From contig DASVPR010000037.1 in NCBI GenBank assembly GCA_036389485.1, positions 22,972 to 86,971 of the forward strand: a stretch of 64,000 nucleotides of DNA, written 5' to 3'. Every line of letters begins with the position of its first letter. Within the stretch, counting starts at the first letter, position 1. Positions 1-64,000 of this stretch are shown piece by piece. Origin of the DNA: Solirubrobacteraceae bacterium (GTDB lineage Bacteria > Actinomycetota > Thermoleophilia > Solirubrobacterales > Solirubrobacteraceae). The translations under genes were made by a program, and so were the position numbers. The notes beneath the pieces were generated by a model, which was not told the DNA's origin, did no database searches, and worked only from the letters and a program-made list of their open reading frames with translations.

Positions 1-1416
1 CGGGTCGACGCGATCTTCGACAATGCGGGCTTCCTCATCCCGGGGCAGGACGTGAAGATCGCCGGCGCGCGCGTCGGGTCGGTGAAGGAGGTCTCGCTGA
101 CGCCGGACCGGCGGGCGCGGATCGCGATGGAGATCGATTCGCGGTTCGCGCCGTTCCGCTCGGACGCGGACTGCACGATCCAGCCGCAGTCGCTCATCGG
201 CGAGAAGTACGTCCAGTGCACGCCGGGGACGCCGCGCGGGAAGCCGCTCCGCGACGAGGGCGACGCCACCCCGACGCTCCCGGTCGAGCGGACGCACGCG
301 CCGATCGACGTCGACCTCGTGCTCGCGGCGCTGCGCCGGCCGGCGCCGGAGCGGCTCTCGATCCTCGTCGCGGAGCTGGGCGGCGGCGTCGCCGGCCGCG
401 CGGAGGACCTGTCCGCGACGATCCGCCGCGCGAACCCCGCGCTGCGGGAGACCGCGCGCGTCCTGAGGATCCTCGACGGCGACCGCGAGCAGCTGAGCGC
501 GCTGGCGGGCGAGGCGGAGCGGATCGTGTCGGTGCTGGCGCGGGAGCGGGACTGGGTGAAGCGCGCGATCGACCGCGGCGCGCGCGTGACGACGACGCTC
601 GCGCGGCGGCGCGGCGAGCTGGGCGAGACGCTCGAGCGGTTGCCGCGCGTGCTCGGCGAGGCCCGGCCGGCGCTCGAGCGGCTGCGCTCGTTCGTGACCG
701 ACGCCTCGCCGGTGCTCGACCACCTGCGCGCGGCCGCGCCGTCCTTGTCGTCGCTCGCGCACCGGGCCGGGCCGCTCGCCGACGCGGCGGCACCGGCGCT
801 CGAGCGGATCGGGCGCGCCGCCCGCACCGGCGGGCCCATCCTCCGGCGGGCGCGGCCCGCGGTCGCGGCGCTGCGCGAGTTCGCGCACGAGGCGCGGCCG
901 ACCGGCATCCTCGTCGCGCAGCTGTTCGACAGCCTGCGCGAGCAGCGGGCCGTCGAGGGCCTGCAGGACTTCGTCTACTACGCCGCGCAGGCGACCGCGC
1001 GGTTCGACAAGTACTCGCACATCATCCCGGCGCACCTGATCGGGAGCGAGTGCTCGCAGTGGGCGCGCACGACGGTGCCGGACTGCAACGCGAACTTCGT
1101 GGGCGGGGGCGCGCGGGCGGAGCGCAGGCGCGGCGGCCGGCGCGAGCGCGCGCGGCCGGCGAAGCGACGCGGCGGGCGTCGGGAACGCCGCGACTCGGCG
1201 CCCGCCGGCGCTCCGCCCGAGGCGGCCGCGCCGGGGCCCCCGCGACAGCCCTCCACACCGAGCCTCACGAAGGTGCCGCGGCTGCCGCTCCCCCACACGC
1301 CCCCGCTTCCCGAAGCGGTCGGGCCCGAGGCCGAGGAGCTGCTCGACTTCCTGCTCGGGGCCGGCGAGGCGCCCGGCGGAGGGATCGCGGGCGCGGTGGG
1401 AGGCGGCCGGCGATGA
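1..1416 (+). CDS. Mce/MlaD-domain protein (5' partial, runs off the window start)
   Basis: The frame is open from nt 1 (RVDAIFDNAGFLIPGQDVKIAGARVGSVKEV...). It has an MlaD-type N-domain (CTIQPQSLIGEKYVQCTPG), a long helical middle and an Arg/Pro-rich tail. Its stop overlaps the next start (ATGA at 1413-1416). Confidence 0.85.
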   Translation, partial: RVDAIFDNAGFLIPGQDVKIAGARVGSVKEVSLTPDRRARIAMEIDSRFAPFRSDADCTIQPQSLIGEKYVQCTPGTPRGKPLRDEGDATPTLPVERTHAPIDVDLVLAALRRPAPERLSILVAELGGGVAGRAEDLSATIRRANPALRETARVLRILDGDREQLSALAGEAERIVSVLARERDWVKRAIDRGARVTTTLARRRGELGETLERLPRVLGEARPALERLRSFVTDASPVLDHLRAAAPSLSSLAHRAGPLADAAAPALERIGRAARTGGPILRRARPAVAALREFAHEARPTGILVAQLFDSLREQRAVEGLQDFVYYAAQATARFDKYSHIIPAHLIGSECSQWARTTVPDCNANFVGGGARAERRRGGRRERARPAKRRGGRRERRDSAPAGAPPEAAAPGPPRQPSTPSLTKVPRLPLPHTPPLPEAVGPEAEELLDFLLGAGEAPGGGIAGAVGGGRR

Positions 1417-2759
1417 GGCTTCGCGGCGGCGGCGCCCCGAACCCGGTCCTCACCGGCGCGGCGACGGTCCTGATCGTCATGCTCGCGGTGTTCCTGGCGT
1501 ACAACGCCAACACCGGGCTGCCAGGCGTGCCCGCGTACAAGATCACGGTCGAGGTGCCGGACGCGGCGCGGCTGACCGCCGGGAACGAGGTTCGCGTCCG
1601 CGGGCGGCGGGCCGGGCAGGTCACCGAGATCGAGCCGCGGGTGACCGCGGACGGGAAGGCGTACGCGCGGCTGCACGTCCGCCTCGAACGGACCGTGGAC
1701 CCGCTCCCCGTCGACACGGTCGCGCGCGTGCGGCCGCGGTCGATGCTCGGGCTGAAGTACCTCGAGCTGACGCCGGGCCGGTCGGAGCGCACGGTCCCCG
1801 ACGCGGGCACGCTCCCGCTCCGCCAGGCGCGCGAGCGCGTGGAGCTCGACCAGGTCCTGCAGGCGTTCGACAGCGAGACGCGGCGCGACCTCCGCGGTAC
1901 GGTCGAGGAGCTGTCGGACGGCGTCGCGGGCCGCGGCGGCGACCTCAACGCGGCGATCGGCGAGCTGCGGCCGCTGACCCGCCGGGCCCTCCCCGTGATG
2001 CGCGACCTCGCCGACCCGCGGACCGACCTCGACGGGGCGATCCGCGGCGTCGAGAGCGCGACGGCGGCCGTCGCTCCGGTGTCCGAGCCGGTCGCGGGGC
2101 TGCTGCGCGGGCTGGCGGTCACGCTCGACGCGGTCGCCGCCGAGGACGAGCACCTCGACGAGACCCTGACGGAGCTGCCGCCCACGCTCGCGACCGCCGA
2201 GCGCGCGCTGGGCACCGCCTCCCCCGTCCTCGACGACGCCGCCGCGCTCATGCGCGACGTCCGGCCCGCCGCGCGTCTGCTCCCGCGGGCGAGCGGCGGG
2301 CTGGCCGACCTCGCCCGCCGCGGCACGCCCGTCCTCGAGCGTGCGATCGACCTCGGCCCCGACCTCGAGGACACGCTGCGCGCCGTCGGCCGCCTGGTCG
2401 CCGAGCCGAGCACGCTGGGATCGGTCCGCAGGCTCACGCAGGTCGTCGCCTCGCTCGGCCCGACGCTGCGCGCGGTCAACCCGTTCCAGGTCGACTGCAA
2501 CTACCTCGGCCTGTGGACCCGCAACGCCAGCTCGACGATCAGCGAGGGCGACGCCCACGGCACGTGGTTCCGCTTCATCCCGATCTACCAGCCGAGCGAG
2601 ATCATGCAGTCGGCCCAGCCCGCGCCGGAGCTCCACGTCACGCCGTACGGCCGCGTCGACGGCGAGTGCGAGGTCGGCAACGAGCCGTTCCTGCCGGGCC
2701 GGCGGATCGGGAACCCCGAGGGCGTCCAGCCCGCCGAGACGGAGGACACCGGGCGATGA
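1413..2759 (+). CDS. Mce/MlaD-domain protein
   Basis: ATG at 1413 within the 216..2759 ORF. It has an N-terminal TM (VLTGAATVLIVMLAVFLAY) followed by an MlaD domain (YKITVEVPDAARLTAGNEVRVRGRRAGQVTEIE...RPRSMLGLKYLELTPG). ATGA overlaps occur at both ends. Confidence 0.85.
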   Translation: MRLRGGGAPNPVLTGAATVLIVMLAVFLAYNANTGLPGVPAYKITVEVPDAARLTAGNEVRVRGRRAGQVTEIEPRVTADGKAYARLHVRLERTVDPLPVDTVARVRPRSMLGLKYLELTPGRSERTVPDAGTLPLRQARERVELDQVLQAFDSETRRDLRGTVEELSDGVAGRGGDLNAAIGELRPLTRRALPVMRDLADPRTDLDGAIRGVESATAAVAPVSEPVAGLLRGLAVTLDAVAAEDEHLDETLTELPPTLATAERALGTASPVLDDAAALMRDVRPAARLLPRASGGLADLARRGTPVLERAIDLGPDLEDTLRAVGRLVAEPSTLGSVRRLTQVVASLGPTLRAVNPFQVDCNYLGLWTRNASSTISEGDAHGTWFRFIPIYQPSEIMQSAQPAPELHVTPYGRVDGECEVGNEPFLPGRRIGNPEGVQPAETEDTGR

Positions 2760-4312
2760 GCCGGCGGCGGCGCGACCTGGCGGCCCGGCGGCGCAGCCAC
2801 CTGCGCTGGGGCATCGTGACGTCGCTGCTCGTCGCGGTCGCGACGTACGCGGCGTTCGTCGGGCTGCCGCGGACCGGCGGCTACGAGGTTCGCGCGGTGA
2901 TGCAGTCTGCGAACGAGCTGCGGCCGGACGCGGTCGTGCGGATCGCGGGGGTCGACGCGGGGAAGGTCGTCAAGGTCGAGCGCGGGCCGGGGACGACCGC
3001 GCTCGTCACGATGGCGCTGAAGGACGAGGCGCGGCCGATCCACACCGACGCGACGCTGAAGGTCCGCCCGCGGCTGTTCCTCGAGGGCAACTTCTTCGTC
3101 GACCTGCGGCCGGGCAGCCCGTCGGCGCCGGAGCTCGAGGAGGGCGGGACGATCCCGCTGGCGCAGACGTCGACGCCGGTGCAGCTCGACCAGGTCCTCA
3201 GCGCGCTGCAGAGCGACGAGCGCGAGCAGCTCCAGAGCCTCGTGCGCGAGCTGGGGACCTCGATGCGGCGCGGCGGCGCGCGGGCGTTCGGCCGGGCGAT
3301 CGACCCGGCGGGCCCGGCGCTGCGCGACAGCGCGACCGTCGCCTCCGCGCTGCGCGGCACCCACGACCGCGACCTGTCGGCGGCGATCGCCGAGACCGGG
3401 AAGGTCACCGCCGCGCTCGACGCGCACCGGCAGGAGCTGGCGGCGCTGGTCGCGGCGTTCGACGCCACGGCCGCGGCGGCCGCCTCCCGGTCGGACGAGC
3501 TGCGCGCGAGCGTGCGCGGGCTCGCCGCGACGCTCCGGGTCGCGCTGCCCGCGGTGCGCGAGGTCCGCGCGTCACTGCCCGCGGTGTACGCGTTCGCGCG
3601 CGACGTCCGCCCGCTGCTGCGGCGGATGCCGCGCACGCTCGACCTCGCGCGGCCGCTGCTCTCCGAGCTGCGCGGGCTGCTGAGCGCGCGCGAGGCGCCG
3701 GCGCTCATCCGCGCGCTGCGCCCGCCGCTGCGGACGCTGGCCGCGATCGCGCCCGAGGTGACGGGCCTGCTGTCGCAGGTGACGCCGGTGACCGACTGCG
3801 TCCGCGACCGCGCGCTCCCGGCGCTGAGCACGCCGGTGGACGACGGCGCGCACTCGACCGGCCAGCCGCCGTGGCTCGAGCTGCTGCACGGGATGGTGGG
3901 GCTGGCCAGCGCGTCCCAGAACTTCGACGGCAACGGCCCCGCGGTCCGCTACATGGCGGGCTTCGGCGAGCAGCTCGTGTCGACGGGCAAGCTGCCGGGG
4001 ACCGGTCAGCTGCTCGGGCTCACGCCGGTGCCGGTCGAGGGCGCGCGGCCGGCGCCGCCGCCGGCGAAGCCGCCCTTCCGGCCCGACGCCACCTGCCGCG
4101 ATCAGGACCCGGTGAACCTCGAAGCCGCGTTGGTCGGGCCGCCGGAGGCGAGGCGAGCGCCGCGGTTGGGGGCGGAGGATCGCGCGGTGGTCGCCGCGGC
4201 GGTCCGGCGGAGCCGCGGCGGCGGAGCGGCGGCGCCCCGCGGCGCGGCCGCCCGGCGGAGCCGCGCCGGGGCCGCCCCTCGCGGCCGCTCCGCGACGGAG
4301 GCGCGCCCGTGA
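2756..4312 (+). CDS. Mce/MlaD-domain protein
   Basis: ATG at 2756. It has a TM helix followed by an MlaD domain (YEVRAVMQSANELRPDAVVRIAGVDAGKVVKVE...VRPRLFLEGNFFVDLRPG). The C-terminal tail is Arg/Ala-rich. Confidence 0.85.
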   Translation: MSRRRRDLAARRRSHLRWGIVTSLLVAVATYAAFVGLPRTGGYEVRAVMQSANELRPDAVVRIAGVDAGKVVKVERGPGTTALVTMALKDEARPIHTDATLKVRPRLFLEGNFFVDLRPGSPSAPELEEGGTIPLAQTSTPVQLDQVLSALQSDEREQLQSLVRELGTSMRRGGARAFGRAIDPAGPALRDSATVASALRGTHDRDLSAAIAETGKVTAALDAHRQELAALVAAFDATAAAAASRSDELRASVRGLAATLRVALPAVREVRASLPAVYAFARDVRPLLRRMPRTLDLARPLLSELRGLLSAREAPALIRALRPPLRTLAAIAPEVTGLLSQVTPVTDCVRDRALPALSTPVDDGAHSTGQPPWLELLHGMVGLASASQNFDGNGPAVRYMAGFGEQLVSTGKLPGTGQLLGLTPVPVEGARPAPPPAKPPFRPDATCRDQDPVNLEAALVGPPEARRAPRLGAEDRAVVAAAVRRSRGGGAAAPRGAAARRSRAGAAPRGRSATEARP

Positions 4313-5589
4313 CCAAGCAGCTCCGCGCGCACGGCTGGCAGCTCCTCGCGGTCCTCGCCCTGATGGCGATCGGCGTCGCGGTGGGCGCCTACGTGCTCGC
4401 CCACCAGCGCCTGCGGTTCCCGTGGGAGGACACGTACCGGATCTCCGCCGAGCTCTCGACGGCGCAGGCGATCACGCCGGGGCAGGGGCAGGTCGTCGCG
4501 GTGGCGGGCGTCACGGTCGGCGAGGTCGCGAGCGTCCGCCTGCGCGACGGGCGCGCGATCGTCGAGATGGAGATCGACCGCGACCGCCTCGACGCCGTCT
4601 ACGCCGACGCGCGCGTCCTCGTCCGCCCCAAGACCGGCCTGCAGGACATGGCGCTCCAGCTCGACCCGGGCAGCCGCGACAAGCGGCGGCTCGAGGAGGG
4701 CGAGGTCATCGCGCTCGCGGCGACGCGGCCCAACGTCAACCTCGACGAGGTCCTCGCCGGCCTGGACGCCGACGCGCGGGCCTACCTGCGGGTCCTAGTC
4801 TCCGCCGGCGGCCGCGGCACGAACGACCGCGGCGAGGACCTCCGCGCGGTCTTCAAGGCAAGCGCGCCGACCGTCGAGCGCACACGGCGCGTCGCCGCCG
4901 CGCTCGCCGCGCGCGACCGCGCGCTGCGGCGGCTGATCCACGGCCTCCGCGTCCTCGCCGGCGCCGCGGCCGAGAAGGACCAGGAGCTCGGGCAGCTGGT
5001 CGACGCCGCCAGCGCCACTCTGCAGACCGTCGCCCGGCACGACGACGAGCTGCGGACGTCGCTCGACCGCCTCCCGCCGACGCTCGAGACGCTCCGCGGC
5101 ACGCTGAGCGCCGCGCGGCCGTTCGCCCGCCGCCTGAAGCCGACGCTCGAGGCGCTGACGCCCGCCGCGCGCGACCTCGCCGAGGCGCTCCCCCGCGTCG
5201 ACCCGCTGCTCGAGGACGCCCGCCCGGCCGTCCGCCGCATCCGCGGCCTGATCCCCGCCGCGCTGCCGGTCGCCCGCGACCTCGAGCCCGCGCTGAACGA
5301 CCTCGCCGCCGTCACGCCGCACCTGCGCCGCGCGTTCGGCGTCCTCACCTACGTGGTCAACGAGCTCGGCCACAACCCGGACGGGCCCGAGGAGGGCTAC
5401 CTCTTCTGGACCACGTGGTTCGCGCACAACGCCGCGTCGATCCTCTCGATCGACGACGCGCACGGCGTCGCGTGGCGCGGCGCTCTGCTGCTGTCGTGCT
5501 CGTCCTACGGCGGGCTGCAGCAGGCGGCGCCGCTGCTGGCCGCCGTCGTGGCCACGCCGCTCTGCCCGGAGGAGCCGGCGAAGCCGTGA
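4309..5589 (+). CDS. Mce/MlaD-domain protein
   Basis: GTG at 4309 overlaps the upstream TGA (GTGA). It has a TM helix followed by an MlaD domain (YRISAELSTAQAITPGQGQVVAVAGVTVGEVASVRL...VRPKTGLQDMALQLDPG). Confidence 0.85.
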   Translation: MTKQLRAHGWQLLAVLALMAIGVAVGAYVLAHQRLRFPWEDTYRISAELSTAQAITPGQGQVVAVAGVTVGEVASVRLRDGRAIVEMEIDRDRLDAVYADARVLVRPKTGLQDMALQLDPGSRDKRRLEEGEVIALAATRPNVNLDEVLAGLDADARAYLRVLVSAGGRGTNDRGEDLRAVFKASAPTVERTRRVAAALAARDRALRRLIHGLRVLAGAAAEKDQELGQLVDAASATLQTVARHDDELRTSLDRLPPTLETLRGTLSAARPFARRLKPTLEALTPAARDLAEALPRVDPLLEDARPAVRRIRGLIPAALPVARDLEPALNDLAAVTPHLRRAFGVLTYVVNELGHNPDGPEEGYLFWTTWFAHNAASILSIDDAHGVAWRGALLLSCSSYGGLQQAAPLLAAVVATPLCPEEPAKP

Positions 5590-7004
5590 ACACCCGCGCC
5601 CCCTCCGCCGCCCGCCTCGTCGTCATCGTCGGCTTCGCGCTGAGCTGCTTCGGCCTGCTGCTGTACCTGTGGCTGACGTTCGGCGGGCCGATCCCGCTCA
5701 AGCCCGAGCGCTACCGCGTGAACGTGCAGTTCGCGGAGGCCACACAGCTCGCCGAGCAGGCCGATGTCCGCATCAGCGGCGTGCCGGTCGGCAAGGTCGT
5801 GAAGGTCGGCGAGGCGCCGGACGGCGGGATCCGCGCGACGATCGAGCTGCGCGAGCGCTACGCGCCGCTCTCCCGCGACGCCCGCGCGACCCTGCGGCAG
5901 AAGACGCTGCTCGGGGAGACGTTCGTCGAGCTGACGCCCGGCCGGCGCGGCGGGCCCGCGCTCCCCGAGGGCGGGACGCTGCCGGTCGGCAACGTGCGGC
6001 CGACGGTGGAGCTGGACGAGGTCCTGCGGGCGCTCGACGAGCCGACGCGCCGCGACCTCAAGGCGATGCTGCGCGGCGTCGCCTCGGGGCTGCGGGAGCG
6101 CGGCGAGGCGGTCTCCGGCGCGCTCGGCGAGCTGCCGCCGGCGACGGCGGCAGCGAACGACCTCCTGGCGGTCGTCGCCGCGGAGCGCGCGGCGCTGCGC
6201 AGCCTGATCCATGACTCCGGTCGGGCGTTCGGCGCGATCGGCCGGCGGCGGGCGGAGACGCGGGCGCTCGTCCGCTCCGGCGACGCGCTGCTGGCGACGA
6301 CGGCCGCGCGCGACGAGGACATCGCCCGCGCGCTGCGCATCCTCCCCACCTTCCTGCGCGAGCTGCGGCTCACGCTCGACGTCGCGGAGCGCACGGCGGT
6401 CGATGCCGCGCCCGTGGTTCGGTCTTTGCGCGCCGCCGCGCCGCTCGCGGCGCCGGTCCTGCGTGACGCGGTCGCCCTCCTCCCCGGCCTGCGCGGCCTG
6501 CTGCGCGACCTCGACCCGGCGCTGGCGGCCGCCCGCCCCGCGCTGCCCGGCCTGACCCGCACCGTCGACGACGCCCGCCCGCTGGTCCGCGCGCTGCACG
6601 TCGCGGCGCGGGACCTCGTCCCGGTCGTCGAGTACCTCGGCGCCTACCGGTCCGAGATCGTCACGCCGTTCATGAACGTAGCCGCGGCGACGCAGGACAC
6701 CTTCCGCCCGCCGGGCGCGAGCGAGGCGCTGCACTACCTGCGCGTCCTCATCCCGATCACCAACGAGGGACGCGTCGACCAGCCGCGCCGGCTCCCGTCC
6801 AACCGGCACAACGCATACATGAAGCCGCGCGCGCTCGACCGGCTCGCCGAGGGGCTGGAGTCGTTCGACTGCCGCCACCTCTCCAACCCGCAGACGGCGC
6901 CGGTGGCGGGCAGCGCGCCGCGCGGGTGCACGCCGATGCAGCCGTGGTCGCTGGGCGGGCGCCCCCCGCGGGCGTTCCAGCACCTGGAGCGCAGCCCGCC
7001 CTAG
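5586..7004 (+). CDS. Mce/MlaD-domain protein (last of the array)
   Basis: GTG at 5586 overlaps the upstream TGA. It has a TM helix followed by an MlaD domain (YRVNVQFAEATQLAEQADVRISGVPVGKVVKV...LRQKTLLGETFVELTPG). Confidence 0.85.
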   Translation: MNTRAPSAARLVVIVGFALSCFGLLLYLWLTFGGPIPLKPERYRVNVQFAEATQLAEQADVRISGVPVGKVVKVGEAPDGGIRATIELRERYAPLSRDARATLRQKTLLGETFVELTPGRRGGPALPEGGTLPVGNVRPTVELDEVLRALDEPTRRDLKAMLRGVASGLRERGEAVSGALGELPPATAAANDLLAVVAAERAALRSLIHDSGRAFGAIGRRRAETRALVRSGDALLATTAARDEDIARALRILPTFLRELRLTLDVAERTAVDAAPVVRSLRAAAPLAAPVLRDAVALLPGLRGLLRDLDPALAAARPALPGLTRTVDDARPLVRALHVAARDLVPVVEYLGAYRSEIVTPFMNVAAATQDTFRPPGASEALHYLRVLIPITNEGRVDQPRRLPSNRHNAYMKPRALDRLAEGLESFDCRHLSNPQTAPVAGSAPRGCTPMQPWSLGGRPPRAFQHLERSPP

Positions 7005-7014
7005 CCTCTCCCCC

Positions 7015-7926
7015 TTGGCGACCCTTCCCGACATCCTCGTGCTCGCCGCCGGCGGCGTCCTCGGCGAGGCGTGGATGAGCGGGGTCCTCGCGGGGATGGA
7101 GGACGCCTCCGGCCTGGACTTCCGCGGCGTCGAGACGTTCGTGGGGACGTCGGCGGGGTCGATCGTCTGCGCGCACCTCGCGGGCGGCGGCCGGCCGCGG
7201 CGGCCGCGGGGCGCGGAGGCGGGCGGCGACCCGGGCTTCGTCGAGGACGTGCCGGAGCGCTCCGCCGCGGGCGGGTTCGTGCGCAACGCCGCGCGGCTCG
7301 CGGCGACGCCGATCGCGACGCCGGCGCTCACGCTCGGCGCCGCCGGCGGCGCGCTCGTGCGGCGCGCGGCGCTCGCGGCGGTCCCCGACGGGACGCGCGA
7401 CCTCGGCCACCTGCGCCGCGAGATCGCGCGCTCGGGCGTGCGCTTCGACGGACGGCTGCGGGTCTGCGCGGTGGACCGCGGGAGCGGGCGGCGAGTCGTC
7501 TTCGGCGCGCCGGGGGCGCCGCCCGCCGACGTCGCCGACGCGGTCGCGGCGTCGTGCTCGATCCCGGGCGTCTTCCGTCCCGTCCGCATCGGCGGGCGGG
7601 CGTACGTCGACGGCGGCGCGTGGTCGCTGACGAACCTCGACGCCGCGCCCGCGGGCCGCGGCACCGAGGTGCTCTGCCTCCACCCGTCGGGCAGCCTCGG
7701 GGCGGCGACGAGCTCGGTGTGGGGCGCGGTGCGCGCGGCGGCCGCCCTGGCGGCGGAGGTCGAGGCGCTCGCGCTGCGCGGCCGCGGCGCGCGCGTGCGC
7801 ATCGTCGGGCCGGACCGCAACGCCGCGGCGATCATGGGCACGAACCTCATGGACCCCCGGCCGGCCGGGCGCGCCCACGCCGCGGGGTACCGCCAGGGCC
7901 GGGAGGCGTTTCCGCCGGATCCGTAG
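7015..7926 (+). CDS. patatin-like phospholipase
   Basis: It has a Gly-rich oxyanion loop (LAAGGVLGEAW), a GxSxG nucleophile (GTSAG) and a catalytic Asp motif (YVDGGAWS). The start is TTG, 10 nt after the last mce stop. Confidence 0.8.
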   Translation: MATLPDILVLAAGGVLGEAWMSGVLAGMEDASGLDFRGVETFVGTSAGSIVCAHLAGGGRPRRPRGAEAGGDPGFVEDVPERSAAGGFVRNAARLAATPIATPALTLGAAGGALVRRAALAAVPDGTRDLGHLRREIARSGVRFDGRLRVCAVDRGSGRRVVFGAPGAPPADVADAVAASCSIPGVFRPVRIGGRAYVDGGAWSLTNLDAAPAGRGTEVLCLHPSGSLGAATSSVWGAVRAAAALAAEVEALALRGRGARVRIVGPDRNAAAIMGTNLMDPRPAGRAHAAGYRQGREAFPPDP

Positions 7927-7941
7927 TGATGATGAGGAGCG

Positions 7942-8346
7942 ATGCACCGCCTCGGCCCCGTCCTCCTCGCGCTCGCGCTGATCGCCGGCGGCTGCGGGAC
8001 GGCCGACGATCGGGACCAGGTCGACGCGACCGTCGAGCGGTTCTACGACGCGGTCCGTCAGGACGACGGCGAGGCCGCGTGCGCGGAGCTGGGCGAGTCG
8101 CTGCTCGAGCAGGTCGAGTCGCAGACCGAGCAGTCCTGCCGCGGCGTCGTCACGCGGCTCGAGTACGAGGGCGGCGAGATCGTCGCGACCGAGGTGTACG
8201 TCACGAACGCGAAGGTCGACCTGCGCAGCGGCGAGAGCGCCTTCCTGTCCCGCGAGCGGGACGGCTGGAAGCTGTCGGCGATCGGCTGCAAGGCCGAGAA
8301 GGGCAAGCCGGCCGACCGGCCGTTCGAATGCGAGGTGGAGTCCTAG
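7942..8346 (+). CDS. small lipoprotein, unknown function
   Basis: It has a signal peptide with a lipobox (LALALIAGGCGT). GC3 is high. Confidence 0.7.
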   Translation: MHRLGPVLLALALIAGGCGTADDRDQVDATVERFYDAVRQDDGEAACAELGESLLEQVESQTEQSCRGVVTRLEYEGGEIVATEVYVTNAKVDLRSGESAFLSRERDGWKLSAIGCKAEKGKPADRPFECEVES

Positions 8347-8430
8347 ATGCGCGTGCTCTTCGTGTTCACCCTGACGATGGCGTGGGTGGCGATCCTCTAC
8401 GCGGTCGTCCTGGGGGCGATCGGCCAGTGA
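8347..8430 (+). CDS. 27-aa hydrophobic micro-protein (MRVLFVFTLTMAWVAILYAVVLGAIGQ)
   Basis: The ATG abuts the lipoprotein TAG and the TGA overlaps the next GTG (GTGA). All 27 codons end in G or C. It forms a single TM helix. It is too short for the supplied ORF track. Confidence 0.55.
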   Translation: MRVLFVFTLTMAWVAILYAVVLGAIGQ

Positions 8431-9101
8431 GGCGCTTCCTCCGCGAGAACTCGCTGACGCTCACGTTCCTCGCGCTGTTCCTGGCGTCGCTGGTGGCGCA
8501 GGCGTTCGTCGGGCACTCCGACTTCAACCACGACCAGGTCGCCCATCAGGACGAGACGATGTCGCTCGGCCGGTACATCACCTCCGCGGTCTACTGGGTC
8601 GACGTCATGGAGAACTGGCAGTCCGAGTACCTCCAGTTCACGCTGTTCATCCTCTTGACCGTCTGGCTCCTGCAGAAGGGCTCGCCGGAGTCGAAGGAGC
8701 TCGACCAGGCGGGCCGCGAGACCGACGAGGAGCAGCTCGTCGGGCAGTACGCCAAGCCGGAGTCGCCGAAGTGGGCGAAGGTCGACGGGCTGCGGCGCAC
8801 GCTCTACGAGAACTCGCTGCTGATCGTCATGGGCTCGTTGTGGGTCGGCACGTGGATCGCGCAGCTCGTGACGGGACGGGCCGAGTACGTCGCCGAGCAG
8901 TTCGACCACCACGAGGCGGCGCTGTCGCTGTGGCAGTACGCGGGGTCGTCGGACTTCTGGAACCGAACGCTGCAGAACTGGCAGTCCGAGTTCCTCGCGG
9001 TGGCGTCGATGGCGATCTTCGCCGTGTGGCTTCGCCAGCGCGGGTCGCCGGAGTCGAAGCCCGTGGGCGCGCCGCACGACGCGACCGGCGTCGAGGGCTA
9101 G
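8427..9101 (+). CDS. integral membrane protein, DUF6766-like, built from two 84-aa repeats
   Basis: GTG at 8427 within the 7071..9101 ORF. The module ENSL...NWQSE(Y/F)L...VWL.Q.GSPESK occurs twice, at 8445-8696 and 8808-9059. The family name is recalled from motif resemblance only. Confidence 0.7.
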   Translation: MRRFLRENSLTLTFLALFLASLVAQAFVGHSDFNHDQVAHQDETMSLGRYITSAVYWVDVMENWQSEYLQFTLFILLTVWLLQKGSPESKELDQAGRETDEEQLVGQYAKPESPKWAKVDGLRRTLYENSLLIVMGSLWVGTWIAQLVTGRAEYVAEQFDHHEAALSLWQYAGSSDFWNRTLQNWQSEFLAVASMAIFAVWLRQRGSPESKPVGAPHDATGVEG

Positions 9102-10429
9102 CGCGGCCGGTCCGCGACGACCACCTGGAGCTTCCCGCCGGGCGAGCGCTCCAGCTCCGCGCGCCGCTCGACGGCGACGCGCGGCTCGCGCACGCCGAGC
9201 GCCGCGAGCCGCGCGCCGACCGTCGCGCGCAGCCGCTCCTCGAGGTCTCCGTTGGCGCCGTCGCGCGGGACGACGAGCAACCGCAGCGCGTCCCCCTGCT
9301 GGACGACCTGGAACTCGCGGACGTCGCGGTCGCGCGTGACGACCGCGAACTGCATCGGCTGGACGGCGACGTCCTCGCCGTCGCGGCCGGGGAGCGTGAG
9401 GACGTCGTCGGTCCGGCCCTCCATCGCCTTCGTCCGCACCGTCGTGCGGCCGCACGGGCACGGCTCGGGGTCGAGGACGACGCGGTCGCTGACCTCCATC
9501 CGGATGATCGGCTGGACGCGGTTGCGCAGGTTGGTGACGAGGATCCGGTCGCCGTCGACCTCGACGATCGCGTTGTCCTCGAAGAGGTGGAACCCGTGGT
9601 GGCGCTCGCACTCCATGCCCCACACGCCCTCGGTCGTCGCGTAGAGGTCGTAGGGGTGCACGCCGAACGCCTCGACGAGCCGCTCGGTCATCTCCGGCGT
9701 GCGCAGCTCGCTGCTCGTCCCCATCGCGCTCAGCTCGATGCGCAGGCGCCCGGCGAGCCGCTCCTCCGCCAGGCGCATCGCGATGGACGGGTAGCAGCCG
9801 AGGAACTCGGGCTGGAAGCGGTTGAGGGTCGCGACGATCTCGTCGAGCGGGTCGGTGACGGCGAGCGAGAGCGTGCGGTGCAGGCCGACGTCCGACCCGG
9901 CGGCGCAGCGGCGGCTCATGTGGGTCGGCGCGGCGCCGACGATGGCGGCGAAGCGGCGGCGCGGCAGCTTCGGCGTGAGGCCCATCGTCATGGTCACGCG
10001 CAGGAACTGCGCGAGGATCGCGCGCCAGCCGTCGCGGTCGTAGACGAAGAGGCCCTTGCGGCCCGACGAGCCGCTCGTCGTCATGACGCGGTGCTCGCCG
10101 AGGTAGAGGTCGTCGCCGTCGATGGCCTCGACGTGCGCGAGCAGGTCGTCGCGCCTGAGGCGGGGATCGGTGACGAGGTCGTCGTAGCCGTCCATCAGCT
10201 CGGCCTTCGTGAGGACGGGCAGGGCGGCGAGGTCGACGGGCTGGTTCGCGGCTACCCCGCCGAGCCGCTCGCGCCAGCCGGCCGAGTGCGCGACCGCGTG
10301 GCGGACCAGCGCGTCGAGCCGCTCCTGCTGGCGCGCGCGCAGCTCGTCGCGCGGCAGGCGCTCCTCCCTCAGGGCGTCACGCGCGGCTCGCGCGACGCCG
10401 GCGAACGTGCGCAGTCGTTCGGTCCGCAT
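9098..10429 (-). CDS. phenylacetate-CoA ligase-like (PaaK / F390-synthetase family) adenylate-forming enzyme
   Basis: It has a TSGSSGRKG phosphate-binding loop and a YATTEG motif, and its length matches the PaaK family. I chose the start at MRTERL (ATG at 10429), which gives a 53-nt overlap with the upstream tetR 3' end. Confidence 0.7.
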   Translation of the reverse strand: MRTERLRTFAGVARAARDALREERLPRDELRARQQERLDALVRHAVAHSAGWRERLGGVAANQPVDLAALPVLTKAELMDGYDDLVTDPRLRRDDLLAHVEAIDGDDLYLGEHRVMTTSGSSGRKGLFVYDRDGWRAILAQFLRVTMTMGLTPKLPRRRFAAIVGAAPTHMSRRCAAGSDVGLHRTLSLAVTDPLDEIVATLNRFQPEFLGCYPSIAMRLAEERLAGRLRIELSAMGTSSELRTPEMTERLVEAFGVHPYDLYATTEGVWGMECERHHGFHLFEDNAIVEVDGDRILVTNLRNRVQPIIRMEVSDRVVLDPEPCPCGRTTVRTKAMEGRTDDVLTLPGRDGEDVAVQPMQFAVVTRDRDVREFQVVQQGDALRLLVVPRDGANGDLEERLRATVGARLAALGVREPRVAVERRAELERSPGGKLQVVVADRPR

Positions 10430-11069
10430 CCCGTTTCTCTCCTCCCCCCGTGTGCATGTGCTCCAGCACGAGCCCGCCGAGCTCGCTTGCAAGTTCCGGG
10501 TCGACGAGGGCCGGCCGGGTCAGCCGCTCGAGCGAGAGCCCGATCATCATCGCCATCACCGCCGCCGTGAGCTTGTCGGGGGGAACGGGCGCGGTCGCGC
10601 CGCGCTCCTCGCCGAAGCGCTCGACCGCCGCGACGAACGGCTCCTGCGCGCGGCCGTGGATCGCGGCGAAGCGCGCGCGGTGCTCGGGGTGGCGGATGGC
10701 GTGGGCCCAGAACTCGAAGAAGACCGCGAGCCAGCCGTCGTCGGCGTCGCGACGGCGCATCGCGGCCTGGCTGAGGCGGTTCAGGCCCTCGAACGGCCCG
10801 GCGTCGGCGATCGCTTCGTGCGCCTCGTCCATCGCCCGCTGCGCGCGGCGCTCGTAGACGGCGAAGAAGAGGTCCTCCTTCGACGAGAAGTTGGAGTAGA
10901 CCGCGCCCTTCGTATAGCCGGCCTCCGCGGCGATCTGGTCGACCGACGTCGCGTGGAAGCCGTCGCGGGTGAAGCGGCGCTCGGCGGCGTCGACCAGGTC
11001 CTCGCGCGTGCGCTCGCGCTGCTCGGCCCGGGTGAGGCGCTTCCTCCGCTCCCCTTCGCGCTCTCGCAT
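10377..11069 (-). CDS. TetR/AcrR family transcriptional regulator
   Basis: It has an N-terminal HTH (FHATSVDQIAAEAGYTKGAVYSNFSSKEDLF). The start is taken at ATG 11069; an alternative ATG is at 11084. Confidence 0.8.
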   Translation of the reverse strand: MREREGERRKRLTRAEQRERTREDLVDAAERRFTRDGFHATSVDQIAAEAGYTKGAVYSNFSSKEDLFFAVYERRAQRAMDEAHEAIADAGPFEGLNRLSQAAMRRRDADDGWLAVFFEFWAHAIRHPEHRARFAAIHGRAQEPFVAAVERFGEERGATAPVPPDKLTAAVMAMMIGLSLERLTRPALVDPELASELGGLVLEHMHTGGGEKRDADRTTAHVRRRRASRA

Positions 11070-11084
11070 ACCGGTGGAATTCAT

Positions 11085-11097
11085 ATACCGTCGGTAT
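11085..11097. promoter_or_regulatory. candidate TetR operator: perfect palindrome ATACCG-T-CGGTAT, with a further ATACCGG half-site at 11068-11074
   Basis: An inverted repeat lies in the 58-bp AT-richer divergent spacer between tetR (minus strand) and the ThuA-domain gene (plus strand). Confidence 0.5.
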
Positions 11098-11127
11098 TCG
11101 GATGTCAACCGCCTACGCTCGGCGGCG

Positions 11128-12186
11128 ATGCGGCGCGCGCTCGTGCTCGCCTTCCTCGCGGCCCTCGCGGTCGCTCCGCCGGCTGCGGGCGAGGACGTCC
11201 TCGTGTTCACGCGGACCGAGGGCTACCGCCACGAGTCGATCCCCGACGGCGTCGCGATGATCCGCGCGCTCGGCGCCGAGCACGGCTTCGCGGTGACCGA
11301 CACGGACGACGCGTCCGTGTTCACCGCGGACGCGCTCGCGCCGTTCGAGGCCGTCGTCTTCCTCAGCACGAACCGCGAGGTCCTCGACGACGCTCAGCAG
11401 GAGGCACTGGCGGGGTTCGTGCGGGACGGCGGCGGCTGGGCGGGGATCCACGCGGCCGCCGACACCGAGTACGCGTGGCCGTTCTACGGCGAGGTGCTGC
11501 TCGGCGGGGCGTGGTTCTCGTCGCACCCGCCGATCCAGCCGGCGGCGGTCGAGGTCGAGGATGCCGCGCACCCCTCCACGCGAGGGCTGCCCGCGCGGTG
11601 GACGCGCAGCGACGAGTGGTACGCGTTCACGGCGAACCCGCGGGCGCGGGCGCGCGTGCTGCTGCGCGTCGACGAGTCGTCCTACGACGCGGGATCGAGC
11701 TCGATGGCGCCCGACCACCCGATCGCCTGGTGCCGCGACGTCGCGCGCGGGCGCTCGTGGTACACCGCGATGGGCCACACGCGCGAGTCGTACGGCGAGG
11801 CCGACTTCCGCGAGCACGTCCTCGGCGGGGTCCTGTACGCGGCCGGCCGGCTGCCCGCGGACTGCAGCCCGCGCGCCCGCGACGCGCCGCAGGTCGACGC
11901 GCCGCTGAGCATCGCCCGCCGCGAGCTGCGCCGCCGCGGCCTGCCGGTGACCGTGAAGTGCCCGCGCGCGTGCACCGCCCGGCTGCGGCTCGTCGCCGGC
12001 GCTGGCCCCTCCCCCACCCGCGGCCCCGCGCTCGCGAACGCACGCCGCGTGCGAGTCGCCGCCGGCGCGTCGCGAACCCTCAGGATCCGTGCAAGCCGCC
12101 GCCCGCCCGCGAAGGTGAGGCTCGTCGCCTCGGTGCGCGCCGCGGGCGAAGAGGAGACGGTCGTGCGCATCGTCGCCGTGGAGTGA
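11128..12186 (+). CDS. exported ThuA-domain (trehalose-utilisation-like, GATase1-fold) protein with a basic C-terminal tail
   Basis: It has a signal peptide (MRRALVLAFLAALAVAPPAAG) and ThuA-like motifs (VLVFTRTEGYRHESI, GGGWAGIHAA, HPIAW). It carries about 100 extra Arg-rich C-terminal residues. Confidence 0.7.
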   Translation: MRRALVLAFLAALAVAPPAAGEDVLVFTRTEGYRHESIPDGVAMIRALGAEHGFAVTDTDDASVFTADALAPFEAVVFLSTNREVLDDAQQEALAGFVRDGGGWAGIHAAADTEYAWPFYGEVLLGGAWFSSHPPIQPAAVEVEDAAHPSTRGLPARWTRSDEWYAFTANPRARARVLLRVDESSYDAGSSSMAPDHPIAWCRDVARGRSWYTAMGHTRESYGEADFREHVLGGVLYAAGRLPADCSPRARDAPQVDAPLSIARRELRRRGLPVTVKCPRACTARLRLVAGAGPSPTRGPALANARRVRVAAGASRTLRIRASRRPPAKVRLVASVRAAGEEETVVRIVAVE

Positions 12187-12191
12187 GGCCC

Positions 12192-13217
12192 TCAGCCCAC
12201 GAGCGCGCGGCGCAGCATCCCTCGGAGTGCCCTCCGGCTGCGGATCGCGCGGCGGTCGTAGACCGCGACCCACCGGACGCGGCCGGCGCGCGTGCCGAAC
12301 ACGAGCGGGCGGCGCTTCGCGTGCCAGACGCGGGTCGCGGCGACGCTGCCCGCCTTGCGCAACCGGCGGATCGGCTTCGCGGGCGTTCCCGGCCCGTACC
12401 GGAAGCGCCCGGCGCGGGCGACGATCATCACGGTCGGCTCGGCGTCGTCGCCGCCGAGATCGCCGCTGCGGTCGCTCCTCTGCCCGACGAGGTACGCGCC
12501 GTTCTCGCAGTAGCGCAGGAACCCGCGGCGCACCTCGAACGGCCGGCCGAGCTTCGCGCGGACCGTGCCCTCCGGGTCGCCGAGCTTCACCGGGCCGAGC
12601 GCGCGTGACGTGACGTCCGGTGCCAGGCACGCGTCGCTCGTCGTCTGCAACTCGGCGGTCCGGCCGTCCTGCTCGGCGTAGACGGGCTGGGTCTTCGCCT
12701 TCTCGACACAGCGCGGCTCGACCTCGCCCTCGTCCTCGAACCACGTCCCGCCCGTGCCCGGGCCCATGCTCTGTGCGTACTCGGGCGGCATCCCCGGCGC
12801 GGCGCTCGGGTCCTGCGTCCGTCCGTTGACCTTGAAGTTCTCGACGTAGGCGCCGCCCTCGCCCTTCGCGCGATCGTAGGCGTACTTCCCGTCCCACTCG
12901 TAGATCGCCGTCGTGCCGTCGTCCTGCACCACCGCGCTGCGCCAGTGGTCCACCTGGTAGTAGAAGCACTTGTCGGCGGCGACGCCCACGCGCGCGGGCT
13001 CCTTCGAGAAGAACTCGACGATCCCGAGCTGGGTGACGTTCTGCCGGCGCTTGTCGAACTCGACGCAGTACGGGTCCGCCTCCGGGTTCGGGCCCTCGGC
13101 CTCGAAGCCCGCCTGCTGCAGCTCGCACTTGAACGGGTTGGTGCCGTCCCACGGGCGAGGCTCGCCGAACGCGGTCGCGACGAGGACGAGCGTGAAGGCG
13201 AGCGCGAGCCGCTTCAT
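12192..13217 (-). CDS. secreted protein, unknown function
   Basis: It has a signal peptide (MKRLALAFTLVLVATAFG). Its ATG overlaps the upstream GMC stop (ATGA at 13214-13217). Confidence 0.65.
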   Translation of the reverse strand: MKRLALAFTLVLVATAFGEPRPWDGTNPFKCELQQAGFEAEGPNPEADPYCVEFDKRRQNVTQLGIVEFFSKEPARVGVAADKCFYYQVDHWRSAVVQDDGTTAIYEWDGKYAYDRAKGEGGAYVENFKVNGRTQDPSAAPGMPPEYAQSMGPGTGGTWFEDEGEVEPRCVEKAKTQPVYAEQDGRTAELQTTSDACLAPDVTSRALGPVKLGDPEGTVRAKLGRPFEVRRGFLRYCENGAYLVGQRSDRSGDLGGDDAEPTVMIVARAGRFRYGPGTPAKPIRRLRKAGSVAATRVWHAKRRPLVFGTRAGRVRWVAVYDRRAIRSRRALRGMLRRALVG

Positions 13218-14881
13218 GCCGCCTTCCGAACGTGCTCGGTGAGGATCTCGTCGGGCGTGCGCGGTGCGAAGCCGGGCGGCCGCGTGGGCAGGCCGAGGTC
13301 GCCGCCGGCGGCCACGAGCTGCTCGGCGCACCGCTCGCTCACCGCCGCGATCGTCAGCGACGGGTTCACGCCGAGCGACGTCGGGATGATCGACGAGTCG
13401 ATGCAGAACAGGCCCTCGTAGCCGAAGACCGCGCCGCGGTGGTCGGTCACGCCGAGGCCGGGATCGCCCGCCATCCGGCACCCGCCGAGCGGGTGCGACG
13501 CGTACGCGCCCTGCGTCTCGGTGAGCTTCATGAACCGCGCGAGGCCGCGCCGCCGCGCGATCCGCGCCATCGCCCTGTCCGCCGCCTCCCGCACCCGCAC
13601 CGACTGCTCGCTGAGCTTGTACGTGAACGTCCCGATCGCGACGGGCCCGGCGTTGGGCCGCTCGGCACTGCCGGCGTGCGGCGCGGCGTAGAACGACCCG
13701 TCGTGCGTGTCCTCGACCATCGCCAGGAGCTCGATCCGGTTGGCCCAGCGGTTGATCGCCTCCTTCTTCTGCAGCCCCCACCAGCTCGGCTCGGCGGGCT
13801 CGCGCCCGTCGTCGTAGAGGAAGTTCGTCAGCGAGCTGAGGAAGATCTCCTGCAGTGTGAAGCGCGTCCCGTCCCACCGGTTGCCGCGGCGCCCGACCCA
13901 GAAGTCGTACGTCATCGTCGTGATCGGCTTGCCCTTGTAGAACTCGTCGAACGGCGGGAGCCTCAGGACCTCGCGCACGCGCCGCGGGTCGTACTCGAGC
14001 GCCGCGATGTGGTCGCCGTTGACGCCGACGTGCCGGCCCAGCTGCTCGCTCAGCGACGGCAGCTGCGGCCGCGAGCGCATGAGGATCGGCGAGTTGCCCA
14101 TCGCGCCCATGCTCAGGACGACGACCTTCGCCTCGTACTCGACGGAAGGCCCGGCGGGCTGCTTCGTCGCGGGGTCGAGCGGCGTCGCGCTGACGACGTA
14201 GCGGTACGGCCGCGCGCTCGACTGCCGGATCGACTGGACCTCGAGGTTCGGGACCACCCGCACGCCGGCGCGCTCCGCGCTCGCGAGGTAGTTCGTGTTC
14301 ACCGTGTTCTTCGCGCCGAAGACGCACCCGGTGTGGCACCACTTCACGTTCGCGCACCGCGACTCGGTGATCGCGAGCGGGACGCGGTCGCACGTGTGCC
14401 CGGCCGCCGCGAGCGTCTTCGCCCACAGCCCGCCGGACTTCGACACCTGCGCCCACGTCGGCCGCTGGACGCGCAGCGCCTTCTCCGCACGCTCGTAGTA
14501 CGGGTCCAGCGAGCGGCGCGAGATCTCGGCCGGCCACATGCGCCGCTCCGGCCCGTCGCCCGGGCGCCGGTCGCGGCGCTCGAACGTCTCGGTCGGCGAG
14601 CGGATCGACGCCGCGAGGTACAGGTTCGATCCTCCACCGACCGCGTTGCCGACCACGATCTGCGCACCGTCGCCCTGGATCAGCATGTAGACGTCGGACA
14701 GGTGGTCGATGTGCATCGACTGCTTGAAGTCGGTGTGGTTCGCGAACCGCCGGCCGCGCTCGAGGACGACGACGGCCTTGGGGTCCGCGCCCGCGGCCCG
14801 GTACAGCTCCGAGAGCCGGTAGGCGGTGATCGAGCCGCCGAAGCCGCTGCCCGCGATGAGGACGTCCACGCGCTCGGCCAT
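13214..14881 (-). CDS. GMC-family FAD oxidoreductase (cholesterol-oxidase-like)
   Basis: It has an N-terminal GxGxxG (DVLIAGSGFGGS) and a C-terminal GMC motif (HPLGGCRM...IPTSLGVNPSLTI). It has no signal peptide of its own. Confidence 0.8.
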   Translation of the reverse strand: MAERVDVLIAGSGFGGSITAYRLSELYRAAGADPKAVVVLERGRRFANHTDFKQSMHIDHLSDVYMLIQGDGAQIVVGNAVGGGSNLYLAASIRSPTETFERRDRRPGDGPERRMWPAEISRRSLDPYYERAEKALRVQRPTWAQVSKSGGLWAKTLAAAGHTCDRVPLAITESRCANVKWCHTGCVFGAKNTVNTNYLASAERAGVRVVPNLEVQSIRQSSARPYRYVVSATPLDPATKQPAGPSVEYEAKVVVLSMGAMGNSPILMRSRPQLPSLSEQLGRHVGVNGDHIAALEYDPRRVREVLRLPPFDEFYKGKPITTMTYDFWVGRRGNRWDGTRFTLQEIFLSSLTNFLYDDGREPAEPSWWGLQKKEAINRWANRIELLAMVEDTHDGSFYAAPHAGSAERPNAGPVAIGTFTYKLSEQSVRVREAADRAMARIARRRGLARFMKLTETQGAYASHPLGGCRMAGDPGLGVTDHRGAVFGYEGLFCIDSSIIPTSLGVNPSLTIAAVSERCAEQLVAAGGDLGLPTRPPGFAPRTPDEILTEHVRKAA

Positions 14882-15492
14882 CAGGGCAGGTATCCCGTCT
14901 TCGTGCGCTCGCGGCTGAGGCGGCGGCCGTAGGAGAAGTCCTTGTAGCCCTTGAGGTTGCGGCCGGGCAGGCCCATGACGCGGTAGCCCGCCGCGCGCTC
15001 CGCCGTCTGCTCCTCCGACAGCGCGGCGGCGCAGAACGCGGTGAACGGGACCGCGGCGGCGGCCTCCCACAGCAGGCGCGAGCTGTTGTCGAAGCTCAGG
15101 CCCTCGAGGCAGACGGCGGTGCGCCGGTTGAAGTCGAGGCTCAGGAAGTCGCCGCCCGCGCGGGACTGCAGGTCGGCGAGGAACGCGGGCTCCAGCGTGT
15201 CGAACCCGGTCTTCGGGTGGTGGTAGAGCAGCAGCGCGTCGGTCTCGACCGCGCCCGGCAGCGGGTGGACGCCCGCGATCGCGCCCTCCGCAATCGGCGC
15301 CCCGGATTCCGTTTTGTCGACCTTGCGGCCGGGCAGCATCGTGTCCGCGAACGCCTGCAGCGTTGCGTCCGGGTCGAGCGGCCCCGAGCCCTGCTGTCCG
15401 AGGGCGCGGGCAACAGGGAGGGCGGCGGCCACGATCCCGGCCAGCGACAATCCCCCAGTCCGCAGGAGCAGGTCCCGCCTGCGCAAGTCCAT
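14881..15492 (-). CDS. twin-arginine (TAT) signal small subunit, gluconate 2-dehydrogenase subunit-3-like
   Basis: It has the TAT motif MDLRRRDLLLRTGGLSLAG...ARA. It is about 200 aa long. Its stop overlaps the GMC gene start by 1 nt. Confidence 0.6.
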   Translation of the reverse strand: MDLRRRDLLLRTGGLSLAGIVAAALPVARALGQQGSGPLDPDATLQAFADTMLPGRKVDKTESGAPIAEGAIAGVHPLPGAVETDALLLYHHPKTGFDTLEPAFLADLQSRAGGDFLSLDFNRRTAVCLEGLSFDNSSRLLWEAAAAVPFTAFCAAALSEEQTAERAAGYRVMGLPGRNLKGYKDFSYGRRLSRERTKTGYLP

Positions 15493-15514
15493 GCCTGATG
15501 AACGGTAACGGTCA

Positions 15515-16162
15515 GTGAGTGCCCGCGGCGCGGTCTGCCTCGAGGGCTTCCACGCGCTGAAGCACGCCATCCGGTTCGGGGCGAAGCTGCTCGAGGTGCG
15601 GACCGACGACACCTCGCGGCTGGCGGCCCTCGCGCGTGAGCTTGCGCCCGACGTGGCGGACGAGATCGTCGCCCGCGCGGAGAAGGGCCCCGGCCCGTTC
15701 CCGCCGACGGGGGTGATGTCGTGGGCGGAGCGGCCCGCGCCTCGGGAGCTCGGAGCGGGCCTGGTCGTCCTGCTCGACCACCCGCGGCGCCTCGGGAACG
15801 TCGGCGCGGCGATCCGGGTCGCCGCGGCGGCGGACGCGGCGGGCGTGGTCGTGACCGGCGACGCCGACCCGTGGCATCGCCAGGCCGTGCGCGGCGCGGC
15901 CGGGCTGCAGTTCGCGTTGCCGATCGCGGACGAGGCGCCGGCCGGCCGCCCGCTCGTCGCGCTCGACCCCGAGGGCGACCCGCTCGACGGGATCCCGCCC
16001 GACGCCGTGCTGGCCTTCGGGTCGGAGCGGCGCGGGCTCTCCCCGGAGGTCCTCGAACGCGCCGACGCCCGGGTCGCATTGCCGATGCGCCCGGGCGTCT
16101 CGTCGCTGAACCTCGCGACCGCGGTGGCCGCGACGCTGTACTCGGCTAGCGCTTCACGCTGA
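15515..16162 (+). CDS. SpoU/TrmH-family RNA 2'-O-methyltransferase
   Basis: It has SPOUT motifs (NVGAAIRVAAAA, FGSERRGLS, SLNLATAVAATLY). The start is GTG. Confidence 0.75.
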   Translation: MSARGAVCLEGFHALKHAIRFGAKLLEVRTDDTSRLAALARELAPDVADEIVARAEKGPGPFPPTGVMSWAERPAPRELGAGLVVLLDHPRRLGNVGAAIRVAAAADAAGVVVTGDADPWHRQAVRGAAGLQFALPIADEAPAGRPLVALDPEGDPLDGIPPDAVLAFGSERRGLSPEVLERADARVALPMRPGVSSLNLATAVAATLYSASASR

Positions 16163-17219
16163 ACCGCTGCGTCTGCTTCGGGCCGCCGGACGGGGTGATC
16201 GCGAGCGTCACCTTCACGGCGCCCGCGCGGCGGACCGCCTTGCGCGCCCGCTTCGGGATCGCGAGCGTGATGCGCTTCGTCGCGCCCGGCGCGATCGTGA
16301 AGCGCTTGCGGGCGAGCGGCTTCGCGTCCGCCGCGGCGCGGGCCTTGCCGCCGCCGAGCGTCGCGGTCGCGGTGCCCGTGCAGCCGGTGGCGCACGTGAC
16401 GGGGACCGACACGCTCGTCGCCGTCAGCTTCGCCGCGGTGGTGGCCGCCTCGACGAGCGGCTTCGCCGCGGGCCGCACGGGCTCGGGCTGCGCCGGCGGC
16501 GCGGGCTGATCCGGGACGAGCGGGACGAGGAGGTCGTCCTCGTTGTCCGGCACGTCCTCCCAGCCGGTCTTCCTGAAGACGACCCAGGCCTTCCAGCTCA
16601 GCTCGCAGAGCGTCGTCTCCTCGTCGAAGCCGGGGCAGTCGGGGCCCGTCACGACGTTGGAGATCGGGAACCTGACCTCCTGCTGGCCGACGAGGCCGGG
16701 CGTGAACGTCAGCTCGCCGTCCCAGAAGCCGGAGCCGAGCGGCGCACCGAACGACTCGAACCGCTTCTGGTACGGGCCGAGGCCCGCGCAGTCCATCTGG
16801 ACCTGGACCGCCTCGAGGACGCGCACCTTGTAGGTCGAGGAGGTGCCGTTGTACTGGGCGTCCAGCCGGCCGGACTGGAAGTCGACGATCTCCGAGCCGT
16901 CGCAATCGATGCGCGCGCCGTTCGGGTTGACCGTCGCGAGGTGACCGCGGACGCCGGTGGCGGAGCCCATCGAGACCGTCGAGTCGCCGCCGATGTGGTC
17001 GAGGAACGAGACCTTCGGGACCTCGGTCTTGAACGTGAACTCGTTGTCCTCGTGGTGGCTCTGCTCGCCGTCCTCCGTGTGGGTGATGCGGGCGACGTTG
17101 TAGTACGCCCGGCCCTCGATCGAGACGGCGTAGTCCGTGCGGACGGAGTCGGCGGCGGCGGGCGGGGCCCCCGCCGCGCAGGCGGCGAGGACGGTCAGGG
17201 CGATCAGCCTGCTCTTCAT
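16146..17219 (-). CDS. secreted protein, unknown function, with a basic C-terminal tail
   Basis: It has a signal peptide (MKSRLIALTVLAACAAGAPPAAA), a Pro-rich linker, and a 96-aa Lys/Arg-rich tail. Confidence 0.65.
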   Translation of the reverse strand: MKSRLIALTVLAACAAGAPPAAADSVRTDYAVSIEGRAYYNVARITHTEDGEQSHHEDNEFTFKTEVPKVSFLDHIGGDSTVSMGSATGVRGHLATVNPNGARIDCDGSEIVDFQSGRLDAQYNGTSSTYKVRVLEAVQVQMDCAGLGPYQKRFESFGAPLGSGFWDGELTFTPGLVGQQEVRFPISNVVTGPDCPGFDEETTLCELSWKAWVVFRKTGWEDVPDNEDDLLVPLVPDQPAPPAQPEPVRPAAKPLVEAATTAAKLTATSVSVPVTCATGCTGTATATLGGGKARAAADAKPLARKRFTIAPGATKRITLAIPKRARKAVRRAGAVKVTLAITPSGGPKQTQRFSVKR

Positions 17220-17226
17220 GGCTCTC

Positions 17227-18711
17227 TTACCGTCCGATCGTGATCGAGGTGCGGGCGGCGCCGGCGACGATCGTCAGCGGGACCGACTTCTTGCGCGCGA
17301 GGGCGCGCTTCGCGGCCTTCGTGAACCGCAGGGTCGCCGTGGCGGTGCCGTCCGTCGCCACCTTCGCGCGGCTCCTCGCGACGACCTTGCCGCGGTGCTT
17401 CGCGGTCACCTTCACCTGGCCGGCGGGGAGGCCGGAGAGACGGACCTTCAGGCCGGAGCGCAGCGCGGTGCGGAGGCGCGCCCTGCCGGCGAGGCGCAGC
17501 CGGGCGCCGGCGGGCGTGACGGGGCCCGAGCTCCGCGGGTCGTCGCCGGTCTTCGGGTCGACGGCGCCGGGGACGACCGGGTTCGCGCCGCCGCCGGCAT
17601 CGACGCGCTCGCAGCCGGCGACGACGTCGATCGCGTCCACGACGGCGGTGTCCTCGCCGACGCCGCAGTCCACGTTGTCGACCTCGCCGTCGCGCGCGTC
17701 GATCGTGTCGTTGCCGAACGGGACCGTGCAGGACTGGCCGTAGCCGCCGCAGTTGCCCGACGTCGAGTCCCCGAAGATGTCGTCGCGGCCCGGGCCGCCG
17801 GTCAGGGTGTCGTGGCCCCAGCCGCCCTCGACGCGGTCGTTGCCGGCGCCGCCGTCGATGGTGTGCTCGGAGCGGCCGCCGGTGAGGACGTCGTTGCCGC
17901 CGCGACCCTCGATCACGGTCGTCTGCGCCTCGGCGGCCGCGAAGTTGGACACGCGGTCGGCGCCGTCGCTCATGACGAAGCGGCCGGCGGTGTAGGTCTC
18001 GAGGTTCTCGACGTCACGGACGTCGTCGCCCTCGCCGGGCGCGCCGTCGTTCGCCTGGCCGTCGAGCGTGACCTCGACGAGCGGGGCGTCGAAGGCGGTC
18101 CCCCAGTCGTCGACGGTGTCGAGGCCGGGGCCGCCGTCGATGACGTCCGCGCCGCCGTCCGCGCGCAGGAGGTCGTCGCCGTCGCCGCCGTGCAGCGCGT
18201 CGTCGCCGGCGTTGCCGGTCAGCTTGTCGTTGCCGGCCCCACCGTTGAGCACGTCGCCGCCCTCCTCGGAGTACAGGACGTCCTCGCCGGCGTCGCCGTC
18301 GAAGGTCACGTCGCCGGGCTCGCCGATCGCGCGCAGCTCGTCGTCGCCGTCGCCGCCGAGCCCGTGGATCGGCAGCTCGGCGGGCAGGCCGGGGAAGAGC
18401 GTGATCGCGTCGTCGCCGTGGCCGGCCTCCGCCCTGATCCGGGCGGGCATCTCGCAGGTGACGGGATAGACGTCGGAGCTCTCGTACTGCTCGCAGCGGT
18501 CGGCCGGGAAGTCGTAGTGCTCGGAGCTGTCGCCGATCGAGACTCGACCGCCCTGCTCGGCGATCGTCAGGGTGTTGTCCTGGCCGCCGGAGCGGACGAC
18601 GAGCGTGTCGCCGTCGTAGGCGATCGTGCCGGCGGAGGCCGTGGCCGGGAGCGCGGCGGCGACGCCGGCGGCGATGAGGACCATGCGGCGGATTCGGGTG
18701 CGGTGGCTCAT
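17227..18711 (-). CDS. exported calcium-binding protein with RTX-like GGxGxD repeats and a basic C-terminal tail
   Basis: ATG at 18711. It has a signal peptide ending in ATASAG. It carries repeated GGAGNDKLTGNAGDDALHGGDGDDLL and GGAGNDRVEGGWGHDTLTGGPGRD motifs. Confidence 0.75.
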   Translation of the reverse strand: MSHRTRIRRMVLIAAGVAAALPATASAGTIAYDGDTLVVRSGGQDNTLTIAEQGGRVSIGDSSEHYDFPADRCEQYESSDVYPVTCEMPARIRAEAGHGDDAITLFPGLPAELPIHGLGGDGDDELRAIGEPGDVTFDGDAGEDVLYSEEGGDVLNGGAGNDKLTGNAGDDALHGGDGDDLLRADGGADVIDGGPGLDTVDDWGTAFDAPLVEVTLDGQANDGAPGEGDDVRDVENLETYTAGRFVMSDGADRVSNFAAAEAQTTVIEGRGGNDVLTGGRSEHTIDGGAGNDRVEGGWGHDTLTGGPGRDDIFGDSTSGNCGGYGQSCTVPFGNDTIDARDGEVDNVDCGVGEDTAVVDAIDVVAGCERVDAGGGANPVVPGAVDPKTGDDPRSSGPVTPAGARLRLAGRARLRTALRSGLKVRLSGLPAGQVKVTAKHRGKVVARSRAKVATDGTATATLRFTKAAKRALARKKSVPLTIVAGAARTSITIGR

Positions 18712-18805
18712 GGCCGGGGACCTTCGGCGACGCGGGTTGCAGCCACCTTTCGCGGCGGCGGCAACGTCGTGCAAGGCGACGGCAAGGTCGCGGCGGGAAG
18801 GGGTG

Positions 18806-21800
18806 TCAGCAGGGCGAGAGCGCGCCGGCGAGCTTGCGCCGCGCGCTCCGCAGGTACGACGCGGCCTCGCCCGGCGTGAGCCGAAGCCGCTCGGCGATCG
18901 CGCGCGCATCGAGGCCGTCATCGGCGAGGCTTGCGACCCGGCGCTCCGGCTCGGTGAGCTCGTCGGCCGCGGCGGGCGCGGCGCCCACGGCGGCGAGCTG
19001 CCGGGCGCACCGCGCGGCGAGGCCCTGCGCGCCGCAGATCCCCGCGAGGGTGAGCGCGGCGCCGAGCGTCCGAGGCGCGGCGTCGACGTCGCGCGCGTCC
19101 GCCTGCGCGGCGCCGAGCGCGGCCAGCGCCTTCGCCCTCTCGAGCCGCGACCGCGAGCGCTCCAGCGTCTCCACCGCGCGCTCGAGCAGCGCGATGTCGC
19201 CGTCGATCTCGCCGAGCGTCCGCAGCGCCCGACCGACCGCCGCGGGCGCGCCCCACGCCTCCGCGAGTGACAGGCCCCGAAGCGCCGCCGCTCGCGCCGC
19301 CTCGAAGCCGTCGCGCGAGGCGGCGCGGCCGGCGCGCTCGCCCGTCCGCGCGGCGTCCCTCGCCGCCACGCCCGCGAGCGCGCGGGCGAGCAGGTCGTTG
19401 ACGGGGATCCATGCGGGGTTTCCCTCGGTCCCGGCGAGCTGCGCGATCCGCTCGGCGGTGGCGAGCGCGTCGTGCGGGCGATCCTCGGCAAGCGCGCGCT
19501 CGGTCTCGGCGCAGAGGAGCAGGAGGTGGCCCTGGCTGCCCTCGGGCGCCTGCTGCGCGGTGCGCGCCACTTCACGGGCGGCTTCGACGTCGCCGCGCTC
19601 GACGAGCGTCGAGGCGAGCAGCGCGATCGGGAAGACGGAGATCACGCCGCCGGATCCCCAGAGCGCGAGCTCGTTGAGGCTCTCGCGCAGCGAGCGCTCG
19701 GCGTCCTCGAGGTCGCCGCGCGCGAGCAGCTCGTAGCCGCGCCAGATGTGCGCGGTCGAGGTGAGCAGGAGCGAGCCGCGGCGGTAGGCCGCGTCGAGGA
19801 CGGCGTCCCACTCGCGGAGCGCCTCCGGGCGGTCGGCCGTGGTCAGGGTGATGAACGTGCCGGGGAGGAGCAGGCCGTCGTCGACCTCGGCGAGCGTCCC
19901 GCCCGAGAGCGACCGCAGCGCGAGCTCGGCGCACGGGCCCGCCTCGCGCCCGGCGAACGCCCAGCCCCACGCGACGATCGACTCGAGCATCCGCACGCCG
20001 GGGCCGTCGCCCTCGGGCAGCCCGTCCTGCTCGTAGCGCGCGAGGCGCTCCGCGATCTGCGCGGGCTCCCCGACGCCGCCGCGGATGAGCGTCATGAGCT
20101 CGTACGCCTCGAGGCCGAGCATCGCGTCGCGCTGATCGGCGGGCGTCTCGCGGCGGGCGGTGCGCACGAACGCGAGCAGCTCGGTGGGCGTGCCGGCGAA
20201 GAAGAGCGTCGAGGCGAGCGCGAGCGCCGCGGCCGCCCGGGCCGCCGGGTCCGTCAGCGCCTCGTACGCGGCGGCGAGGTGCTCGGCGGCCGACGCGCCG
20301 TCGACGAGCTGCTCCGCGAGCCCCAGCTCGAGCAGGACCCCGGCGCGCTCCTCCTCCGGCGGCGGCTCGGCGAGCGCGCGGCGCAGGAACGCCGCGGCGC
20401 TGTCGGGCGCGCCCTTGCGCGCGGCGCCGGAGCCCGCGCGGCGCAGGGTCGCGGCGGCGTCCGCATCGCCGCCCGGCGGCGCCTTCGCGAGCTGCAGCGC
20501 GATCTGCTCCGGCTCCGCGCCCGCCGCCGCGAGGACCTTCGCCGCGCGGGCGTGCTGCAGCTCGCGCTCGCCGACGGAGACGCCGTAGTAGACGGCGTCG
20601 CGGACGAGCGGGTGGACGAAGCGCAGAGGGGCGGCGCGGGCGGCGTCGCGGCTCGGGATGGCATCGCCGCGGAGGATCTCCGCGCGGGAGAGCGCCGCGA
20701 CCGCGCGGCCGGCGGCGCCGAGTTCCAGCCCGGCGAGCTCGGCCACCGCCGACAGCCCGGCGCCCTCGCCGAGGATCGACAGCGCGCGGGCGGCGGCGAC
20801 GGCCTCGTCCGGCATCCGCGCGAGCCGGAGCCCGATCGTGCGCGACAGGGCGCGCGGGCCGATCTCCTCGACGCGCACCGCGTGCTCGTCGCGCGGCTCG
20901 ACGCCCTCGCTCTCGAGTGCCGCGAGCAGCTGGTGCAGCAGCAGAGGGTTGCCGCCGGTGGTCGCGTGGCAGGCCGCGCAGAACGCGTCGCCGGCAGCGG
21001 CGCCGAGCCGGGCACGGACGACGTCCGCGGCCGCCGCGTCCGACAGCGGCGCGGGCCGGATCGCGACGGTCGCCGGATCGTGGACGACCTCGTCGAGCAG
21101 CGCGGCATCGGTCGGCTGCTCGCCGCTCCGCAGCGTCGCGAGCACGAGCACGGGCAGGCCCTCGAGCCGGCGGACGAGGTACGCGAGCAGCCGCAGCGAC
21201 GGCCGGTCGCACCAGTGGACGTCGTCGACCGCGAGGACGAGCGGCCGGTCGGCCGACAGGTGCACGATCGACCAGTAGAGGCCGTGCAGGACGGCGAACG
21301 ACGTGTCCGCCGCGAGCTCCCCCTCCCCCGGCCGCCCGAAGACCGCGCTCGCGGGCGCCGCCGCCCCGGCGAGCACGGCGTCCCGGCGAGCCGGATCGGC
21401 CAGCTCGACCTCGAGCAGCTGCCGGACGACGCCGAAGGGGAAATCGCGCTCGTGCTCGCTCGCCCGGGCGTTCAGAACTCGGGCGCCCGCCGCGGTCGCG
21501 CGGCGACGCGCCTCGTCGAGCAGTCGCGTCTTCCCGAGCCCCGCCGGCCCCTCGATCAGCGCGACGCGGCCGGGTTCGAGCGCGTCGAGGGCGTCGAGCT
21601 CCCGCTCCCGCTCGACGAGCTCGGGGCCGAGCGTGGCGCGAAGTGGAGGGGCTGCGGCGGGCAGCGGCGAGCCTCCCACTTCGCGCAGCAGCGCCTCGCG
21701 GAGGGCGACGACCTCCCAGGAGGGGGACGCGCCGAGCTCCTCGCCGAGCAGCTCGCGGAGATCGTCGAAGGCGCGGAGGGCCTCCGCCGGGTTCCCCTCG

Positions 21801-22432
21801 GCGCGCAACGCCTCGATGAGGCGGGCCCAGCACGACTCGCGGAACGGGGCGAGCTCGACGGCGGTGCGAGCGGCGGCGACGGCTTCGCTCGCGGCCTCTC
21901 CGCCGAGGGCGGCGCCCGCCTGGGCCGCCAGCTCGAGCGCCTCGACGCGCAGCTCGGCCAGCTCCGCCCGGCGCTCGGCGATCCACGGGGCCTCGTCGCC
22001 GGGGAGCAGGCCGCGCGCGGCGATCTCCTCGGCCCGGCCGGCGGCTTCGAGGCACGCGCCCCATGCGGAACGGCCGGCGGCGGCGCGCGCGGCGTCGATC
22101 GCGGCGCCGACCTCCTCCCAGTCGACGACGGTCCCCTCGGGAAGACGCAGCGTCAGGTCGCGACGACCCTCGAGCGCGTCCGCGCCGAGCGCCTTGCGCA
22201 GGCGCGACAGCAGCGGCGAGAGCAGCTCGTCCGCGCGGGCGGGCGCGCCCTCCCCCGGCCACACCGCGCCGACGAGCTCGTCCCGCCGGACGGGGCGCCG
22301 GCGATGCAGGACGAGGAAGGCGAAGAGGAGCCGCGACTGGCGGCGGGTGAACGCGTCGTCGAGCCGCTCGCCCCGCCACACGACGGCGAGCCTTCCGCAC
22401 AGCTCGATGCGTGACTCGGATTCAGCGATCAC
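18806..22432 (-). CDS. large regulator: N-terminal SARP (OmpR-type wHTH + BTAD), P-loop ATPase, helical repeats, C-terminal LuxR-type HTH
   Basis: The N-terminal region (RIELCGRLAVVWRGERL...) and the ...PFRESCWARLIEALRAEGNPAEALRAFDDLRELL segment look BTAD-like. The Walker A motif is GPAGLGKT. The C-terminal segment LTEPERRVASLADDGLDARAIAERLRLTPGEAASYLRSARRKL resembles a LuxR_C HTH. Confidence 0.75.
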   Translation of the reverse strand: MIAESESRIELCGRLAVVWRGERLDDAFTRRQSRLLFAFLVLHRRRPVRRDELVGAVWPGEGAPARADELLSPLLSRLRKALGADALEGRRDLTLRLPEGTVVDWEEVGAAIDAARAAAGRSAWGACLEAAGRAEEIAARGLLPGDEAPWIAERRAELAELRVEALELAAQAGAALGGEAASEAVAAARTAVELAPFRESCWARLIEALRAEGNPAEALRAFDDLRELLGEELGASPSWEVVALREALLREVGGSPLPAAAPPLRATLGPELVERERELDALDALEPGRVALIEGPAGLGKTRLLDEARRRATAAGARVLNARASEHERDFPFGVVRQLLEVELADPARRDAVLAGAAAPASAVFGRPGEGELAADTSFAVLHGLYWSIVHLSADRPLVLAVDDVHWCDRPSLRLLAYLVRRLEGLPVLVLATLRSGEQPTDAALLDEVVHDPATVAIRPAPLSDAAAADVVRARLGAAAGDAFCAACHATTGGNPLLLHQLLAALESEGVEPRDEHAVRVEEIGPRALSRTIGLRLARMPDEAVAAARALSILGEGAGLSAVAELAGLELGAAGRAVAALSRAEILRGDAIPSRDAARAAPLRFVHPLVRDAVYYGVSVGERELQHARAAKVLAAAGAEPEQIALQLAKAPPGGDADAAATLRRAGSGAARKGAPDSAAAFLRRALAEPPPEEERAGVLLELGLAEQLVDGASAAEHLAAAYEALTDPAARAAAALALASTLFFAGTPTELLAFVRTARRETPADQRDAMLGLEAYELMTLIRGGVGEPAQIAERLARYEQDGLPEGDGPGVRMLESIVAWGWAFAGREAGPCAELALRSLSGGTLAEVDDGLLLPGTFITLTTADRPEALREWDAVLDAAYRRGSLLLTSTAHIWRGYELLARGDLEDAERSLRESLNELALWGSGGVISVFPIALLASTLVERGDVEAAREVARTAQQAPEGSQGHLLLLCAETERALAEDRPHDALATAERIAQLAGTEGNPAWIPVNDLLARALAGVAARDAARTGERAGRAASRDGFEAARAAALRGLSLAEAWGAPAAVGRALRTLGEIDGDIALLERAVETLERSRSRLERAKALAALGAAQADARDVDAAPRTLGAALTLAGICGAQGLAARCARQLAAVGAAPAAADELTEPERRVASLADDGLDARAIAERLRLTPGEAASYLRSARRKLAGALSPC

Positions 22433-22462
22433 GGGACCATATGCTCACCGCGGAGCGCACGG

Positions 22463-25405
22463 ATGACGCAGACGGCGCAGACGCTGGTCGGTCGCGACGG
22501 CGAGGTCGAGGTCCTCGAACGGCTCCTCGACGCCGCCCGCGCCGGGGAGCCGCGCTTCGTCGCCGTGAGCGGCGAGCCCGGGATCGGCAAGTCGTCGGTC
22601 TTGGCCGAGCTGGCGCGCCGCGCGCGGGACGCCGGCTGCCTCGTGCTCGAGGGCCGCGCCACCGAGCTGGAGCGCGAGCTGCCGTTCGGCCCGGTCGTCG
22701 ACGCGCTCGACGCCCACCTCGACGCCCTCGACGCCCGCTCGTTCGACCGCCTCGCGGTCGACGTGCTCGCCGAGCTGACCGCGGTGTTCCCCTCGCTTCG
22801 CACGCTGACCCCCGACGCGGCGCCGCTCACCACCGCCGCCGAGCGGTTCCGCGCGCACCGCGCCGTGCGCGACGTCGTCGAGCGGCTCGCCGGCGCGCAG
22901 CCCGTCGTCCTCCTGCTCGACGACCTGCACTGGAGCGACGGCGCGTCGCTGGAGCTCGTCGCCCACCTGCTCCGCCGCCCACCCGAGGCCGCGGTCCTCG
23001 TCGCGCTCTCCTACCGCGCCGGCCAGGCGCCGAAGGAGCTGCACCGCGCGCTCGCGGGAGCGGCGGCGCCGGTCGAGGAGCTGGCGCTCGGGCCGCTCGC
23101 CGTGGAGGACGCGGAGCGGCTGCTGGCGGAGGAGCCGCGAGGAGGGGGCGGCGCGGAGGCGCGCGTGGCGGGCGGCGACGGCGCGACGGGCGACGGTCGC
23201 CGCCCGGGGGCGGGCCGCGCGGCCGAGTTGCACCGGGCGAGCGGCGGCAATCCGTTCTACCTGCTCCAACTCGCGCGGCGAGGCGCGCAGGATCCCTCCG
23301 CGCCGCCGCCGGCGGTCGCCGCCGCGATCGCGGAGGAGCTCGACGGGCTGGCGCCGCGTGTACGGGCGTTCGCGCAGGCCGCGGCGGTGGCGGGCGACCC
23401 GTTCGACCTCGAGGTCGCGGTCGCGACCGCCGCGACGCCGGAGGCCGAGGCCCTCGACGCGCTCGACGAGCTGCTGGCGCGGGACATGGTGCGCGCCACC
23501 GAGGTCCCGCGGCGGTTCCGCTTCCGCCATCCGCTCGTCCGGACCGCGATCTACGCGTCGTGCACCGCGGGCCGGCGGATCGTGATGCACGAGCGGGCGG
23601 GCGCGGCGCTCGCGGCTCGCGGCGCCCCCGCGCCCGCGCGCGCCCACCACGTCGAGCAGGCCGCGCGCCACGGGGACACCGCCGCGGTCGACGTCCTGCG
23701 CGAGGCCGGGCTGGCGGTCGCGAGCCGCGCCCCGGCGAGCGCCGCGCGCTGGTTCGACGCCGCGGTCCGCATCCTGCCCGCCTCCGCGCCGGCGCACGAG
23801 CGCATCGGCCTCCTCGCCGGGCTCGCCTCCACCCGCTCGGCGACCGGCCGCTTCGAGGACGCCCGCGACGCGCTCGACGAGGCGGCCGGGCTGATGGACG
23901 CGGGCGCCGCGCGCGCGCCGCTGGTCTCCGCGTGCGCGGTCATCGAGCTGCTCCTCGGCCGTCGCGAGGAGTCGCGCGGCCGGCTGCTCGCCGAGCTGGA
24001 CGCCCTGCCGCACGACGACGCGGCCGCCGCGGCGCGCCTGACGATGGACCTCTCGCTGACCGAGTTCTACGCGACCGACTACGAGGCCTCGCGCCAGTGG
24101 GCAGCGCGCGCGCTCGAGACCGCCCGCACCACCGCGGATCGCCCGCTCCTCGCGGGAGCGCTCTCGATGCTCGCGCTCGCCGAGTCCTCGACCGGACCCG
24201 CGTCCGACGCCACCGCCCACTGCGACGAGGCCGCGGCGCTCGTCGACGCGATGCCGGACGGCGAGCTGGTCGCGACCATGGACGGCGTCGCCCACCTGTG
24301 CGGCGCCGAGTACTGCGTCGACCGCTTCGAGGCGGCGGAGCGCCACGCCCGTCGGGGCCTGGAGCTCGCGCGCACGAGCGGGCGCGGCGAGCTGTTCCCC
24401 GGGATGTCGCAGTCGCTGGCCGGCGCGCTCTTCTCGACCGGCCGGCTCGCCGACGCGCAGCTCGTGCTCGACGAGGTCGTCGAGGCCGCCCGCCTCACCG
24501 ACAACGCGATCACGCTCTCGTGGGGACTGCTGAACCGCGCGTACGTCGCGGTCGCGCGCGGGCAGGTGGACCTCGCGCTGCGCGAGGCCGAGGAGGCCGT
24601 CGCGCTCACGCGCGGGATGGAGCGCGGCGTCATGGCGGCGTGGGCGGGCGGCGTCCACGGCGCGGCGCTCGTCGAGGCCGGCGAGCCGGAGCGCGCGGCG
24701 GCCACGCTCGTTCGGTCCGGCGGCGGCGAGGCGCTGCCGCTCATCCCCGGCGGCTTCCGCGCGAACTTCCTCGAGATCCTCACGCAGGCGTGGCTCGGCT
24801 GCGACCGGCGCGAGGAGGCCGGGCGGGCGGCCGAGGCCGCGCAGGAGCGCGCGGCGCGGTTCGGCCTCCGCCTCGCGGGCGCCGTCGCCGAGCGCGCCGC
24901 CGCCGCGGTCGCCTTCCAGTACGGCGACGCCGCCGAGGCGGCCGAGCGGGCGCTCGCGTCGGCCGAGGGCTGTGACGCGGTCGGCGCGCGCATGGAGAGC
25001 GCGATCTCGCGGACGCTCGCCGGCCGCGCGCTGCTGAAGGCGGGCCGTACCGGCGACGCGGTGACCGAGCTGGAGCGGGCGGCGGCCGACCTCGAGGCCT
25101 GCGGAGCGCGGCGCCACCGCGACCGCGCCGAGCGCGAGCTGCGCCGGCTCGGCCGCGGCGTGCACCGGCGCACCCGGCGCGGCAACCTCGACGACCGCGG
25201 CGTCGCCTCCCTCACCGGCCGCGAGCTCGAGATCGCCCGCCTCGTCGTCGACCGCCGCACGAACCCCGAGATCGCCGCCGAGCTGTTCCTCAGCATCAAG
25301 ACCGTCGAGACGCACCTGCGCAACATCTTCCGCAAGCTGGGGGCGGATTCGCGGGTCGAGGTCGCGAGGATCGTGGAGCGGGCGGAGGCGGCCGGGGCCC
25401 CCTGA
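22463..25405 (+). CDS. LAL-type regulator (large ATP-binding LuxR family)
   Basis: The Walker A motif is GEPGIGKS. The middle of the protein is helical and TPR-like. The C-terminal segment LTGRELEIARLVVDRRTNPEIAAELFLSIKTVETHLRNIFRKLG is a LuxR-type HTH. Confidence 0.8.
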   Translation: MTQTAQTLVGRDGEVEVLERLLDAARAGEPRFVAVSGEPGIGKSSVLAELARRARDAGCLVLEGRATELERELPFGPVVDALDAHLDALDARSFDRLAVDVLAELTAVFPSLRTLTPDAAPLTTAAERFRAHRAVRDVVERLAGAQPVVLLLDDLHWSDGASLELVAHLLRRPPEAAVLVALSYRAGQAPKELHRALAGAAAPVEELALGPLAVEDAERLLAEEPRGGGGAEARVAGGDGATGDGRRPGAGRAAELHRASGGNPFYLLQLARRGAQDPSAPPPAVAAAIAEELDGLAPRVRAFAQAAAVAGDPFDLEVAVATAATPEAEALDALDELLARDMVRATEVPRRFRFRHPLVRTAIYASCTAGRRIVMHERAGAALAARGAPAPARAHHVEQAARHGDTAAVDVLREAGLAVASRAPASAARWFDAAVRILPASAPAHERIGLLAGLASTRSATGRFEDARDALDEAAGLMDAGAARAPLVSACAVIELLLGRREESRGRLLAELDALPHDDAAAAARLTMDLSLTEFYATDYEASRQWAARALETARTTADRPLLAGALSMLALAESSTGPASDATAHCDEAAALVDAMPDGELVATMDGVAHLCGAEYCVDRFEAAERHARRGLELARTSGRGELFPGMSQSLAGALFSTGRLADAQLVLDEVVEAARLTDNAITLSWGLLNRAYVAVARGQVDLALREAEEAVALTRGMERGVMAAWAGGVHGAALVEAGEPERAAATLVRSGGGEALPLIPGGFRANFLEILTQAWLGCDRREEAGRAAEAAQERAARFGLRLAGAVAERAAAAVAFQYGDAAEAAERALASAEGCDAVGARMESAISRTLAGRALLKAGRTGDAVTELERAAADLEACGARRHRDRAERELRRLGRGVHRRTRRGNLDDRGVASLTGRELEIARLVVDRRTNPEIAAELFLSIKTVETHLRNIFRKLGADSRVEVARIVERAEAAGAP

Positions 25406-25459
25406 ATCAGGGTCCCCACCCGATGTCGCGCGGGGCCCGCGACCGGCACGCTCCGCTCC

Positions 25460-26350
25460 ATGACCGCGACGACCACCCTTCTCCCTCCCTCCCACGACGC
25501 CACCGCCGCCCTCCCCGGCGGGCGCACGCTCGGCTACGGCGTCTACGGCGCCGACGACGGCCCACTCGTCGTCGTCCTCGACGGCCCGGGCTCCCGCGGG
25601 CTCGGTCGCGCCCTGGCCGCCGCGGCGGAGGAGCTCGGGCTCACCCTCCTCGTACCGGACCGGCCGGGCTTCGGCGCGTCCACCCCCACGCCGGGCCGCA
25701 CGATCCCGCAGGTCGCGGGCGACCTCCTCCGCCTCGTCGACACCCTCGGCTTCGAGCGCTTCGGCGTCGTCGCTCAGTCGGGCGGCACGCCGTACGCGCT
25801 CTCGCTCTCCGCCCTCGCCGGCGAGCGCGTCACGGGCCTCTCGCTCGTCGGGGGGATCGTGCCGCTCGGCGAGCGCAAGGCGCTGGAGGACGTGAGCGGG
25901 CCGATGAAGCCCGTGTTCCTCCTCGCCCGCCGGGCGCCCTGGCTGCTGGGGCCGATCTTCAAGTCGGTCGCGCGCAAGACGCTGAAGGACCCCGAGACGG
26001 CGGCGCGCAAGTACGCCGGAGGCGTCCCGCCGCTGGACCGCGAGGTGCTGGAGGACCCGCGCATGTGGGCGATCCACGCGACGACGTCGGCGGAGGCCGT
26101 CATGTCCCCGGACGCGTTCGTGCGCGAGGCGCGCATGCTCGCGAAGCCGTGGGGCGTCGAGCCGAAGGACGTGGGAGCGCCGGTCGAGCTCTGGGTCGGC
26201 GAGCGCGACGTCACGCACCCGCCGGTCATGAGCCGCAAGCTGGCCGAGCGCTTCGGCGGTGCGCCCGTCACCGTGGTCCCCGGCGCCGGGACGTTCGCGA
26301 TGATCTCCGTCTACCCCGACGTGCTCACGCACGCCGCCGCGCTCGGCTAG
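25460..26350 (+). CDS. alpha/beta-fold hydrolase
   Basis: It has an oxyanion-region motif (VVLDGPGSRG) and a nucleophile elbow (AQSGG). Its length is typical of the family. Confidence 0.7.
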   Translation: MTATTTLLPPSHDATAALPGGRTLGYGVYGADDGPLVVVLDGPGSRGLGRALAAAAEELGLTLLVPDRPGFGASTPTPGRTIPQVAGDLLRLVDTLGFERFGVVAQSGGTPYALSLSALAGERVTGLSLVGGIVPLGERKALEDVSGPMKPVFLLARRAPWLLGPIFKSVARKTLKDPETAARKYAGGVPPLDREVLEDPRMWAIHATTSAEAVMSPDAFVREARMLAKPWGVEPKDVGAPVELWVGERDVTHPPVMSRKLAERFGGAPVTVVPGAGTFAMISVYPDVLTHAAALG

Positions 26351-29079
26351 CGGCAGACGGTGTCGATGCCGGGCGAGGTCCGCTCCGCGTTCGGCCCGGA
26401 CTTCGCCTCGGGGGCGAGGACGGGCGCCGCCGACGCCGCCTGCTCCGCGGCCCCGCGCAGCAGGCGCCAGCGGCCACCGATGCGCGCGTCGAGCCGGAGC
26501 TCCTCGCCCGCGCCGATGCGCACGCCGCTGAAGGTCGCCTCCACGGGCCGGCGGCCGACGAGGCACGACGCGTAGACGTCGATCCTCGCCGCGGCCTCGG
26601 AGCGCACCCGCCAGCCGTCGAAGCTCACCACGTCCGCGGCGCGCCGGACCGCGATCGGCCGCGCCGCGCCGCGCGTCGCCGGCTCGCGCGGCGTCAGCAC
26701 GCGCAGCGGCGGGCCGTCGAACGCGTCCAGCCCCTTCGCGACCCAGCTCGTCAGCCCGGGCTGATGGCACGCGACCACGTACGCGCCCTGGGACTGCGGG
26801 TGCTGCCACTCGCCGCACTCGTCGATCGCCCGCTCGATGCGCCCGGCGTTGCCGGCGATCCGATTCGCGACGTCCGCGCCCAGCGGCTCTTCGCCCTCGG
26901 CGGGCAGCGGCTCCGGCGACTCGACCGCGTCGCACGGCCGCGCCTTGCCGTCGTAGTCCTGCTGCCACAGCGGGCTCCGCGGCCCGTTGGCCTCGTACAG
27001 CTCGAACTCCAGGCGCGACTCGCCGAGACGCGTGTGCCCGAAGCGCCCAGCCCAGCACGCCCAGCGTGCCTGCGCGAGGTTCTGCACCGGCACCTGCGTG
27101 GGCTCGAGCACGATCTGGCGCGTCGTCCGGCACTCCGGCCGGTCGTTGATCAGCCCGAACGGCGCCCTCCGGCGCCGCTGCTCGAGGCAGGACTCGTAGC
27201 TGGCGTGGCTGCCGCGGGCGACGTGCACGTCGACGTGGGACCCGTTGCGCGCCAGGGCCGGCTCGTCCCACAGGAACGGCTCGCCGCCGTCGTGCCGCGC
27301 CATCCAGAGCGCGACGGGCGTGCGCGTCGCCGAGAGCACCACCCCGACGTGCTCGAAGTCGCCCTCGTGGTAGCCGGCGCGGCCGACGGGGATCTCGGCC
27401 GCCGCGAGCGGCTGGTAGTTGAACGTGTAGAAGAACCAGTACTGCAGGGACGCGATCTGGCCGGCCCCCGGGTCCGAGAGCAGGAAGTACTCGCGCGCCG
27501 TGCGGTAGGGATCGCTGCTCCCCAGGGCCTGGACCATCTGGTTGTGCTGATGGTCGGCCTTGTCGAAGTCGCCGGGGTAGTCGAGCCATTCGGTCTCGCC
27601 GCCGCGATACGGGAGGTCCCCGGCCGACAGCACGGGCACGCACGGCGGCCGGCGGCAGAGCGACTTCCCGCGCTGCTTCAGGTCGAAGATCGTCAGGAGC
27701 GACACCGGCCAGAAGCCGTCGTTCGACGACACGTGCAGCCGCGGCTGGAAGCGCTGGGCCAGCCGGCGCTCGGGCGTCAGCAGCTGCGACGCGGGCGTCG
27801 TGGCCGCCTTGCACGGGTCGCGCCCGCCGGGGTCGCGCGGCGGCCGCGGCGGGACGGAGGTGGCCGCGGCGCCGCCCTGCGTCAGGGGCTCGCGGTTGAG
27901 CGCGAGCTCGTCGCGCAGTGTGAGCGCCCTGTCCTGCGCGTCCATGACCGGCTCGAGCGGGCCGATCGCCGACGCGACGAGCCGGTCGGTGGGGGCCCAC
28001 AGCAGCCGGCCGCTGTCGTTCGCCAGCTCGCGTCCCTGGGCAGTCCCGCGGAGGTCGATGCGCGCGTAGTAGAGGCGCCCGTCGTTCTCGCCGACGTACA
28101 GGCCGCAGACCGGATGGGCGTCGTTGGTGCGCAGCAGCGCGACCCCCTGGGCCTGCGGGTCCTCGAGCGCGCGCGCGAAGTTGAACGCCGCGCCGAAGAG
28201 CACGATCGTCAAGAAGACGGTCACCCCGTACCAGCGGAACTGGTTGCCGGTCACGTGCGCGATCGCCAGGTTGACCAGCCCGAGCGCGAGCGCGATCCCG
28301 GCGACGCCCGCCACCCACTTGCTCTCCCGGCCGACGGCGACGAACGCGAATGCTCCGACGCCGACGGCGGTGGCGACGATCCCCCACGAGCGGGCGGGGC
28401 CCTTCGCCGTCCCGGCGACCGAGAGCGCCGCGCCGGCGAGCACGAGGACCAGCCCGAGGGCGTAGGCGTCGCGCTCGGGGTCGACGACCGCGAGGGCGAC
28501 GACCGACGCCACCAGGACGACGATCCCGGCCCACAGGCGGAGCCGTCTGACCTCGAGCACGCCCGTGAAGAAGACGGCACGCGCACGGTCGCCGAGCGCG
28601 CCTAGAGGATTCACCGGATGGTCGCGGTTCCAGTACGCCGCCTGCTCGAGCAGCACCGCGATCGCGACGAGGGCGGCCAGCGCGAGTGCCGACAGCGGCA
28701 CCCACTCGCGAGGCTCCCAGTCCTCGACCACGAACGCCGCGGTGACCTCGAGGAGGATCACGACGAGCAGCCCGCGCCGGGTGCGCAGGCTCGCCGTCCC
28801 GCCGCTGTCGAGCAGACGCAGCACCAGCACCGAGACGAGCCCGCCCAGCACGAACAGCACGAGCGCGATCGCGCCGGCGGTCACGAGATCGCGCCGCGAC
28901 TGCACGGCGACCGCCTGGTCGGCCGGGAGCTGCGCGGCCTCGAACCGGCTCCAGAGGATCACGCCGCCGACGAACGCGACGAAGCCGACCGCGACGACGG
29001 CGGCGGCGAGCGCGGCGGCGAACCGCAGGGCGAGCTCTACGAGCTTGTCGGCGGTGCCCCCTGCCTCCCCGGCCTCCAC
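26347..29079 (-). CDS. polytopic membrane protein with an extracytoplasmic Vps62/DUF946-like domain
   Basis: The first ~330 aa are strongly hydrophobic and contain many TM helices. Further along are FQPRLHVSSNDGFWPVSL, LQYWFFYTFNY, GYHEGDFEHVGVVL and HVARGSHASY, which match the pattern of the Vps62 family. Confidence 0.6.
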   Translation of the reverse strand: MEAGEAGGTADKLVELALRFAAALAAAVVAVGFVAFVGGVILWSRFEAAQLPADQAVAVQSRRDLVTAGAIALVLFVLGGLVSVLVLRLLDSGGTASLRTRRGLLVVILLEVTAAFVVEDWEPREWVPLSALALAALVAIAVLLEQAAYWNRDHPVNPLGALGDRARAVFFTGVLEVRRLRLWAGIVVLVASVVALAVVDPERDAYALGLVLVLAGAALSVAGTAKGPARSWGIVATAVGVGAFAFVAVGRESKWVAGVAGIALALGLVNLAIAHVTGNQFRWYGVTVFLTIVLFGAAFNFARALEDPQAQGVALLRTNDAHPVCGLYVGENDGRLYYARIDLRGTAQGRELANDSGRLLWAPTDRLVASAIGPLEPVMDAQDRALTLRDELALNREPLTQGGAAATSVPPRPPRDPGGRDPCKAATTPASQLLTPERRLAQRFQPRLHVSSNDGFWPVSLLTIFDLKQRGKSLCRRPPCVPVLSAGDLPYRGGETEWLDYPGDFDKADHQHNQMVQALGSSDPYRTAREYFLLSDPGAGQIASLQYWFFYTFNYQPLAAAEIPVGRAGYHEGDFEHVGVVLSATRTPVALWMARHDGGEPFLWDEPALARNGSHVDVHVARGSHASYESCLEQRRRRAPFGLINDRPECRTTRQIVLEPTQVPVQNLAQARWACWAGRFGHTRLGESRLEFELYEANGPRSPLWQQDYDGKARPCDAVESPEPLPAEGEEPLGADVANRIAGNAGRIERAIDECGEWQHPQSQGAYVVACHQPGLTSWVAKGLDAFDGPPLRVLTPREPATRGAARPIAVRRAADVVSFDGWRVRSEAAARIDVYASCLVGRRPVEATFSGVRIGAGEELRLDARIGGRWRLLRGAAEQAASAAPVLAPEAKSGPNAERTSPGIDTVCR

Positions 29080-29124
29080 CGGACGAGTCTCGCCCTGCGG
29101 TGCAGGTCAGTCAAGCTCGTCGGC

Positions 29125-30684
<1,560 letters not shown>

Positions 30685-30845
30685 ACGCCGAGTCTAGGCG
30701 GTGCGCTGGAGTTGTCGAGATGACGAACAGTCGACCAATCTTGCGCAAGAAACGTCTCTCGATAGCGTTGAAGAGCGAGATCCGCTGAACGGGCTCGCGA
30801 AGTTGAGCGTGTGACGGCGGCCGTAACCACTGGGGGAGGCCCCAT

Positions 30846-31604
30846 ATGTCCGTCCTCTTGGCGCGCCGGCGCGAGGGCCCGCGCGCGCCGCGCCGGTTGC
30901 GCCGGCCAGTCGTGCTGTTGGCGGCGCTGCTGACGGTGTCCGGCGCCGTCGCGCTGACGACGGCGTCCCACGCCGTGGTCTGGGAATCGCTCGACCTCGT
31001 CGAGACCCCGGGGGCACCGTACGTGCAGCAGGTCGGGGCCGCTCAGGAGACGGCTCAGGACAAGTCCGAGCATCCCGTGACCGGCTGCGTGTGGTTCCCG
31101 CAGGTCATCAACGAATGTCGCGTGCGGGACGCGAGTGAGACCGCGATGAGCCAGCGCGCGACCGCAGATCGAGCGCTCGACGGCCCAAGCAACGCGGTGC
31201 CCCCGGTGCTCGAGACGCCTCCGCACGGCGAGTGCGTCGTCGTCGAGGGCCGGGCGGCGACGTGCACGCGCGGCGGCAGCGGCGGCGGGAACAGCGGCCG
31301 CACGTACTACAAGGGCAATCCGCGCCCGGAGTGCGAGCTGCAGCGCCCGGACGTCTACTCGACGAACGACCACATCCCCAAGGTGACGTACAACAGCCTG
31401 CGTATGTGTCGCGCGATGCAAGGGGGCATCTTCAGCGTCACGCGCGACAACCGAAGGGATTGCTGGGACACGTGCGACGGCTGGAGCGGGCCCGACGACT
31501 CGCTCATGTGGCGGAGCTTCTCCGCTCGCTTCCGGAAGAACTACTGCTACAACGACGGCGCAAGGTCGAGCTACGTCCGCTGTGCCTACGACTGGGTGAG
31601 GTGA
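30846..31604 (+). CDS. Cys-rich (10 Cys) secreted or membrane-anchored protein, unknown function
   Basis: It has an N-terminal Arg-rich segment followed by a hydrophobic segment (VVLLAALLTVSGAVALTTASHA). The gene is visibly more AT-rich than its surroundings. Confidence 0.6.
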   Translation: MSVLLARRREGPRAPRRLRRPVVLLAALLTVSGAVALTTASHAVVWESLDLVETPGAPYVQQVGAAQETAQDKSEHPVTGCVWFPQVINECRVRDASETAMSQRATADRALDGPSNAVPPVLETPPHGECVVVEGRAATCTRGGSGGGNSGRTYYKGNPRPECELQRPDVYSTNDHIPKVTYNSLRMCRAMQGGIFSVTRDNRRDCWDTCDGWSGPDDSLMWRSFSARFRKNYCYNDGARSSYVRCAYDWVR

Positions 31605-31609
31605 GGCGG

Positions 31610-32191
31610 ATGACGACGATGAAGCAGCTGTTCCTGCCGGCGCTAGCGGTGGCGGTGCTCGCCGTGCTCGGAGCAGGCGCCGGAACGCTGTTCGCGACCG
31701 ACCAGCAGCCGCCGTTCCGGGTGCTGGCCGAGACGGCCGAAGAGGGCGACGCGCTCCCCCAGGCGGTGCTCGACTCGCCCGGAGCGGCTGACCTCGGGCC
31801 CGCCGAGACCGCGCGACGCGTCGCGACGTACGAGGACCGCACGTACTACCTAATGCGCGGGGCGGAGGATCGTCTGTGCCTCGTCGACTACAAGGCTCCC
31901 GACAACGTGGGCGCGATCTGCGTCCCGTGGCAGGGCGACAGCCTCAAGACGCTGGTCTCCCACTCGTCGTTCGACGCCGACGGCAACCGGTTTACGGCCG
32001 TCCTGGCGCCTGACGGCTACGACGAGCTGTGGGCCGGCGGGAAGGACGGCGCGTCGAGCAGCAAGCGCGTGGTCGACAACCTCGCGATCGTGCCGACCGA
32101 CGAGACGACCGAGCTGGCGCTGGTCGGCGACGGCGTCGAGCCGTTGGCCCTGCAGCTGATGCCGCGGTCGGCGATGCTGGGTCCGGAGTAG
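31610..32191 (+). CDS. secreted or anchored protein, unknown function
   Basis: ATG at 31610, 5 nt after the upstream stop. It has a signal/anchor segment (LFLPALAVAVLAVLGAGAG). Confidence 0.6.
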   Translation: MTTMKQLFLPALAVAVLAVLGAGAGTLFATDQQPPFRVLAETAEEGDALPQAVLDSPGAADLGPAETARRVATYEDRTYYLMRGAEDRLCLVDYKAPDNVGAICVPWQGDSLKTLVSHSSFDADGNRFTAVLAPDGYDELWAGGKDGASSSKRVVDNLAIVPTDETTELALVGDGVEPLALQLMPRSAMLGPE

Positions 32192-32205
32192 CCCCGAGCG
32201 AAACG

Positions 32206-32235
32206 CTCCGCGCCTTGGGCGGCCAAGGCGCGGAG
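32206..32235 (+). terminator. perfect 13-bp GC-rich hairpin (CTCCGCGCCTTGG-GCGG-CCAAGGCGCGGAG)
   Basis: The hairpin was read directly from the sequence. It lies 15 nt after the stop at 32191. Only a weak T tract (GGTTT) follows. Confidence 0.6.
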
Positions 32236-32281
32236 CCGCCGGTTTACGCAAGTTCGGTCTGTCACCTGCGTTCCCGCTCAC

Positions 32282-34228
32282 ATGCCCCTCGTACGTGCCG
32301 TGCTCATCGCTGCCCTGCTCGCCCTCGTCCCGGCCGCCGCCGCGTTCGCGCACATGCAGGACCAGTCGCCGACGAGCATCGAGGAGGAGACGGGCTACCA
32401 GTGGGGGGAGATCAACGCCCCGACGTTCTCCGCCGCGATGCGCAACGTGCCCCTGCCGGCGAATCCGCCCGGGCCGTGCACCGAGTACGCGAAGCGGATG
32501 ATGCCCGCGCACGAGGGCCACGACCACACCGACATCAACCAGCACCGCTTCCAGTGCGAGATGGAGACGGTCGCGTTCGAGTCGATGACCGAGCAGTTCT
32601 CCGCGCGGCCGGACATCGCGTTCGGCGAGATGGACATCAAGGGCGACCTCGCCGTCGTGGCGACCGCCTATCCGGAGTCCGGCTTCGTCCTCTTCGACGT
32701 CTCCGACACCTCGAAGCCGAAGTTCCTCAGCTGGTACCGCAGCGACGAGTGCGAGGGCCTCTTGATCGACGTCGACTGCGGCGCGTTCGTCGACCTCTCT
32801 CCCGACGGCAAGCGCGTGTACATCTCGGTGCAGCAGATCTCGGTCGTGCCGGGCGGCGCGCCGTCGCCGAAGCCGGGCGCCGCCGCGTACCCGGGGGTCG
32901 AGGTCGTCGACATCTCCGACCGCACCGCACCGGCGCTCCGGCAGAAGCTGCCGGTCACGTCGGTGGGCGGCGTGCACACGACGCGCTCGTTCGAGGTGCC
33001 GGGCAAGGGCGAGTACACGGTGTCGGTCGCCAACGGCGTCGGCGCGATGCTCCACAAGGTCGATCCCGCCACCGGGACCCTCTCGCCCCTCCACATGATC
33101 GAGATGCAGGAGCTGCACGACACGTTCATCCAGCAGGACCCGATGACGGGCAAGACGCTGCTCTACATCGCGGGCGGCTTCGACTCGGGCTTCTACGTGT
33201 TCGACGTGAGCGACCCGGCCAGCCCGGTCGGCCTGGCCGAGTGGGACATCACGCCGGAGTGCGAGAACGACTGGTACGCGCACACGCTCGACGTCACCAC
33301 GATCAACGGCCGCCGGATCGTGACGCTGCCGGTGGAGCTGATCGACTTCTTCGGCGAGCAGTCCGAGGAGGACCAGAAGGAGGGCTGCGGCAAGTTCCAG
33401 GGCAACGGCGACTTCAGCGGCCCGCTGTTCATCGTCGACGCCACCGACTTCTCGAAGCTCGGCGAGGTCAACACGCAGGACGACGAGGCGGAGGAGACGG
33501 CGTCGGACATCAAGGCGAGGTCCGAGGCGTCGCTGATCACCGTCTGGTCCAACGCGGCGCACCGCGCCGGCGGCGAGCTGACGTTCTCGCCGCACAACCA
33601 GCAGATCGTCGGCGATCGGATCTTCCTGTCCGGCTACCACGGCGGCGTGACCGTGCTCGACGCGAGCGACGCGTTCGCGGGCAAGAACGTCCGCCCGCGC
33701 GAGCTCGGCGTGCTCGTGCCGCACGGCGACACGACGCGGCCGATCCACCCCGACCGGGGTGGCACCCCCGCCTACAGCCGGTTCTTCACGTCGTTCATCG
33801 ACTATCGCCCGCTGATCTGGGACATGCAGTGGCATCGCGGCCACGTCCTGGCGGCGGACATGGTCGGCGGCTTCTACGCGCTGAAGTACACGGGCGAGGA
33901 GAGGATCCCGGCCAACGACCCGGATCCGTACAAGGCGGTCACGCCGGCCGAGTCGACCGCGCGCGGGCTGACCCTGCGGTTCACGCGCAACCGGCTGACC
34001 GGGCGGCGCCTGCGGATGGACGTCGTGGGGCCGAGCGTGGCGAACGTGAAGTCGGTGCGGTTCCTGCTGAACGGGCACCGCGTGCGGGTCGACCGGCGCG
34101 CGCCGTTCCGGGTCACGGTGAAGCTCAGCCGCCGCAACTTCAAGCGGCTGCACATGACCGCGATCGCGACGCTCTCCGACGGGTCGCGCGTGCCGCTGCG
34201 GCGGACGCTGCGCTCGCGGCTCCGGTAA
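32282..34228 (+). CDS. exported LVIVD-repeat beta-propeller protein with an Ig-like basic C-terminal domain
   Basis: It has a signal peptide. Repeated LVIVD-type strands are present: GFVLFDVSD, GVEVVDISD, GFYVFDVSD, PLFIVDATD, GVTVLDASD. Confidence 0.7.
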   Translation: MPLVRAVLIAALLALVPAAAAFAHMQDQSPTSIEEETGYQWGEINAPTFSAAMRNVPLPANPPGPCTEYAKRMMPAHEGHDHTDINQHRFQCEMETVAFESMTEQFSARPDIAFGEMDIKGDLAVVATAYPESGFVLFDVSDTSKPKFLSWYRSDECEGLLIDVDCGAFVDLSPDGKRVYISVQQISVVPGGAPSPKPGAAAYPGVEVVDISDRTAPALRQKLPVTSVGGVHTTRSFEVPGKGEYTVSVANGVGAMLHKVDPATGTLSPLHMIEMQELHDTFIQQDPMTGKTLLYIAGGFDSGFYVFDVSDPASPVGLAEWDITPECENDWYAHTLDVTTINGRRIVTLPVELIDFFGEQSEEDQKEGCGKFQGNGDFSGPLFIVDATDFSKLGEVNTQDDEAEETASDIKARSEASLITVWSNAAHRAGGELTFSPHNQQIVGDRIFLSGYHGGVTVLDASDAFAGKNVRPRELGVLVPHGDTTRPIHPDRGGTPAYSRFFTSFIDYRPLIWDMQWHRGHVLAADMVGGFYALKYTGEERIPANDPDPYKAVTPAESTARGLTLRFTRNRLTGRRLRMDVVGPSVANVKSVRFLLNGHRVRVDRRAPFRVTVKLSRRNFKRLHMTAIATLSDGSRVPLRRTLRSRLR

Positions 34229-34243
34229 GCGGCGTCTGACACC

Positions 34244-34272
34244 CTCCGCGCCGTGCGGCACACGGCGCGGAG
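34244..34272 (+). promoter_or_regulatory. perfect 12-bp hairpin (CTCCGCGCCGTG-CGGCA-CACGGCGCGGAG) that contains the GTG start of the next gene
   Basis: The hairpin was read directly from the sequence. Its outer stem (CTCCGCGCC/GGCGCGGAG) is the same as in the hairpin at 32206-32235. It may act as a terminator for the LVIVD gene, a translational occluder of the 34253 start, or both. Confidence 0.55.
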
Positions 34273-35638
34273 CTGGTGGCTCGACGAGGCGGGCGGGGTC
34301 GCCGATCCCGCCCCTTCGCTGCGCGGGGACGTCGCCGCCGACGTCGTCGTGGTGGGCGGCGGCTACACCGGGATGTGGGCGGCGTGGCACCTGGCCGGCG
34401 AGGGCGCGTCGGTCGCGCTGGTGGAGGCGGACGTCTGCGGGCACGGGCCGAGCGGGCGCAACGGCGGGTTCGTCGAGGACGTGTGGCTGTCGCTGCCGTC
34501 GCTGGTGGCCCGGTCCGGGGAGGCCGGCGCGCTCGCGGTGGGGCGCGCGGCCGAGGGCTCGGTGCGGGCGATCGAGGCGTGGTGCTCTTCGGAGGGCGTC
34601 GACTCCTGGTTCCGCGGCGGCGGGCAGCTCGTCGTGTCGACCGCTGCCGGGTTCGACGGCGTCGGGGAGGAGGCGGCAGGCGTGGCCGCTTCGCTCGGCG
34701 TCGCGGACCGGGTCGTGGTGCTGGACGGCGAGGACGTCGCGGCGCGGTGCTCCTCGCCGGTGTTCCGGGCCGGCGTGTGGATGCCGGCGGGCGCGACCGT
34801 GCAGCCGGCGCGGCTCGCGCTCGGTCTGCGGGCGGCGCTGATCGCGCGCGGGGTGCGGGTGTTCGAGGGCACGCGCGTGCGGCGGGTGGCCGACGGGCGC
34901 GGCGTCGAGACCGACGGCGGGCGGGTGCTCGCGAGCCAGGTCGTGCTGGGCGCGGGCGGGGCGCTCGCCGGGTTCCCGCCGCTGCGGGGGCGGCTGACGG
35001 TCGCCTCGTCGCACATCGTCCTGACCGAGCCGGTGCCCGACGTGCTGGAGGCGGTCGGGTGGACGGGCGGCGAGGCGATCACCGACGCCCGGACGCTGCT
35101 GCACTACTTCCGGACGACCCGCGACGGGCGGATCGCGTTCGGCTGGGCGGGCGGGCGCCTCGCGGCCGGCGCGCGGCTGCGCGGGCGGATCGAGGTGGAC
35201 CCGGCCGTCGTCGCCGCCGCCCGCGAGCACCTGGTGCGGATCTTCCCCGCGCTCCGCGGCCGCCGGATCACCCACGCGTGGGGCGGCCCGATCGACATCG
35301 CCCCGTCGCGGATGGTCGTGACCGGCTCGCTGCCCTCCGGCCGCGTCCACTTCGCGTACGGCTACACCGGCAACGGCGTCGGCCCGTCGCAGCTCGCCGG
35401 CCGGATCCTCGCCTCGCTCGCGCTCGACCGCCGCGACGAGTGGACCGCGCTGCCGATCGTCGACCCGCCGCCCGAGCGCCGCGTCCCGCCGGAGCCGCTG
35501 CGGTGGCTCGGCGGGACGGCTGTGCTCACCGCGATGAAGCGCGCGGAGGCGGCGGAGGAGGCCGGCCGCCGCGCCGACCCGGTGACGAGGTTCGTCGCCG
35601 GCCTGCCGCGGAGGCTCGGGATCACGGTGGGGCGATGA
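34253..35638 (+). CDS. FAD-dependent oxidoreductase (DAO family; gamma-glutamylputrescine-oxidase/PuuB-like)
   Basis: It has a dinucleotide-binding motif (DVVVVGGGYTGMWAAWHLA) and a GRNGG motif. GTG at 34253 is the only in-frame start after the upstream stop at 34238. Confidence 0.7.
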   Translation: MRHTARSWWLDEAGGVADPAPSLRGDVAADVVVVGGGYTGMWAAWHLAGEGASVALVEADVCGHGPSGRNGGFVEDVWLSLPSLVARSGEAGALAVGRAAEGSVRAIEAWCSSEGVDSWFRGGGQLVVSTAAGFDGVGEEAAGVAASLGVADRVVVLDGEDVAARCSSPVFRAGVWMPAGATVQPARLALGLRAALIARGVRVFEGTRVRRVADGRGVETDGGRVLASQVVLGAGGALAGFPPLRGRLTVASSHIVLTEPVPDVLEAVGWTGGEAITDARTLLHYFRTTRDGRIAFGWAGGRLAAGARLRGRIEVDPAVVAAAREHLVRIFPALRGRRITHAWGGPIDIAPSRMVVTGSLPSGRVHFAYGYTGNGVGPSQLAGRILASLALDRRDEWTALPIVDPPPERRVPPEPLRWLGGTAVLTAMKRAEAAEEAGRRADPVTRFVAGLPRRLGITVGR

Positions 35639-36573
35639 CCCCTCACCCGGTCTTCGTCGTCGGGTGCCCGCGAAGCGGGACCGGGCTTCTGCGCGACCTC
35701 CTCCGCTCGCATCCGTCCCTCGCGTTCCCGACCGAGTCGCACTTCATCCCGGCGTTCCACCGCGGCTACGGCGACCCGCGCGACGAGGCGGAGGCGCTGG
35801 CGCTGGCGCGGCGGATCCTCGGGCTGCGCTGGGTGCGGGCGTGGCGGCTGCCACTGGAACCGCGCGACCTCGCGCACCACCGCTCCTACGCCGCGCTCGT
35901 CGACGACCTCTTCACCGCGTACGCCCGCCGCGCCGGCCGGCCGCGGTGGGGCGACAAGACGCCGCAGTACGTGCGCGCGATGCCGCAGCTGCGCGAGCTC
36001 TTCCCGCACGCGCGGTTCGTCCACATCGTGCGCGACGGCCGCGACGTCTGCCGCTCCGTCGTCGCCGCCGCGTTCGGCCCGCGCAACCTCGTCACCGCGG
36101 CGGCGTGGTGGCGCGGGCACGTCGCGGCCGGGCGCGCGGACGGCGCGCGGCTCGGGCCGAAGGCGTACCTCGAGGTGCGCTACGAGGACCTGCTCGCCGA
36201 GCCCGAGGAGGTGATGCGCGGGGTGGTCGCGTTCGTCGAGGAGCCGTGGGACGACGCCGTGCTGCGCCCGAGCCGGCGCGACCCGATCCGCCCCGAGCGC
36301 GCGGCGAGCTGGAGGATCGCGATGCCACGCGAGGATCGCCGCATCGTCGAGGCGGTCGCCGGCGATTTGCTCGCCGAGCTCGGCTACGACGTCCCCGACC
36401 CGCCGGGCACGATCGGCGCCCACGAACGCGCCGTCGCGCGGATCGACCACGCCGCGAGGATCCTCGCGCTGCGCCTCCGCCGCCGCGACCGCTCGTTCTG
36501 GACGACCGAGCTCGAACTGCGCCGCGCCGCGTGGCGCGCGCGCCTCCGCGGCGGGTGCGGAGGAATGGTTTAG
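35635..36573 (+). CDS. sulfotransferase-family protein
   Basis: It has a PAPS 5'-phosphosulfate loop (VVGCPRSGTGLL) and a 3'-phosphate motif (HIVRDGRDVCRS). It overlaps the upstream gene by ATGA. Confidence 0.7.
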   Translation: MTPHPVFVVGCPRSGTGLLRDLLRSHPSLAFPTESHFIPAFHRGYGDPRDEAEALALARRILGLRWVRAWRLPLEPRDLAHHRSYAALVDDLFTAYARRAGRPRWGDKTPQYVRAMPQLRELFPHARFVHIVRDGRDVCRSVVAAAFGPRNLVTAAAWWRGHVAAGRADGARLGPKAYLEVRYEDLLAEPEEVMRGVVAFVEEPWDDAVLRPSRRDPIRPERAASWRIAMPREDRRIVEAVAGDLLAELGYDVPDPPGTIGAHERAVARIDHAARILALRLRRRDRSFWTTELELRRAAWRARLRGGCGGMV

Positions 36574-36591
36574 GGTCGACACCACCTGTCG

Positions 36592-37692
36592 ATGGCTGCC
36601 GATCCCGACATCGTGCTGCGCCGGGTCACCAAGCGCTTCGGGGACCTCACCGCCGTCGACGCGCTCGACCTCGAGATCCCCCGCGGCAGCTTCTTCGCCC
36701 TCCTGGGCCCGTCGGGCTGCGGCAAGACGACCACGCTGCGGATGGTCGGCGGCTTCGAGGACCCGACGGAGGGGACCGTCCTCCTCGGCGGCCAGGACGT
36801 CACCGACCTTCCGCCGTTCAAGCGCGACGTCAACACCGTCTTCCAGTCCTACGCGCTCTTCCCCCACCTCGACGTGCAGAGCAACGTCGCGTTCGGCCTC
36901 GAGCGCAAGCGGGTCGCGAAGGGCGAGGTCCGCCAGCGAGTGGCGGACGCGCTCGAGCTGACCCAGCTCACCGGTCTGGAGAAGCGCCGCCCGAGCCAGC
37001 TCTCCGGCGGCCAGCAGCAGCGGGTGGCGCTCGCCCGCGCGCTCGTCAACCGTCCGCGCGCGCTGCTCCTCGACGAGCCGCTCGGCGCCCTCGACCTGCG
37101 GCTCCGCAAGCAGCTGCAGATCGAGCTGAAGCGGATCCAGACCGACGTTGGCCTCACGTTCGTGCACGTCACGCACGACCAGGAGGAGGCGATGACGATG
37201 GCCGACGAGATCGCGGTGATGAACGAGGGGCGCATCGAGCAGCGCGGCACCGCCACCGCGCTCTACGAGGCCCCGCGGACCGCGTTCGTCGCGAGCTTCC
37301 TCGGCGTGAGCAACCTGATCGACGCCCGCCTGAAGGCCCGCGACGGCAGCCACGCCACGTTCGAGACCCACGACGGGGCGACCGTCCTCGCGCCCGCCGA
37401 CCGCGCGCGCGACGGCGCCGTCCGCGTCGGCGTCCGCCCCGAGAAGCTCGAGATCTTCACCGAGGCGCCCGAGGGGCGGAACGTCCTGCGCGGGCGCGTG
37501 GAGGTCGCCGCCTACCTCGGCGTCTCGCTGCAGTACGTCGTCCGCACGCCGGGCGGCGAGGAGCTGACCGTGATCGAGCAGAACCGCGCCGGCGCGCACG
37601 GTGGGACCGTCGGCCCCGGCCGTGACGTCCTGCTCGCCTGGCGCCCCGAGCACACCTTCGTCGTCGACAAGGAGACCGAGCATGTCGCGTGA
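36592..37692 (+). CDS. potA: spermidine/putrescine-type ABC transporter ATP-binding protein
   Basis: It has a Walker A (GPSGCGKTT), the signature [15 protein letters not shown], a Walker B (LLLDEP) and a PotA-like C-terminal regulatory domain. Confidence 0.85.
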
Positions 37693-38893
37693 GTCCTTCG
37701 AATCCGTTCTCGAGCGCCTGCTGGCCGAGCGCCGCCACAACCGCCGGCGGTTCGTCGGGCGCGCCGGGTCGGCGGCGCTCGCGACGTCGGCGCTCGGCGC
37801 GTTCCTCTCCGCCTGCGGAGGCGCCGAGGGCGAGGGCGACGACGACGGCAGCACCGCCGAGCGCCCGAGCGCCGCGAGTCACCCCAAGGAGGAGTTCGAC
37901 GAGGTCGTCTTCTCGAACTGGCCGCTCTACATCGACAAGAAGGTCCTCAAGGACTTCCGCGCGAAGACCGGCGCGAAGGTCAAGTACATCGAGGACATCA
38001 ACGACAACCAGGAGTTCTTCGGGAAGGTCCGCCAGCCGCTCGAGCGCGGGGACGGCATCGGCCGCGACCTCGTCGCCCTCACCGACTGGATGGCGGGCCG
38101 GTGGATCCGGCTGAACTACGTCGAGCCGCTCGACAAGAAGAACATCCCGAACGAGGTCAACCTGCGCGACAACCTGCGCAACGTCCCGTTCGACAAGGGG
38201 CGCAAGTTCTCGCTGCCGTGGCAGTCCGGCATGACCGCGATCGGCTACGACGCCAAGCAGACCGGCGGCGACGTGACCTCGATCGACCAGTTCTTCGACC
38301 CGAAGTACAAGGGCAAGGTCACGATGCTCTCGGACGCGCGCGAGGCCGCGAGCTTCGTCCTGCTGATGCAGGGCAAGCGGCCGGAGGACGCGACGCTCGA
38401 CGACGTCCTCGGCGCGATCGAGTTCGTCGACGAGCAGAACCGCAAGGGCCACATCCGGCGGTTCACCGGCAATGACTACACGAAGGACCTCAGCGCCGGG
38501 GACATCGCGATGGCGCACGCCTACTCGGGCGACGTCATCCAGCTCCAGGCCGACAACGCGAACCTGAAGTTCTCGATCCCCGAGCAGGGCGCCGTCCTGT
38601 GGTCGGACAACATGATGATCCCGCAGAAGCCGCGCACGGCGTACGGCGCGGAGGTCTTCATGAACTACGTCTACGACCCCGCGGTCGCCGCGAAGATCGC
38701 CGCGTACGTCAACTACGTGACGCCTGTGAAGGGCACGCAGGAGATCCTGGCGGGGAGCGACCCGAAGCTGGCCGAGGACCCGCTCATCTTCCCCACCGCC
38801 CAGGACGTCTCGCGGCTCTCCGGCTACCCGAACCTCTCGGTCGAGGAGGAGCAGGAGATGAACGAGGCCTTCGAGCAGGTCGTCGGGGCGTAG
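37682..38893 (+). CDS. potD: polyamine-type periplasmic substrate-binding protein (PotD/PotF-like) with TAT/lipoprotein signal
   Basis: It has the signal RRRFVGRAGSAALATSALGAFLSACGG. The mature part resembles PotD/PotF (NWPLYID..., LPWQSGMTAIGYD). It overlaps potA by 11 nt. Confidence 0.75.
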   Translation: MSRESFESVLERLLAERRHNRRRFVGRAGSAALATSALGAFLSACGGAEGEGDDDGSTAERPSAASHPKEEFDEVVFSNWPLYIDKKVLKDFRAKTGAKVKYIEDINDNQEFFGKVRQPLERGDGIGRDLVALTDWMAGRWIRLNYVEPLDKKNIPNEVNLRDNLRNVPFDKGRKFSLPWQSGMTAIGYDAKQTGGDVTSIDQFFDPKYKGKVTMLSDAREAASFVLLMQGKRPEDATLDDVLGAIEFVDEQNRKGHIRRFTGNDYTKDLSAGDIAMAHAYSGDVIQLQADNANLKFSIPEQGAVLWSDNMMIPQKPRTAYGAEVFMNYVYDPAVAAKIAAYVNYVTPVKGTQEILAGSDPKLAEDPLIFPTAQDVSRLSGYPNLSVEEEQEMNEAFEQVVGA

Positions 38894-38896
38894 CGC

Positions 38897-39760
38897 GTGG
38901 GCCTGCGGCGCCGGCGGCTGCTGACGCCGTACCTCCTGCTCGCGCCCGGGCTGGCGTGGCTCGTCGTCTTCTACCTCGCCCCGGCGCTGACGCAGCTGTA
39001 CGTCTCGCTGCAGGAGGGCAACTTCGAGATCGGCTACACCTTCCAGTGGAACTGGTCGACGTACAGCGACGCGATCTCGCGCTACGACGAGCAGTTCCTG
39101 CGGTCGGTGAAGTACGCCGGGATCGCGACCGTGCTCGCGTTCGTCGTCTCGTTTCCGCTGGCCTACTTCATCGCCTTCAAGGCGGGCCGGTGGAAGAACC
39201 TGATGCTGCTGCTGATCATCCTGCCGTTCTTCACCTCGTACCTGATGCGGACGGTGGCGTGGCAGACGATCCTCTCCGACCACGCCTGGGTGACCGAGCG
39301 GCTGCGCGACGTGGGTGTGGTGGAGCAGGACGGCCGGCTGCTGGCGACGACGACCGCCGTGGTCGCGGGCATCACCTACAACTTCCTGCCGTTCATGGCG
39401 CTGCCGCTGTACGTGGCGCTCGAGAAGATCGACCGGCGGCTGATCGAGGCGGCTACCGACCTCTACGCGTCGCGCTGGACCGCGTTCCGCAGGGTGACGC
39501 TGCCGCTCGCGCTGCCGGGGATCTTCGCGGGCACGCTGCTGACGTTCATCCCCGCGGTCGGCGACTTCATCAACGCGCAGATCCTCGGGACCTCGCGGCA
39601 GTACATGATCGGCAACGTCATCCAGTCGAAGTTCCTCGTCGTGACCGACTACCCGGCAGCCGCGGCGCTGTCCTTCCTGCTGATGGCGGCGCTGCTGCTG
39701 TGCGTGTTCGCGTACGCGCGCGCGCTGGGCGCGCGGAACCTCGAGGAGGCGGTCGTATGA
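38897..39760 (+). CDS. potB: ABC transporter permease (PotB-like)
   Basis: It has six predicted TM helices and an EAA-type loop (IEAATDLYASRWTAFRRVTLPLALPG). The start is GTG. Confidence 0.8.
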   Translation: MGLRRRRLLTPYLLLAPGLAWLVVFYLAPALTQLYVSLQEGNFEIGYTFQWNWSTYSDAISRYDEQFLRSVKYAGIATVLAFVVSFPLAYFIAFKAGRWKNLMLLLIILPFFTSYLMRTVAWQTILSDHAWVTERLRDVGVVEQDGRLLATTTAVVAGITYNFLPFMALPLYVALEKIDRRLIEAATDLYASRWTAFRRVTLPLALPGIFAGTLLTFIPAVGDFINAQILGTSRQYMIGNVIQSKFLVVTDYPAAAALSFLLMAALLLCVFAYARALGARNLEEAVV

Positions 39761-40542
39761 GGCGGCCGCTGCGCGACTACGCCCTCGGCGCATGGAGCGT
39801 CGCCGCGCTCGTCTACCTCTTCATCCCCATCGCGATCGTCATCGCGTTCTCGTTCAACGACCCCGCCGGGCGGTTCAACTTCGAATGGTCGGGCTTCACC
39901 TTCGAGCACTGGCAGCACCCGTTCGCGGTCGAGGGGCTCGGGACCGCGTTCAGGAACTCGCTGCTGATCGCGGCGATCTCGACCGTCCTCGCGGTCGTGC
40001 TCGGGACGTTCATGGCGCTGGCGCTCGTGCGCTACCGGTTCGTGGGCCGCGGGCCGACCGACTTCTTCGTCTTCCTGCCACTGGCGACCCCGGAGGTCGT
40101 GCTCGGCGCCGCGCTGCTCGGCCTGTTCATCACGATGGGGCTGGCGACCGGCTTCGCCACGATCGTCATCGCCCACACGATGTTCAACGTGTCCTACGTC
40201 GTGGTGACGATCAAGGCGCGGCTGCAGGGGATGGACACGCACCTCGAGGACGCCGCCGCCGACCTCGGGGCGAACGAGTGGACGGCGTTCCGCAAGGTGA
40301 CGCTGCCGCTGATCGCGCCGGGCGTGGCGGCGGCGGCGCTGCTCGCCTTCGCGCTGTCGGTCGACGACTTCGTCATCACCAACTTCACGGCCGGGCAGAC
40401 GTCGACCTTCCCGCTGTTCATCTACGGCGCCGCGCGGCAGGGCGTGCCGCCGCAGGTCAACGTCCTCGCAACGATCCTGCTCTTCGCCGTCCTCGCGCTC
40501 ATGGCCCTGAACGTGCTCGCGCAGCGGCGCCGGGCGGTGTAG
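39757..40542 (+). CDS. potC: ABC transporter permease (PotC-like)
   Basis: It has an EAA-type loop (EDAAADLGANEWTAFRKVTLPLIAPG). It overlaps potB by ATGA. Confidence 0.8.
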   Translation: MRRPLRDYALGAWSVAALVYLFIPIAIVIAFSFNDPAGRFNFEWSGFTFEHWQHPFAVEGLGTAFRNSLLIAAISTVLAVVLGTFMALALVRYRFVGRGPTDFFVFLPLATPEVVLGAALLGLFITMGLATGFATIVIAHTMFNVSYVVVTIKARLQGMDTHLEDAAADLGANEWTAFRKVTLPLIAPGVAAAALLAFALSVDDFVITNFTAGQTSTFPLFIYGAARQGVPPQVNVLATILLFAVLALMALNVLAQRRRAV

Positions 40543-40545
40543 CCG

Positions 40546-41235
40546 GTGCGGGTCGTGCACGTCGAGCACCCGGACGGCCGCGGCCCCGGCGTGTTCGGCG
40601 AGGGCGCCGAGGTCGTGAGGTGGCGCGCGTTCGAAGACCCGCCGCCGACCGGGCCCGTCGACGCGATCGTGCTCTACGGCGCCTCGACGAACATCGTCGA
40701 TGCGCCGGACTGGCTCGCCGTGGAGATGGGGTGGCTGCGCGAGCGGCTGGAGACAGGGACGCCCGTCCTCGGCGTCTGCTTCGGCGCGCAGGTCCTCGCG
40801 CACGCGCTCGGCGCCGAGGTCGCGCGCGCCCGCGAGCCGGAGATCGGGTGGCTGCCGGTGACGCTCACGGCCGCCGGCCGCGCCGATCCCGTGCTCGGCG
40901 CGCTCCCCGAGCGGTTCCTCGCCTGCCAGTGGCACTCGTGGGCGTGCGCGGTGCCCGAGGGCGGGATCGCGCTCGCCGAGTCGCCGGTGTGCCTCCAGGC
41001 GTTCCACGCCGGCAGCGCCTGGGGCGTCCAGTTCCACCCCGAGGTCGACGACGAGACGCTGTCGACGTGGATCGACACCTACCGCAACGACCCGGACGCC
41101 GTGCGACTCGGCTTCGACCCCGCGCTGGCCCACGCCGCCCGCGAGCAGAACCTCCCACGCTGGAACGAGCTCGGCCGGCGGCTGTTCAGGGCGTTCCTGC
41201 GCGCCGCGCCGCGAGCGACGACGCGACGATCATGA
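40546..41235 (+). CDS. class-I glutamine amidotransferase-like protein (GATase1)
   Basis: It has a nucleophile elbow (GVCFGAQVLA) and a His/Glu motif (GVQFHPE). The start is GTG, 3 nt after potC. Confidence 0.7.
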   Translation: MRVVHVEHPDGRGPGVFGEGAEVVRWRAFEDPPPTGPVDAIVLYGASTNIVDAPDWLAVEMGWLRERLETGTPVLGVCFGAQVLAHALGAEVARAREPEIGWLPVTLTAAGRADPVLGALPERFLACQWHSWACAVPEGGIALAESPVCLQAFHAGSAWGVQFHPEVDDETLSTWIDTYRNDPDAVRLGFDPALAHAAREQNLPRWNELGRRLFRAFLRAAPRATTRRS

Positions 41236-41401
41236 AGAGGAAGACCGGCACGTACCACCAGTCGCGACCGAGCATCGACGCGACGAGCCCGACGACGCCG
41301 GCGGCGGCCCCGACGACGTAGGCGGTGCGGTGGTGGCGGCGGGGCAGGAGCGGGAAGCGGCCTTGCGGCCGCTCCCCCTCCGGACCGTGGGCTCCGCTCA
41401 A
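41186..41401 (-). CDS. 71-aa two-TM membrane protein; candidate Rhs immunity protein
   Basis: The TTG start overlaps the Rhs TGA (TTGA at 41398-41401). About 90% of codons end in G or C. It has two hydrophobic helices (AYVVGAAAGVVGLVASML and WWYVPVFLFMIVASSLAA). Its 3' end overlaps the convergent GATase1 tail by 50 nt. Confidence 0.5.
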   Translation of the reverse strand: MSGAHGPEGERPQGRFPLLPRRHHRTAYVVGAAAGVVGLVASMLGRDWWYVPVFLFMIVASSLAARRAGTP

Positions 41402-44400
41402 CGGTGCCGCCTCCGCCGGCTGCGGCGGCGGCTGCGACCCGTGCGCTCACCGGCGCGCTCGCCGGTGCCCTCGCCGCTGTCCTCGTCGCTCTCCTCCGAC
41501 TCCTCCTCGTCATCGTCCTCGGACTCGTCCTGGAGCTTGTTGCCGATCATCCCGGTCGTGCCCGCGAGGGCCGCTCCGCAGCCGACGGCGCCGACCCCGG
41601 TCTCCGCCGTGGCGCAGATCAGGCCCGTCCCCACCACGGCGCCGCCCACCTCCAGGGCGTCGAACACGTCGAACATCCCCGTCGGGTCCGTGCGGTTGAC
41701 CGGATCGCCGCCGCCGTAGAGGTACGGGTTGCCGCCCCGGAGATCGTCGGCCCGGTCGACCGGGTCAAGCTGCGTCCACCGCATGAGCGACGGATCGTAG
41801 TAGCGCTGACCGAAGTGGTACAGGCCGCCCACGGACCGGTAGCCGCCCGCGAACCCGAACTGGCCGTTCGCGACGTCGGCGGCGCCCGTGGTCGCTCCCC
41901 ACTGCCCCGCGGCGCGCGGTGCGGGCGTGCCGTACGGCTCGTAGTCGTAGCGCTCGGCGACGGCGCCCGTCGAGTCGGTCAGCCCGGTCACGGAGCCGAT
42001 CGCGTCGAACAGGTAGTAGTGCCGCGTCGCGCCCGACCGCCGGGACACGAGCCCGCCGCCGTCGTCGTACGTGAAGTACGTCGTCCCGCGCGCGCCGATG
42101 CCCAGCACGTTGTGCTGGAAGCTGCTCGCGCCCTCCGTGATCCAGCGGTCCTGGCCCTCGCCCAGGTAGACCATGTTCGTCGGCGAGCCCGAGATCGTCA
42201 GGTTCGTCGTCTGGTCGAGCAGGTTGTAGGTCCCGGAGCGGCCGGGGCTCGTGAGCTCGTTGCCGTTCTTGTCGTAGGTGAACGCGGGTGTCGTCGCCGG
42301 GCACGCCGGCGGCGTGCTGATCGTCGTCCCCGCCTGCTTCGCGCACAGCTCGTTGAACGAGTTGTAGCCGTAGTCGGTGATCGCGTTGGGTGCCTGGCTG
42401 CCCGTGACGCTGGTCTTGACCACGTTCCCGGCCGCGTCGAGGTTGTAGTCGTAGCCGGCGAGCGTCGCGTTCGTCGTCCACGTGCCCGTCGACGACTTGA
42501 TGATCGCCGTGTCGAGACGGTCGAGCGCGTCGTACGTGTACCGCGTCGTCAGCCCGAGCTTGCCGTCGATCTTCTCGAAGATCATCGGCGTCTCGCGCGA
42601 CGTCACCGGGTCCTTGTAGGCGTAGTTGAACTTCTGCAGCGTCGCCGCCGCGCTGTTCTTCGCGTGGATCTCCGACAGGCGGAACGCGGGGTCGTAGATC
42701 TGGTCGATCGTCACCCCGTTGGGGTACGTCGTCTTCGTCCGCTGCCCCTCCTTGGAGTGCTCGAACTTCGTCGGCTTGGCCACGCCCGGGTCGTACACGG
42801 CACGGACCTCGTTGACCGCGTTGTACGTGTACTCGACCTTGCCTCCGGCATCCGTCAGCGACCGAAGGTTGCCGACGGCGTCGTAGGTGTACGTGTTGGA
42901 GCCGCCGCCGGGCAGGCTCTCAGTCAGGACGCGGTTGAGCTGGTCGTAGGTCATCGAGCGCGTGCGCAGCGTGCCCGTGCCCTGCTCCCGCGTGTCCTCC
43001 TGCGTCAGGTTCCCGTCGCGGTCGTACGTGTACTGGACGTACGGCTCGGTGGCGCCGAGCACCTGGTCCGCCCCGGTGAACTCCACCTTCTTGAGCCGGT
43101 CGAGGCTGTCGTAGGTCAGGATCCGCCAGTTGTCCTTGCCGTCCTGGACCTTGTCGACGCGGGCCAGGGTCTGGTTGTAGGTCAGCCGCGTCGGGCCGGT
43201 CGGGTTCGGCGTCCCCGGGTTCGGCGGGGTGATCAGGTTGACGTTGCCCTTGGCGTCGTAGCCGTAGCTCGTCGCGTTGCCGCGCGGGTCGGTGATGCCG
43301 GTCAGCTGCCCCTTCTTGCCGTCGATGGACGACGTCGTCGGGGCGTAGCTCATGCTCACGCCGGCGAGCAGCGTCCCGCTGTTGCTCGTCTGCCGCACGC
43401 TGTACGGGTTGCCGTTCGTATCGGTCGCGCCGGTGTCCTGCCAGCCGAACTCGGTCCGCCCGCCCTGGGCGTTCGTCGCGCGGCCCGGCAGGTACTTCGA
43501 CCCGGCGACGCCCGACGGCACGCCGGTGTAGCCGGCGGGAGCGGAGTCGCACGGCTGCGTGTCCACGCCGCCGAAGTCCGCGCACCCGCGGATGCTGCCG
43601 GCGGCGACGGGTGTGTCCGTCTTCGTCGGGTTGTCGTCGGAGTCGTAGGTGAGCGACGTGTTCGGCGTCGTGCCGGTGTTCGACGCCGCGGTGTAGCTCT
43701 CGACGTTGGAGTTGCTCGTGAACTTCCGGCTGGTCTCGCGGCCGAGCGCGTCGATCGTCTTCGTGACGCGGCCCTGCTCGTCGAAGACGTACCGGGTGAC
43801 GCGGTCGTTCTCGTCCCCGGTCGCCGTGCCGATCGGGTCGGTGACCTTGGTCTCGCCGGAGCCGTCGCGGCGCAGGTCGTACTCGAACGTGGTCGTCGGG
43901 CCGGTCATGTTCACCGTGTCCGTGACCCGCGTGACGGTCTGGACCTTGCTCGCGTACTCGTGCCCGTAGGGGTAGTAGTCGATCAGGGTGATGTCGCCCT
44001 GTGGGGTCGTGATCTTGGTGAGCTCCCCGTTGGGCCCGTCGTACTGGTAGAGCGTCTTGAAGCTCGCGCCGTTCTGCGGGTCCGTGTAGCTGTCCATGAA
44101 CGGCCCGGTGTACGCGTACGAGTGCACGCGGCCGGCCGGGTCGGTCATCGAGCTGATGTACGAGCCGGTGTACGCGAAGCGGACGTCGTCGGCCGTCGTC
44201 GCCGTGTCGTTGTTCGAGTCCTCGATGCGCAGCAGGTTGCCGCTCGTCGCGTCGTAGACGAAGCTGAGCTTGCGCCCGTTGCGATCCTCGATCTCGTACA
44301 TCCGCCCGTTCTTCGTGTAGTTCTCGAAGCGGTACTTCGTCTGGGTCTTGTGGTCGGTCAGCTGCCACTTGCCGGCGGCCGGGACATCCTTCTGCAGGGT

Positions 44401-46068
44401 GTTGTTGAACCCGGGCGGGGTCTTGTAGCTGCCGTCGGGCTGGCGGTCGTAGATCCCCTTCGCGCCGCTCGGGAAGACGAGCCGCATGAAGGCGCCGCCG
44501 GCGTTCTGCTCGAGCTGGAGGTCCGGACCGGTGTCCACCTGCCAGTCGGCCATCGAGTCGAGCGTGTCGTCCAGGCTGTTGTAGCTGCGGGTCACGCTGA
44601 CGGCCGGCCCGAGCCCGCCCGGCATCGAGAAGTCCTTGTTCTGGACCAGCAGGTTGCCGGAGTTCACGTTGACGCCCAGCGTCATCCGGTCGGTGAGGCG
44701 CTGGTCCTCGTAGATCCAGCCGCGGCGCTTGCCGATGCGCTCCTTGATGACGACGTTGAGGTACGGCTTGTGGGAGAGGGACTCGTTGCTGTCCAGCCAC
44801 GTCCCGTTGGTGCCGGACGGGAGGCTGAGCACCATGCCGTGGTTCGCACGCTTGCCCGAGACCCACTCCCGGACGATCTTGAGCATCGTCCAGTAGTTCT
44901 CGCCGCTGATCCCGCCCGCGCCGCCGGGGAACTCGGCCCGCGCGGTGGTGTCGCCCTCGCCGCCCGGCTCCGACCACCGGTCGGTGCCGTTGTTGCGGTT
45001 CCAGCTCGCGGCGCTGGTGAACGGCTCGGTCAGCGGATCCACCTGGATGTCGGCCCAGGTCAGGGTCTGGTCGTTGGTCTGCCACGCGACCAGCGTCGCT
45101 CCGGCGACGTCGACGCCCCGCGGGATCCCGGCCAGCGGGAACCGCATGACGATGTGGTGGTCGTGCCCGCCCACCATGCCGACCTTCATCGGGTTGGCGG
45201 CGCAGAAGCTCGAGTCCGGCAGGCTGGCGTCGAGGTAGCAGTCGCCGTCGGGGTTCGGCGTCGTCACCGGGTCGACCGTCACCGGCCAGGCCCGCCCCGG
45301 CTTGTCCAGCCACGCGTCGCTCAGGCCGTACGTCAGTCGCCAGCCGTCCGCGGTCTTCGCGACTCGCGCCTTCACCGCCGCGGTCCGGCGCTTCGCGTCG
45401 ACCATGAACGGTGCGCTGACGGTCAGCCGGCTCCGCCCGAGCTTGTCGCGCAGCGCGACGGCACCGGTGCGGAGGACCTCGGGGTGCAGCCCGGGCGTCA
45501 TCGAGAGATCGAAGGAGAAGTCACGCGTGGAGCCCGGGCCGCGCAGCACGAGGTCCTCCTTGACCGCGCCGAGCTGCGTGCGGTAGACGACGTCGACGCC
45601 GGGCAGCGCGCCGGGGTAGCGCGCGGTCGCGCCGCGCGCCTCGGCGGCGGCGCTCGCGCCGCGAAGGTCGAATGCCAGCCACCACCGCCCCTTGCGGACG
45701 CGGACCGTGTCGTCGCCGAGCCGCAACGGCAAGCTGGTCGAGAAGCTGTTGCGGCGGTTCAGGAGCCGGCCGTGCAGCTCCTGCAGCCGCGTGTCGATGT
45801 CGCGCCAGCGCCCGGCCGCGTCCCGGTAGTGGACCGGCGAGGTGTAGAGGCGCGCGACCTTCTCGCCGTCGCGGCCGACGAACGTCTTCGATGTCCGCGT
45901 CCTCAGGCGGACGACTTCATGACCGACGCGCAGCTCGCGCTTCAGCGTGGCCCGGGCCGCAGCAGCAGCCGCCTTTGCGTGGCCGGGGCGAGGCTTCGCG
46001 GCGAGCGCGAGCGGCGCGACGAGGGCGGTGCAGAGCAGCGCAGCGAAGACGAAGATCGATCGGCGCAC
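41398..46068 (-). CDS. Sec-exported Rhs/YD-repeat polymorphic-toxin-type protein (1556 aa)
   Basis: GTG at 46068 is preceded by a perfect AAGGAGG Shine-Dalgarno with 5-nt spacing. It has a signal peptide (MRRSIFVFAALLCTALVAPLALA) and dozens of YD repeats (YTYDAVGN, YGYDAKGN, YTYDRDGN...). The core ends in GLYHFGQRYYDPSLMRWTQLDP...GGDPVNRTDPTGM. Confidence 0.9.
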   Translation of the reverse strand: MRRSIFVFAALLCTALVAPLALAAKPRPGHAKAAAAAARATLKRELRVGHEVVRLRTRTSKTFVGRDGEKVARLYTSPVHYRDAAGRWRDIDTRLQELHGRLLNRRNSFSTSLPLRLGDDTVRVRKGRWWLAFDLRGASAAAEARGATARYPGALPGVDVVYRTQLGAVKEDLVLRGPGSTRDFSFDLSMTPGLHPEVLRTGAVALRDKLGRSRLTVSAPFMVDAKRRTAAVKARVAKTADGWRLTYGLSDAWLDKPGRAWPVTVDPVTTPNPDGDCYLDASLPDSSFCAANPMKVGMVGGHDHHIVMRFPLAGIPRGVDVAGATLVAWQTNDQTLTWADIQVDPLTEPFTSAASWNRNNGTDRWSEPGGEGDTTARAEFPGGAGGISGENYWTMLKIVREWVSGKRANHGMVLSLPSGTNGTWLDSNESLSHKPYLNVVIKERIGKRRGWIYEDQRLTDRMTLGVNVNSGNLLVQNKDFSMPGGLGPAVSVTRSYNSLDDTLDSMADWQVDTGPDLQLEQNAGGAFMRLVFPSGAKGIYDRQPDGSYKTPPGFNNTLQKDVPAAGKWQLTDHKTQTKYRFENYTKNGRMYEIEDRNGRKLSFVYDATSGNLLRIEDSNNDTATTADDVRFAYTGSYISSMTDPAGRVHSYAYTGPFMDSYTDPQNGASFKTLYQYDGPNGELTKITTPQGDITLIDYYPYGHEYASKVQTVTRVTDTVNMTGPTTTFEYDLRRDGSGETKVTDPIGTATGDENDRVTRYVFDEQGRVTKTIDALGRETSRKFTSNSNVESYTAASNTGTTPNTSLTYDSDDNPTKTDTPVAAGSIRGCADFGGVDTQPCDSAPAGYTGVPSGVAGSKYLPGRATNAQGGRTEFGWQDTGATDTNGNPYSVRQTSNSGTLLAGVSMSYAPTTSSIDGKKGQLTGITDPRGNATSYGYDAKGNVNLITPPNPGTPNPTGPTRLTYNQTLARVDKVQDGKDNWRILTYDSLDRLKKVEFTGADQVLGATEPYVQYTYDRDGNLTQEDTREQGTGTLRTRSMTYDQLNRVLTESLPGGGSNTYTYDAVGNLRSLTDAGGKVEYTYNAVNEVRAVYDPGVAKPTKFEHSKEGQRTKTTYPNGVTIDQIYDPAFRLSEIHAKNSAAATLQKFNYAYKDPVTSRETPMIFEKIDGKLGLTTRYTYDALDRLDTAIIKSSTGTWTTNATLAGYDYNLDAAGNVVKTSVTGSQAPNAITDYGYNSFNELCAKQAGTTISTPPACPATTPAFTYDKNGNELTSPGRSGTYNLLDQTTNLTISGSPTNMVYLGEGQDRWITEGASSFQHNVLGIGARGTTYFTYDDGGGLVSRRSGATRHYYLFDAIGSVTGLTDSTGAVAERYDYEPYGTPAPRAAGQWGATTGAADVANGQFGFAGGYRSVGGLYHFGQRYYDPSLMRWTQLDPVDRADDLRGGNPYLYGGGDPVNRTDPTGMFDVFDALEVGGAVVGTGLICATAETGVGAVGCGAALAGTTGMIGNKLQDESEDDDEEESEESDEDSGEGTGERAGERTGRSRRRSRRRRHR

Positions 46069-46256
46069 AACAGCCTCCTTGCTTGGGGCGGACCGGGGGG
46101 CGAGGAAGCTCTCACGCCGCGGCGGGGCGCGCCATCCTCCGATCGGCCCGAGTTGGTTGTCCGATCGAGGTAGATCGATCGATCGTCGAACTTGGCGATC
46201 CGGCGATGTTCCCGATCGTTAGAGTTCGACTTTGCAGTCATCCGAAAGGAAGTGCG

Positions 46257-46856
46257 TTGGAAGTGCTGGGAGTAGTTCTGGCGGCGCCGGAGCCGCTGTT
46301 CCGTCTCGGGATGAGGCTCGCGTGCGAGCGTGGGGGCGTCGGGGTGCTGGCCGAGGCCGCCGACGCGGTGTCGCTGCGGACGTCGGTGGCGCAGCTCGCC
46401 GCCCCGGCGGTGATCGTCAGCGACGTCGAGACCCTCGAGCCCGACTCGGCGTCCACCGTGCAGTCGCTCTCGGCGATGCACCGGGTGCTGGTGCTCGACG
46501 CCGGGCCGGTCGACCATCCGCGCCTCCTGCGCGCGGGCGCGTCGGGGTTCCTGCGGCGCCGGGCGGAGCCGACGTCGCTCTGCCAAGCGGTCGCGAGGGC
46601 GCATCGCGGCGAGCTGGTCCTCGAGGGCGCGGGCTCGGAGCCGGCGGCGGCGGGCTCGGACCCGGTCCGCTTGACCACGCGCGAGGTCGAGGTGCTGCGC
46701 GCGATCGCCAGCGGGCGATCGAGCGACTGCGCCGCCCGCGAGCTGCACATGAGCACGACCACGCTGAAGACCCACCTGCGCAACGCCAGCGCGAAGCTCG
46801 GAAGCGCGAACCGCGCCGCGGCGGCGGCCCGGGCGACCCAGCTGGGGCTGCTGTGA
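46257..46856 (+). CDS. NarL/LuxR-family response-regulator-like protein with a degenerate receiver domain
   Basis: The C-terminal segment is a LuxR HTH (LTTREVEVLRAIASGRSSDCAARELHMSTTTLKTHLRNASAKLG). In the receiver-like N-domain the acidic DD pocket is replaced (VVLAAPEPLFR). I chose the TTG at 46257, which follows GAAAGGAAG; the GTG at 46263 and the ATG at 46206 are alternatives. Confidence 0.65.
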   Translation: MEVLGVVLAAPEPLFRLGMRLACERGGVGVLAEAADAVSLRTSVAQLAAPAVIVSDVETLEPDSASTVQSLSAMHRVLVLDAGPVDHPRLLRAGASGFLRRRAEPTSLCQAVARAHRGELVLEGAGSEPAAAGSDPVRLTTREVEVLRAIASGRSSDCAARELHMSTTTLKTHLRNASAKLGSANRAAAAARATQLGLL

Positions 46857-46859
46857 CCG

Positions 46860-47294
46860 TCAGCGCGCCGCGACGTCCGCGACGGTGCCGCCCGTCATGG
46901 CGACGAGCTCGTCCGGCGTGAGCGAGAAGACGTCGCGCGGCGTGCCGGCCGCGGCCCAGAGCTCGCCGAGCTTCAGGAGGTCCTCGTCGACCACCGTCTG
47001 CACGCGCGTCGCGTGCCCGGCCGGCGGGACGCCGCCGATCGCATAGCCGGTCCGCGCGCGGACGAAGCCGGCGTCCGCCTTGCCGACGGGCTCCCCGACC
47101 AGCCGCTCGAGCTTCTTCTCGTCGACGCGGTTGACGCCCGACGCGACCACCAGCAGCGGCTCCCCGCTCGCGCGGCGGAAGACGAGCGACTTGACGATCT
47201 GCGCCACCTCGACGCCGATCGCGTTCGCGGCGTCGACCGCGGTCCGGGTCCCCGCGGGGAACGTACGGACCGGATGACCGAGGAACTCCTCCAC
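46860..47294 (-). CDS. YbaK/ProX-type aminoacyl-tRNA trans-editing deacylase domain protein
   Basis: Diagnostic sequence: TAVDAANAIGVEVAQIVKSLVF...LLVVASGVNRVDEKKL...GYAIGGVPPAGH. I chose the start at GTG 47294 because GC3 drops upstream of it. The ORF is open up to a TTG at 47372. Confidence 0.7.
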   Translation of the reverse strand: MEEFLGHPVRTFPAGTRTAVDAANAIGVEVAQIVKSLVFRRASGEPLLVVASGVNRVDEKKLERLVGEPVGKADAGFVRARTGYAIGGVPPAGHATRVQTVVDEDLLKLGELWAAAGTPRDVFSLTPDELVAMTGGTVADVAAR

Positions 47295-47455
47295 GGGCCT
47301 ACGGATAGCACTCGGCAGACGTTGGCCGAGAAGGCTTGGCCGGTTCGAGGCGCGGATGGGCCGGCACGACAAGCGCCACCCCGGGCTCGGCGGCGACGAC
47401 GGCGTCTCTGGCTGATCGAGAAGCCGCCCGACGTCTGAGCAGTCACACTGGTCGG

Positions 47456-48319
47456 GTGCCCGCCCGCGACACCGGCTTCCCGGCCCGCGACGCCACCGAC
47501 GACTTCCTGCGCGCCCGCCGGCGGCAGTCGCTGCGCCGGCTCGCCCAGCGCGTCGCGCGGACGCCGGGCGACGTCGACGTGATCCTCCCCTTCGACGAGG
47601 TGGTCGCGGAGCTGGGCCGCGTCGGCGAGCGCGAGCTCGGGCTGCAGACGGTGGCGCTCGACTCGGTCGTCGGGACCGTCGACAAGCCGCGCGGCTTCGA
47701 CCGCGCCTTCCGGCCGACGACCTCGCACGTCCGCGGGCGGTGGGAGCGGATCGCGCAGGCGATGCGCCGCGGCGAGCCGATCCCTCCGGTCTCCCTGTAC
47801 CGCGTCGGCGACGTCCACTTCGTGCGCGACGGCCACCACCGCGTGTCGGTCGCGCGCGCGCTCGGGCTGCGCGAGATCGACGCGTACGTGACGGAGATCA
47901 GGACGCGGGTGGGCGCCGAGCGGACCCTGACGGTCGCCGACCTGCCGGTGAAGGGCCACGAGCGGCTGTTCCGCGAGCGCGTCCCGCTGCCGCGCGAGGC
48001 CGCGGAGCGGGTCACCCTGACCGACCCGTGGAAGTACGGCGACGTCGCCGAGGGCGTCGAGGCCTGGGGCTTCCGAGCGTCGCAGGAGCGCGGCGAGCTG
48101 CTCGACCGCGCGACGGCCGCCCGCGCCTGGTACGAGGAGGAGTTCCTGCCCGTGGTCGCGATGCTCCGCGACGCGGGCCTCATCGGCGAGGACGAGACCG
48201 AGGCCGACGCCTACGAGCGCCTGGGCGGCGAGCGCTACCGGCTGATGCGCACGATGGAGTGGAGCGAGGACATCGTGAAGCGCCTCGCCGAGGCGCACTC
48301 CCGCCGCGGGCGGCCCTAG
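47456..48319 (+). CDS. ParB/sulfiredoxin-fold N-terminal domain protein with a helical C-terminal region
   Basis: It has a ParB-like nuclease/NTP-binding motif (HFVRDGHHRVSVARALG). I chose the start at GTG 47456; the ORF is open from 47336. Confidence 0.6.
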   Translation: MPARDTGFPARDATDDFLRARRRQSLRRLAQRVARTPGDVDVILPFDEVVAELGRVGERELGLQTVALDSVVGTVDKPRGFDRAFRPTTSHVRGRWERIAQAMRRGEPIPPVSLYRVGDVHFVRDGHHRVSVARALGLREIDAYVTEIRTRVGAERTLTVADLPVKGHERLFRERVPLPREAAERVTLTDPWKYGDVAEGVEAWGFRASQERGELLDRATAARAWYEEEFLPVVAMLRDAGLIGEDETEADAYERLGGERYRLMRTMEWSEDIVKRLAEAHSRRGRP

Positions 48320-48942
48320 CCGTCCTCGACGAGGGCGCGCACGCCCGACCACGTCGCCTCGCAGTACCACGCCACGAGCTGCTCGCGCGAGATCCCCGGC
48401 GTGCGCAGCCACCACTGCGCGAGCTGGTGGCCCGCGCCGCCGATCGCGTGGCAGAAGGCGAGGATGCGCTGCGGGTCGGCGTCGGCCGCGGCCGTTCCGG
48501 CGAGCAGGGCGGTGAACCCGCGCTCGGTGGCGAGGTGCATCTGCGTCGCTTCCTCGGCGACCGCCGGCGGCACGCCGCTGTCCGAGCCGTGGAGCACGCG
48601 CCAGCGCAGCGGCTCGCTCTCGACGAAGCGGAAGTACGCGTCGGCGCCGGCCTCGAGCTTGCCGCGCAGCCCCTCGGCGCCGGCCCACGCCTCCGCCATC
48701 ATCGCCTCCATCTGCCCGCGGGCGCGGCGCAGGCACGCGAGGTAGACGCCCTCCTTCGACCCGAAGTGCCGGTACACGAGGGGCTTGGTGACGCCCGCGT
48801 CGGCGGCGATCGTCTCGATCGACGTCCCGCCGTAGCCGGCCTCGGCGAAGAGCCGCTCGGCGACGTCGAGGAGCTGCTCGGCGCGGACCGGCGCGGGGAC
48901 GCGTCCGTGGGCGAAGCCTGCGATGGATTGGAGCTGCGACAT
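48316..48942 (-). CDS. TetR/AcrR family transcriptional regulator
   Basis: It has an HTH (YGGTSIETIAADAGVTKPLVYRHFGSKEGVY). Confidence 0.8.
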   Translation of the reverse strand: MSQLQSIAGFAHGRVPAPVRAEQLLDVAERLFAEAGYGGTSIETIAADAGVTKPLVYRHFGSKEGVYLACLRRARGQMEAMMAEAWAGAEGLRGKLEAGADAYFRFVESEPLRWRVLHGSDSGVPPAVAEEATQMHLATERGFTALLAGTAAADADPQRILAFCHAIGGAGHQLAQWWLRTPGISREQLVAWYCEATWSGVRALVEDG

Positions 48943-48951
48943 GGTGGTGAC

Positions 48952-48969
48952 GGTTACGTTACCGTAACC
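48952..48969. promoter_or_regulatory. candidate TetR operator: GGTTACG-TTAC-CGTAACC inverted repeat
   Basis: A perfect 7-4-7 inverted repeat lies in the 30-bp spacer between tetR (48942) and the divergent hydrolase ATG (48973). Confidence 0.5.
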
Positions 48970-48972
48970 CTC

Positions 48973-50047
48973 ATGTCACGTTCGCTCGCCGTCGCCGCCC
49001 TCCTCCTCCTGGCGCTGCCGGCGAGCGCCGCCGCCCGCGCACCGGAGGACTTCGGCCCGCTCCAGGTCCGCACGACGCGGGTGGGCATCCCGATGCCGCC
49101 GGACCCGCGCGGCCCCGAGGGCGTCCTTCCGAAGGTCGACGCCGACCTCTACGTCCCTGTGGCGCGCGGCCCGTTCCCGCTCGTCCACCTCTCCCAAGCG
49201 TGGCCGGGGACGCTGCGCGAGTTCCCGATGTCCGGCTGGGCGCGGCGGCTGGCGTCGCGCGGGTTCGTCGTGATCGTCCAGGACCGGCGGGCGGGTTCGT
49301 CGCTGGCGGTGACGCCCGAGCTCGACCAGCCGGTCGACGTCGTCGACCTCAACTCCGGCGTCAACAGCGAGGACATCCTGCGCGTGGTCCTGCTGGGCGA
49401 TCGAGCAGAGCCGCGTCGGCGGGTCGCCGCTGTACGGCGCGGTCGACGCGCGCCGCATCGCGCTCGGCGGGCACTCGCTCGGCAGCTACCTCGCGACGTT
49501 CGCCGCGGTGCGGGCGCAGACCGACGGGCCGGACCTCGACGCGCTGCTGCTGCTCGACCCGTCCGACGAGCGGCTCGGACCCCTCACCTACGACTCGTCG
49601 CTCGTGCAGACGCCGAAGCTCCGGCTCCCCACGATCGTGCTCGCCAGCGAGGAGAACACGCACCCGATCCAGTGCAACATGGACGACGGACCGGACTGCA
49701 CGCTCGTCGCGCCGCAGCAGTACGCGGCGCTGAGCCCCGCGACGCCGAAGCTCGGGCTGAAGGTGATCGGCTCCGTCCACGAGGACGTCGAGGACCCGAG
49801 CACGATCGGGACGCCCGAGAGCATCGCCCACCTGCGCACCTACCAGCGCTACGGGATGGCGTGGCTCGAGCTCTGGCTCGCCGGCGACTGCCGCGCGCGG
49901 CCGTACCTCGGCGGCGCGCCGCTGCTCGCCGACGACCGCATCGAGGTCTACCCCGGGGCGACCGCGCCGCCCGCGTGCCGCGAACGGCGGGCGCGGGCGC
50001 GACGCCACCGCGCGGCGCGACGCGCTCCGTCGTACCGCGGCCGGTAG
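48973..50047 (+). pseudogene. exported alpha/beta hydrolase (dienelactone-hydrolase/chlorophyllase-like) interrupted by a +1 frameshift near 49390-49394
   Basis: Frame 1 (ATG at 48973) encodes a signal peptide and continues to ...NSGVNSEDILRVVL, after which it turns into Arg-rich off-frame sequence. Frame 2 continues WAIEQSRVGGSPLYGAVDARRIALGGHSLGSY...LLLDPSD...GSVHEDV, which contains a Ser/Asp/His triad. Removing one base (for example C49393) joins the two frames. Confidence 0.7.
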
Positions 50048-50084
50048 GTCGTCGGAGTCGGCGCCGGTGCGCTCCGGCAACCGT

Positions 50085-50615
50085 TCAGTCGGTTTGTTCG
50101 CCGATCCGTGGAAGCGGCGCCGCAGGTGGGCCGAAGCGGCGGGCGCCTCGCGGCAGGGGGCCGCCGGTGCGCAGCGCCTCGCTCGCGACGTCGACGAGCT
50201 CGGTGCTCGACGCCCACCCGCGCACCCGCCACACGTAGCCCCACGGCCGGTTGCGCGGACGGGCGCGGACGGTCCAGACCCGCCGCCGCAGCACGAGCGC
50301 GACGGCTGCGACCAGCAGCAGGACGACCGCGGCGAGACCTGGAGGGCCCGCGACGAACCACACGATGAGGAAGGGCAGGCCCACGACGAGCGCGACGATG
50401 GGCGCGATCGGGACGAGGAGCCACAGCGCCCCCGGACGAGCACCGGGGAGGTCGGTCGACGAGGCGCTGGAGAAGAGCATGAGGTCGACCTCCGTCGGGA
50501 CGTCCTCCCATCGATCGCCGGCGTGGCCGTCGGATGAGCGGCGCGGAGAGCGCTCCATCCACTCGCGCCCGACGCGCCACGGCAGCCCGTCGGGGTCGAC
50601 CACGCGGCGCGCCAC
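50085..50615 (-). CDS. membrane protein, unknown function
   Basis: It has two central TM helices (LWLLVPIAPIVALVVGLPFLIVWFVAGPPGLAAVVLLLVAAVALVL). It starts 12 nt downstream of the ABC ATPase gene. Confidence 0.55.
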   Translation of the reverse strand: MARRVVDPDGLPWRVGREWMERSPRRSSDGHAGDRWEDVPTEVDLMLFSSASSTDLPGARPGALWLLVPIAPIVALVVGLPFLIVWFVAGPPGLAAVVLLLVAAVALVLRRRVWTVRARPRNRPWGYVWRVRGWASSTELVDVASEALRTGGPLPRGARRFGPPAAPLPRIGEQTD

Positions 50616-50627
50616 GCCGGCGCGCTC

Positions 50628-51944
50628 CTAGCGCGGTGGCTCGTCCCGCAGCGACGGGTCCGCGGCGCCCGGGTCGCCGGTGCCGGCCGCCGGGCCCGTG
50701 CCGGGGTTCTCGCCCGGCCGGTCGCCGGTCGCCGGCTGCGAGGGCGCGCCCGCGCCGACCGCCGGCGGCGCGCCGTTGCCCGCCGTGTCCCGGTGGCAGA
50801 GGTTCCGGCCGTCCCGCGGGTCGAACAGGTGCAGCTTGTCCGCGTTCATCCACAGGCGAAGGGACTGGCCGTCCGTCGCCTTCGTCTGCGGGTCCAGCCG
50901 CGCGACGGCCTGGTTCTCGCCCGAGGACGGCAGGTCGGTGAGCCCGGCGTCCGCCGCCAGCTCCTGCAGCTCGTCGGCCTGCGCCGCCCCGCCCTCGTAG
51001 GTGAAGTACGCGTACGTCTCGGAGCCCATGCTCTCCGTCAACACGATCGGGGCGTCGAACTCGAGCGAGTTCGCGTGCCCCTCGGGCGCGAACGCCGCGT
51101 CCTCGAAGTCCTCCGGCCGGACGCCCGCGATCACCTCGCCGGAGGCGTCGACCCCCGACGGCGCGCGGACCTCGCCGAACGGCAGCCGCACGCGCCCGTT
51201 CTCGACCGTCGCGGGGAAGAAGTTCATCGCCGGCGACCCGATGAAGCCCGCGACGAACAGGTTCACCGGGTTGTCGTAGAGGCTCTGCGGCGTGTCGACC
51301 TGCTGCAGGACGCCCGCGCGCATGACCGCGACGCGGTCGCCGAGCGTCATCGCCTCGGTCTGGTCGTGGGTGACGTACACCATCGTCGTGCCGAGCCGCT
51401 GCTGGATCCGCGAGACCTCGGTCCGCATCTGCACCCGCAGCTTCGCGTCGAGGTTCGACAGCGGCTCGTCCATGAGGAAGGCCTTCGGGTCGCGCACGAT
51501 GGCCCGCCCCATCGCGACCCGCTGCCGCTGGCCGCCGGACATGTTCGCCGGCTTGCGGTCGAGGAGCCGCTCGAGGTCGAGGATGCGCGCCGCCTCGTTG
51601 ACCTTCTCTTCGATTTCAGACTCGTCAGCTTTTGCGAGCTTCAGCGGGAACGCCATGTTCTCCCGCACGGTCATGTGCGGGTACAGCGCGTAGGACTGGA
51701 AGACCATCGCGATGTCGCGGTCCTTCGGCGCGCGCTCGTTGACGACCTCGCCGCCGATCGACAGCTCGCCCTCGCTGATGTCGTCGAGCCCCGCGATCAT
51801 GCGCAGCGCGGTCGACTTCCCGCAGCCCGAGGGGCCGACGAGGATCATGAACTCGCCGTCGCCGATGTCGAGGTCCATCTGCTTGACGGCCTCGGTGCCG
51901 TCGGGATACCGCTTGGTGACGCCTCGGAGCTTGATCTCGGCCAC
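50628..51944 (-). CDS. sugar ABC transporter ATP-binding protein (MalK/MsiK/SugC/UgpC type) with a low-complexity C-terminal extension
   Basis: GTG at 51944 follows a GAGAGG Shine-Dalgarno. It has a Walker A (GPSGCGKST), the signature MSGGQRQRVAMGRAI and a Walker B (FLMDEP). Confidence 0.85.
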   Translation of the reverse strand: MAEIKLRGVTKRYPDGTEAVKQMDLDIGDGEFMILVGPSGCGKSTALRMIAGLDDISEGELSIGGEVVNERAPKDRDIAMVFQSYALYPHMTVRENMAFPLKLAKADESEIEEKVNEAARILDLERLLDRKPANMSGGQRQRVAMGRAIVRDPKAFLMDEPLSNLDAKLRVQMRTEVSRIQQRLGTTMVYVTHDQTEAMTLGDRVAVMRAGVLQQVDTPQSLYDNPVNLFVAGFIGSPAMNFFPATVENGRVRLPFGEVRAPSGVDASGEVIAGVRPEDFEDAAFAPEGHANSLEFDAPIVLTESMGSETYAYFTYEGGAAQADELQELAADAGLTDLPSSGENQAVARLDPQTKATDGQSLRLWMNADKLHLFDPRDGRNLCHRDTAGNGAPPAVGAGAPSQPATGDRPGENPGTGPAAGTGDPGAADPSLRDEPPR

Positions 51945-51961
51945 TTGAAGAACCTCTCTGG

Positions 51962-52801
51962 CTAGCCCTTGACCGCGCCCGCCGTGAGCCCGGCCACGAT
52001 GCGGCGCTGGAACAACAGGACGAAGATGATGATCGGGATGGTCACGAGGATGGCGGCGGCGGCGATGTTGCCCGTCGGCGCCGTGAACTGCGATTCCCCG
52101 GTGAAGAACGCGAGCGCCGCCGGCACCGTGCGCGAGTCGTTCGACGACGTCAGCGTGATCGCGAAGAGGAAGTCGTTCCAGCAGAAGATGAAGACGAGGA
52201 TCGCCGCGGTGAACATCCCCGGCGCGGCGAGCGGCGCGATGACCTTGCGGAACGCCTGGAGCGGCGTCGCGCCGTCGACCGCCGCGGCCTGCTCGAGCTC
52301 CCACGGGATCTCGCGGAAGAACGCGACGAGCGTGTAGATCGCCAGCGGCAGCGCGAACGTCAGGTACGGGATGATCAGGCCGATGTAGGTGTCGTAGATC
52401 CCGAGCGCGCGCCACATGTCGAACAGCGGGCCGACCGTGGAGATCGGCGGGAACATCGCGATCGCGAGCGATCCGCCGAGCACGAGCGACTTCCCGGGGA
52501 ACGAGAGGCGCGCGATCGCGTAGGCGGTGAACGACGCCAGGAAGATCGCGATCGTCGTCGCGATGAGCGCGATGATGATCGAGTTGATCAGCGGCTGCAG
52601 CAGCGGGCTGTCGAGGCCGCCCTTGAACAGCGCCTCGTAGTTGTCGAGCGTCCACTCCTTCGGGATCAGCCGCTTGTCGCCGACGGTGGCGGGCGTCTTG
52701 AGCGAGATCATCAACAGCCAGAAGACCGGGAACAGCGCCGCGATGATGATCGCGACGATCCCGACCGACCAGATCGTGTACTCGCGCGTCCCCCGCCTCA
52801 T
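51962..52801 (-). CDS. carbohydrate ABC transporter permease
   Basis: It has an EAA loop ([27 protein letters not shown]) and six TM helices. Confidence 0.85.
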
Positions 52802-53742
52802 CGGTCGTCCCCCTGGCCGGGCACCGCTGCGCCGAAGCCCTTGACGAACAGGAACGCGATCGCCAGGACCATCAGGAAGATCAGGACGGACACGGCGGAG
52901 CCCAGGCCGAGGTTGAGCCGCCCGATCAGCTGGTCGTAGCCGAGGATCGACACCGACTGCGTGTCCTGCGCCCCGCGCGTCATGACGAAGATCGAGTCGA
53001 AGACGCGGAACGCGTCGAGCGTGCGGAACAGCAGCGCGACCGCGATCGCCGGCTTCATCAGCGGCAGCGTGATCCGCGTGAAGCGCTGCCACGCGTTCGC
53101 GCCGTCCACGCGCGCCGCCTCGTAGAGGCCCTCGTCGATCGTCGTCAGCCCGGCGAGCAGGAGCAGCGCCATGAACGGCGTCGTCTTCCAGACCTCGGCG
53201 ACGATGATCACGAACAGCGCGCTGCCCCGCTCTCCGAACCAGGCCTTGTCGTCCGGCGAGAGGAAGGTGTCGTTGACGAAGCCGGTGGCCGGGTCGAACG
53301 CGTACAGCCACGCGAACGCCGCGACGACGGTCACGATCCCGTAGGGGATGAGCACCGCGGTGCGGACCGCGCCCCGCCCGAAGATCGCGCGGTGCATCAC
53401 CAGCGCGAGCAGCATGCCGAGGATCAGCTCGACGACCACCGACACGACGGTGATGAAGGCGGTGTTGCCGACGACCTTCCACCAAAGGTCCGACGACAGG
53501 ACGGTGACGTAGTTGTCGAGCCCGGCGAACCCGCCCTCGTCCGGGAAGCGCAGGTCCTTCTTCTGTAGCGAGAGGACGACCGCGTAGACGATCGGGTACG
53601 CGGTCACGAGCAGCATCACGATCACGGCGGGCGCGCACAGCATCCACGCGAGCTTGCGCTCGGCGCGCGCGCGTTCCGTGACGCCCACCTTCCGGGGCTT
53701 CTCGGCGGCGGCGCCGACCTGGGGCGGTGCGGCGGTGCTCAC
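52798..53742 (-). CDS. carbohydrate ABC transporter permease
   Basis: It has an EAA loop ([25 protein letters not shown]). GTG at 53742 overlaps the substrate-binding protein gene TGA (GTGA). Confidence 0.85.
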
Positions 53743-54986
53743 AGCAGCCCCTCCCGCTTGACCGCCTGCTCGACGAACTCCTTGAGCTTGTCGTAGCTCT
53801 CCTGCGGATCCTTGATCTCGGTGACCGGGTGGACCCCGCGCTGGATGCCGAGGGACAGGTCGGTGTAGGCCGGGGACTCCGACGGGCGAGGACCGGCCTG
53901 CTCGATCGAGTCCCGCAGCGGGTCGACGAAGCCGGAGTACAGCTTCTGGATCCGCGGGTCGTCGTACAGGTCGCTGCGGACCGGCGGCAGGCCGCCCTTC
54001 TCGGCGATCGTGATCTGGTTCTCCGCCTTGATCATGCAGCGGATCGCCTCGTACGCCAGGTCCTTCTTCTTCGAGAACGACGAGACGCCGATGTTGATCC
54101 CGCCGAGCGGCGGCTTGGACTCCTTGTCGGCGTCGACGCGCGGGTACACCGCGGCGCCCATCTCCTTGTAGATCTTCGGGGCGTTCTCCTTCGCCGACGC
54201 GTAGACGAAGGGGTAGTTGACCATGAAGATCGAGTCGCCGGACTCGAAGCCCAGGCGTGCCGAGTCCTCGTTCGAGGTGTCGATCGCGGGCGGGGCGGCC
54301 TTCGAGTTCGCGAGCTTGCCCATGACCTCCAGCGCGCGCTTGGTCGGGCCCTCCTCGAGCGAGACCTCGGTCGGGCCGTTCACGATCTTCGCGCCCGCGG
54401 AGAGGATCATCGCGTTGACCCACACGACGAGGCCCTCGTAGCGGTTGGCCTGGACGTGGATCTTCATGTTCTCGCGCTCGGCGACCTCGATCATCTGGTC
54501 CCAGGTCTGCGGCGGCTTGTCGCCGACCTTGTCCTTGCGGTACCAGAGCAGCTGCGTGTTCGACCAGATCGGGACGGCGTACAGCCGGTCCTCGAACTTC
54601 GCGGTGTCGAGCACGCTCTGGAAGACCTGCGACGAGGCGGGCCCGACCATGTCGTCGGGGACCGGGTCGAGCCAGCCGGCGTTCGCGAACTCGCCGGTCC
54701 AGATGACGTCGAGGCCCATGAGGTCGATCGACTCGTCCTCGGCACCGAGCCGGCGGACGAGCTGCTCGCGCTGCGCGTCGGCTTGGGACGGCAGGAACGT
54801 GAACTCGATCTCGTACTTGCCGCCCGACTCCTGCGAGCACTTCTTGGCGACCTCCTGCGGCCCGCCGCCCGGCTCGTTGAAGATGAAGAAGTTGAGCGTG
54901 TTCGAGCCGCCGCCACTGTCGCCCCCGCAGGCCGCCAGCCCCAGCGAGAGGCAGAGGACGGCCGCGACACAGACCCTGGACAGCAC
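53739..54986 (-). CDS. sugar ABC transporter substrate-binding lipoprotein
   Basis: It has a lipobox ([10 protein letters not shown]). It has family-1 extracellular solute-binding protein features. Gene order is SBP-permease-permease-ATPase, as in LpqY-SugABC-type loci. Confidence 0.8.
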
Positions 54987-55005
54987 GGCGTTCGGTGCTG
55001 TACCC

Positions 55006-56460
55006 CTACATTTCGGAAACGAACCCCTCCCCCGGGGCGAGCCGCGCTGGCGCGCTGCCGCTGCGGCCGTGGGTGTGGCGGACGAGATCGCCGGCGGGCG
55101 GCGCGGGCCGCTCGTCGGGGGCCAGGTTCAGCGCGACGAGGCGCCGGCCGCGGCGGTAGGCGAGCACGCCCTCGGCCGCGTCGACGAGCTCGAGGCCCGG
55201 TGCGAAGCCGCGCCGCAGGGCGATGAGGTCGCGGTACAGGTGCAGCAGCGAGCCGGGGTCGCGCTCCTGCTCGGCGACGCCGCCGCCATGGACCGGCGTG
55301 GCGGGCAGCCAGGGGCGTTCGGCGGTGGTGAAGCCGCCGTGCCGCTCGGCGTCGGTCCACCGCATCGGGTGGCGGAAGGCGTCGCGGCCGAAGCGGTCGA
55401 CCGGCGGATCGCCGCCCGGCCCGTTCGCCATCCCGATCTCGTCGCCCTGGTAGACGAAGACGGTGCCGGGCAGCGTGAGCGCCAGCATCGCCGCGGCGCG
55501 CTCGTTGCCGTGCCCGACGCGGTCCGGGAGCCGGTCGAAGTCGTGGTTCGAGAGCACCCACGCGACGCCGCCGGGCGGCGCGGCCTCGATCGCCGCGCGC
55601 ACGGCGTCGACGTCCCACGGCGAGTGGAACAGCTCGAACGCGAAGGCGAGGTCGAGGTGCTCGAGGTAGGGGCCGAGGCCGGCGCTCGGCAGGTAGACCT
55701 CGCCGACGAGGAAGGCGTCCCCGGCGCCCTCGCGCAGCGCCGCCAGCGCCTCGCGGGTGTCCGGCGCGTTGCGCGAGTGCACGTGCTCGAGCGTCGCGTG
55801 CTCGGGGTGCAGCGGCAGGGGCGGCGGGCCGTTCGCGGGCGGGTCGTCGCGCAGCTGCGGGTCCTTCATCACCCGGTCGATCGCGTCGAGGCGGAAGCCG
55901 TCGACGCCGCGCTCGCGCCAGAAGCGCAGCACCCCGGCCATCGCCTCGCGGACCGACGGGTTGCGCCAGTTCAGGTCCGGCTGCTCCGGATAGAACGAGT
56001 GCAGGTACCACCGGCCGCTGACCTCGTCGCGCGACCACGCGCGCCCGCCGAACGACGCGATCCAGTTGTTCCGCGGCCCGTCGCGATCCGACCAGACGTA
56101 GAAGTCCGGGCGCTCCCGGAACCACGGGTGCGCGATCGAGGTGTGGCAGGGCACGATGTCCATCAGCAGCCTCAGCCCTCTGCCGTGCGCCTCGTCGAGC
56201 AGGGCGTCGAAGTCGGCCAGCGTCCCGAAGCGCGGATCGACGTCCTCGTAGTCGCTGACGTCGTAGCCGCCGTCGGCCATCGGCGACGGGTAGATCGGCG
56301 ACAGCCAGACCGCGTCGGCGCCCAGGGACGCGACGTGGTCGAGCCGCCGGCGGATGCCCAGGAGATCCCCTTCGCCGTCGCCGTCGGAGTCCTGGAAGGA
56401 CCGCGGGTAGATCTGGTAGACGACGGCGTCGCGCCACCACTGCTTGCTCGCGTCCGGCAC
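55006..56460 (-). CDS. GH13 alpha-glucosidase / oligo-1,6-glucosidase-family enzyme
   Basis: Diagnostic sequence: WWRDAVVYQIYPRSFQDSDGDGEGDL, DAVWLSPIYPSP, GVDGFRLDAI (nucleophile), FLVGEVY (acid/base) and LSNHDF. I chose the start at GTG 56460; the ORF is open to 56550. Confidence 0.8.
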   Translation of the reverse strand: MPDASKQWWRDAVVYQIYPRSFQDSDGDGEGDLLGIRRRLDHVASLGADAVWLSPIYPSPMADGGYDVSDYEDVDPRFGTLADFDALLDEAHGRGLRLLMDIVPCHTSIAHPWFRERPDFYVWSDRDGPRNNWIASFGGRAWSRDEVSGRWYLHSFYPEQPDLNWRNPSVREAMAGVLRFWRERGVDGFRLDAIDRVMKDPQLRDDPPANGPPPLPLHPEHATLEHVHSRNAPDTREALAALREGAGDAFLVGEVYLPSAGLGPYLEHLDLAFAFELFHSPWDVDAVRAAIEAAPPGGVAWVLSNHDFDRLPDRVGHGNERAAAMLALTLPGTVFVYQGDEIGMANGPGGDPPVDRFGRDAFRHPMRWTDAERHGGFTTAERPWLPATPVHGGGVAEQERDPGSLLHLYRDLIALRRGFAPGLELVDAAEGVLAYRRGRRLVALNLAPDERPAPPAGDLVRHTHGRSGSAPARLAPGEGFVSEM

Positions 56461-56482
56461 GGCGGGCAACCTTAGTCCGGCC

Positions 56483-57250
56483 GTGCCGACCCCTCTGATC
56501 GCCATCACCACGTCGGAGCTGCGCAAGCCGGGCAGCAGCGACGTCGCCACTCCGGCTCACTCGCAGGAGCCCGGCGGCCGCCGCGACCTCGCGCTCGCGC
56601 TCGCGTACCCGGGGGCCGTGGCCCGCGGCGGCGGCGCGCCGTTGATCGTGCCGCCGTTCTCGTCGGAGCGCGACGTCGAGACGATCCTGGACCGCGTCGA
56701 CGGCGTCATGGTCGCCGGCGGCCCCGACATCGATCCCTGCCTCTACGGCAAGGAGCCGCACCCGGAGCAGGGGCCGACGGACATCGGGCTGGACCGGTTC
56801 GAGATCGGCCTCGTCCGCCGCGCGCTCGAGCGCGACCTGCCGCTGCTCGGGATCTGCCGGGGCGCCGAGGTCCTCAACGTCGCGCGCGGCGGCACGCTGC
56901 TGCAGCACGTCACGGGACACCGCCAGGAGGAGGAGGGCCGGATCCCGACGCAGCATGTCCGGATCGAGGAGGGCTCTCGGGTCGCGGAGATCGTCGGCGC
57001 GACGGAGCTCGAGGTCAACACGTTCCACCACCAGGCGGTGGACGTCCTCGGCGGCGGCGTGCGCGCGGTGGCGTGGGCCGACGACGGCATCGTCGAGGCG
57101 ATCGAGCTCGCCGGGCCCGACTTCGCGATCGGCGTGCAGTGGCACGCCGAGGGGATGATCGACGAGCGCGCGCAATGTTCGCTGTTTGCGAGGTTCGCGT
57201 CCGCAGCACAGCGCTATCGCTCTCGCGCGATGCGCCCGCGCGCGGCATAA
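56483..57250 (+). CDS. gamma-glutamyl-GABA hydrolase-like class-I amidotransferase (peptidase C26, PuuD-like)
   Basis: Diagnostic sequence: PLIAITTS..., GGPDIDPCLYG, LPLLGICRGAEVLNVARGGTL, FHHQAV, and VQWHAE. I chose the start at GTG 56483; the ORF is open from 56444. Confidence 0.7.
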   Translation: MPTPLIAITTSELRKPGSSDVATPAHSQEPGGRRDLALALAYPGAVARGGGAPLIVPPFSSERDVETILDRVDGVMVAGGPDIDPCLYGKEPHPEQGPTDIGLDRFEIGLVRRALERDLPLLGICRGAEVLNVARGGTLLQHVTGHRQEEEGRIPTQHVRIEEGSRVAEIVGATELEVNTFHHQAVDVLGGGVRAVAWADDGIVEAIELAGPDFAIGVQWHAEGMIDERAQCSLFARFASAAQRYRSRAMRPRAA

Positions 57251-57302
57251 CTCGTTCAGAACTCGAGCCTGGCGTGTGAGCGCGCGTCACTCGGGAACCA
57301 AC

Positions 57303-58667
57303 ATGAGTGTGGATCTCGCGACGTACGACCCTGCCGACGTCTTCGACGAGGCCTTCGAGGCCCGAGGAGAGCCCCGGGAGCCGTATGGGGATGTCCTCGC
57401 GCGCCTGGAGCGACATGACCTCGAGCGCACGACGCGCGAGGTGCGCCGGCGGCTGGGCGCGGTGGGCTGCTGCTTCGGGCGCGGGGCCGACGCCGAGCCC
57501 TTCCGCATCGACCTCGTCCCCCGCGTCCTGACCCCCGAGGAGTGGGAGCCGCTGGCCTGCGGCCTCGAGCAGCGCGTGCGCGCGCTCGACGCGTTCATCG
57601 CCGACGCGTACGGCGAGCGGCGGATCGTCGGCGAGGGCGTGCTGCCGGAGCGGATCCTGGCCGGCGCCGAGCACTACGAGCCCGAGCTGGCGCGGCTCCC
57701 GGCGCCGCGCGTGCGGATCGCGCTGGCCGGCCTCGACGTGATCCGGTGCGGCGACGGGTCGTTCCGCGTGCTCGAGGACAACCTGCGCACGCCTTCCGGC
57801 CTCGCCTACGCGTTCGCCGCGCGCGAGGCGGTCGGCTCGCTGCTCGGCCGCGACGGCCCGCTCCCGATCGAGCAGCCGGCGGTCGAGGGGCTCGGCCGCG
57901 CGCTGCGGGCGGCGGCGCCGGGCGGCAAGGACGACCCGCGCATCGCGCTGCTCACCGACGGGCCGTCGAACACCGCGTTCTGGGAGCACGAGCGGCTCGC
58001 GCAGCTGCTCGACATCGAGCTCGTCACGCTCGAGGAGCTGCGGGTCGGGTGCGTCGACGTCGTCTACCGGCGGACCGACGAGGACACGCTGCGCGGCGCG
58101 GGGAACGCCTTCACGCGCGTCGGCCAGGCGCTGCTCGGCGCCCTGCGCGCGGGCACGCTCGCGTGCGTGAACGCGCTCGGCAACGGCGTGGCGGACGACA
58201 AGCTGGTGCACGCGTACGTCGAGGACATGATCCGCTTCTACCTCGGCGAGGAGCCGCGGGTGCGCTCGGTGGCGACCTTCGACCTGACGAGGGCCGGCTG
58301 CCTGGAGGAGGTCCTCGACCGGCTCGACGAGATGGTCGTCAAGCCGCGCGCGTCGCACGGCGGCGAGGGCGTCTTCATCGGGCCGACCGCCGGCGACGCC
58401 GAGCGCGACCGCATCGCCGAGCTGCTGCGCGAGGCGCCGGAGGCCTGGATCGCGCAGGAGACCGTCTACTTCTCGCGCCATCCGACCGTCATCGACGGGA
58501 CGCTCGAGCCGCGCCACGTCGACCTGCGCGCGTTCGTGACGTTCGACGGCGAGACCGCGACCGCCGTGCCGGGCGGGCTGTCGCGCGTGGCGTTCGACGA
58601 GGGCGAGCTGGTCGTCAACTCGTCGCGCGGCGGCGGGGCGAAGGACACCTGGGTGCTGCACGCATGA
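57303..58667 (+). CDS. circularly permuted ATP-grasp type-2 protein (former DUF404/DUF407 family)
   Basis: Diagnostic sequence: FRIDLVPRVL, FRVLEDNLRTPSG, NALGNGVADDKLVHAYVEDMIRFYLGEEP, MVVKPRASHGGEGVFIG, and NSSRGGGAKDTWVL. Confidence 0.7.
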   Translation: MSVDLATYDPADVFDEAFEARGEPREPYGDVLARLERHDLERTTREVRRRLGAVGCCFGRGADAEPFRIDLVPRVLTPEEWEPLACGLEQRVRALDAFIADAYGERRIVGEGVLPERILAGAEHYEPELARLPAPRVRIALAGLDVIRCGDGSFRVLEDNLRTPSGLAYAFAAREAVGSLLGRDGPLPIEQPAVEGLGRALRAAAPGGKDDPRIALLTDGPSNTAFWEHERLAQLLDIELVTLEELRVGCVDVVYRRTDEDTLRGAGNAFTRVGQALLGALRAGTLACVNALGNGVADDKLVHAYVEDMIRFYLGEEPRVRSVATFDLTRAGCLEEVLDRLDEMVVKPRASHGGEGVFIGPTAGDAERDRIAELLREAPEAWIAQETVYFSRHPTVIDGTLEPRHVDLRAFVTFDGETATAVPGGLSRVAFDEGELVVNSSRGGGAKDTWVLHA

Positions 58668-59823
58668 GCCGCTTCGAGCGTCGCCGCCGCTGGAGCGAGT
58701 GGCCGGCCGAGGGCACCCCATGGAGCGTCGGGATCGAGGAGGAGGTCATGCTCCTCGAGCCCTCGACCTGGGCGCTGGCGCAATGCGTCGAGGAGGTCCT
58801 CGAGGCGCTGCCGAGCGACGTGCGGAGCGCGGTCTGCTCCGAGACCCACAGCGGCGCGATCGAGCTGAACACGCGCCCATTCGCGACGGTGGCCGAGGCC
58901 GCGGCCGACCTGGGCTCGCTGCGCTCGCACCTGGCCGGCGTGCTGGACGGGCTCGGCCTGCGTGCCGGCTGCTCGGGGACGCACCCGTTCGCGGACTGGC
59001 AGGAGATGCGGGTCGCGGCGGCCGACCGCCACCAGGAGGTCGCCGGGTCGATGCGCGAGCTGGCGCGGCGAGAGCCGACGTTCGCGCTGCACGTGCACGT
59101 CGCGGTGCCGACGGCGAGCGCGGCGATGTCGGCGGCGAACCAGCTGCGCGCCCACCTGCCGATCCTGCTCGCGGTCTCCGCGAACTCGCCCTACTGGCAG
59201 GGGCGCGACACCGGCCTGGCGAGCGCGCGGACCCCGCTCTTCCAGGCGTTCCCGCGCGTCGGCATCCCCCGCGCGTTCGCGTCGTACAGCGACTGGGTCG
59301 AGACCGTCGACCTCCTCATCCGCTGCGAGGCCTTCCCGGACCACACGTTCCTCTGGTGGGACGTCCGGCTGCAGCCGCGCTACGGCACGGTCGAGGTGCG
59401 GATCATGGACGCGCAGTGCTCGGTCGAGCGCGCGGCGGCGCTGACCGCGCTCGTCCAGTGCCTCGTGCGCCTGGAGGCGACCGAGGGCTTCGCGCCCGCG
59501 CACCTCATCCACGCCCAGGAGGTGCTCGAGGAGAACCGCTTCCTCGCCGCCCGCGACGGCGTCGACGCCGCGCTCATCGACCCGTCGCGCGAGACGCGCG
59601 TCCCCGTCCGCGAGCTGATCGAGCCGATGCTCGAGGCGTGCGCGCCCCACGCCGCCGACCTCCGTTGCGAGGCCGAGCTGGCGCTCGTGCGTCTGCTCGT
59701 CGACGAGGGCGGCGCCCGGCGGCAGCGGATGCTGGGGGGCCCGCGCCGCGACGACCAGCGCCGGCTCGTCGCGACGCTCAGCGAGGCGTTCGCGCCCGCG
59801 CCCGTCCGCGTGCCCGTGCGCGC

Positions 59824-59827
<4 letters not shown>
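58664..59827 (+). CDS. carboxylate-amine ligase, glutamate-cysteine ligase family 2 (YbdK-like)
   Basis: Diagnostic sequence: GIEEEVMLLEP, SGAIELNT, HVHVAVP, NSPYWQGRDTGLASAR, and WWDVRLQPRYGTVEVRIMD. It overlaps the ATP-grasp gene by ATGA. Confidence 0.8.

Positions 59828-64000
<4,173 letters not shown>

What the first reader, a model, noticed from the sequence alone, without database searches (positions are those of the whole stretch)
16149..17508. The same ~95-aa Lys/Arg-rich C-terminal module is appended to unrelated exported proteins
Three exported proteins with unrelated N-terminal domains end in a similar basic tail.
- The ThuA-domain protein tail is at 11881-12183.
- The unknown secreted protein tail is at 16149-16436.
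- The RTX-like Ca-binding protein tail is at 17230-17508.

The pattern is strand-like alternation (.V.V.C...C in two of the three). It is followed by AR.R(F/V).(I/V)A.G(A/T)(S/T)(K/R).(I/L).(I/L), then K.A.RR or KK, then V.(V/L)T(I/L), for example:
- ARKRFTIAPGATKRITLAIPKRARKAVRRAGAVKVTLAI
- ARSRAKVATDGTATATLRFTKAAKRALARKKSVPLTIV
- ARRVRVAAGASRTLRIRASRRPPAKVRLVASV

The LVIVD protein (33962-34225) ends in a looser, Ig-like basic domain. A shared C-terminal module on Sec substrates suggests a cell-envelope anchoring or sorting domain. I cannot name it. No sortase LPXTG motif and no other known sorting signal is present.
Basis: seen in the sequence. Interest (0 to 1): 0.6.

Follow-up and report, generated by a model that had tools for sequence, protein, structure and literature searches.

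The report
Cationic C-terminal Ig-like tail, Solirubrobacteraceae
Three unrelated exported proteins in this window (and about 30 in the genome) end in the same ~95-residue, very positively charged antibody-like domain that no database describes; it most likely holds secreted enzymes on the negatively charged cell surface of this soil actinobacterial lineage, but no binding has been shown.

Summary
The ThuA, unknown and RTX proteins end in one homologous ~95-aa domain. The LVIVD tail does not belong to it.

Pairwise BLAST between the tails is not significant, but profiles are decisive. An HMM built only from 147 foreign sequences recovers the three tails at genome-wide E-values of 1e-17, 5e-9 and 7e-5. 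It also recovers about 29 further ORFs in this genome, every one at the extreme C-terminus.

- **Fold:** AlphaFold gives a confident Ig-like sandwich (pLDDT 92.6) of seven strands and two short basic helices.
- **Databases:** Pfam, NCBIfam, the PDB sequence search and Foldseek name no family.
- **Size:** the family has 6,530 cluster representatives. In 157 of 158 examined it ends the protein, and 135 end in Arg.
- **Charge:** the net charge is about +23, on acidic heads, behind a Pro-rich linker.
- **Distribution:** it occurs in Solirubrobacterales and one further Thermoleophilia family. It was not found in about 185 other Actinomycetota.

My best reading is non-covalent retention on an anionic envelope (about 0.5). 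The rivals are a sorting or cleaved C-terminal domain, and binding to matrix or soil polyanions.

Earlier notes of this scan describe what appears to be the same tail in other Thermoleophilia genomes. I could not confirm by sequence that it is the same family.

The parts
11128..12186 (+). Exported ThuA-domain protein (352 aa) with Sec signal peptide MRRALVLAFLAALAVAPPAAG
   Evidence: Pfam ThuA 2.9e-74; signal peptide; the mature head is acidic, net charge -13, pI 5.0.
11884..12183 (+). Cationic C-terminal Ig-like tail of the ThuA protein (net charge +16, pI 12; contains VTVKCPRAC)
   Evidence: E 1.7e-15 with the profile seeded from the RTX tail; 7.2e-5 with the foreign-only profile. Orthologous ThuA genes of the three nearest Solirubrobacteraceae MAGs carry the same tail. 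The more distant ThuA genes whose ends I read carry other C-terminal extensions or none, and the profile matched no other ThuA locus.
16146..17219 (-). Exported protein with no known domain (357 aa), signal peptide MKSRLIALTVLAACAAGAPPAAA, Pro-rich linker before the tail
   Evidence: No Pfam family; a paralog with the same tail lies at G000:C43:5701-7479.
16149..16466 (-). Cationic C-terminal Ig-like tail of the unknown protein (net charge +19; divergent, lacks helix 1, has VPVTCATGC)
   Evidence: Foreign-only profile 4.6e-9. The AlphaFold model has pLDDT 79.5, the same strand order and the conserved helix 2.
17227..18711 (-). Exported RTX calcium-binding repeat protein (494 aa), signal peptide ...AAALPATASA
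   Evidence: HemolysinCabind 1.1e-17; head net charge -60, pI 4.1. The 782-aa ORF listed from the GTG at 19575 is an over-extension.
17230..17508 (-). Cationic C-terminal Ig-like tail of the RTX protein (net charge +23; a typical member)
   Evidence: Foreign-only profile 1.4e-17. The AlphaFold model has pLDDT 92.6 and pTM 0.78, with 7 strands and 2 helices. Its nearest tails sit on PD40 propeller proteins, not on other RTX proteins.
33962..34225 (+). C-terminal region of the LVIVD protein: NOT part of the family
   Evidence: Profile score -2 bits; phmmer finds only itself in the genome.

Best explanation
The three tails are copies of one uncatalogued domain of about 95 residues.

The domain is an Ig-like beta-sandwich of seven strands. 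Two short, strongly basic helices are inserted in it: LRxALRRGL after strand 1, and kkArRaLRRaR before the last two strands. The final strand ends the protein, usually in ...LRR-COOH.

Described parts: the domain sits behind a Pro/Gly/Thr-rich linker at the very end of Sec-exported, acidic extracellular enzymes and binding proteins. It has been shuffled among unrelated heads within Solirubrobacterales.

Inferred mechanism: after export the folded domain (net charge about +20) binds electrostatically to anionic components of the monoderm envelope, either wall glycopolymers or the outer face of the membrane. The linker spans the wall, so the enzyme is displayed on the cell instead of diffusing away into soil.
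For: **Homology and position (shown)**
- Profile searches give E 1e-5 to 1e-23 for about 32 ORFs of the genome, all ending 0-15 aa from the stop.
- The family has 6,530 representatives at E<=1e-3. In 157 of 158 examined the domain ends within 15 aa of the C-terminus, with a median distance of 0.

**Fold (predicted)**
- pLDDT is 92.6 for the RTX tail and 79.5 for the unknown protein's tail.
- Only generic Ig-like matches were found, with TM about 0.5.

**Exported (shown by sequence)**
- 27 of 32 carriers have a signal-peptide-like N-terminus, most with an AxA-type cleavage site.
- A conserved CxxxC pair is present.
- The heads are typical exoproteins: ThuA, RTX, PD40, M14, S8, PhoX, TSP3, PKD, cupredoxin.

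**Charge**
- Tails have a median net charge of +22 to +23, against -6.5 per 100 aa for the heads.
- Lys makes up 38% of the basic residues, so the charge is not merely a by-product of high G+C.
- The basic residues sit in conserved columns.

**Anchor-like architecture**
- The 30 aa upstream of the domain are 18.5% Pro, against 6.1% elsewhere.
- 8 of the 158 carry two tandem copies at the C-terminus, as binding modules often do.

**Envelope context**
- No Omp85, so a monoderm is likely.
- No SLH.
- One sortase and about one LPXTG-type substrate.
- LCP ligases are present.
- This tail is therefore by far the commonest C-terminal module on exported proteins in this genome.

**Not among known wall-attachment domains**
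- It is absent from Table 1 of PMC5817068.
Against: - No binding, localisation or ligand has been shown.
- The obvious candidate ligand does not co-distribute with the domain. A TagF-type polymerase occurs in 10 of 31 relatives, while the domain occurs in 30 of 31.
- Most carriers have a single copy, whereas LysM, SLH, CWB2 and GW modules usually act in tandem.
- Simple polyanion binding does not explain why the domain must be the very last element, or why 85% of the proteins end in Arg.
- Whether the tail stays on the mature protein is unknown.
Confidence: 0.5

Rival explanations
1. The tail is a sorting or secretion tag. It would work like the Ig-like C-terminal domain of type IX secretion cargo, or like the pre-peptidase C-terminal (PPC) domain. 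A dedicated but still unknown factor would recognise it, possibly through the free ...RR-COOH end. That factor would direct export, attachment or maturation, and the tail would then be cleaved off.
For: - The position is strictly terminal: 157 of 158.
- The last residue is Arg in 135 of 158, and the terminal dipeptide is RR or KR in 105.
- There is normally one copy per protein.
- Size and fold class equal those of T9SS C-terminal domains: a beta-sandwich of 80-100 aa on otherwise unrelated Sec cargo.
- The domain has been shuffled between unrelated heads.
Against: - No HMM match to Por_Secre_tail/TIGR04183 or PPC in any of the 21 tails.
- No Omp85, so no outer membrane to cross.
- No gene family recurs next to the 32 tail genes.
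- No conserved cleavage motif lies at the linker-domain junction; the linkers are variable.
- Eight proteins carry tandem copies, which is unusual for a secretion tag.
Confidence: 0.17
2. The tail binds an external polyanion rather than the producer's own envelope. Candidates are extracellular DNA or acidic exopolysaccharide of a biofilm matrix, clay or humic surfaces in soil, or a polyanionic substrate. This would immobilise exoenzymes near the cell.
For: - It rests on the same charge and architecture data as the main reading.
- The lack of co-distribution with a TagF-type wall polymer fits a ligand that the cell does not have to make.
- The nearest named relatives are Solirubrobacteraceae MAGs.
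Against: - Nothing in the data separates this from envelope binding.
- The strictly terminal position and the Pro-rich wall-spanner-like linker are more typical of cell-anchored proteins.
Confidence: 0.18
3. The tail is a generic structural Ig-like end domain, acting as a stalk, a stabiliser or an oligomerisation unit. It would have no targeting role, and its charge would be a lineage-specific compositional quirk.
For: - The fold is a generic Ig-like sandwich.
- The DAAGN motif, one Big_13 hit at 2e-4 and one Big_8 hit at 3e-3 suggest descent from ordinary bacterial Ig-like repeats.
- One representative (P0120) has weak internal repeats.
Against: - Ordinary Ig-like repeats occur anywhere in a protein and in arrays. 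This one is terminal in 157 of 158.
- The charge contrast with the heads of the same proteins, about +23 against about -6.5 per 100 aa, is in the same genomes and so is not a genome-wide bias.
- The basic residues are conserved by column.
Confidence: 0.1
4. The resemblance is a compositional artefact of Arg/Ala-rich translation of DNA with 74% G+C, and the tails are not homologous.
For: Pairwise BLAST between the three tails is not significant.
Against: - The foreign-only profile recovers all three tails.
- Thousands of Arg-rich shadow ORFs in the six-frame set are not hit.
- About 185 Actinomycetota genomes outside the class gave no match at E<=1e-5.
- The fold prediction is confident.
Confidence: 0.02

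Closest known systems
Non-covalent cell-wall-binding modules of monoderm bacteria (CWB2 of C. difficile Cwp proteins, SLH, GW/SH3-8 of Listeria InlB and Ami, WxL, SLAP), as catalogued in PMC5817068 Table 1
   Same: - A modular domain is appended to many unrelated exported proteins of one lineage.
- In this lineage it sits at the C-terminus, as WxL does.
- Known modules bind through basic residues to anionic wall polymers; PMC5817068 notes conserved surface Arg in CWB2 and SLH trimers. That mode of binding is what I propose here.
- As with the 29 Cwp proteins of C. difficile, about 30 proteins in one genome share the module.
   Different: - No sequence match to any of these families.
- The fold is an Ig-like sandwich, not a three-helix (SLH), toprim-like (CWB2) or SH3 (GW) fold.
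- It is usually a single copy rather than a triplet.
- It is strictly terminal and ends in Arg.
- The ligand is unknown and binding is untested.
Type IX secretion C-terminal domain, type A (Por_Secre_tail, PF18962 / TIGR04183) of Bacteroidota
   Same: - A beta-sandwich of about 80-100 aa (from my own knowledge of the family, not tested here).
- It lies at the extreme C-terminus of Sec-exported cargo with unrelated functional heads.
- One copy per protein, with many cargo proteins per genome.
   Different: - No HMM match.
- The organism lacks Omp85 and is probably monoderm.
- This tail is extremely basic.
- No candidate machinery was found beside the tail genes.
- T9SS components themselves were not searched for.
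Pfam Big_13 (PF19077) and related bacterial Ig-like domains
   Same: - Ig-like sandwich fold.
- A shared ...tatDAAGN... motif near the end, and in some members a D-x-TAP start.
- One of the 21 tails hits Big_13 at 2e-4.
- Some carriers also have a true Big_13 domain upstream.
   Different: - 20 of the 21 tails, including all three window tails, do not match Big_13 at E<=1.
- The tail has two inserted basic helices and a net charge of about +20.
- The tail is strictly terminal, whereas Big_13 occurs in internal arrays (from my own knowledge).
Bacterial pre-peptidase C-terminal domain (PPC, PF04151)
   Same: A small beta-sandwich at the C-terminus of secreted hydrolases, described as being removed after secretion (from my own knowledge).
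   Different: - No HMM match in the tails.
- The tails are attached to many non-protease heads.
- The tails are highly basic.

Membership tests
Pfam Big_13 (PF19077) | Match to the family HMM at or above the gathering score (27 bits) | tested here: not met
   None of the three window proteins matches it at E<=1. Among the 21 tails, one matches at E 2.2e-4 and the other 20 do not.
T9SS type A C-terminal domain (PF18962 / TIGR04183) | Match to the Por_Secre_tail / TIGR04183 HMM | tested here: not met
   Neither family appears among the matches of the 21 tails at E<=1 in Pfam or NCBIfam.
T9SS type A C-terminal domain (PF18962 / TIGR04183) | A diderm host with an outer membrane and T9SS machinery | tested here: not met
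   No Omp85/BamA match in a genome that is 98% complete. T9SS components were not searched for individually.
Sortase / LPXTG sorting signal | An LPXTG-like motif followed by a hydrophobic segment and a charged tail at the C-terminus | tested here: not met
   The tails end in a beta-strand with ...LRR and have no hydrophobic segment. The genome scan finds about one credible LPXTG-type substrate elsewhere and one sortase.
Known non-covalent wall-binding domains (LysM, SLH, CWB1, CWB2, GW/SH3b, WxL, SPOR, PGB, ChW) | Match to the respective Pfam HMM | tested here: not met
   None appears among the matches of the 21 tails or the three full proteins. SLH is not found anywhere in the genome.
Known non-covalent wall-binding domains (functional class) | Demonstrated binding to peptidoglycan or a wall polymer | not testable with these tools
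   This needs binding assays with the purified tail.
Ig-like / E-set beta-sandwich fold (structural class only) | A seven-strand two-sheet sandwich with structural similarity to solved Ig-like domains | tested here: inconclusive
   The AlphaFold model has 7 strands. The best Foldseek hits are Ig constant domains, SoxYZ, GbpA and RelB domains, with TM 0.5-0.56 but E no better than 8e-3.
PPC domain (PF04151) | Match to the family HMM | tested here: not met
   No match in the 21 tails. One foreign carrier has a weak PPC hit (7.5e-4); its position in that protein was not reported.

The most novel reading that the evidence does not exclude
The tail is the cargo tag of an undescribed sorting or attachment pathway of monoderm Thermoleophilia, a functional counterpart of the T9SS C-terminal domain. 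A dedicated factor would read the folded Ig-like domain together with its free ...(R/K)R-COOH end. It would then hand the protein to the envelope or process it. That would explain why the domain must be the very last element of the protein.
Probability: 0.12. Interest if true: 0.8.

Novelty: new variant of a known kind. Interest (0 to 1): 0.5.

Why it matters
Solirubrobacterales are, to my knowledge, among the most abundant and least studied soil actinobacteria, and how they keep exoenzymes at the cell is unknown.

In this genome the tail marks about 30 exported proteins. These include phosphatases (PhoX), proteases (S8, M14), a sugar-metabolism enzyme (ThuA) and many calcium-binding or propeller proteins. 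By contrast there is about one sortase substrate and no SLH protein. If the tail is the lineage's main surface-display device:
- it would define the surface proteome of these organisms from sequence alone;
- it would add an Ig-like, single-copy, polycationic type to the short list of wall-attachment domains;
- it would give a portable tag for displaying proteins on such cells.

The practical gain now is annotation. A curated HMM would name a domain in thousands of 'hypothetical' metagenomic proteins.

Tried and rejected
- **Pairwise BLAST of the four tails** was not significant, so I turned to profiles.
- **The RTX tail alone against genome contigs** found no relative. The second scan used the ThuA head, which gave the taxonomy and the ortholog test.
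- **The word-based homolog search on the tail region** gave only 9 proteins, all unnamed or 'hypothetical'.
- **PDB sequence search** found nothing. Foldseek gave only generic Ig-like matches.
- **Teichoic acid as the ligand.** A TagF-type gene lies 2 kb from one tail gene, but the family is missing from 21 of 31 relatives that mostly have the domain. I rejected it as an obligatory partner.
- **Search for a recurrent neighbour gene around the 32 tail genes.** Only a common ABC exporter family turned up, near 4 of them. I judged this uninformative.
- **Literature searches** found no description of the domain.
- **Look-up of earlier scan notes by sequence** found no match. The link to earlier notes therefore rests on their wording only.
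- **LVIVD tail as a distant member** was rejected.
Full report
**What is there**

The window is 74% G+C. The nearest ThuA relatives are Solirubrobacteraceae MAGs, so it comes from a Solirubrobacteraceae genome (Thermoleophilia, Actinomycetota). That genome is 4.67 Mb and 98% complete.

- a ThuA-domain protein, CDS 11128-12186 (+);
- a protein with no known domain, CDS 16146-17219 (-);
- an RTX repeat protein, CDS 17227-18711 (-). The longer ORF starting at 19575 is an over-extension.

Each has a Sec-type signal peptide. Pfam names the heads (ThuA 2.9e-74, HemolysinCabind 1.1e-17) and gives nothing on the last ~100 residues, even at E<=1.

**Is the resemblance more than chance?**

Pair by pair it is not: BLASTP between the tails gives E 0.1-0.7. 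Profile searches tell a different story.
- phmmer with single tails against all 36,097 six-frame ORFs of the genome finds other C-terminal tails. The RTX tail reaches 4e-9, 4e-7 and 2e-5. The unknown protein's tail reaches 9e-17 on a paralog.
- Iterating from the RTX tail alone converges on 16 ORFs. These include the ThuA tail at 1.7e-15. The unknown protein's tail follows at E 1e-3, in register and C-terminal.
- To avoid circularity I built an HMM from 147 foreign representatives only, none 60% or more identical to a protein of this genome. It returns RTX 1.4e-17, unknown 4.6e-9 and ThuA 7.2e-5. It returns about 32 ORFs at E<2e-3, every one ending 0-15 aa from its stop codon. Most weaker hits, up to E 0.85, are also C-terminal.
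- Thousands of Arg/Ala-rich shadow ORFs are not hit.
- About 185 Actinomycetota genomes outside the class gave no match at E<=1e-5.

The homology of the three tails is therefore established.

The LVIVD tail (33962-34225) scores -2 bits and has no paralog. It is a different domain.

**Anatomy**

AlphaFold2 on the alignment of 21 own-genome tails gives a confident model of the RTX tail, with pLDDT 92.6 and pTM 0.78. The order of elements is strand, helix (residues 12-18), five strands, helix (64-70), two strands.

The divergent tail of the unknown protein gives the same strand order and the second helix at pLDDT 79.5, but lacks the first helix.

Over 168 sequences the consensus is Aa.Laa..r.kLr.aLRrGL.V.V.C.eAC.vta.a..rgrvVArG.a.l.aAGtatVtLRFTkkArRaLRRaRsvkLTLrvtatDAAGn..t.tr.VTLRR. 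Columns with 70-90% Lys/Arg are concentrated in four places: helix 1, the LRFT strand, helix 2 and the last two residues.

The window tails carry net charges of +16, +19 and +23 (pI 12). Their mature heads carry -13, -18 and -60.

Across 158 representatives:
- the tail's median net charge is +23, against -6.5 per 100 aa for the heads;
- Lys contributes 1,575 and Arg 2,527 of the basic residues, so the charge is not just an effect of CGN codons.

The 30 residues before the domain are 18.5% Pro, against 6.1% in the rest of the protein. Of the 158 proteins, 135 end in Arg, with RR (60) or KR (45) as the last dipeptide.

**Family size, position and distribution**

The profile finds 6,530 cluster representatives (50% identity) at E<=1e-3, and 348 at E<=1e-10. 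In 157 of 158 the last copy ends within 15 aa of the C-terminus, with a median distance of 0. Eight carry two tandem copies at the C-terminus. One (P0120) has only weak internal repeats.

Matches per genome:

| Group | Matches per genome |
|---|---|
| Own genome | 31 |
| Same genus | 11-46 |
| Same family | 1-13 |
| Same order | 0-17 |

Within the class it occurs in f1 (10 of 11), f4 (6 of 8), f3 (1 of 1), f7 (8 of 20) and f61 (1 of 1). It was not found in f8, f9, f59 and f60 (0 of 78).

**Heads**

The heads in this genome are ThuA, RTX (about 6), PD40 propellers (about 6), Peptidase_M14, Peptidase_S8, PhoX (2), TSP_3 (2), PKD, cupredoxin-like, Big_13 and fn3/Glucodextran_B, plus several with no known family. 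Among 62 foreign carriers RTX (22), PD40 (8), FG-GAP (5), PKD and Big_13 dominate. In this genome 27 of 32 carriers have a signal-peptide-like N-terminus.

**The module moves between heads**

The RTX tail is closest to tails on PD40 proteins (49% identity, E 6e-11), while its head is closest to another RTX protein. One of the two PhoX paralogs (heads matching at 1e-108) has its nearest tail on a TSP3 protein rather than on its paralog.

ThuA orthologs of the three nearest Solirubrobacteraceae MAGs carry the tail. The more distant ThuA genes whose ends I read carry other C-terminal domains or none, and the profile matched no other ThuA locus.

**Comparison with known families**
- No Pfam or NCBIfam model covers the tails. 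One tail hits Big_13 at 2e-4 and one hits Big_8 at 3e-3, and nothing else is consistent.
- No PDB sequence match.
- Foldseek against the PDB has no hit at E<=1e-3. The best are Ig constant domains, SoxYZ, GbpA and RelB domains at TM 0.5-0.56.
- The DAAGN motif and the weak Big_13 hit suggest descent from ordinary bacterial Ig-like repeats. By HMM, however, the tails are not members of Big_13.
- The review of wall-attachment domains in monoderm bacteria (PMC5817068, Table 1) lists LPXTG, LysM, WXL, SH3 types, PGB, CWB1, CWB2, SLH and ChW, among others. It lists nothing like this domain.
- Literature searches found no description.

**Mechanism**

The genome has no Omp85, so the cell is probably monoderm. 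It also has:
- no SLH;
- one sortase and about one credible LPXTG-type substrate;
- three LCP ligases;
- one TagF-type polymerase.

A strongly cationic folded domain, placed behind a Pro-rich spacer at the end of acidic exoproteins, is the layout of a surface-retention module. That is my preferred reading, at about 0.5. It is an inference. Points against it or left open:
- The TagF-type enzyme is absent from 21 of 31 relatives, although 30 of 31 have the domain. A TagF-made polymer cannot be the obligatory ligand.
- No gene family recurs next to the 32 tail genes.
- Polyanion binding alone does not explain the strictly terminal position or the terminal Arg. Those two features keep a sorting-tag or cleaved-domain reading alive (about 0.17).
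- Binding to an external polyanion such as matrix DNA, acidic polysaccharide or clay is equally compatible with the charge data (about 0.18).

**Relation to earlier notes of this scan**

Notes e1-5065996, e1-4307953, e1-4144959, e1-2088718, e1-3867891 and e1-1481122 describe a polycationic C-terminal Ig-like or FN3-like tail on exported proteins of other Thermoleophilia or soil actinobacterial genomes. They reach the same tentative reading.

A look-up by sequence gave no link, so I cannot confirm that these are the same family. The wording fits.

**Verdict**

This is a real, large, uncurated domain family. It is a new variant of a known kind: an Ig-like module used as a C-terminal targeting or retention domain. 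The function is plausible but untested.

Noticed in passing
family-wide (158 representatives); window 16149-16151 and 17230-17232 are the final Arg codons of two window proteins: 135 of 158 family members end in Arg, and 105 end in RR or KR, directly after the last beta-strand. Polyanion binding does not explain why the free C-terminus is so constrained.
   Followed up: partly
window 12192-13390 (-): The gene next to the ThuA gene encodes another exported protein (MKRLALAFTLVLVATAFG...). Its C-terminal ~100 residues are also very basic (...RRAIRSRRALRGMLRRALVG), but it is not among the profile's hits in this genome. It may be a second kind of basic tail.
   Followed up: no
window 33962-34225 (+): The basic C-terminal region of the LVIVD protein has no paralog in the genome and no Pfam match at E<=1. 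It is an unrelated and unnamed end domain.
   Followed up: partly
G000:C60:131479-132537 and C60:134594-136657 (outside the window): The genome's only TagF-type glycerophosphotransferase gene lies 2 kb from a tail-bearing gene. Two LCP genes (C22:28510-30518) lie 8 kb from a weak family member (C22:18810-20555). This may be coincidence, since TagF does not co-distribute with the domain.
   Followed up: partly
G000:C43:5701-7479 (-) (outside the window): This paralog of the window's unknown protein has the same tail, but no signal peptide or plausible start could be found in its ORF. It may be 5'-truncated or frameshifted.
   Followed up: no
G000:C25:67449-69443 and C27:16260-19100 (outside the window): Two PhoX alkaline phosphatases carry the tail. 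PhoX enzymes are usually Tat substrates (from my own knowledge). If so, the tail would also travel folded through Tat. The signal type was not examined.
   Followed up: no
window 17227-19575 (-): The mechanical ORF of the RTX gene runs 288 codons upstream of the likely start (M at 18711, followed by a signal peptide). It overlaps the 3' end of the 1208-aa regulator gene at 18806-22432 in another frame, so automatic annotation could over-extend it.
   Followed up: partly

Follow-up and report, generated by a model that had tools for sequence, protein, structure and literature searches.

The Rhs protein Tse5 (PA2684) of Pseudomonas aeruginosa ends in a pore-forming C-terminal region (CT); the membrane protein Tsi5, in which two transmembrane (TM) regions are predicted, neutralises it (PMC9637101). 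The system is further covered in PMC10684867. Immunity to channel-forming effectors is almost always conferred by membrane proteins (PMC12744356). Imm17, reported from Bacteroidetes, Firmicutes, Fusobacteria and Spirochaetes, and Imm-CdiI are two-TM immunity proteins, and Tox-WTIP, reported from Proteobacteria, is a two-helix pore-former borne by Rhs proteins (PMC3482391). Tandem paralogues are known for the membrane immunity gene tsaI (PMC9484751).

We analysed a stretch of 64,000 nucleotides from a Solirubrobacteraceae bacterium, hereafter the window, in which an Rhs gene is directly followed by a small open frame, ORF71. An earlier note on this DNA had proposed ORF71 as a candidate immunity gene. 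The toxin tip and ORF71 very probably form a rare toxin-immunity pair, new as a sequence family but of a well-known kind. The features of the locus are as follows (loci L007 to L012 are described below).

41398..46068, minus strand: Rhs/YD-repeat polymorphic toxin gene, 1556 aa (PF05593, TIGR03696, NF033679)
41674..41904, minus strand: Rhs-associated core (residues 1389-1465), ending in ...GGDPVNRTDPTGM (TIGR03696, E 5e-16)
41524..41673, minus strand: cargo core (residues 1466-1515), FDVFDALEVGGAVVGTGLICATAETGVGAVGCGAALAGTTGMIGNKLQDE (homologous tips in L007, L008-10 and L011-12)
41401..41523, minus strand: charged cargo tail (residues 1516-1556), with ~20 acidic residues and then the basic run RSRRRSRRRRHR
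41410..41414, minus strand: Shine-Dalgarno-like GGAGG, 8 nt upstream of the ORF71 TTG, inside the Rhs Arg codons CGG-AGG-CGG
41186..41401, minus strand: ORF71, predicted cognate immunity protein, 71 aa, TTG start
41327..41353, minus strand: most conserved motif of the small proteins, PL[LI]PRR[HY]HR (residues 17-25; alignments)
41270..41323, minus strand: hydrophobic helix 1 of ORF71 (residues 27-44, AYVVGAAAGVVGLVASML; hydropathy and AlphaFold2, AF2)
41207..41260, minus strand: hydrophobic helix 2 of ORF71 (residues 48-65, WWYVPVFLFMIVASSLAA; hydropathy and AF2)
40546..41235, plus strand: class-I glutamine amidotransferase (GATase) gene, a convergent neighbour outside the module (family match)

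Comparison with described toxin-immunity systems

The closest functional precedent, with Tsi5 set beside ORF71 by description, is the Tse5-CT/Tsi5 pair. In both cases an Rhs shell carries a non-enzymatic, hydrophobic C-terminal cargo that inserts into membranes (a prediction for the window), and the gene directly downstream encodes two predicted transmembrane regions. By analogy, the membrane depolarisation caused by Tse5 would be the expected effect of the window cargo. The systems differ in delivery and size. Tse5 starts with a PAAR-like region and relies on the T6SS and VgrG4 for its delivery, whereas the window Rhs has no PAAR-like N-terminus and begins with a Sec-type signal peptide and a DNRLRE domain. 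Tse5-CT spans about 150 aa, whereas the hydrophobic core in the window has about 50 aa and two conserved cysteines. When the last 400 residues of the window Rhs were compared with PDB sequences, Tse5 was not among the matches. T6SS-type Pfam families were absent from the gene list of ~25 kb around the Rhs gene (~10 kb each side).

Ionophores of the CdiA-CT(EC93) type (PMC11630599) resemble the window pair in their polymorphic C-terminus, which dissipates the membrane potential, an activity predicted here. Their CdiI immunity proteins (PMC11630599; Imm-CdiI in PMC3482391) resemble ORF71 in being small, hydrophobic and encoded immediately downstream, and in a membrane location that is again a prediction for ORF71. 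Both are highly polymorphic toxin-immunity pairs. Unlike the window cargo, CdiA-CT is exported by Gram-negative CdiB/CdiA two-partner secretion and demarcated by VENN; it forms five-helix bundles with a separate entry domain and has no sequence relationship to the window pair.

ORF71 shares with Imm17 (PMC3482391) two TM helices joined by a region containing Trp and Arg. The WxW and R of Imm17 are nevertheless unlike the loops of the small proteins, which are unconserved (GRDWW in ORF71, NNYGW, NGDWW and NRDAL in its homologues P0002, P0003 and P0004), and Imm17 was absent from Pfam scans at E-values up to 1 for ORF71 and up to 10 for the homologues. Tox-WTIP (PMC3482391) resembles the window cargo as a small, two-helix hydrophobic domain on an Rhs protein with Sec-type (T2SS) export. 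Neither its RxxR (helix 1) nor its Wx[ST]IP (helix 2) occurs in the window cargo, which had no Pfam match to Tox-WTIP; Arg and Trp are absent from the hydrophobic core in all four cargos considered here.

The T7SS glycine-zipper toxins TspA/TsaI, TelE/TipE and EsxX/ExiAB+ExiCD (PMC7456083, PMC10434224, PMC12744356) are polymorphic toxins of Gram-positive bacteria. Their C-terminus depolarises membranes from outside, as proposed for the window cargo, and they have downstream membrane-bound immunity in which tandem paralogues occur. They differ from the window module in their LXG/T7SS delivery, in immunity proteins that are polytopic (5-6 TM) or soluble (DUF5085), and in a true extended glycine zipper (motif definition in PMC12744356) that the window cargo lacks.

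Bacteriocin families were not found in the Pfam or NCBIfam scans. Class II (unmodified) bacteriocins are membrane-active Gly/Ala-rich peptides of ~50 aa, often with a Cys pair, and have an adjacent small membrane immunity gene. The window pair resembles them in combining a hydrophobic segment of that length with a neighbouring gene for a small, predicted membrane protein. Bacteriocins are, however, ribosomal peptides with a double-glycine leader, whereas the segment studied here is carried as cargo at the C-terminus of a larger protein, a 1556-aa Rhs or, at one homologous locus, a 259-aa secreted protein.

More generally, neither ORF71 nor the cargo had a significant match in Pfam, NCBIfam, PHROG, PADLOC or PDB. 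A PDB-chain search with the cargo profile returned chance matches only (best E 0.27). DUF7439 matched ORF71 at E 0.008 (0.97 for P0003, in the same region) and DUF3040 matched ORF71 and P0004 at E of about 0.1; both are sub-threshold and were treated as compositional.

ORF71 as a gene and as a predicted membrane protein

The 71-aa frame reported at 41186-41401 is present on the minus strand as stated, and its TTG (41401-41399) does overlap the TGA of the Rhs gene (41400-41398), since tcaa at 41398-41401 of the plus strand reads TTGA on the minus strand. The GGAGG and the T of the TTG are supplied by AGG and CGT codons in the tail of the Rhs gene, which account for 2.6 % and 2.9 % of the Arg codons in the window's genes (n=1249). 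Apart from this TTG, no canonical start lies ahead of helix 1. The 14 N-terminal residues are missing from the homologues, so the start of ORF71 has shifted. Although labelled 'unannotated-size' earlier, the frame is already among the genes called in the public assembly, where it has no family.

Length alone is uninformative at this GC content (73.7 % in the window), where 55 ORFs of at least 40 aa occur in 10 kb. We therefore rely on codon composition. GC1/GC2/GC3 of ORF71 are 0.75/0.58/0.90, or 0.79/0.55/0.93 without the GATase overlap, which is the pattern of real genes in the window and bears out the description of its GC3 as near-saturated and gene-like. Antisense shadow ORFs have a GC1 of ~0.4; ORF71 is unlike them, with GC1 above GC2. 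The codon-usage log-likelihood of the non-overlapping part is +0.43 bit/codon in the ORF71 frame and at most -0.15 in the five others. This score is reached or exceeded by 1.25 % of the 165-nt off-frame chunks of the window's genes, and lies at the 8th percentile of real-gene chunks. Together with the homologues described below, these results identify ORF71 as a genuine gene.

The opposite-strand overlap of 50 nt with the 3' end of the GATase gene lies, as reported, at 41186-41235. In the last 51 nt of the GATase gene, GC3 drops from 0.975 to 0.71 and the codon score from +0.68 to -0.72, and the NCBIfam glutamine amidotransferase profile PRK07053 is exhausted at residue 219 of 229. It was therefore reasonable to regard this tail, with its poorer GC3, as incidental. 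The GC3 of ORF71 also falls inside the overlap, to 0.63. The gene list around the Rhs gene holds ABC transporters, regulators and the GATase. Neither the Rfam nor the tRNA scan of the window gave a match, and a terminator scan gave one match inside ORF71, below chance expectation, which we disregarded.

The two hydrophobic helices noticed earlier, for which a TM check had been suggested, are seen by both methods used. Kyte-Doolittle maxima reach 2.13 (residues 29-43) and 2.29 (residues 51-65), and AlphaFold2 on a 4-sequence alignment gives a helical hairpin (helices 22-45 and 50-67) at a moderate pLDDT of 67. The helices are joined by the short loop GRD(WW). On these models ORF71 is predicted to be a small inner-membrane protein with two TM helices. 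By the positive-inside rule both ends should be cytoplasmic, with RRHHR before helix 1 and RR after helix 2, and the PL[LI]PRR[HY]HR motif is predicted to lie in the cytoplasm just ahead of helix 1.

The Rhs cargo and its co-inherited small gene

The Rhs protein consists of a Sec-type signal peptide (VRRSIFVFAALLCTALVAPLALA|AK, judged by eye only), a DNRLRE domain (NF033679, residues 276-439), DUF6531, RHS repeats (PF05593, E 6e-30, in 8 stretches; TIGR01643 also matched) and the Rhs core. Its gene has a GC3 of 0.97 and AAGGAGG 5 nt ahead of a GTG start. DPxG motifs are visible, and the core ends in DPTGM; this end is presumably the autoproteolytic site and the boundary before the cargo.

The 91 aa after the core comprise a G/A/S/T-rich hydrophobic hairpin of ~50 aa, with two invariant cysteines (C25 and C37 of the alignment) that are putatively joined by a disulfide, and the charged tail. 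AF2 of a 96-aa cargo fragment places helices at 5-26 and 33-52, with low confidence (pLDDT 55). The hairpin is predicted to be a membrane-inserting toxin. Two of the three homologous tips close with a short stretch that is first acidic and then basic (EEIGKKRKKK and EEVGNTRRH); judging by sequence, the charged tail of the window cargo is an enlarged form of it. The description of the cargo as a glycine zipper holds only loosely: a single GxxxG (GAVVG) and a ladder of small-xxx-small steps are present in the window core, but the strict motif, (G/A/S)xxxGxxxG or GxxxGxxx(G/S/T), is absent from it and occurs only in the L012 core (GCVAGLTAS). The strict motif also appears in the charged tail of the window cargo, where it is irrelevant.

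Homologues of the small protein were searched without reference to genomic context. An exhaustive phmmer search of 1.84 billion representatives with ORF71 retrieved P0002 (E 1.4e-4) and P0003 (E 6.1e-4), and P0004 (E 2.7e-6) emerged when 5.8 billion proteins were searched with a profile. Among the ~15 billion predicted proteins searched, the small protein was found in four lineages only; these are independent, all metagenomic and mostly on short contigs. A fifth small protein is a tandem paralogue directly after P0002 (L007, 1607..>1933; 87 bits in a local hmmsearch), with the motif variant PLIPRRRHR. All share PL[IL]PRR[HY/R]HRxA and two hydrophobic helices, and the basic motif is better conserved than the membrane helices. 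As the small proteins are 38-48 % identical and their loci range from 64 to 69 % GC, they are not assembly duplicates of one sequence.

Each of P0002-P0004 lies directly after a tip homologous to that of the window. P0003 (L008-10) starts 8 nt after an Rhs gene whose product ends in ...DPTGQSIFGDVLETAGVVGITAITCATVESGVTAGLCVAGMTASTGSIANLSEEIGKKRKKK. P0004 (L011-12) overlaps by 1 nt an Rhs gene ending in ...DPTGTSLFGDVLITVGTVGVTAIACGTAASGVTAAGCVAGLTASTGTIANLAEEVGNTRRH. P0002 (L007) overlaps, through GTGA, the gene of a 259-aa signal-peptide protein without Rhs repeats, ending in ...FDIFDAFVITGAVVGTGIACATAVTGVGAAGCTGALIATTGLIGKTLKDAAKP. The spacing between toxin and small gene in the four lineages is thus -4, -4, +8 and -1 nt. 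Although the L007 carrier is an unrelated secreted protein and the other two homologous carriers are Rhs proteins, all three end in the same hydrophobic hairpin, 39-62 % identical to the window tip and with both cysteines invariant. Since one pair sits on a non-Rhs carrier, tip and small gene move as a cassette. The window and L008 Rhs proteins are collinear at 32 % identity over about 1350 residues, indicating that the three-part module has been kept over deep divergence.

Conversely, six Rhs loci with other tips (L002-L005, L014 and L015) had no match to the small-protein profile; L014 and L015 have the same Rhs core followed by unrelated sequence. The small gene is therefore co-inherited with the cargo and not with the shell, and the comparative check suggested for the candidate immunity gene came out in its favour.

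Other searches added little. A word-indexed search with ORF71 alone returned only the query, and one with the 113-aa Rhs C-terminus had no matches and missed even its parent, possibly because of composition filtering. A scan of genome contigs with the whole Rhs gave relatives in Clostridium and delta-proteobacteria, 21-29 % identical and with other cargos, which serve as negative controls only. A scan of metagenome contigs with the cargo alignment was dominated by the generic Rhs-core pattern and returned L008 and two Rhs loci with other cargos. Nothing was found in viral contigs with the small-protein alignment, or in PLSDB plasmids by tblastn of the cargo and of P0003.

Proposed mechanism and alternative explanations

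We consider it probable that ORF71, the product of a genuine gene and a predicted two-TM inner-membrane protein, is the cognate immunity protein of the Rhs cargo and acts as follows. The Rhs protein would be exported through its Sec-type signal peptide, and autoproteolysis at the core would free the cargo from the shell. The host being presumably monoderm (single membrane), the hairpin would enter the cytoplasmic membrane of neighbouring cells from outside, oligomerise and dissipate the membrane potential in the manner of a pore former resembling bacteriocins or Tse5-CT. Translation of ORF71 would be coupled to the Rhs stop (GGAGG-N8-TTGA), and ORF71 in the membrane of the producer would neutralise toxin that arrives from outside or from siblings, either by binding it helix to helix or by preventing its oligomerisation. 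From the locus and its precedents we infer both the toxicity of the cargo, with the membrane as its target, and the protection conferred by ORF71.

Some observations fit this explanation poorly. The conserved element of the small proteins is the cytoplasmic basic motif and not the helices, while simple binding in the membrane predicts otherwise. In addition, the cargo has no strict glycine zipper and no match to any known pore-former. The module was found in four lineages only, and the pairwise identities of tips and small proteins, set out below, are not clearly congruent.

A more specific reading, which we regard as improbable but worth stating, is that the cargo is a minimal, disulfide-stapled, bacteriocin-like helical hairpin that serves as a mobile polymorphic-toxin tip, and that ORF71 acts through its invariant cytoplasmic PL[IL]PRRHHR and not by sequestration in the membrane. 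High-GC soil bacteria would then have recruited the hairpin onto Sec-exported Rhs and non-Rhs carriers. Once a toxin hairpin has crossed the bilayer, the motif could trap its acidic loop or tail; alternatively, the motif could engage a host membrane factor needed by the toxin.

ORF71 might also be a real, cargo-tied membrane protein with a role other than immunity, such as a component of a two-peptide toxin or a helper in maturation, insertion or secretion. Adjacency and co-inheritance reveal functional linkage and not its direction, and the best-conserved element, being cytoplasmic and basic, could dock another factor. There is also no clear co-diversification of toxin tips and small proteins: by pairwise identity the tips group as window with L007 and L008 with L012, whereas the small proteins have no clear grouping, and the two patterns are not clearly congruent. 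Yet the small proteins lack any signal or leader peptide that would export them, and their strongly basic N-terminus would keep them in the membrane of the producer, while the window Rhs and the L007 carrier have Sec signals of their own. The tandem duplication at L007 is typical of immunity genes (PMC9484751) and not of toxin subunits or chaperones, and the studied membrane-acting polymorphic toxins compared here all have their immunity gene at this position (PMC9637101, PMC12744356, PMC11630599). We find such a role quite unlikely.

Some features of ORF71 recall class II holins, namely its size (about 70 aa), two TM helices and charged ends. A holin-like or pinholin-like protein could aid the exit of the toxin from the producer, but the carriers already possess Sec signals, and no endolysin or phage genes occur in the gene list around the Rhs gene. 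The four small proteins had no significant PHROG match (best E 0.03-0.7, all to families of unknown function), and comparison of L007 with the Rhs loci links the small gene to the cargo and not to the carrier. A release function is thus very unlikely.

Hardly credible is that ORF71 is a chance open frame in the GC-rich, untranslated gap between convergent genes: spurious long ORFs are very common at 74 % GC, the frame has a TTG start, overlaps the GATase gene and has a low percentile among real-gene chunks, but it is the best of six frames, scores above 98.75 % of off-frame chunks, has GC1 above GC2, draws its Shine-Dalgarno sequence and start from rare codons and has protein-level homologues of about 40 % identity at the same position in three other lineages, and this conserved synteny effectively refutes the idea.

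With ORF71 as the probable immunity protein of the cargo, the pair will not surprise specialists, because the concept of an Rhs membrane toxin with a small membrane immunity protein is established by Tse5/Tsi5. It nevertheless adds a toxin-immunity pair that lies outside all curated protein families, with a cargo among the smallest Rhs payloads. It also illustrates how synteny linked to a cargo can validate very small ORFs that overlap their neighbours in GC-rich genomes. If ORF71 did act through its cytoplasmic motif, it would represent a mechanistically new class of two-TM immunity protein. If the cargo is active, it would offer a small membrane-depolarising peptide that can be encoded genetically and comes with a matching antidote of 60-70 aa. 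The pair could then help in examining how hydrophobic cargo is retained in Rhs shells and let go from them, and by what means two-helix immunity proteins counteract pore formers.

A small gene on the Rhs stop codon

The earlier note had described a small candidate immunity gene at the end of an Rhs gene. The features concerned are:

40546..41235, (+), convergent glutamine amidotransferase (GATase) gene, covering the last 50 nt of ORF71
41186..41401, (-), ORF71, the 71-codon small gene
41398..46068, (-), Rhs/YD-repeat protein gene, 1556 aa

We found the TTG start overlapping the Rhs TGA where it had been placed (TTGA, 41401-41398): its T comes from the Rhs codon CGT and its TG from the stop, and the frame ends at 41186. 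The label 'unannotated' was incorrect, as the 71-aa gene is already called, without a family, in contig k141_574758 of ENA ERZ27253101. The GC content of the window is 73.7 %, and ORF length is uninformative: ORFs of at least 40 aa number 55 per 10 kb here. The codon-position GC of ORF71 (0.75/0.58/0.90) is the signature of the window's real genes, as had been claimed for GC3, while antisense shadow ORFs have a GC1 of about 0.4. We trained a codon-usage log-likelihood model on 24 confident window genes. The ORF71 frame scores +0.43 bit/codon, a value reached by only 1.25 % of off-frame 165-nt chunks, and none of the five other frames scores above -0.15. The mean for real-gene chunks is 0.75 ± 0.34, placing ORF71 at the 8th percentile, i.e. 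low-normal. TTG is the sole canonical start upstream of helix 1, and GGAGG (41414..41410) sits 8 nt 5' of it. Both are built on locally rare Arg codons (AGG 2.6 % and CGT 2.9 % of 1249 Arg codons) among those closing the Rhs gene: CGG CGG AGG CGG CAC CGT TGA. ORF71 is almost certainly a real gene.

In the 50-nt overlap with the GATase 3' end, which had been correctly described, neither frame scores normally (ORF71 -0.09, GATase -0.72, the latter at +0.68 just upstream), and the amidotransferase profile runs out at GATase residue 219 of 229. We therefore regard the overlap as the dispensable tails of both genes, and find it reasonable to treat the GATase tail as incidental, as had been proposed. 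A called 52-aa convergent gene in a homologous locus (L010:1082-1240, (-)) echoes this arrangement, with a 4-nt overlap with the end of the small gene.

Elsewhere in the window, three large genes have a strong coding signal: 18806-22432 (-), 1208 aa; 22463-25405 (+), 980 aa; and 26347-29079 (-), 910 aa. For two of the three, NCBIfam gave no match at E 1e-10. The sole match of the 980-aa gene is weak and partial, to the TOMM kinase/cyclase fusion family (82 bits, where the cut-off is 706).

A conserved cassette of cargo and small gene

A word-indexed search with ORF71 returned only the query itself. Exhaustive phmmer against 1.84 billion cluster representatives retrieved P0002 (68 aa, E 1.4e-4) and P0003 (58 aa, E 6.1e-4), and a profile of the three sequences retrieved P0004 (69 aa, E 2.7e-6, 5.8 billion proteins). 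Genomic contexts were examined only after these searches. P0003 starts 8 nt 3' of an Rhs stop in L008, L009 and L010, near-identical soil contigs that we counted as one lineage. P0004, preceded by AAGGAGG, has a 1-nt overlap with the stop of a different Rhs in L011 and L012 (also counted as one lineage). In the third locus, L007, a GTGA overlap joins P0002 to the stop of a non-Rhs carrier of a homologous cargo tip:

L007, 552-1331, (+), carrier of 259 aa with a signal peptide, no Rhs repeats and no Pfam domain; cargo after ...GWTYGITADPS

The C-terminal segment of each of the three upstream proteins is homologous to the core of the window cargo (the C-terminal region of its Rhs protein). These tips are 39-62 % identical to the window core, with 15 invariant columns including both cysteines. 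A short tail, acidic and then basic, closes two of these homologous cargos (EEIGKKRKKK, EEVGNTRRH); the remaining one terminates in KDAAKP. The Rhs proteins of the window and of L008 are collinear through to the cargo (32 % identity, ~1350 residues). The association of shell, cargo and small gene has therefore persisted through deep divergence. As L007 shows, the cargo and its small gene are also able to transfer jointly, as a cassette, to another carrier. The cassette pairs a hydrophobic cargo with a predicted two-helix membrane protein, at tight or overlapping junctions.

We then ran a local hmmsearch with the small-protein profile over six-frame translations of all loci gathered. It gave no match in any of the six Rhs loci with the same core type and unrelated cargos (L002-L005, L014, L015), and no further copies in the window. 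Hence, the conservation beside homologous C-terminal regions on which the earlier note had staked its proposal is observed in three other lineages, and the linkage is specific to the cargo. Judged from these comparisons, the distribution is the pattern expected of a cognate immunity gene. With the Rhs C-terminus (window 41401-41739) as query, a word-indexed protein search gave no match, even to the parent protein; sampling of the cargo distribution is thus incomplete, and the seeming rarity of the family calls for caution.

In L007, a tandem copy of the small gene lies directly after P0002 (1607..>1933, (+); MMRWPLIPRRRHRVAY..., 87 bits) and runs off the contig end. This paralogue (MMRWPLIPRRRHRVAYRVAAVACLVGLISAVIGSDDDRWSVVAFFVVMLCLVVALANREG...) carries a longer C-terminal extension and resembles the beginning of an array of immunity genes; tsaI is a known case of tandem immunity paralogues (PMC9484751). 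Upstream of the carrier lies a gene (L007:89-439, (+)) beginning MKRPLKLLLDTHAVLWWL... that by eye resembles a PIN-domain (VapC-type) toxin.

Features of the cargo and of the small protein

The window Rhs gene, whose start is preceded by AAGGAGG, encodes:

N-terminus, Sec-signal-peptide-like, read by eye (VRRSIFVFAALLCTALVAPLALA/AK)
DUF6531
RHS repeats, E 6e-30
residues 276-439, DNRLRE domain
residues 1389-1465, Rhs-associated core, ending ...GGDPVNRTDPTGM
first 50 residues of the cargo, hydrophobic, small-residue-rich core, FDVFDALEVGGAVVGTGLICATAETGVGAVGCGAALAGTTGMIGNKLQDE
41401-41523, (-), 41-aa cargo tail, ~20 acidic residues and then basic RSRRRSRRRRHR

The 91 residues downstream of the Rhs core thus comprise the 50-residue hydrophobic core and the tail. 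The latter is expanded relative to the homologous cargos, and its last codons supply the Shine-Dalgarno sequence and start of ORF71. Neither the cargo nor the ORF71 family matched Pfam, NCBIfam, PHROGs, PADLOC families or PDB chains. AlphaFold2 without an alignment gave, weakly (pLDDT 55), two cargo helices joined by a loop around ...ATAETGVG.... The two invariant cysteines, 12 residues apart, flank this loop, and a disulfide between them could plausibly staple the predicted hairpin after export. Being almost entirely G/A/S/T/V/I/L, the core offers no candidate catalytic residues. It was previously called a glycine zipper, which holds loosely (one GxxxG and overlapping small-xxx-small runs), but strict patterns were not found.

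The two hydrophobic helices proposed for ORF71 were recovered in its hydropathy (residues 27-44 and 48-65) and in an AlphaFold2 model on the 4-sequence alignment (22-45 and 50-67, pLDDT 67). The short interhelix loop is GRD, and the hairpin is bracketed by basic residues, RRHHR ahead of helix 1 and RR behind helix 2, a distribution that by the positive-inside rule suggests that both ends are cytoplasmic. ORF71 and P0002-P0004 have in common M-x-R-(W/N)-...-PL[IL]PRR[HY]HR-x-A-[YHW] and, C-terminal to it, two hydrophobic helices. Conservation is highest in the predicted-cytoplasmic PL[IL]PRRHHR rather than in the helices; this motif may set the topology or contact acidic residues of the predicted toxin. 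Sub-threshold matches to DUF7439 (Pfam; ORF71 residues 17-53, E 0.008; P0003, same region, E 0.97) and DUF3040 (ORF71 and P0004, E ~0.1) may reflect a remote relationship or only composition.

Known systems and proposed mechanism

By analogy, the closest working counterpart of the pair is Tse5/Tsi5, an Rhs shell with a pore-forming C-terminus and an immunity protein with two predicted transmembrane regions (PMC9637101; Tse5 structure, PMC10684867). In that system, delivery is by the T6SS and the toxin is threefold larger. CdiA-CT(EC93)/CdiI ionophores (PMC11630599), Tox-WTIP and Imm17/Imm-CdiI (PMC3482391) and the T7SS glycine-zipper toxins TspA, TelE and EsxX (PMC7456083, PMC10434224, PMC12744356) are of the same kind, but without sequence relation. 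The pair lacks the motifs that define Imm17, Tox-WTIP and the glycine zipper.

A monoderm, high-GC soil bacterium is the probable host, as weakly indicated by 74 % GC, by sub-threshold matches to Mce-type and mycofactocin-type oxidoreductase models, and by the 64-69 % GC of all homologous loci. The Rhs protein would be exported via Sec, and aspartyl autoproteolysis of its core would free the cargo. The latter would then enter the cytoplasmic membrane of neighbours from outside, oligomerise and depolarise it, while ORF71, in the producer membrane, would bind the hairpin or block its assembly. The comparative evidence supports the proposal of a candidate immunity protein, and ORF71 is quite probably the cognate immunity protein of a membrane-acting cargo. 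In sequence, the pair forms a new family, apparently rare, within a known kind of system.

Follow-up and report, generated by a model that had tools for sequence, protein, structure and literature searches.

In Pseudomonas aeruginosa, the Rhs protein Tse5 (RhsP1) carries a C-terminal fragment of 149 aa that makes ion-selective pores and depolarises the cell. The Rhs shell acts as chaperone to this membrane toxin, and immunity comes from Tsi5, a membrane protein with two transmembrane (TM) helices (PMC9637101, PMC10684867). Besides Tse5, which belongs to a Gram-negative T6SS, no other experimentally characterised membrane-inserting Rhs cargo was found in our literature search. The locus described here lies on a 64,000-nt stretch of Solirubrobacteraceae DNA, called the window below. 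It resembles Tse5/Tsi5 in its Rhs cocoon, its non-enzymatic hydrophobic C-terminal fragment and its DPxG-type boundary, and a 71-aa ORF directly downstream appears to encode a small two-TM membrane protein like Tsi5; the function proposed for the locus is drawn by analogy with that pair. The Tse5 shell (8cp6) is also among the top Foldseek matches of the window shell model. The cargoes themselves share no sequence similarity in a search of PDB sequences with the window tail, and that of the window is smaller (91 aa with a 48-aa core, versus 149 aa). Tse5 is exported by way of PAAR/VgrG/T6SS, whereas the window protein, from a monoderm actinobacterium, has a predicted Sec signal and a DNRLRE surface domain, and its tail family, unlike Tse5, also occurs as a standalone peptide.

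In N-terminal plan, polymorphic tail and downstream gene, the locus resembles the WapA-type toxins of Gram-positive bacteria (Bacillus subtilis WapA; Streptococcus suis WapA-CT1). The C-terminal toxins of B. subtilis WapA are RNases. The CT1 toxin of S. suis WapA resembles the nuclease NucB, whereas the window cargo appears to be a membrane-type peptide. S. suis WapA-CT1 carries a Sec signal, DNRLRE, DUF6531-Rhs and a polymorphic C-terminal toxin, with an immunity gene downstream (PMC12704120). It also has LysM repeats, which Pfam and NCBIfam did not detect in the window protein, and at 3158 aa it is twice the size of the 1556-aa window Rhs.

Several other toxin classes invite comparison. TspA, EsxX and TelE, which are delivered by LXG/T7SS rather than Rhs/Sec, share with the window small-residue-rich C-terminal helices, a polymorphic scaffold, a Gram-positive host and a membrane immunity protein; TspA and EsxX depolarise membranes and their immunity proteins are membrane-bound (PMC12744356). 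LXG toxin domains are larger (the EsxX C-terminal construct spans residues 321-517), and the three contain the strict (G/A/S)xxxGxxxG motif (PMC12744356) that is absent from the window tail. The ionophoric CdiA-CT domains of CDI systems are likewise polymorphic and helical, contain a putative glycine zipper and are paired with cognate immunity proteins (PMC11630599), but they are delivered by CdiA/T5SS in Gram-negatives and have entry domains that use inner-membrane receptors. Class II microcins and glycine-rich peptide bacteriocins, such as microcin V and Caulobacter CdzC/CdzD, are Gly/Ala-rich membrane-active peptides of <100 aa with small membrane immunity proteins (PMC11630599, PMC5380434), and the standalone relative P0063, described below, recalls them in its leader-like N-terminus. 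They are made as leader-peptide precursors and exported by an ABC transporter, whereas the window peptide has no leader and forms the end of an Rhs protein of 1556 aa. Finally, the predicted Tox-WTIP domain (Zhang et al. 2012; PMC3482391) consists of two membrane-spanning helices that make up the C-terminal, supposedly pore-forming toxin of RHS proteins. It is proteobacterial, and its RxxR and Wx[ST]IP motifs are missing from the window tail, which lacks any Trp and has no Pfam match. The initial annotation had set the tail apart from Rhs cargoes, taken to be normally enzymatic; that contrast is weakened, as Tse5/Tsi5 (PMC9637101, PMC10684867) and the predicted Tox-WTIP (PMC3482391) were already known.

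The Rhs protein and its shell

The Rhs/YD-repeat polymorphic toxin gene, recognised by ORF analysis, Pfam, NCBIfam, AF2 and Foldseek, is a minus-strand ORF at 41398..46068 that encodes 1556 aa plus stop. Its product matches P0001 at 100% identity, a protein annotated as ‘DNRLRE domain-containing protein’ in a Solirubrobacteraceae MAG. A predicted Sec signal peptide (MRRSIFVFAALLCTALVAPLALA|AK; 46000..46068, minus strand) was read from the sequence by eye, and the S. suis WapA-CT1 plan is alike (PMC12704120). It is followed by a DNRLRE domain at residues 276-439 (44752..45243, minus strand; NCBIfam NF033679, E 4.7e-16), which is likely to be a carbohydrate- or cell-surface-binding module; the related CBM96 module binds alginate (PMC9971899). 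DUF6531 (residues 466-520, Pfam) and the RHS-repeat shell together cover 41674..44673 (minus strand), in which eight RHS repeat stretches were found by Pfam (PF05593, E 6e-30), with matches to TIGR01643 as well. The shell closes with the Rhs-associated core (DPVD...DPTGM; NCBIfam TIGR03696, residues 1389-1465, E 5e-16), which ends at DPTGM1465. Domain searches detected no T6SS or T7SS targeting domain in the protein, and a Sec signal and DNRLRE module ahead of DUF6531-Rhs, as predicted here, is the WapA-type plan.

The end of the protein reads ...YLYGGGDPVNRTDPTGM, followed by the tail FDVFDALEVGGAVVGTGLICATAETGVGAVGCGAALAGTTGMIGNKLQ-DESEDDDEEESEESDEDSGEGT-GERAGERTGRSRRRSRRRRHR and the stop. 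Translation together with NCBIfam and Pfam thus bears out the 1556-aa Rhs protein, the canonical PxxxxDPxG boundary and the 91 residues beyond it that had been reported previously. The core-boundary Asp residues are both present (Asp1435 in DPVD, Asp1461 in DPTGM), with the first boundary motif being DP[LV]D[QR] in this clade and not DPxGL.

An AF2 model of residues 441-1556 (pLDDT 83.7, pTM 0.83) has as its best Foldseek matches the Rhs cocoons 8qja, 7q97 (RhsA), 8cp6 (Tse5) and 7pq5. The E-values against Rhs cores, RhsA, Tse5, Tse15 and Rhs1 range from 1e-47 to 1e-40, with TM-scores of only 0.3-0.47, and the shell is modelled as a closed beta-spiral cocoon. Confidence collapses at model residue 1028, which is residue 1468 of the protein.

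The 91-residue tail

The tail comprises residues 1466-1556 (41401-41673, minus strand) and falls into three parts. The first is a hairpin (residues 1466-1513; 41530..41673, minus strand), delimited by the alignment of copies, AF2 and hydrophobicity, in which two hydrophobic, small-residue-rich helices are joined by the turn ETG, flanked by the invariant Cys1485 and Cys1497. It is followed by an acidic low-complexity run with 15 D/E in 22 residues (41464..41529, minus strand), encoded by imperfect 12/24-nt repeats, and by an Arg-rich C-terminus (41401..41463, minus strand) with 11 R and one H in 21 residues. The tail is coding in the reported frame: GC3 across it is 0.945 (0.98 in the hairpin, 0.955 in the acidic and 0.857 in the basic part), whereas the two shifted frames give 0.76 and 0.57. 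This, together with the identical tail layout kept in an independent assembly (P0002, locus L001), ruled out a frameshift or assembly artefact as the source of the charged tail.

No recognisable enzyme had been seen in the tail, and this held: neither an enzyme nor any other profile was matched in Pfam (none at E 1 or better) or NCBIfam, and nothing was found among PDB sequences, where phmmer against all chains returned compositional matches alone (E 0.03 or worse), none of them to an Rhs protein. Modelled by itself, the tail forms a helix (3-24), a loop and a second helix (28-45), with a pLDDT of 51 that is too low for a fold search; within the shell model it is disordered (pLDDT ∼23). Both hairpin helices have an Eisenberg hydrophobicity of about 0.5 and a moment of 0.08-0.15, a combination of such hydrophobicity with a low moment that is typical of membrane-embedded helices, as judged from sequence, while on the Kyte-Doolittle scale each helix scores 1.4-1.7, which is moderate.

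Other features reported in the initial annotation fared less well. The opening segment is not almost purely G/A/V/T, as these account for 30 of the first 48 residues (62%). The glycine zipper is not present in its strict forms, (G/A/S)xxxGxxxG and GxxxGxxx(G/S/T), with only six looser small-xxx-small-xxx-small patterns found; among six hairpins searched for the strict forms (the window, P0002, P0033, P0063, P0064 and P0065), P0063 alone has both. The supposed charge pairing of the acid/base tail is unbalanced, with 21 D/E to 12 K/R across the whole tail (net charge -9), and it is not conserved. The acid/Arg extension is weak in P0002, with which the window tail shares a C-terminal RRSRRR(R)HR; P0065 retains a vestige of it, and P0033, P0063, P0064 and P0066 lack it. 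Judged from these homologues, the extension is lineage-specific and does not define the conserved toxin. Within the window itself, the acidic run has no second example among ∼14,300 local residues, and the Arg run is nearly unique. The composition of the hairpin is by itself unremarkable, since the window has 74% GC and three of its 31 coding ORFs contain G/A/V/T-rich 48-aa stretches; what marks the hairpin as non-random is that other scaffolds carry the same conserved core.

Tail swapping and the hairpin family

Beyond the Rhs core, the C-terminal region changes abruptly among relatives, as expected from sequence of a polymorphic toxin. The closest relatives (P0003-P0009 and P0013) have an identity of 0.68-0.75 over residues 1401-1465 and of 0.04-0.38 over residues 1466-1513, and the syntenic locus L078 (P0003) has both a different tail and different small ORFs. 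A brief tail is also no exception in this group: 77 of the 80 distinct tails in the Solirubrobacterales Rhs clade, whose proteins have WapA's N-terminal plan, are ≤115 aa, with a median of 81.5 aa and the shortest at 52-60 aa. A hydrophobic segment is present in 27 of 49 clade tails, and a small ORF with at least two hydrophobic segments follows 31 of the 46 evaluable tails, compared to 36 of 370 random positions.

The recurrence on other scaffolds that the initial annotation had proposed as a check was found for the hairpin. The 48-aa segment is also present on the P0002 Rhs and on P0033, which has a shell of 32% identity (E 1.9e-7). In a library of 1.84 billion proteins, the hairpin profile matched an orphan Rhs C-terminal fragment, an Rhs fragment with two tandem copies, a protein with a signal peptide and a standalone 78-aa peptide, P0063 (E 5e-5 to 6e-4). 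These four matches at E 0.001 or better include no CdiA or LXG protein. In the eight aligned copies, drawn from Rhs tails, the orphan Rhs fragment, the standalone peptide and a non-Rhs protein, the core is C-x-T-x3-G-x-G-A-x2-C, with C, T, G, G, A and C invariant in all eight. The family is tiny, and its library-wide E-values are marginal. Between the window and L001, dN/dS is 0.40 in the hairpin and 0.34 in the shell, values taken from short segments in which dS is ∼1 and synonymous sites are saturated.

A tblastn search of the hairpin against plasmids gave no match. A database search with the tail alone also gave none and missed even the identical P0001, probably because low-complexity words are not indexed, and says nothing about rarity. 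A search with the eight-hairpin profile returned, apart from P0063, only P0067-P0071 (74-85 aa, sharing CATAETGxGAxxC), which were not counted as members given E-values of 0.1-8 and uninformative gene contexts. The Cys-bracketed hairpin tails of L049, L024, L028, P0007 and L035 were also rejected, as hhalign gave a probability of 0.6% (E 0.099) and the family HMM misses them; only their architecture is common with the window hairpin.

In Gram-positive anchoring signals, a hydrophobic segment precedes a tail of positive charge. The hydrophobic stretch and poly-Arg of the window protein resemble this arrangement and could be a stop-transfer or sorting-like anchor that holds the protein, by its Sec signal and DNRLRE domain a surface-type one, on the producer with no toxin involved. 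We regard such an anchor as very improbable, given that the segment directly follows the Rhs-associated core, in the place of the cargo that Rhs proteins cleave off and enclose (PMC10684867), and that orthologues have unrelated, often non-hydrophobic tails at the equivalent position. Moreover, the basic tail is missing from most hairpin homologues, and the hairpin is found without any Rhs protein, in each case beside a two-TM partner of its own.

The abundance of G/A/V/T-rich stretches in the genome, the repeat-derived and poorly conserved charged part and the lack of profile matches would also suit an inert remnant: a toxin domain lost from a high-GC genome would have left a degenerate, low-complexity stretch behind, and the ORF downstream would be fortuitous. 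The invariance of the core motif across copies of such varied context argues against this, as do the high GC3 of both hairpin and 71-aa ORF (0.98 and 0.90) and the homologues of that ORF beside two other hairpin copies, P0002 and P0063, so that a remnant hardly seems credible.

A candidate immunity gene and the proposed mode of action

The candidate immunity gene (41186..41401, minus strand) encodes the 71-aa protein, with two hydrophobic helices, from a TTG start that overlaps the Rhs stop (TTGA). A Shine-Dalgarno sequence, GGAGG (41410..41414, minus strand), was read 8 nt upstream of the TTG inside Arg codons, and the last codons of the acid/Arg extension therefore also hold the ribosome-binding site of this gene. 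A homologue of the ORF follows P0002 in L001 (tblastn E 3.7e-5) and another follows the standalone P0063 in L079 (BLASTP E 3e-4), the latter being the best non-self match of an HMM search among 5795 ORFs (E 0.0026). No immunity gene was visible for P0064. Different small ORFs accompany different tails, indicating that the putative immunity gene changes together with the tail. Because tails are swapped and the neighbour of the standalone peptide is homologous to the 71-aa ORF, the swappable hairpin and co-inherited two-TM ORF have the sequence signature of a toxin/immunity module.

We consider it probable, by analogy with Tse5/Tsi5, that the product of this gene is an Rhs polymorphic toxin, exported by Sec, with a membrane-inserting, depolarising hairpin, and that the 71-aa protein is its two-TM immunity partner. 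The pore-forming or depolarising cargo suggested in the initial annotation therefore survives as the best reading insofar as it targets the membrane, while the zipper motif and charged tail on which it was based do not. Pore-forming Rhs cargo with two-TM immunity being already known, the window most likely holds a new, unusually small, Gram-positive version of such a toxin and antidote.

From established Rhs biology, the C-terminal 91 residues would be enclosed in the shell, an aspartyl-protease motif at the core boundary would cut after M1465, and the shell would bring the hydrophobic peptide to a neighbouring cell. The active part would be the first ∼48 residues, a helix-turn-helix hairpin of two small-residue-rich hydrophobic helices, whose two invariant cysteines, five residues either side of the turn, may make a disulfide staple. 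This hairpin may enter the cytoplasmic membrane of the target, oligomerise by small-xxx-small packing and dissipate the membrane potential. The 71-aa protein, translated by coupling from the overlapping TTGA, would guard the producer in its membrane as Tsi5 does against Tse5. The acid/Arg extension is probably disordered and may serve in solubilisation or packaging and in binding lipids; the net charge of the whole peptide is unfavourable for spontaneous entry into an anionic membrane.

That negative charge and the moderate hydrophobicity speak against unaided insertion and fit better with a receptor-dependent, bacteriocin-like peptide, whereby the hairpin forms no pore unaided but docks on a specific membrane protein in the target cell, which it blocks or opens, and the two-TM protein gives protection by binding to toxin and receptor together. 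Microcins V, E492 and H47 depend on receptors in the membrane (PMC11630599), as class II bacteriocins and microcins in general act on such proteins, and the 78-aa P0063 has a leader-like N-terminus (ELTDEQLRQAAGAG) with a faint match to Pfam MccV covering the leader and N-terminus. However, this match (E 0.029) is below the 27-bit cutoff, no NCBIfam bacteriocin leader model matched P0063, and no C39-peptidase ABC exporter was visible on contigs that, at <2 kb, are too short to show one. We think this variant unlikely, although its outcome would still be membrane de-energisation and it would refine the depolarising toxin and antidote, not replace them.

If the locus does encode a membrane toxin and its antidote, the role of the Rhs shell as a membrane-toxin chaperone may extend to Sec-exported Rhs proteins of monoderm Actinomycetota. 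It suggests that Rhs proteins package cargoes down to ∼50 residues and that one and the same toxin/immunity cassette is found as an Rhs tail in some cases and as a free bacteriocin-like peptide in others. The 48-aa core with its two invariant cysteines is within reach of chemical synthesis, so that its membrane activity and its neutralisation by the 71-aa partner can be tested directly; an active core would offer a small new scaffold for antibacterial peptides, from a soil lineage of which hardly anything has been cultured.

A wider, speculative proposal, to which we give a rather low probability, is that this Thermoleophilia clade of Sec-exported Rhs proteins serves as capsules for bacteriocin-like membrane toxins of 50-115 aa, with cassettes moving between Rhs C-termini and free leader-peptide genes, and that in the lineage of the window the acidic run masks a lipid-binding or voltage-driven poly-Arg electrostatically, within the same molecule, until release. 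In engineered activatable cell-penetrating peptides, a polyanion masks poly-Arg until release in the same way. If true, this would link two toxin classes that have so far been treated separately.

A scan for sigma-70 promoters between the Rhs gene and the 71-aa ORF found nothing, a result in keeping with co-transcription, though as evidence for it weak. No SrtB or SecF-like partner genes were present among the ORFs examined around the Rhs gene, a further difference from the WapA-type toxins. A divergent GerE/LuxR-type regulator (46272..46853, plus strand) also adjoins orthologous Rhs genes; it is 60% identical to the GerE gene of L001 by tblastn, and the arrangement is alike in L001, L076, L077 and L078.

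The Rhs gene and its shell

The Rhs gene lies on the minus strand of the window (41398..46068), where the G+C content is ~74%, and its translated product of 1556 aa matches P0001 at 100% identity; P0001 is annotated as a 'DNRLRE domain-containing protein' and comes from a Solirubrobacteraceae metagenome-assembled genome (MAG). Pfam matched DUF6531 and eight RHS-repeat stretches in this protein, and NCBIfam matched YD repeats, a DNRLRE domain (residues 276-439) and an Rhs-associated core (residues 1389-1465) ending in ...GDPVNRTDPTGM. Exactly 91 residues follow (minus strand, 41401-41673), so that the core boundary and the tail sequence described in the initial annotation are borne out. Because the GC content at third codon positions is high in-frame (0.945 for the tail, and 0.98, 0.955 and 0.857 for its three segments, vs 0.76 and 0.57 when the frame is shifted) and the same tail layout is kept in an independent metagenome assembly, the reading frame of the tail is real.

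With 32 relatives in the alignment, AF2 modelled residues 441-1556 with a pLDDT of 83.7 and a pTM of 0.83, confident to model residue 1027 (protein residue 1467), past which confidence falls to ~23. The best Foldseek matches of this model in the PDB were Rhs cocoons (E 1e-47 to 1e-40), namely T6SS Rhs cores, RhsA, Tse5, Tse15 and Rhs1-Tre23; teneurins and TcB-TcC ranked next. Judged by eye, the protein begins with a Sec signal peptide (MRRSIFVFAALLCTALVAPLALA/AK). The order of signal peptide, DNRLRE, DUF6531 and Rhs is that of the Streptococcus suis toxin WapA-CT1 (PMC12704120); DNRLRE domains are related to CBM96, a carbohydrate-binding module (PMC9971899). Since this order is present and the protein showed no targeting domain for T6SS or T7SS, we read it as a probable Sec-exported Rhs toxin of a monoderm actinobacterium, with the N-terminal plan of WapA.

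Tail exchange and the hairpin family

Searching with the full-length protein retrieved ~40 relatives that share 30-75% identity with it. Their lengths are nearly all 1473-1600 aa, and tails are therefore short throughout. Against the closest proteins compared (P0003-P0009 and P0013), identity was 0.68-0.75 in residues 1401-1465, and 0.04-0.38 over the following 48 residues. The initial annotation had named an invariant tail among orthologues as evidence against a toxin cargo; instead, tails are swapped abruptly at the core, even at the P0003 locus (L078), which shares with the window and the P0002 locus (L001) the order Ferritin_2, TatA, GerE, Rhs, small ORFs, GATase and ABC permeases, and where the tail and small ORFs are unrelated to those of the window. 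Two scans of sequence collections, queried with the conserved end of the shell, added 74 loci from Solirubrobacterales/Thermoleophilia-type MAGs and metagenomes. The 80 distinct tails had a median length of 81.5 aa (<=115 aa in 77), and a hydrophobic segment was present in 27 of the 49 locus-derived tails. When downstream ORFs of 35-200 aa, -30 to +120 nt from the stop, were counted, a small ORF with at least two hydrophobic segments followed 31 of 46 evaluable tails, vs 36 of 370 random positions. At the level of sequence, these comparisons establish a polymorphic Rhs tail that is a swappable module.

Inspection by eye suggested that the clade has three or more further kinds of short tail that recur: one with the motif TH..S....H.VCDSQGCKH (P0003, P0008, P0023, P0031); one Gly-rich and beta-looking, of ~100 aa, with several members ending in W/F (P0004, P0017, P0021, P0025, P0043, L010, L017, L046); and one with a hydrophobic N-terminal helix and then a basic region (P0015, P0018, P0024, L005, L008). 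Several contigs (L006/L042, JAABUN010000216.1; L030; L035; L040) carry two or three Rhs core ends, each with a short tail and small membrane ORF, and represent Rhs genes in tandem or else arrays of orphan C-terminal/immunity units.

The first ~48 residues of the tail, hereafter the hairpin, recur elsewhere. The tail of P0002, whose shell is 75% identical, is homologous (TGLxCATAETGVGAxxCGAxL, with RRSRRR(R)HR at its end). Among 80 tails, a two-sequence profile then picked up that of P0033 (E 1.9e-7), which sits on a shell of just 32% identity. A three-hairpin profile searched against 1.84 billion representative proteins gave only four matches (P0063-P0066, E 4.9e-5 to 5.8e-4). For the hairpin, these profile searches thus bear out the suggestion that the tail might recur on other scaffolds, which comprise a second Rhs shell, Rhs fragments, a signal-peptide protein and a standalone peptide. 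P0065 is an orphan Rhs C-terminal fragment (starting MGRWTQQDP...), preceded by a gene whose product resembles the RecN C-terminus by eye, and P0066 is an Rhs C-terminal fragment with two hairpins in tandem. P0064, a 238-aa signal-peptide protein without an Rhs part (L081 114-830, on a contig of 54% GC), ends in the near-identical hairpin GTGAACATVETGVGAVACGAG; no 2-TM ORF was visible downstream of it on L081. P0063 is a standalone 78-aa protein with a leader-like N-terminus of 30 residues (ELTDEQLRQAAGAG), the leader and N-terminus giving a faint Pfam MccV match (E 0.029, below threshold). Across eight aligned hairpin copies, tail positions C20, T22, G26, G28, A29 and C32 are invariant (1485, 1487, 1491, 1493, 1494 and 1497 in protein numbering). 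The charged extension beyond the hairpin lies outside the hairpin family: P0002 has a weaker form and P0065 a vestige, and P0033, P0063, P0064 and P0066 lack it.

Two contigs, L083 and L084, carry identical copies of orphan P0065 and part immediately after it, downstream of position 776, where L083 codes for a ~60-aa 2-TM ORF and L084 for a 75-aa product, HlyD-like by eye; recombination or a chimeric assembly could account for the split. A further group of 74-85 aa proteins (P0067-P0071, e.g. from Actinophytocola; L086 3001-3258, L087 3001-3225) contains CATAETG(V/I)GA(I/A)xC and is elsewhere dissimilar (E 0.1-8), a likeness that may reflect a recurring hairpin-turn motif, not homology. A MauE-family membrane-protein gene adjoins P0068.

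The partner gene and its neighbourhood

Downstream of the Rhs gene, the 71-aa ORF (minus strand, 41186-41401) begins with a TTG codon overlapping the Rhs stop (TTGA), with a GGAGG 8 nt upstream within the Arg codons of the tail. Its third-position GC is 0.90, and GRDWW separates its two hydrophobic segments. A homologous 69-aa ORF on L001 has a GTGA overlap (tblastn E 3.7e-5). The ORF behind P0063 is also homologous (LPRRxH ... D/E-W ...; BLASTP E 3e-4), and was the best non-self match of a two-sequence HMM among 5795 ORFs (E 0.0026). Two hydrophobic helices also occur in the ORFs after P0033, P0065 and P0066, which either encode small proteins or carry the helix pair in a C-terminal segment; homology of these ORFs to the 71-aa ORF was not demonstrable. 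Sequence comparison thus shows co-inheritance of hairpin and 2-TM neighbour, with translational coupling; two adjacent genes, each with weak but specific similarity across delivery contexts, are expected of a toxin/immunity cassette.

The 71-aa ORF and a convergent glutamine-amidotransferase gene (plus strand, 40546-41235) share 50 nt at their 3' ends (41186-41235), and their counterparts on L001 only 4 nt. A GerE/LuxR-type regulator gene is divergent from Rhs in the window (plus strand, 46272-46853) and at four related loci (L001 3207-3809, L076 3418-3786, L077 3224-3841, L078 3275-3883). Two of these related loci differ in the rest of their surroundings. The regulator may be dedicated to the toxin. 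In the genome of P0008, 1 kb without a called gene separates the orthologous Rhs gene from TrbC, TraC and TraG-like conjugation genes downstream (L077 9722-12692), which suggests a nearby integrative conjugative element.

Proposed mechanism and relation to known toxins

Modelled alone, the tail formed helices at residues 3-24 and 28-45, joined by a loop (25-27) and followed by coil, at low confidence (pLDDT 51). Both helices combine an Eisenberg hydrophobicity of ~0.5 with a moment of 0.08-0.15, which suggests that they are membrane-embedded, not amphipathic surface helices. The 149-aa C-terminal fragment of the Pseudomonas toxin Tse5 forms cation-selective pores that depolarise cells, and its immunity protein Tsi5 is a 2-TM membrane protein (PMC9637101, PMC10684867). 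Drawing on the tail, core and 2-TM findings, the AF2 helices, their hydrophobicity and Tse5/Tsi5 biology, we propose that the hairpin would enter the membrane, oligomerise and depolarise the cell. By analogy with established Rhs biology (PMC9637101, PMC10684867), the shell would enclose and deliver the disordered cargo, and cleavage after DPTGM would free the tail. A Cys1485-Cys1497 disulfide may staple the hairpin, since each cysteine is five positions from the turn, one on either side, and the 71-aa protein would neutralise it within the membrane.

Tse5 already exemplifies Rhs toxins in which a pore-forming cargo is paired with a 2-TM immunity protein, and Tox-WTIP is a predicted two-helix pore-forming domain on RHS proteins (Zhang et al., 2012). 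Membership of the Tse5-CT family was rejected, as neither Tse5-CT nor any other PDB sequence matched the tail, and that of Tox-WTIP because its motifs are missing from the tail; to microcin V there is only a sub-threshold link, through P0063. The hairpin would work like known toxins but belongs to a small family not yet described. What distinguishes it is the Sec-exported, WapA-like setting in a Gram-positive bacterium, a peptide-sized cargo that is the rule for the whole clade, and a cassette common to an Rhs tail and a standalone leader-bearing peptide.

The composition initially ascribed to the tail requires some revision. G/A/V/T account for 30 of the first 48 residues, which makes 'almost purely' an overstatement, and windows this rich in them occur in 3 of the 31 coding ORFs of the window. 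The glycine zipper was likewise overstated, as both strict patterns (definition in PMC12744356) are missing from the tail, and membership of the glycine-zipper toxins was rejected on this ground. With 21 acidic vs 12 basic residues, the tail is not charge-paired. The acidic run is unique among ~14,300 local residues and is made of imperfect 12/24-nt repeats. The acidic/Arg extension is best regarded as a disordered appendage specific to this lineage, which might solubilise or package the peptide, bind lipid or teichoic acid through its Arg run, or carry the downstream ribosome binding site.

What the first reader, a model, noticed from the sequence alone, without database searches (positions are those of the whole stretch)
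56483..59827. A three-gene amide-bond cassette combines a C26 gamma-glutamyl hydrolase-like gene, a circularly permuted ATP-grasp gene and a GCS2 (YbdK-type) ligase gene
Two different ATP-dependent carboxylate-amine ligases, a CP-ATP-grasp type 2 and a glutamate-cysteine-ligase family 2 enzyme, are fused by an ATGA overlap. A PuuD-like class-I amidotransferase/hydrolase precedes them.

CP-ATP-grasp genes are best known in cassettes with alpha-E and transglutaminase-like genes, which are predicted peptide or tag synthesis systems, and those partners are missing here. Pairing with a GCS2 ligase and a gamma-glutamyl amidase suggests synthesis and turnover of an unidentified gamma-glutamyl-type dipeptide or amide, for example a thiol-cofactor-like or polyamine conjugate. 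The physiological substrates of both ligase families are largely unknown.
Basis: partly seen in the sequence, partly recalled or inferred. Interest (0 to 1): 0.6.

Follow-up and report, generated by a model that had tools for sequence, protein, structure and literature searches.

The report
Orphan two-ligase plus amidase peptide operon
Three neighbouring genes in a soil actinobacterium (two ATP-using amide-bond ligases and a gamma-glutamyl-type hydrolase) are kept together across a whole bacterial order and most likely make and cut a small, still unidentified glutamate-type peptide, which gives a first working context to a large orphan ligase family.

Summary
Three co-directional genes occupy 56483-59827: Peptidase_C26, CP_ATPgrasp_2 (cpAG) and a YbdK-type GCS2 ligase, the last two sharing an ATGA overlap.

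The linkage is not chance. In 92 related cpAG loci, C26 lies beside cpAG in 67 and GCS2 in 59, in at least 12 gene orders. In Pseudonocardia, GCS2 and cpAG are fused into one 850-aa protein. These cpAGs form a clade apart from the classical cpAG/alpha-E/transglutaminase systems, and this genome has no alpha-E.

In relatives the set often gains an AsnO-family amidotransferase (TIGR03104, the NAGGN enzyme). Of 42 AsnO-bearing Actinomycetota, 30 pair AsnO with Ngg. The other 12 lack Ngg; in 11 of them AsnO sits beside cpAG and/or GCS2. This genome has neither AsnO nor Ngg.

The cpAG model's nearest characterised folds are eukaryotic glutathione synthetases. GCS2 plus cpAG therefore mirrors the two-step glutathione logic.

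Best reading: sequential ligation makes a small gamma-glutamyl/glutamine-type peptide, and C26 hydrolyses or deprotects it. The product is unknown and nothing has been tested biochemically.

This scan has already found sister operons on other genomes. This window is the AsnO-less Solirubrobacterales variant. I rate it a new variant of a known kind, of moderate interest.

The parts
56483..57250 (+). Peptidase_C26 / class-I glutamine-amidotransferase-fold hydrolase (255 aa). It is PuuD/SpuA-like but not a PuuD orthologue.
   Evidence: Pfam PF07722 at 6.8e-59. The PuuD equivalog NF008471 scores only 104 bits against a cut-off of 266. The closest solved structures are SpuA 7D4R and PuuD 6VTV. The Cys125-His221-Glu223 triad is invariant in 69 cassette C26 proteins. 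The GTG start is conserved in the genus.
57303..58667 (+). Circularly permuted ATP-grasp ligase (454 aa), the only cpAG gene in the genome.
   Evidence: Pfam PF14403 at 4.1e-99. It is the single copy in the genome. PDB 3N6X matches at 1e-88. The AlphaFold model has pLDDT 93. Foldseek gives 3N6X at TM 0.80, then eukaryotic glutathione/homoglutathione synthetases at TM 0.64-0.67, then GspS/TryS. It falls in the clade of cpAGs not linked to alpha-E.
58664..59827 (+). YbdK-type GCS2 carboxylate-amine ligase (387 aa).
   Evidence: Pfam PF04107 at 7.2e-52. TIGR02050 scores 251 bits against a cut-off of 176. It is below every glutamate-cysteine-ligase equivalog cut-off. YbdK 1R8G matches at 2.7e-36, with the HVHV, SPY and GTVEVR motifs aligned. 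Cassette-linked GCS2s form one clade apart from the four other paralogues of this genome.
58664..58667 (+). ATGA start/stop overlap coupling the cpAG and GCS2 genes.
   Evidence: Read directly...cac gca TGA, with ATG AGC in the +1 frame.
56453..56470 (+). Conserved motif tccggcacggcgggcaac, 13-30 nt upstream of the C26 start. It is a candidate promoter or operator; its function is untested.
   Evidence: It is kept in four same-genus loci, including one (L004) where the upstream gene is different. No sigma-70 consensus, terminator or Rfam match was found in 56200-60100.

Best explanation
The three genes are one operon for a small, non-ribosomally made peptide-like metabolite.

Proposed steps:
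1. The GCS2 enzyme uses ATP to join a carboxylate to the amino group of an amino acid. By family precedent this carboxylate is the gamma-carboxyl of glutamate.
2. The circularly permuted ATP-grasp enzyme has the fold of eukaryotic glutathione synthetase. It then uses ATP to join the free C-terminal carboxylate of that product to a second amine.
3. The result is a gamma-glutamyl (or glutamine-type) di- or tripeptide.
4. The C26 enzyme has an intact Cys-His-Glu triad and cleaves a gamma-glutamyl amide bond of the product. This either recycles the pool or removes a transient gamma-glutamyl cap.

In many relatives an AsnO-family amidotransferase additionally amidates the C-terminus, as in the osmoprotectant NAGGN. 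This organism lacks that gene and would make the non-amidated form. A compatible-solute or nitrogen-rich small-peptide role is the most likely physiology.

Shown: the family memberships, the intact catalytic motifs, the co-conservation, the fusion, and the exclusive pairing of AsnO with either Ngg or these ligases.

Inferred: the order of steps, the gamma-glutamyl chemistry, the role of C26, and the product and its physiology.
For: (1) Families and intact active sites: and the invariant ATP-grasp residues.

(2) Co-conservation with shuffled order:
- All 7 same-genus genomes keep C26-cpAG-GCS2.
- Other genera have cpAG-C26-GCS2.
- The 92 clade loci show at least 12 architectures, with C26 in 67, GCS2 in 59 and both in 52.

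(3) Rosetta-stone fusion: GCS2+cpAG is a single 850-860-aa ORF in Pseudonocardia. NCBI names it 'carboxylate--amine ligase/circularly permuted type 2 ATP-grasp protein', and the best 120 proteins listed all carry both domains.

(4) The cpAGs with these partners form one clade (SH-aLRT 98) apart from the alpha-E/transglutaminase-linked ones. Cassette GCS2s form one clade apart from the paralogues.

(5) Where GCS2 is not adjacent, a cassette-type orthologue (54-61% identity) sits elsewhere in 3 of 5 genomes tested. G016 splits the set into cpAG-C26 and GCS2-AsnO pairs.

(6) Fold: after 3N6X, the nearest characterised structures are glutathione and homoglutathione synthetases. These extend gamma-Glu-Cys at its C-terminus. 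Next come Cp1B, GspS and TryS, all small-molecule ligases. The GshA+GshB / GshF logic is described in PMC7278568.

(7) AsnO link:
- The fourth gene in relatives scores 930-950 bits on TIGR03104 against a cut-off of 570.
- In 401 Actinomycetota genomes, 42 have AsnO. Thirty of these have Ngg adjacent, and none of the 30 has cpAG adjacent.
- The other 12 lack Ngg. In 11 of them AsnO is adjacent to cpAG and/or a GCS2 ligase; the twelfth has the cassette elsewhere.

(8) A hydrolase occupies the same position in each version: M42 peptidase in NAGGN (PMC5563000), S9 peptidase in the fused version, and C26 here.

(9) No precursor-peptide-sized ORF fits in the window's cassette. The gaps are 22 nt, 52 nt and an overlap.
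Against: - No member of this cpAG clade or of this GCS2 clade has a tested activity in any paper I could find.
- The window's genome has no AsnO (best 355 bits against a cut-off of 570). The NAGGN analogy therefore reaches this locus only through relatives.
- Sixteen of 92 clade cpAGs have none of the partners nearby. Two of five genomes tested have no cassette-type GCS2 at all.
- Cassette C26 proteins do not separate cleanly from this genome's other C26 paralogues in a tree, so C26 orthology is less secure.
- The fused Pseudonocardia GCS2 domain belongs to a different GCS2 subfamily from the cassette one.
- The order of the two ligations and the gamma-glutamyl specificity rest on family precedent only.
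Confidence: 0.6

Rival explanations
1. Glutamine-dependent amidoligase. The C26 protein is not a degradative hydrolase. It is the glutaminase partner of one of the ligases and delivers ammonia, so that a carboxylate is converted into a carboxamide. This would be like MurT-GatD or carbamoyl-phosphate synthetase. In this AsnO-less organism it would stand in for AsnO.
For: - C26 has the class-I glutamine-amidotransferase fold and triad.
- It is almost always directly beside cpAG.
- GCS2 shares its fold class with glutamine synthetase, which uses ammonia as its amine (established knowledge).
- Most Thermoleophilia cassettes lack AsnO.
- The MurT-GatD precedent appears in PMC5871853, as listed.
Against: - To my knowledge, all characterised Peptidase_C26 members are hydrolases of gamma-glutamyl amides (PuuD, SpuA, gamma-glutamyl hydrolase, gamma-glutamyl-CDP-amidate hydrolase). 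The nearest structures are PuuD and SpuA.
- C26 co-occurs with AsnO in 16 of the 92 clade loci, which would be redundant.
- In sister systems the same position is held by true peptidases (S9, M42).
Confidence: 0.15
2. Catabolic or detoxifying gamma-glutamylation route, Puu-like. GCS2 gamma-glutamylates an amine taken from outside, and C26 later releases glutamate, as PuuA and PuuD do for putrescine. The ATP-grasp enzyme would be an accessory.
For: - C26 is closest to PuuD/SpuA.
- Pairing of a GS-fold ligase with a C26 hydrolase is the logic of the putrescine, isopropylamine and aniline pathways (established knowledge).
Against: - No oxidase, dehydrogenase or transporter is conserved with the cassette. 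Recurrent extra neighbours are only an MFS transporter in 9 loci, plus synteny-level genes.
- A second ligase, its fusion to GCS2, and an amidotransferase partner are biosynthetic features, not catabolic ones.
Confidence: 0.08
3. Protein or ribosomal-peptide modification. The two ligases add amino acids to a protein or a ribosomally made peptide, as predicted for cpATP-grasp/alpha-E/transglutaminase systems or seen in pupylation-like tagging. C26 would remove the modification.
For: - By computational prediction (Iyer et al. 2009, recalled; the paper is not held), the cpATP-grasp family was proposed to act on peptides or proteins.
- GCS2 is distantly related to PafA/Dop (PMC7947786, listed).
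Against: - There is no alpha-E, transglutaminase or small ORF in or beside this cassette or in the genome.
- The cpAGs here form a clade separate from the alpha-E-linked ones.
- All characterised structural neighbours act on small molecules.
- The AsnO partner in relatives belongs to a family that amidates a free dipeptide (PMC5563000).
Confidence: 0.07
4. The three genes are unrelated neighbours acting in separate pathways.
For: Each family has several paralogues in the genome. Sixteen cpAGs of the clade stand alone.
Against: - Adjacency survives at least 12 rearranged architectures across an order and beyond.
- There is a gene fusion.
- Genome-level co-occurrence holds even when the genes are unlinked.
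- Chance expectation is below 1% per locus.
Confidence: 0.02

Closest known systems
NAGGN osmoprotectant system (AsnO TIGR03104 - Ngg TIGR03103 - M42-type peptidase; Sinorhizobium meliloti, Pseudomonas aeruginosa, Frankia)
   Same: - The logic is the same: ATP-dependent ligase(s) build a small glutamine-type peptide and a hydrolase is encoded alongside.
- In relatives of this cassette, the genuine AsnO-family amidotransferase is the fourth gene.
- In Actinomycetota, AsnO pairs either with Ngg or with cpAG/GCS2 ligases, never with both.
   Different: - There is no AsnO and no Ngg in this genome.
- The ligases are unrelated to Ngg: a GCS2 and a permuted ATP-grasp replace a GNAT plus RimK-type ATP-grasp.
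- There is no acetyltransferase.
- The hydrolase is a C26 gamma-glutamyl-type amidase, not a metallopeptidase.
Glutathione biosynthesis: GshA + GshB, the fused GshF, and eukaryotic glutathione synthetase
   Same: - A glutamate-cysteine-ligase-superfamily enzyme is paired, and in Pseudonocardia fused, with an ATP-grasp ligase.
- The cpAG model superposes on human, yeast and plant glutathione/homoglutathione synthetases over its whole length (TM 0.64-0.67).
- A gamma-glutamyl-cleaving enzyme is present for turnover.
   Different: - Sequence identity to glutathione synthetases is only 13-16%.
- The GshB and eukaryotic glutathione-synthetase HMMs find nothing in the genome, although the PF03917 search also rang in none of the 14 control genomes, so that negative proves little.
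- GCS2 is below every Glu-Cys-ligase equivalog cut-off.
- The cassette is patchy in the order (found beside C26 in 17 of 41 relatives), unlike a core redox buffer.
- Substrates are unknown.
cpATP-grasp / alpha-E / transglutaminase(-Anbu) systems (COG2308-COG2307-COG1305), including the solved orphan 3N6X
   Same: Same Pfam family (CP_ATPgrasp_2). Foldseek gives 38% identity to 3N6X, and the ATP-grasp residues are conserved.
   Different: - This is a separate clade.
- The defining partners, alpha-E and transglutaminase, are not found beside the cassette. Alpha-E is absent from the genome, and the transglutaminase query gives only one weak, short match on another contig.
- They are replaced by C26, GCS2 and sometimes AsnO.
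GCS2::cpATP-grasp fusion - AsnO - S9 peptidase operon of Pseudonocardia and other Actinomycetota
   Same: The same two ligase families are functionally joined, and the cpAG belongs to the same non-alpha-E clade.
   Different: - There the ligases are fused and the GCS2 domain is of another subfamily.
- AsnO is present.
- The hydrolase is an S9 serine peptidase instead of C26.
PuuA/PuuD-type gamma-glutamylation pathways and the phage amidoligase cassettes (ATP-grasp + GCS2-like ligases + class-II amidotransferase + C26)
   Same: Both combine a GS/GCS-fold ligase with a C26 gamma-glutamyl hydrolase. The phage cassettes combine the same four enzyme families (earlier notes e1-1994550 and e1-4332501; the Iyer 2009 prediction is recalled, not checked).
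   Different: - There are no oxidative steps as in Puu.
- The ATP-grasp here is the permuted GS-like type, not RimK-like.
- The context is chromosomal in Thermoleophilia, not phage.

Membership tests
Peptidase_C26 (PuuD/SpuA/gamma-glutamyl hydrolase family) | Pfam PF07722 match above the gathering score | tested here: met
   199.7 bits against 20.5.
Peptidase_C26 (PuuD/SpuA/gamma-glutamyl hydrolase family) | Cys-His-Glu catalytic triad | tested here: met
   C125 (GICRG), H221 and E223 (WHAE) align to the SpuA/PuuD triad. They are invariant in 69 sequences.
PuuD (gamma-glutamyl-GABA hydrolase) orthologue | NCBIfam equivalog NF008471 at or above 266 bits | tested here: not met
   104.5 bits.
CP_ATPgrasp_2 domain family (COG2308) | Pfam PF14403 match above the gathering score, and a permuted ATP-grasp fold | tested here: met
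   332.5 bits against 32. Model TM is 0.80 to 3N6X.
cpATP-grasp / alpha-E / transglutaminase system | Adjacent alpha-E (PF04168) and transglutaminase-like genes | tested here: not met
   No PF04168 match anywhere in the 98%-complete genome. tblastn with relatives' proteins finds no alpha-E and only one weak 71-residue transglutaminase-like match on another contig. The flanks are GH13 and serA.
YbdK-type GCS2 carboxylate-amine ligase | PF04107 and TIGR02050 above their cut-offs | tested here: met
   177 bits against 21, and 251.4 bits against 176.4. It aligns to YbdK 1R8G over residues 18-341.
Glutamate-cysteine ligase (functional equivalogs, including EgtA) | Score above any NCBIfam Glu-Cys-ligase equivalog cut-off | tested here: not met
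   The best is NF010043 at 318 bits against 409. EgtA TIGR03444 scores 21 bits against 371.
NAGGN system (AsnO-Ngg-peptidase) | AsnO-family amidotransferase TIGR03104 above 570 bits in the locus or genome | tested here: not met
   The best in the genome is 355 bits, on another contig. The feature is met in relatives' cassettes at 930-950 bits.
NAGGN system (AsnO-Ngg-peptidase) | Ngg bifunctional GNAT/ATP-grasp TIGR03103 | tested here: not met
   No match in the genome. None of 41 relatives is over the cut-off.
Glutathione synthetase (GshB or eukaryotic GS) | Family HMM match (TIGR01380 or PF03917) | tested here: not met
   No match in the genome. The PF03917 search also rang in none of the 14 control genomes, so that negative proves little. 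There is only fold-level similarity, TM 0.64-0.67.
Glutathione synthetase (GshB or eukaryotic GS) | Uses gamma-Glu-Cys and glycine as substrates | not testable with these tools
   This needs enzyme assays.

The most novel reading that the evidence does not exclude
The cassette is a GshF-like two-step pathway to a glutathione-like gamma-glutamyl tripeptide thiol. Where AsnO is present, the product would be a glutathione-amide-like molecule. It would serve a bacterial order that has no mycothiol, bacillithiol or GshB genes yet encodes GST-like proteins and a gamma-glutamyltranspeptidase. That would make the circularly permuted ATP-grasp family the bacterial counterpart of eukaryotic glutathione synthetase, and it would name the missing cysteine-based thiol of Thermoleophilia.
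Probability: 0.12. Interest if true: 0.85.

Novelty: new variant of a known kind. Interest (0 to 1): 0.5.

Why it matters
The circularly permuted ATP-grasp family (COG2308) and the YbdK-type GCS2 family are both large and widespread. Neither has an established physiological substrate.

This locus and its relatives tie one clade of each together, by adjacency in many orders and by fusion. They also tie both to a well-defined amidotransferase family, AsnO of the NAGGN pathway. That turns an open annotation problem into a short list of bench experiments on three or four soluble enzymes.

If the product is a new compatible solute, it adds to the small set of peptide osmolytes. If it is a thiol, it would fill the gap left by the absence of mycothiol in Thermoleophilia.

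The window's version lacks the amidotransferase. It is therefore a natural control for what the amidation step contributes.

Tried and rejected
- **GH13 link.** The divergent alpha-glucosidase is a neighbour only within the genus. It is synteny, not part of the system.
- **'Orphan' cpAG loci.** Their neighbours are unrelated housekeeping genes: pyruvate carboxylase, a P-type ATPase, an E2 acyltransferase, MFS, aldo-keto reductase, a LeuA-like gene and ComM.
- **Neighbour clustering over 83 loci.** The only further recurrent item was an MFS transporter (9 loci), plus lineage-level synteny genes.
- **Unlinked AsnO genes in G003, G007 and G008.** They show no consistent partner (GGDEF, GreA, YcaO, S15 peptidase).
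- **RNA and signal scans.** There is no Rfam family, sigma-70 consensus or intrinsic terminator in 56200-60100.
- **The genome's other C26 paralogue.** Its context (a MocR-type regulator) is uninformative.
- **Profile search of PDB with the cpAG alignment.** It does not reach glutathione synthetases by sequence. The link is at fold level only.
- **Literature.** Iyer et al. 2009 (PMC3268129) and Sagot et al. 2010 (PMC2906558) are not held. What I say of them is from memory or from citing papers. Text searches found no biochemical study of this cpAG clade.
- **AsnO tree.** Ligase-linked and Ngg-linked AsnOs are not deeply separated. This is weakly in favour of a similar substrate, but the backbone is poorly resolved.


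Full report
**1. What is there**

The window is about 73% G+C. Relatives retrieved later carry record titles of Solirubrobacterales/Thermoleophilia. Three co-directional genes fill 56483-59827 on the + strand:
- a 255-aa Peptidase_C26 protein (GTG 56483-57250);
- a 454-aa circularly permuted ATP-grasp protein, cpAG (57303-58667);
- a 387-aa GCS2 protein (58664-59827).

Pfam matches are 6.8e-59, 4.1e-99 and 7.2e-52. NCBIfam puts the third protein in the YbdK family (TIGR02050, 251 bits against 176). It is below every glutamate-cysteine-ligase equivalog and far below EgtA. The first protein is well below the PuuD equivalog (104 bits against 266).

The cpAG stop and the GCS2 start share ATGA at 58664-58667. 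C26 and cpAG are 52 nt apart. The C26 GTG start is conserved in position across the genus.

The flanks are a divergent GH13 alpha-glucosidase with a sugar ABC operon, and a convergent serA whose stop overlaps the GCS2 stop (CTAG, 59824-59827). No Rfam family, sigma-70 consensus or intrinsic terminator is found in the region.

That includes the absence of alpha-E and transglutaminase partners beside the cassette. The 98%-complete genome has a single cpAG gene and no PF04168 match; a relative's transglutaminase finds only one weak, short match on another contig.

**2. The three genes belong together**

- All seven same-genus genomes keep C26-cpAG-GCS2.
- Other genera of the family and order carry cpAG-C26-GCS2.
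- A scan of one genome per species gave 80 further loci, nearly all Thermoleophilia.

Among 92 non-redundant loci of this cpAG clade, I counted partners on the same strand within 4.5 kb:

| Architecture | Loci |
|---|---|
| cpAG-C26-GCS2 | 29 |
| cpAG alone | 16 |
| C26-cpAG-GCS2 (the window's order) | 15 |
| cpAG-C26 | 7 |
| C26-AsnB-cpAG | 6 |
| cpAG-C26-GCS2-AsnB | 4 |
| cpAG-GCS2 | 4 |
| six rarer orders | 11 |

C26 is present in 67 loci, GCS2 in 59 and both in 52. With 3 C26 and 5 GCS2 genes in 4.67 Mb, the chance expectation is below 1% per locus.

A maximum-likelihood tree of 108 cpAG proteins puts all alpha-E/transglutaminase-linked ones, plus three cyanobacterial ones with no partner found nearby, on one side of a branch (SH-aLRT 98). 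All C26/GCS2/AsnB-linked ones fall on the other side.

Cassette-linked GCS2 proteins form one clade apart from the four other GCS2 paralogues of this genome. Where GCS2 is not adjacent, a cassette-type orthologue (54-61% identical) lies elsewhere in three of five genomes tested. One genome splits the set into a cpAG-C26 pair and a GCS2-AsnB pair.

The GH13 neighbour is shared only within the genus and is not part of the unit.

**3. A gene fusion**

In Pseudonocardia, the GCS2 and cpAG domains lie in one open frame of 854-860 codons (L105, L111; Pfam). The protein database holds many such proteins. The best 120 listed, 77-100% identical, all carry both domains, and NCBI names them 'carboxylate--amine ligase/circularly permuted type 2 ATP-grasp protein'.

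The fused GCS2 domain belongs to a different GCS2 subfamily from the cassette one. The cpAG clade is therefore associated with GCS2 ligases of two subfamilies. Both facts argue for a joint reaction sequence.

**4. The amidotransferase link**

The 'AsnB' gene that joins the cassette in 19 of 92 loci is a full-length member of TIGR03104. This is the N-acetylglutaminylglutamine (NAGGN) amidotransferase family, AsnO. It scores 930-950 bits against a cut-off of 570.

In NAGGN synthesis, Ngg builds N-acetyl-Gln-Gln and AsnO amidates its C-terminus. A peptidase gene usually follows, as summarised in PMC5563000.

I tested whether the ligases here replace Ngg. In 401 Actinomycetota genomes at least 90% complete:
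- 42 have AsnO over the cut-off.
- 30 of these have Ngg (TIGR03103) directly adjacent, and in none of the 30 is a cpAG gene adjacent.
- The other 12 have no Ngg.
  - Seven have cpAG immediately upstream of AsnO (one as the fusion).
  - Three have a fused-type GCS2 gene, AsnO and an S9 peptidase without cpAG.
  - One has cassette-type GCS2 next to AsnO, with cpAG-C26 elsewhere.
  - One has an unlinked AsnO with the cassette elsewhere.

None of 41 relatives in the window's order has Ngg. All six that have AsnO also have a clade cpAG.

In a tree, ligase-linked and Ngg-linked AsnO proteins are not deeply separated. This is weakly consistent with similar substrates.

This supports non-orthologous replacement of Ngg by cpAG and/or GCS2. 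These ligases would make a small peptide with a free C-terminal carboxylate.

The window's own genome, however, has no AsnO (best 355 bits). Two more distant species of the same genus have it unlinked. The window therefore carries the non-amidating version.

**5. What the enzymes look like**

- *C26.* It keeps Cys125, His221 and Glu223, which are invariant in 69 cassette homologues. It is closest to SpuA and PuuD, both hydrolases of gamma-glutamyl amides.
- *GCS2.* It aligns to YbdK over its catalytic core, with the conserved motifs in place.
- *cpAG.* The model is confident (pLDDT 93, pTM 0.93). After the uncharacterised family member 3N6X (TM 0.80), its best structural matches over the full length are human, yeast, potato and soybean glutathione/homoglutathione synthetases (TM 0.64-0.67, E 1e-16 to 1e-19). 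Next come the E-64 ligase Cp1B, YjfC/YgiC, glutathionylspermidine synthetase and trypanothione synthetase.

All of these structural neighbours join the carboxylate of a small molecule or short peptide to a small amine. Glutathione synthetase specifically extends the product of a glutamate-cysteine ligase.

A GCS-superfamily ligase coupled or fused to a GS-fold ligase is thus the glutathione (GshA+GshB, GshF) logic with other parts (background in PMC7278568). Sequence profiles do not reach glutathione synthetases. The resemblance is at fold level only.

**6. Most likely mechanism**

1. GCS2 makes an amide, by precedent a gamma-glutamyl-amino acid.
2. cpAG extends its C-terminal carboxylate with a second amine.
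3. C26 cleaves a gamma-glutamyl amide bond of the product. This either turns the pool over, as the M42 and S9 peptidases are thought to do in the sister systems, or removes a transient gamma-glutamyl cap, as EgtC does in ergothioneine synthesis.
4. In relatives, AsnO amidates the C-terminus.

I give this 0.6. The steps shown are family membership, intact catalytic residues, linkage, fusion and the exclusive AsnO partnership. The reaction order, the gamma-glutamyl chemistry, the role of C26 and the product are inferred.

Rivals:
- C26 as the glutaminase partner of an amidoligase (0.15).
- A Puu-like catabolic gamma-glutamylation route (0.08).
- Protein or ribosomal-peptide modification (0.07).
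- Unrelated neighbours (0.02).

**7. The thiol question**

The genome has no MshC, MshD, BshC or GshB over the cut-off. None of 41 relatives has MshC. It does have EgtD, six GST_N_3-type domains and one gamma-glutamyltranspeptidase. It has no glutathione-reductase equivalog.

The cysteine-based low-molecular-weight thiol of this order therefore seems to be unknown. The only GS-fold enzyme in the genome is the cpAG of this cassette.

Against a core redox role, the cassette is patchy: it lies beside C26 in 17 of 41 relatives. I keep this as the most novel reading not excluded (about 0.12).

**8. Comparison with what is known, and novelty**

I found no biochemical study of this cpAG clade or of its GCS2 partner. 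The fusion is recognised only by an automatic product name. Iyer et al. 2009, which predicted cpATP-grasp/alpha-E systems and phage amidoligase cassettes, could not be read here.

This scan has already described sister operons on other genomes:
- cpAG-C26-GCS2-AsnB (e1-3919228);
- the fusion-AsnO-S9 operon (e1-4198473, e1-2403643, e1-5210065).

My results agree with these notes. They add the AsnO-less three-gene form, the Ngg-versus-ligase exclusivity count, the glutathione-synthetase fold and the thiol-gene survey.

The window is a member of an uncharacterised system that works like, but is not a member of, the NAGGN and glutathione pathways. I rate it a new variant of a known kind, with interest 0.5.

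**9. Limits**

- Neighbour calls rest on tblastn with reference proteins and on G+C-based ORF filters.
- The genome samples are related and are not independent.
- Trees are quick searches with SH-aLRT support only.

Noticed in passing
G000 whole genome: The genome has no MshC, MshD, BshC or GshB over the cut-offs, and 0 of 41 relatives has MshC. It does have EgtD, six GST_N_3-type domains and a gamma-glutamyltranspeptidase. The cysteine-based low-molecular-weight thiol of Solirubrobacterales appears to be undefined.
   Followed up: partly
L125, L126, L127 (genomes G094, G247, G319): These large actinobacterial genomes carry a fused-type GCS2 gene, AsnO and an S9 peptidase with no cpATP-grasp at all. 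It is a one-ligase version of the NAGGN-like operon.
   Followed up: partly
L105:6867-9422, L111:6807-9371: GCS2 and cpATP-grasp are fused in one ORF of about 850 aa in Pseudonocardia, followed by AsnO and an S9 prolyl-oligopeptidase-family gene.
   Followed up: yes
L045:6806-7873, L094:3863-4831: A second, divergent GCS2 paralogue (33-34% identical) sits directly upstream of cpAG, in addition to the cassette GCS2. This gives five-gene sets: GCS2'-cpAG-C26-GCS2-AsnO.
   Followed up: no
L018:5715-6443, L054:11443-12213: A second C26 copy follows the GCS2 gene in one lineage of lower G+C content.
   Followed up: no
L017:9767-12004 and 8 other loci: An MFS transporter gene lies next to cpAG, mostly on the same strand, in 9 of 83 loci. 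It may be an exporter of the product; it is absent from the window.
   Followed up: partly
window 56453-56482: The C26 start lies only about 22 nt from the most likely GTG start (56460) of the divergent GH13 gene. An 18-nt motif (tccggcacggcgggcaac) upstream of the C26 start is kept even in a relative (L004) whose upstream gene is different. The transcript may be leaderless.
   Followed up: partly
window 59824-59827: The stop codons of GCS2 (TAG) and of the convergent serA (CTA on the + strand) overlap in the palindrome CTAG, so there is no room for a terminator between the two convergent genes.
   Followed up: no
window 50628-55127: The sugar ABC transporter operon (MsiK-like ATPase, two permeases and a binding protein) next to the GH13 gene has visibly lower G+C (about 67%) than its surroundings (73-77%).
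   Followed up: no
L115:5618-7756 (genome G008): An unlinked AsnO-family gene is preceded by a YcaO-domain gene.
   Followed up: no
G008:C122:2575-4008 and G182:C11:494498-495766: Second cpAG copies in these genomes carry one in-frame TGA each. They may be pseudogenes or sequencing errors.
   Followed up: no
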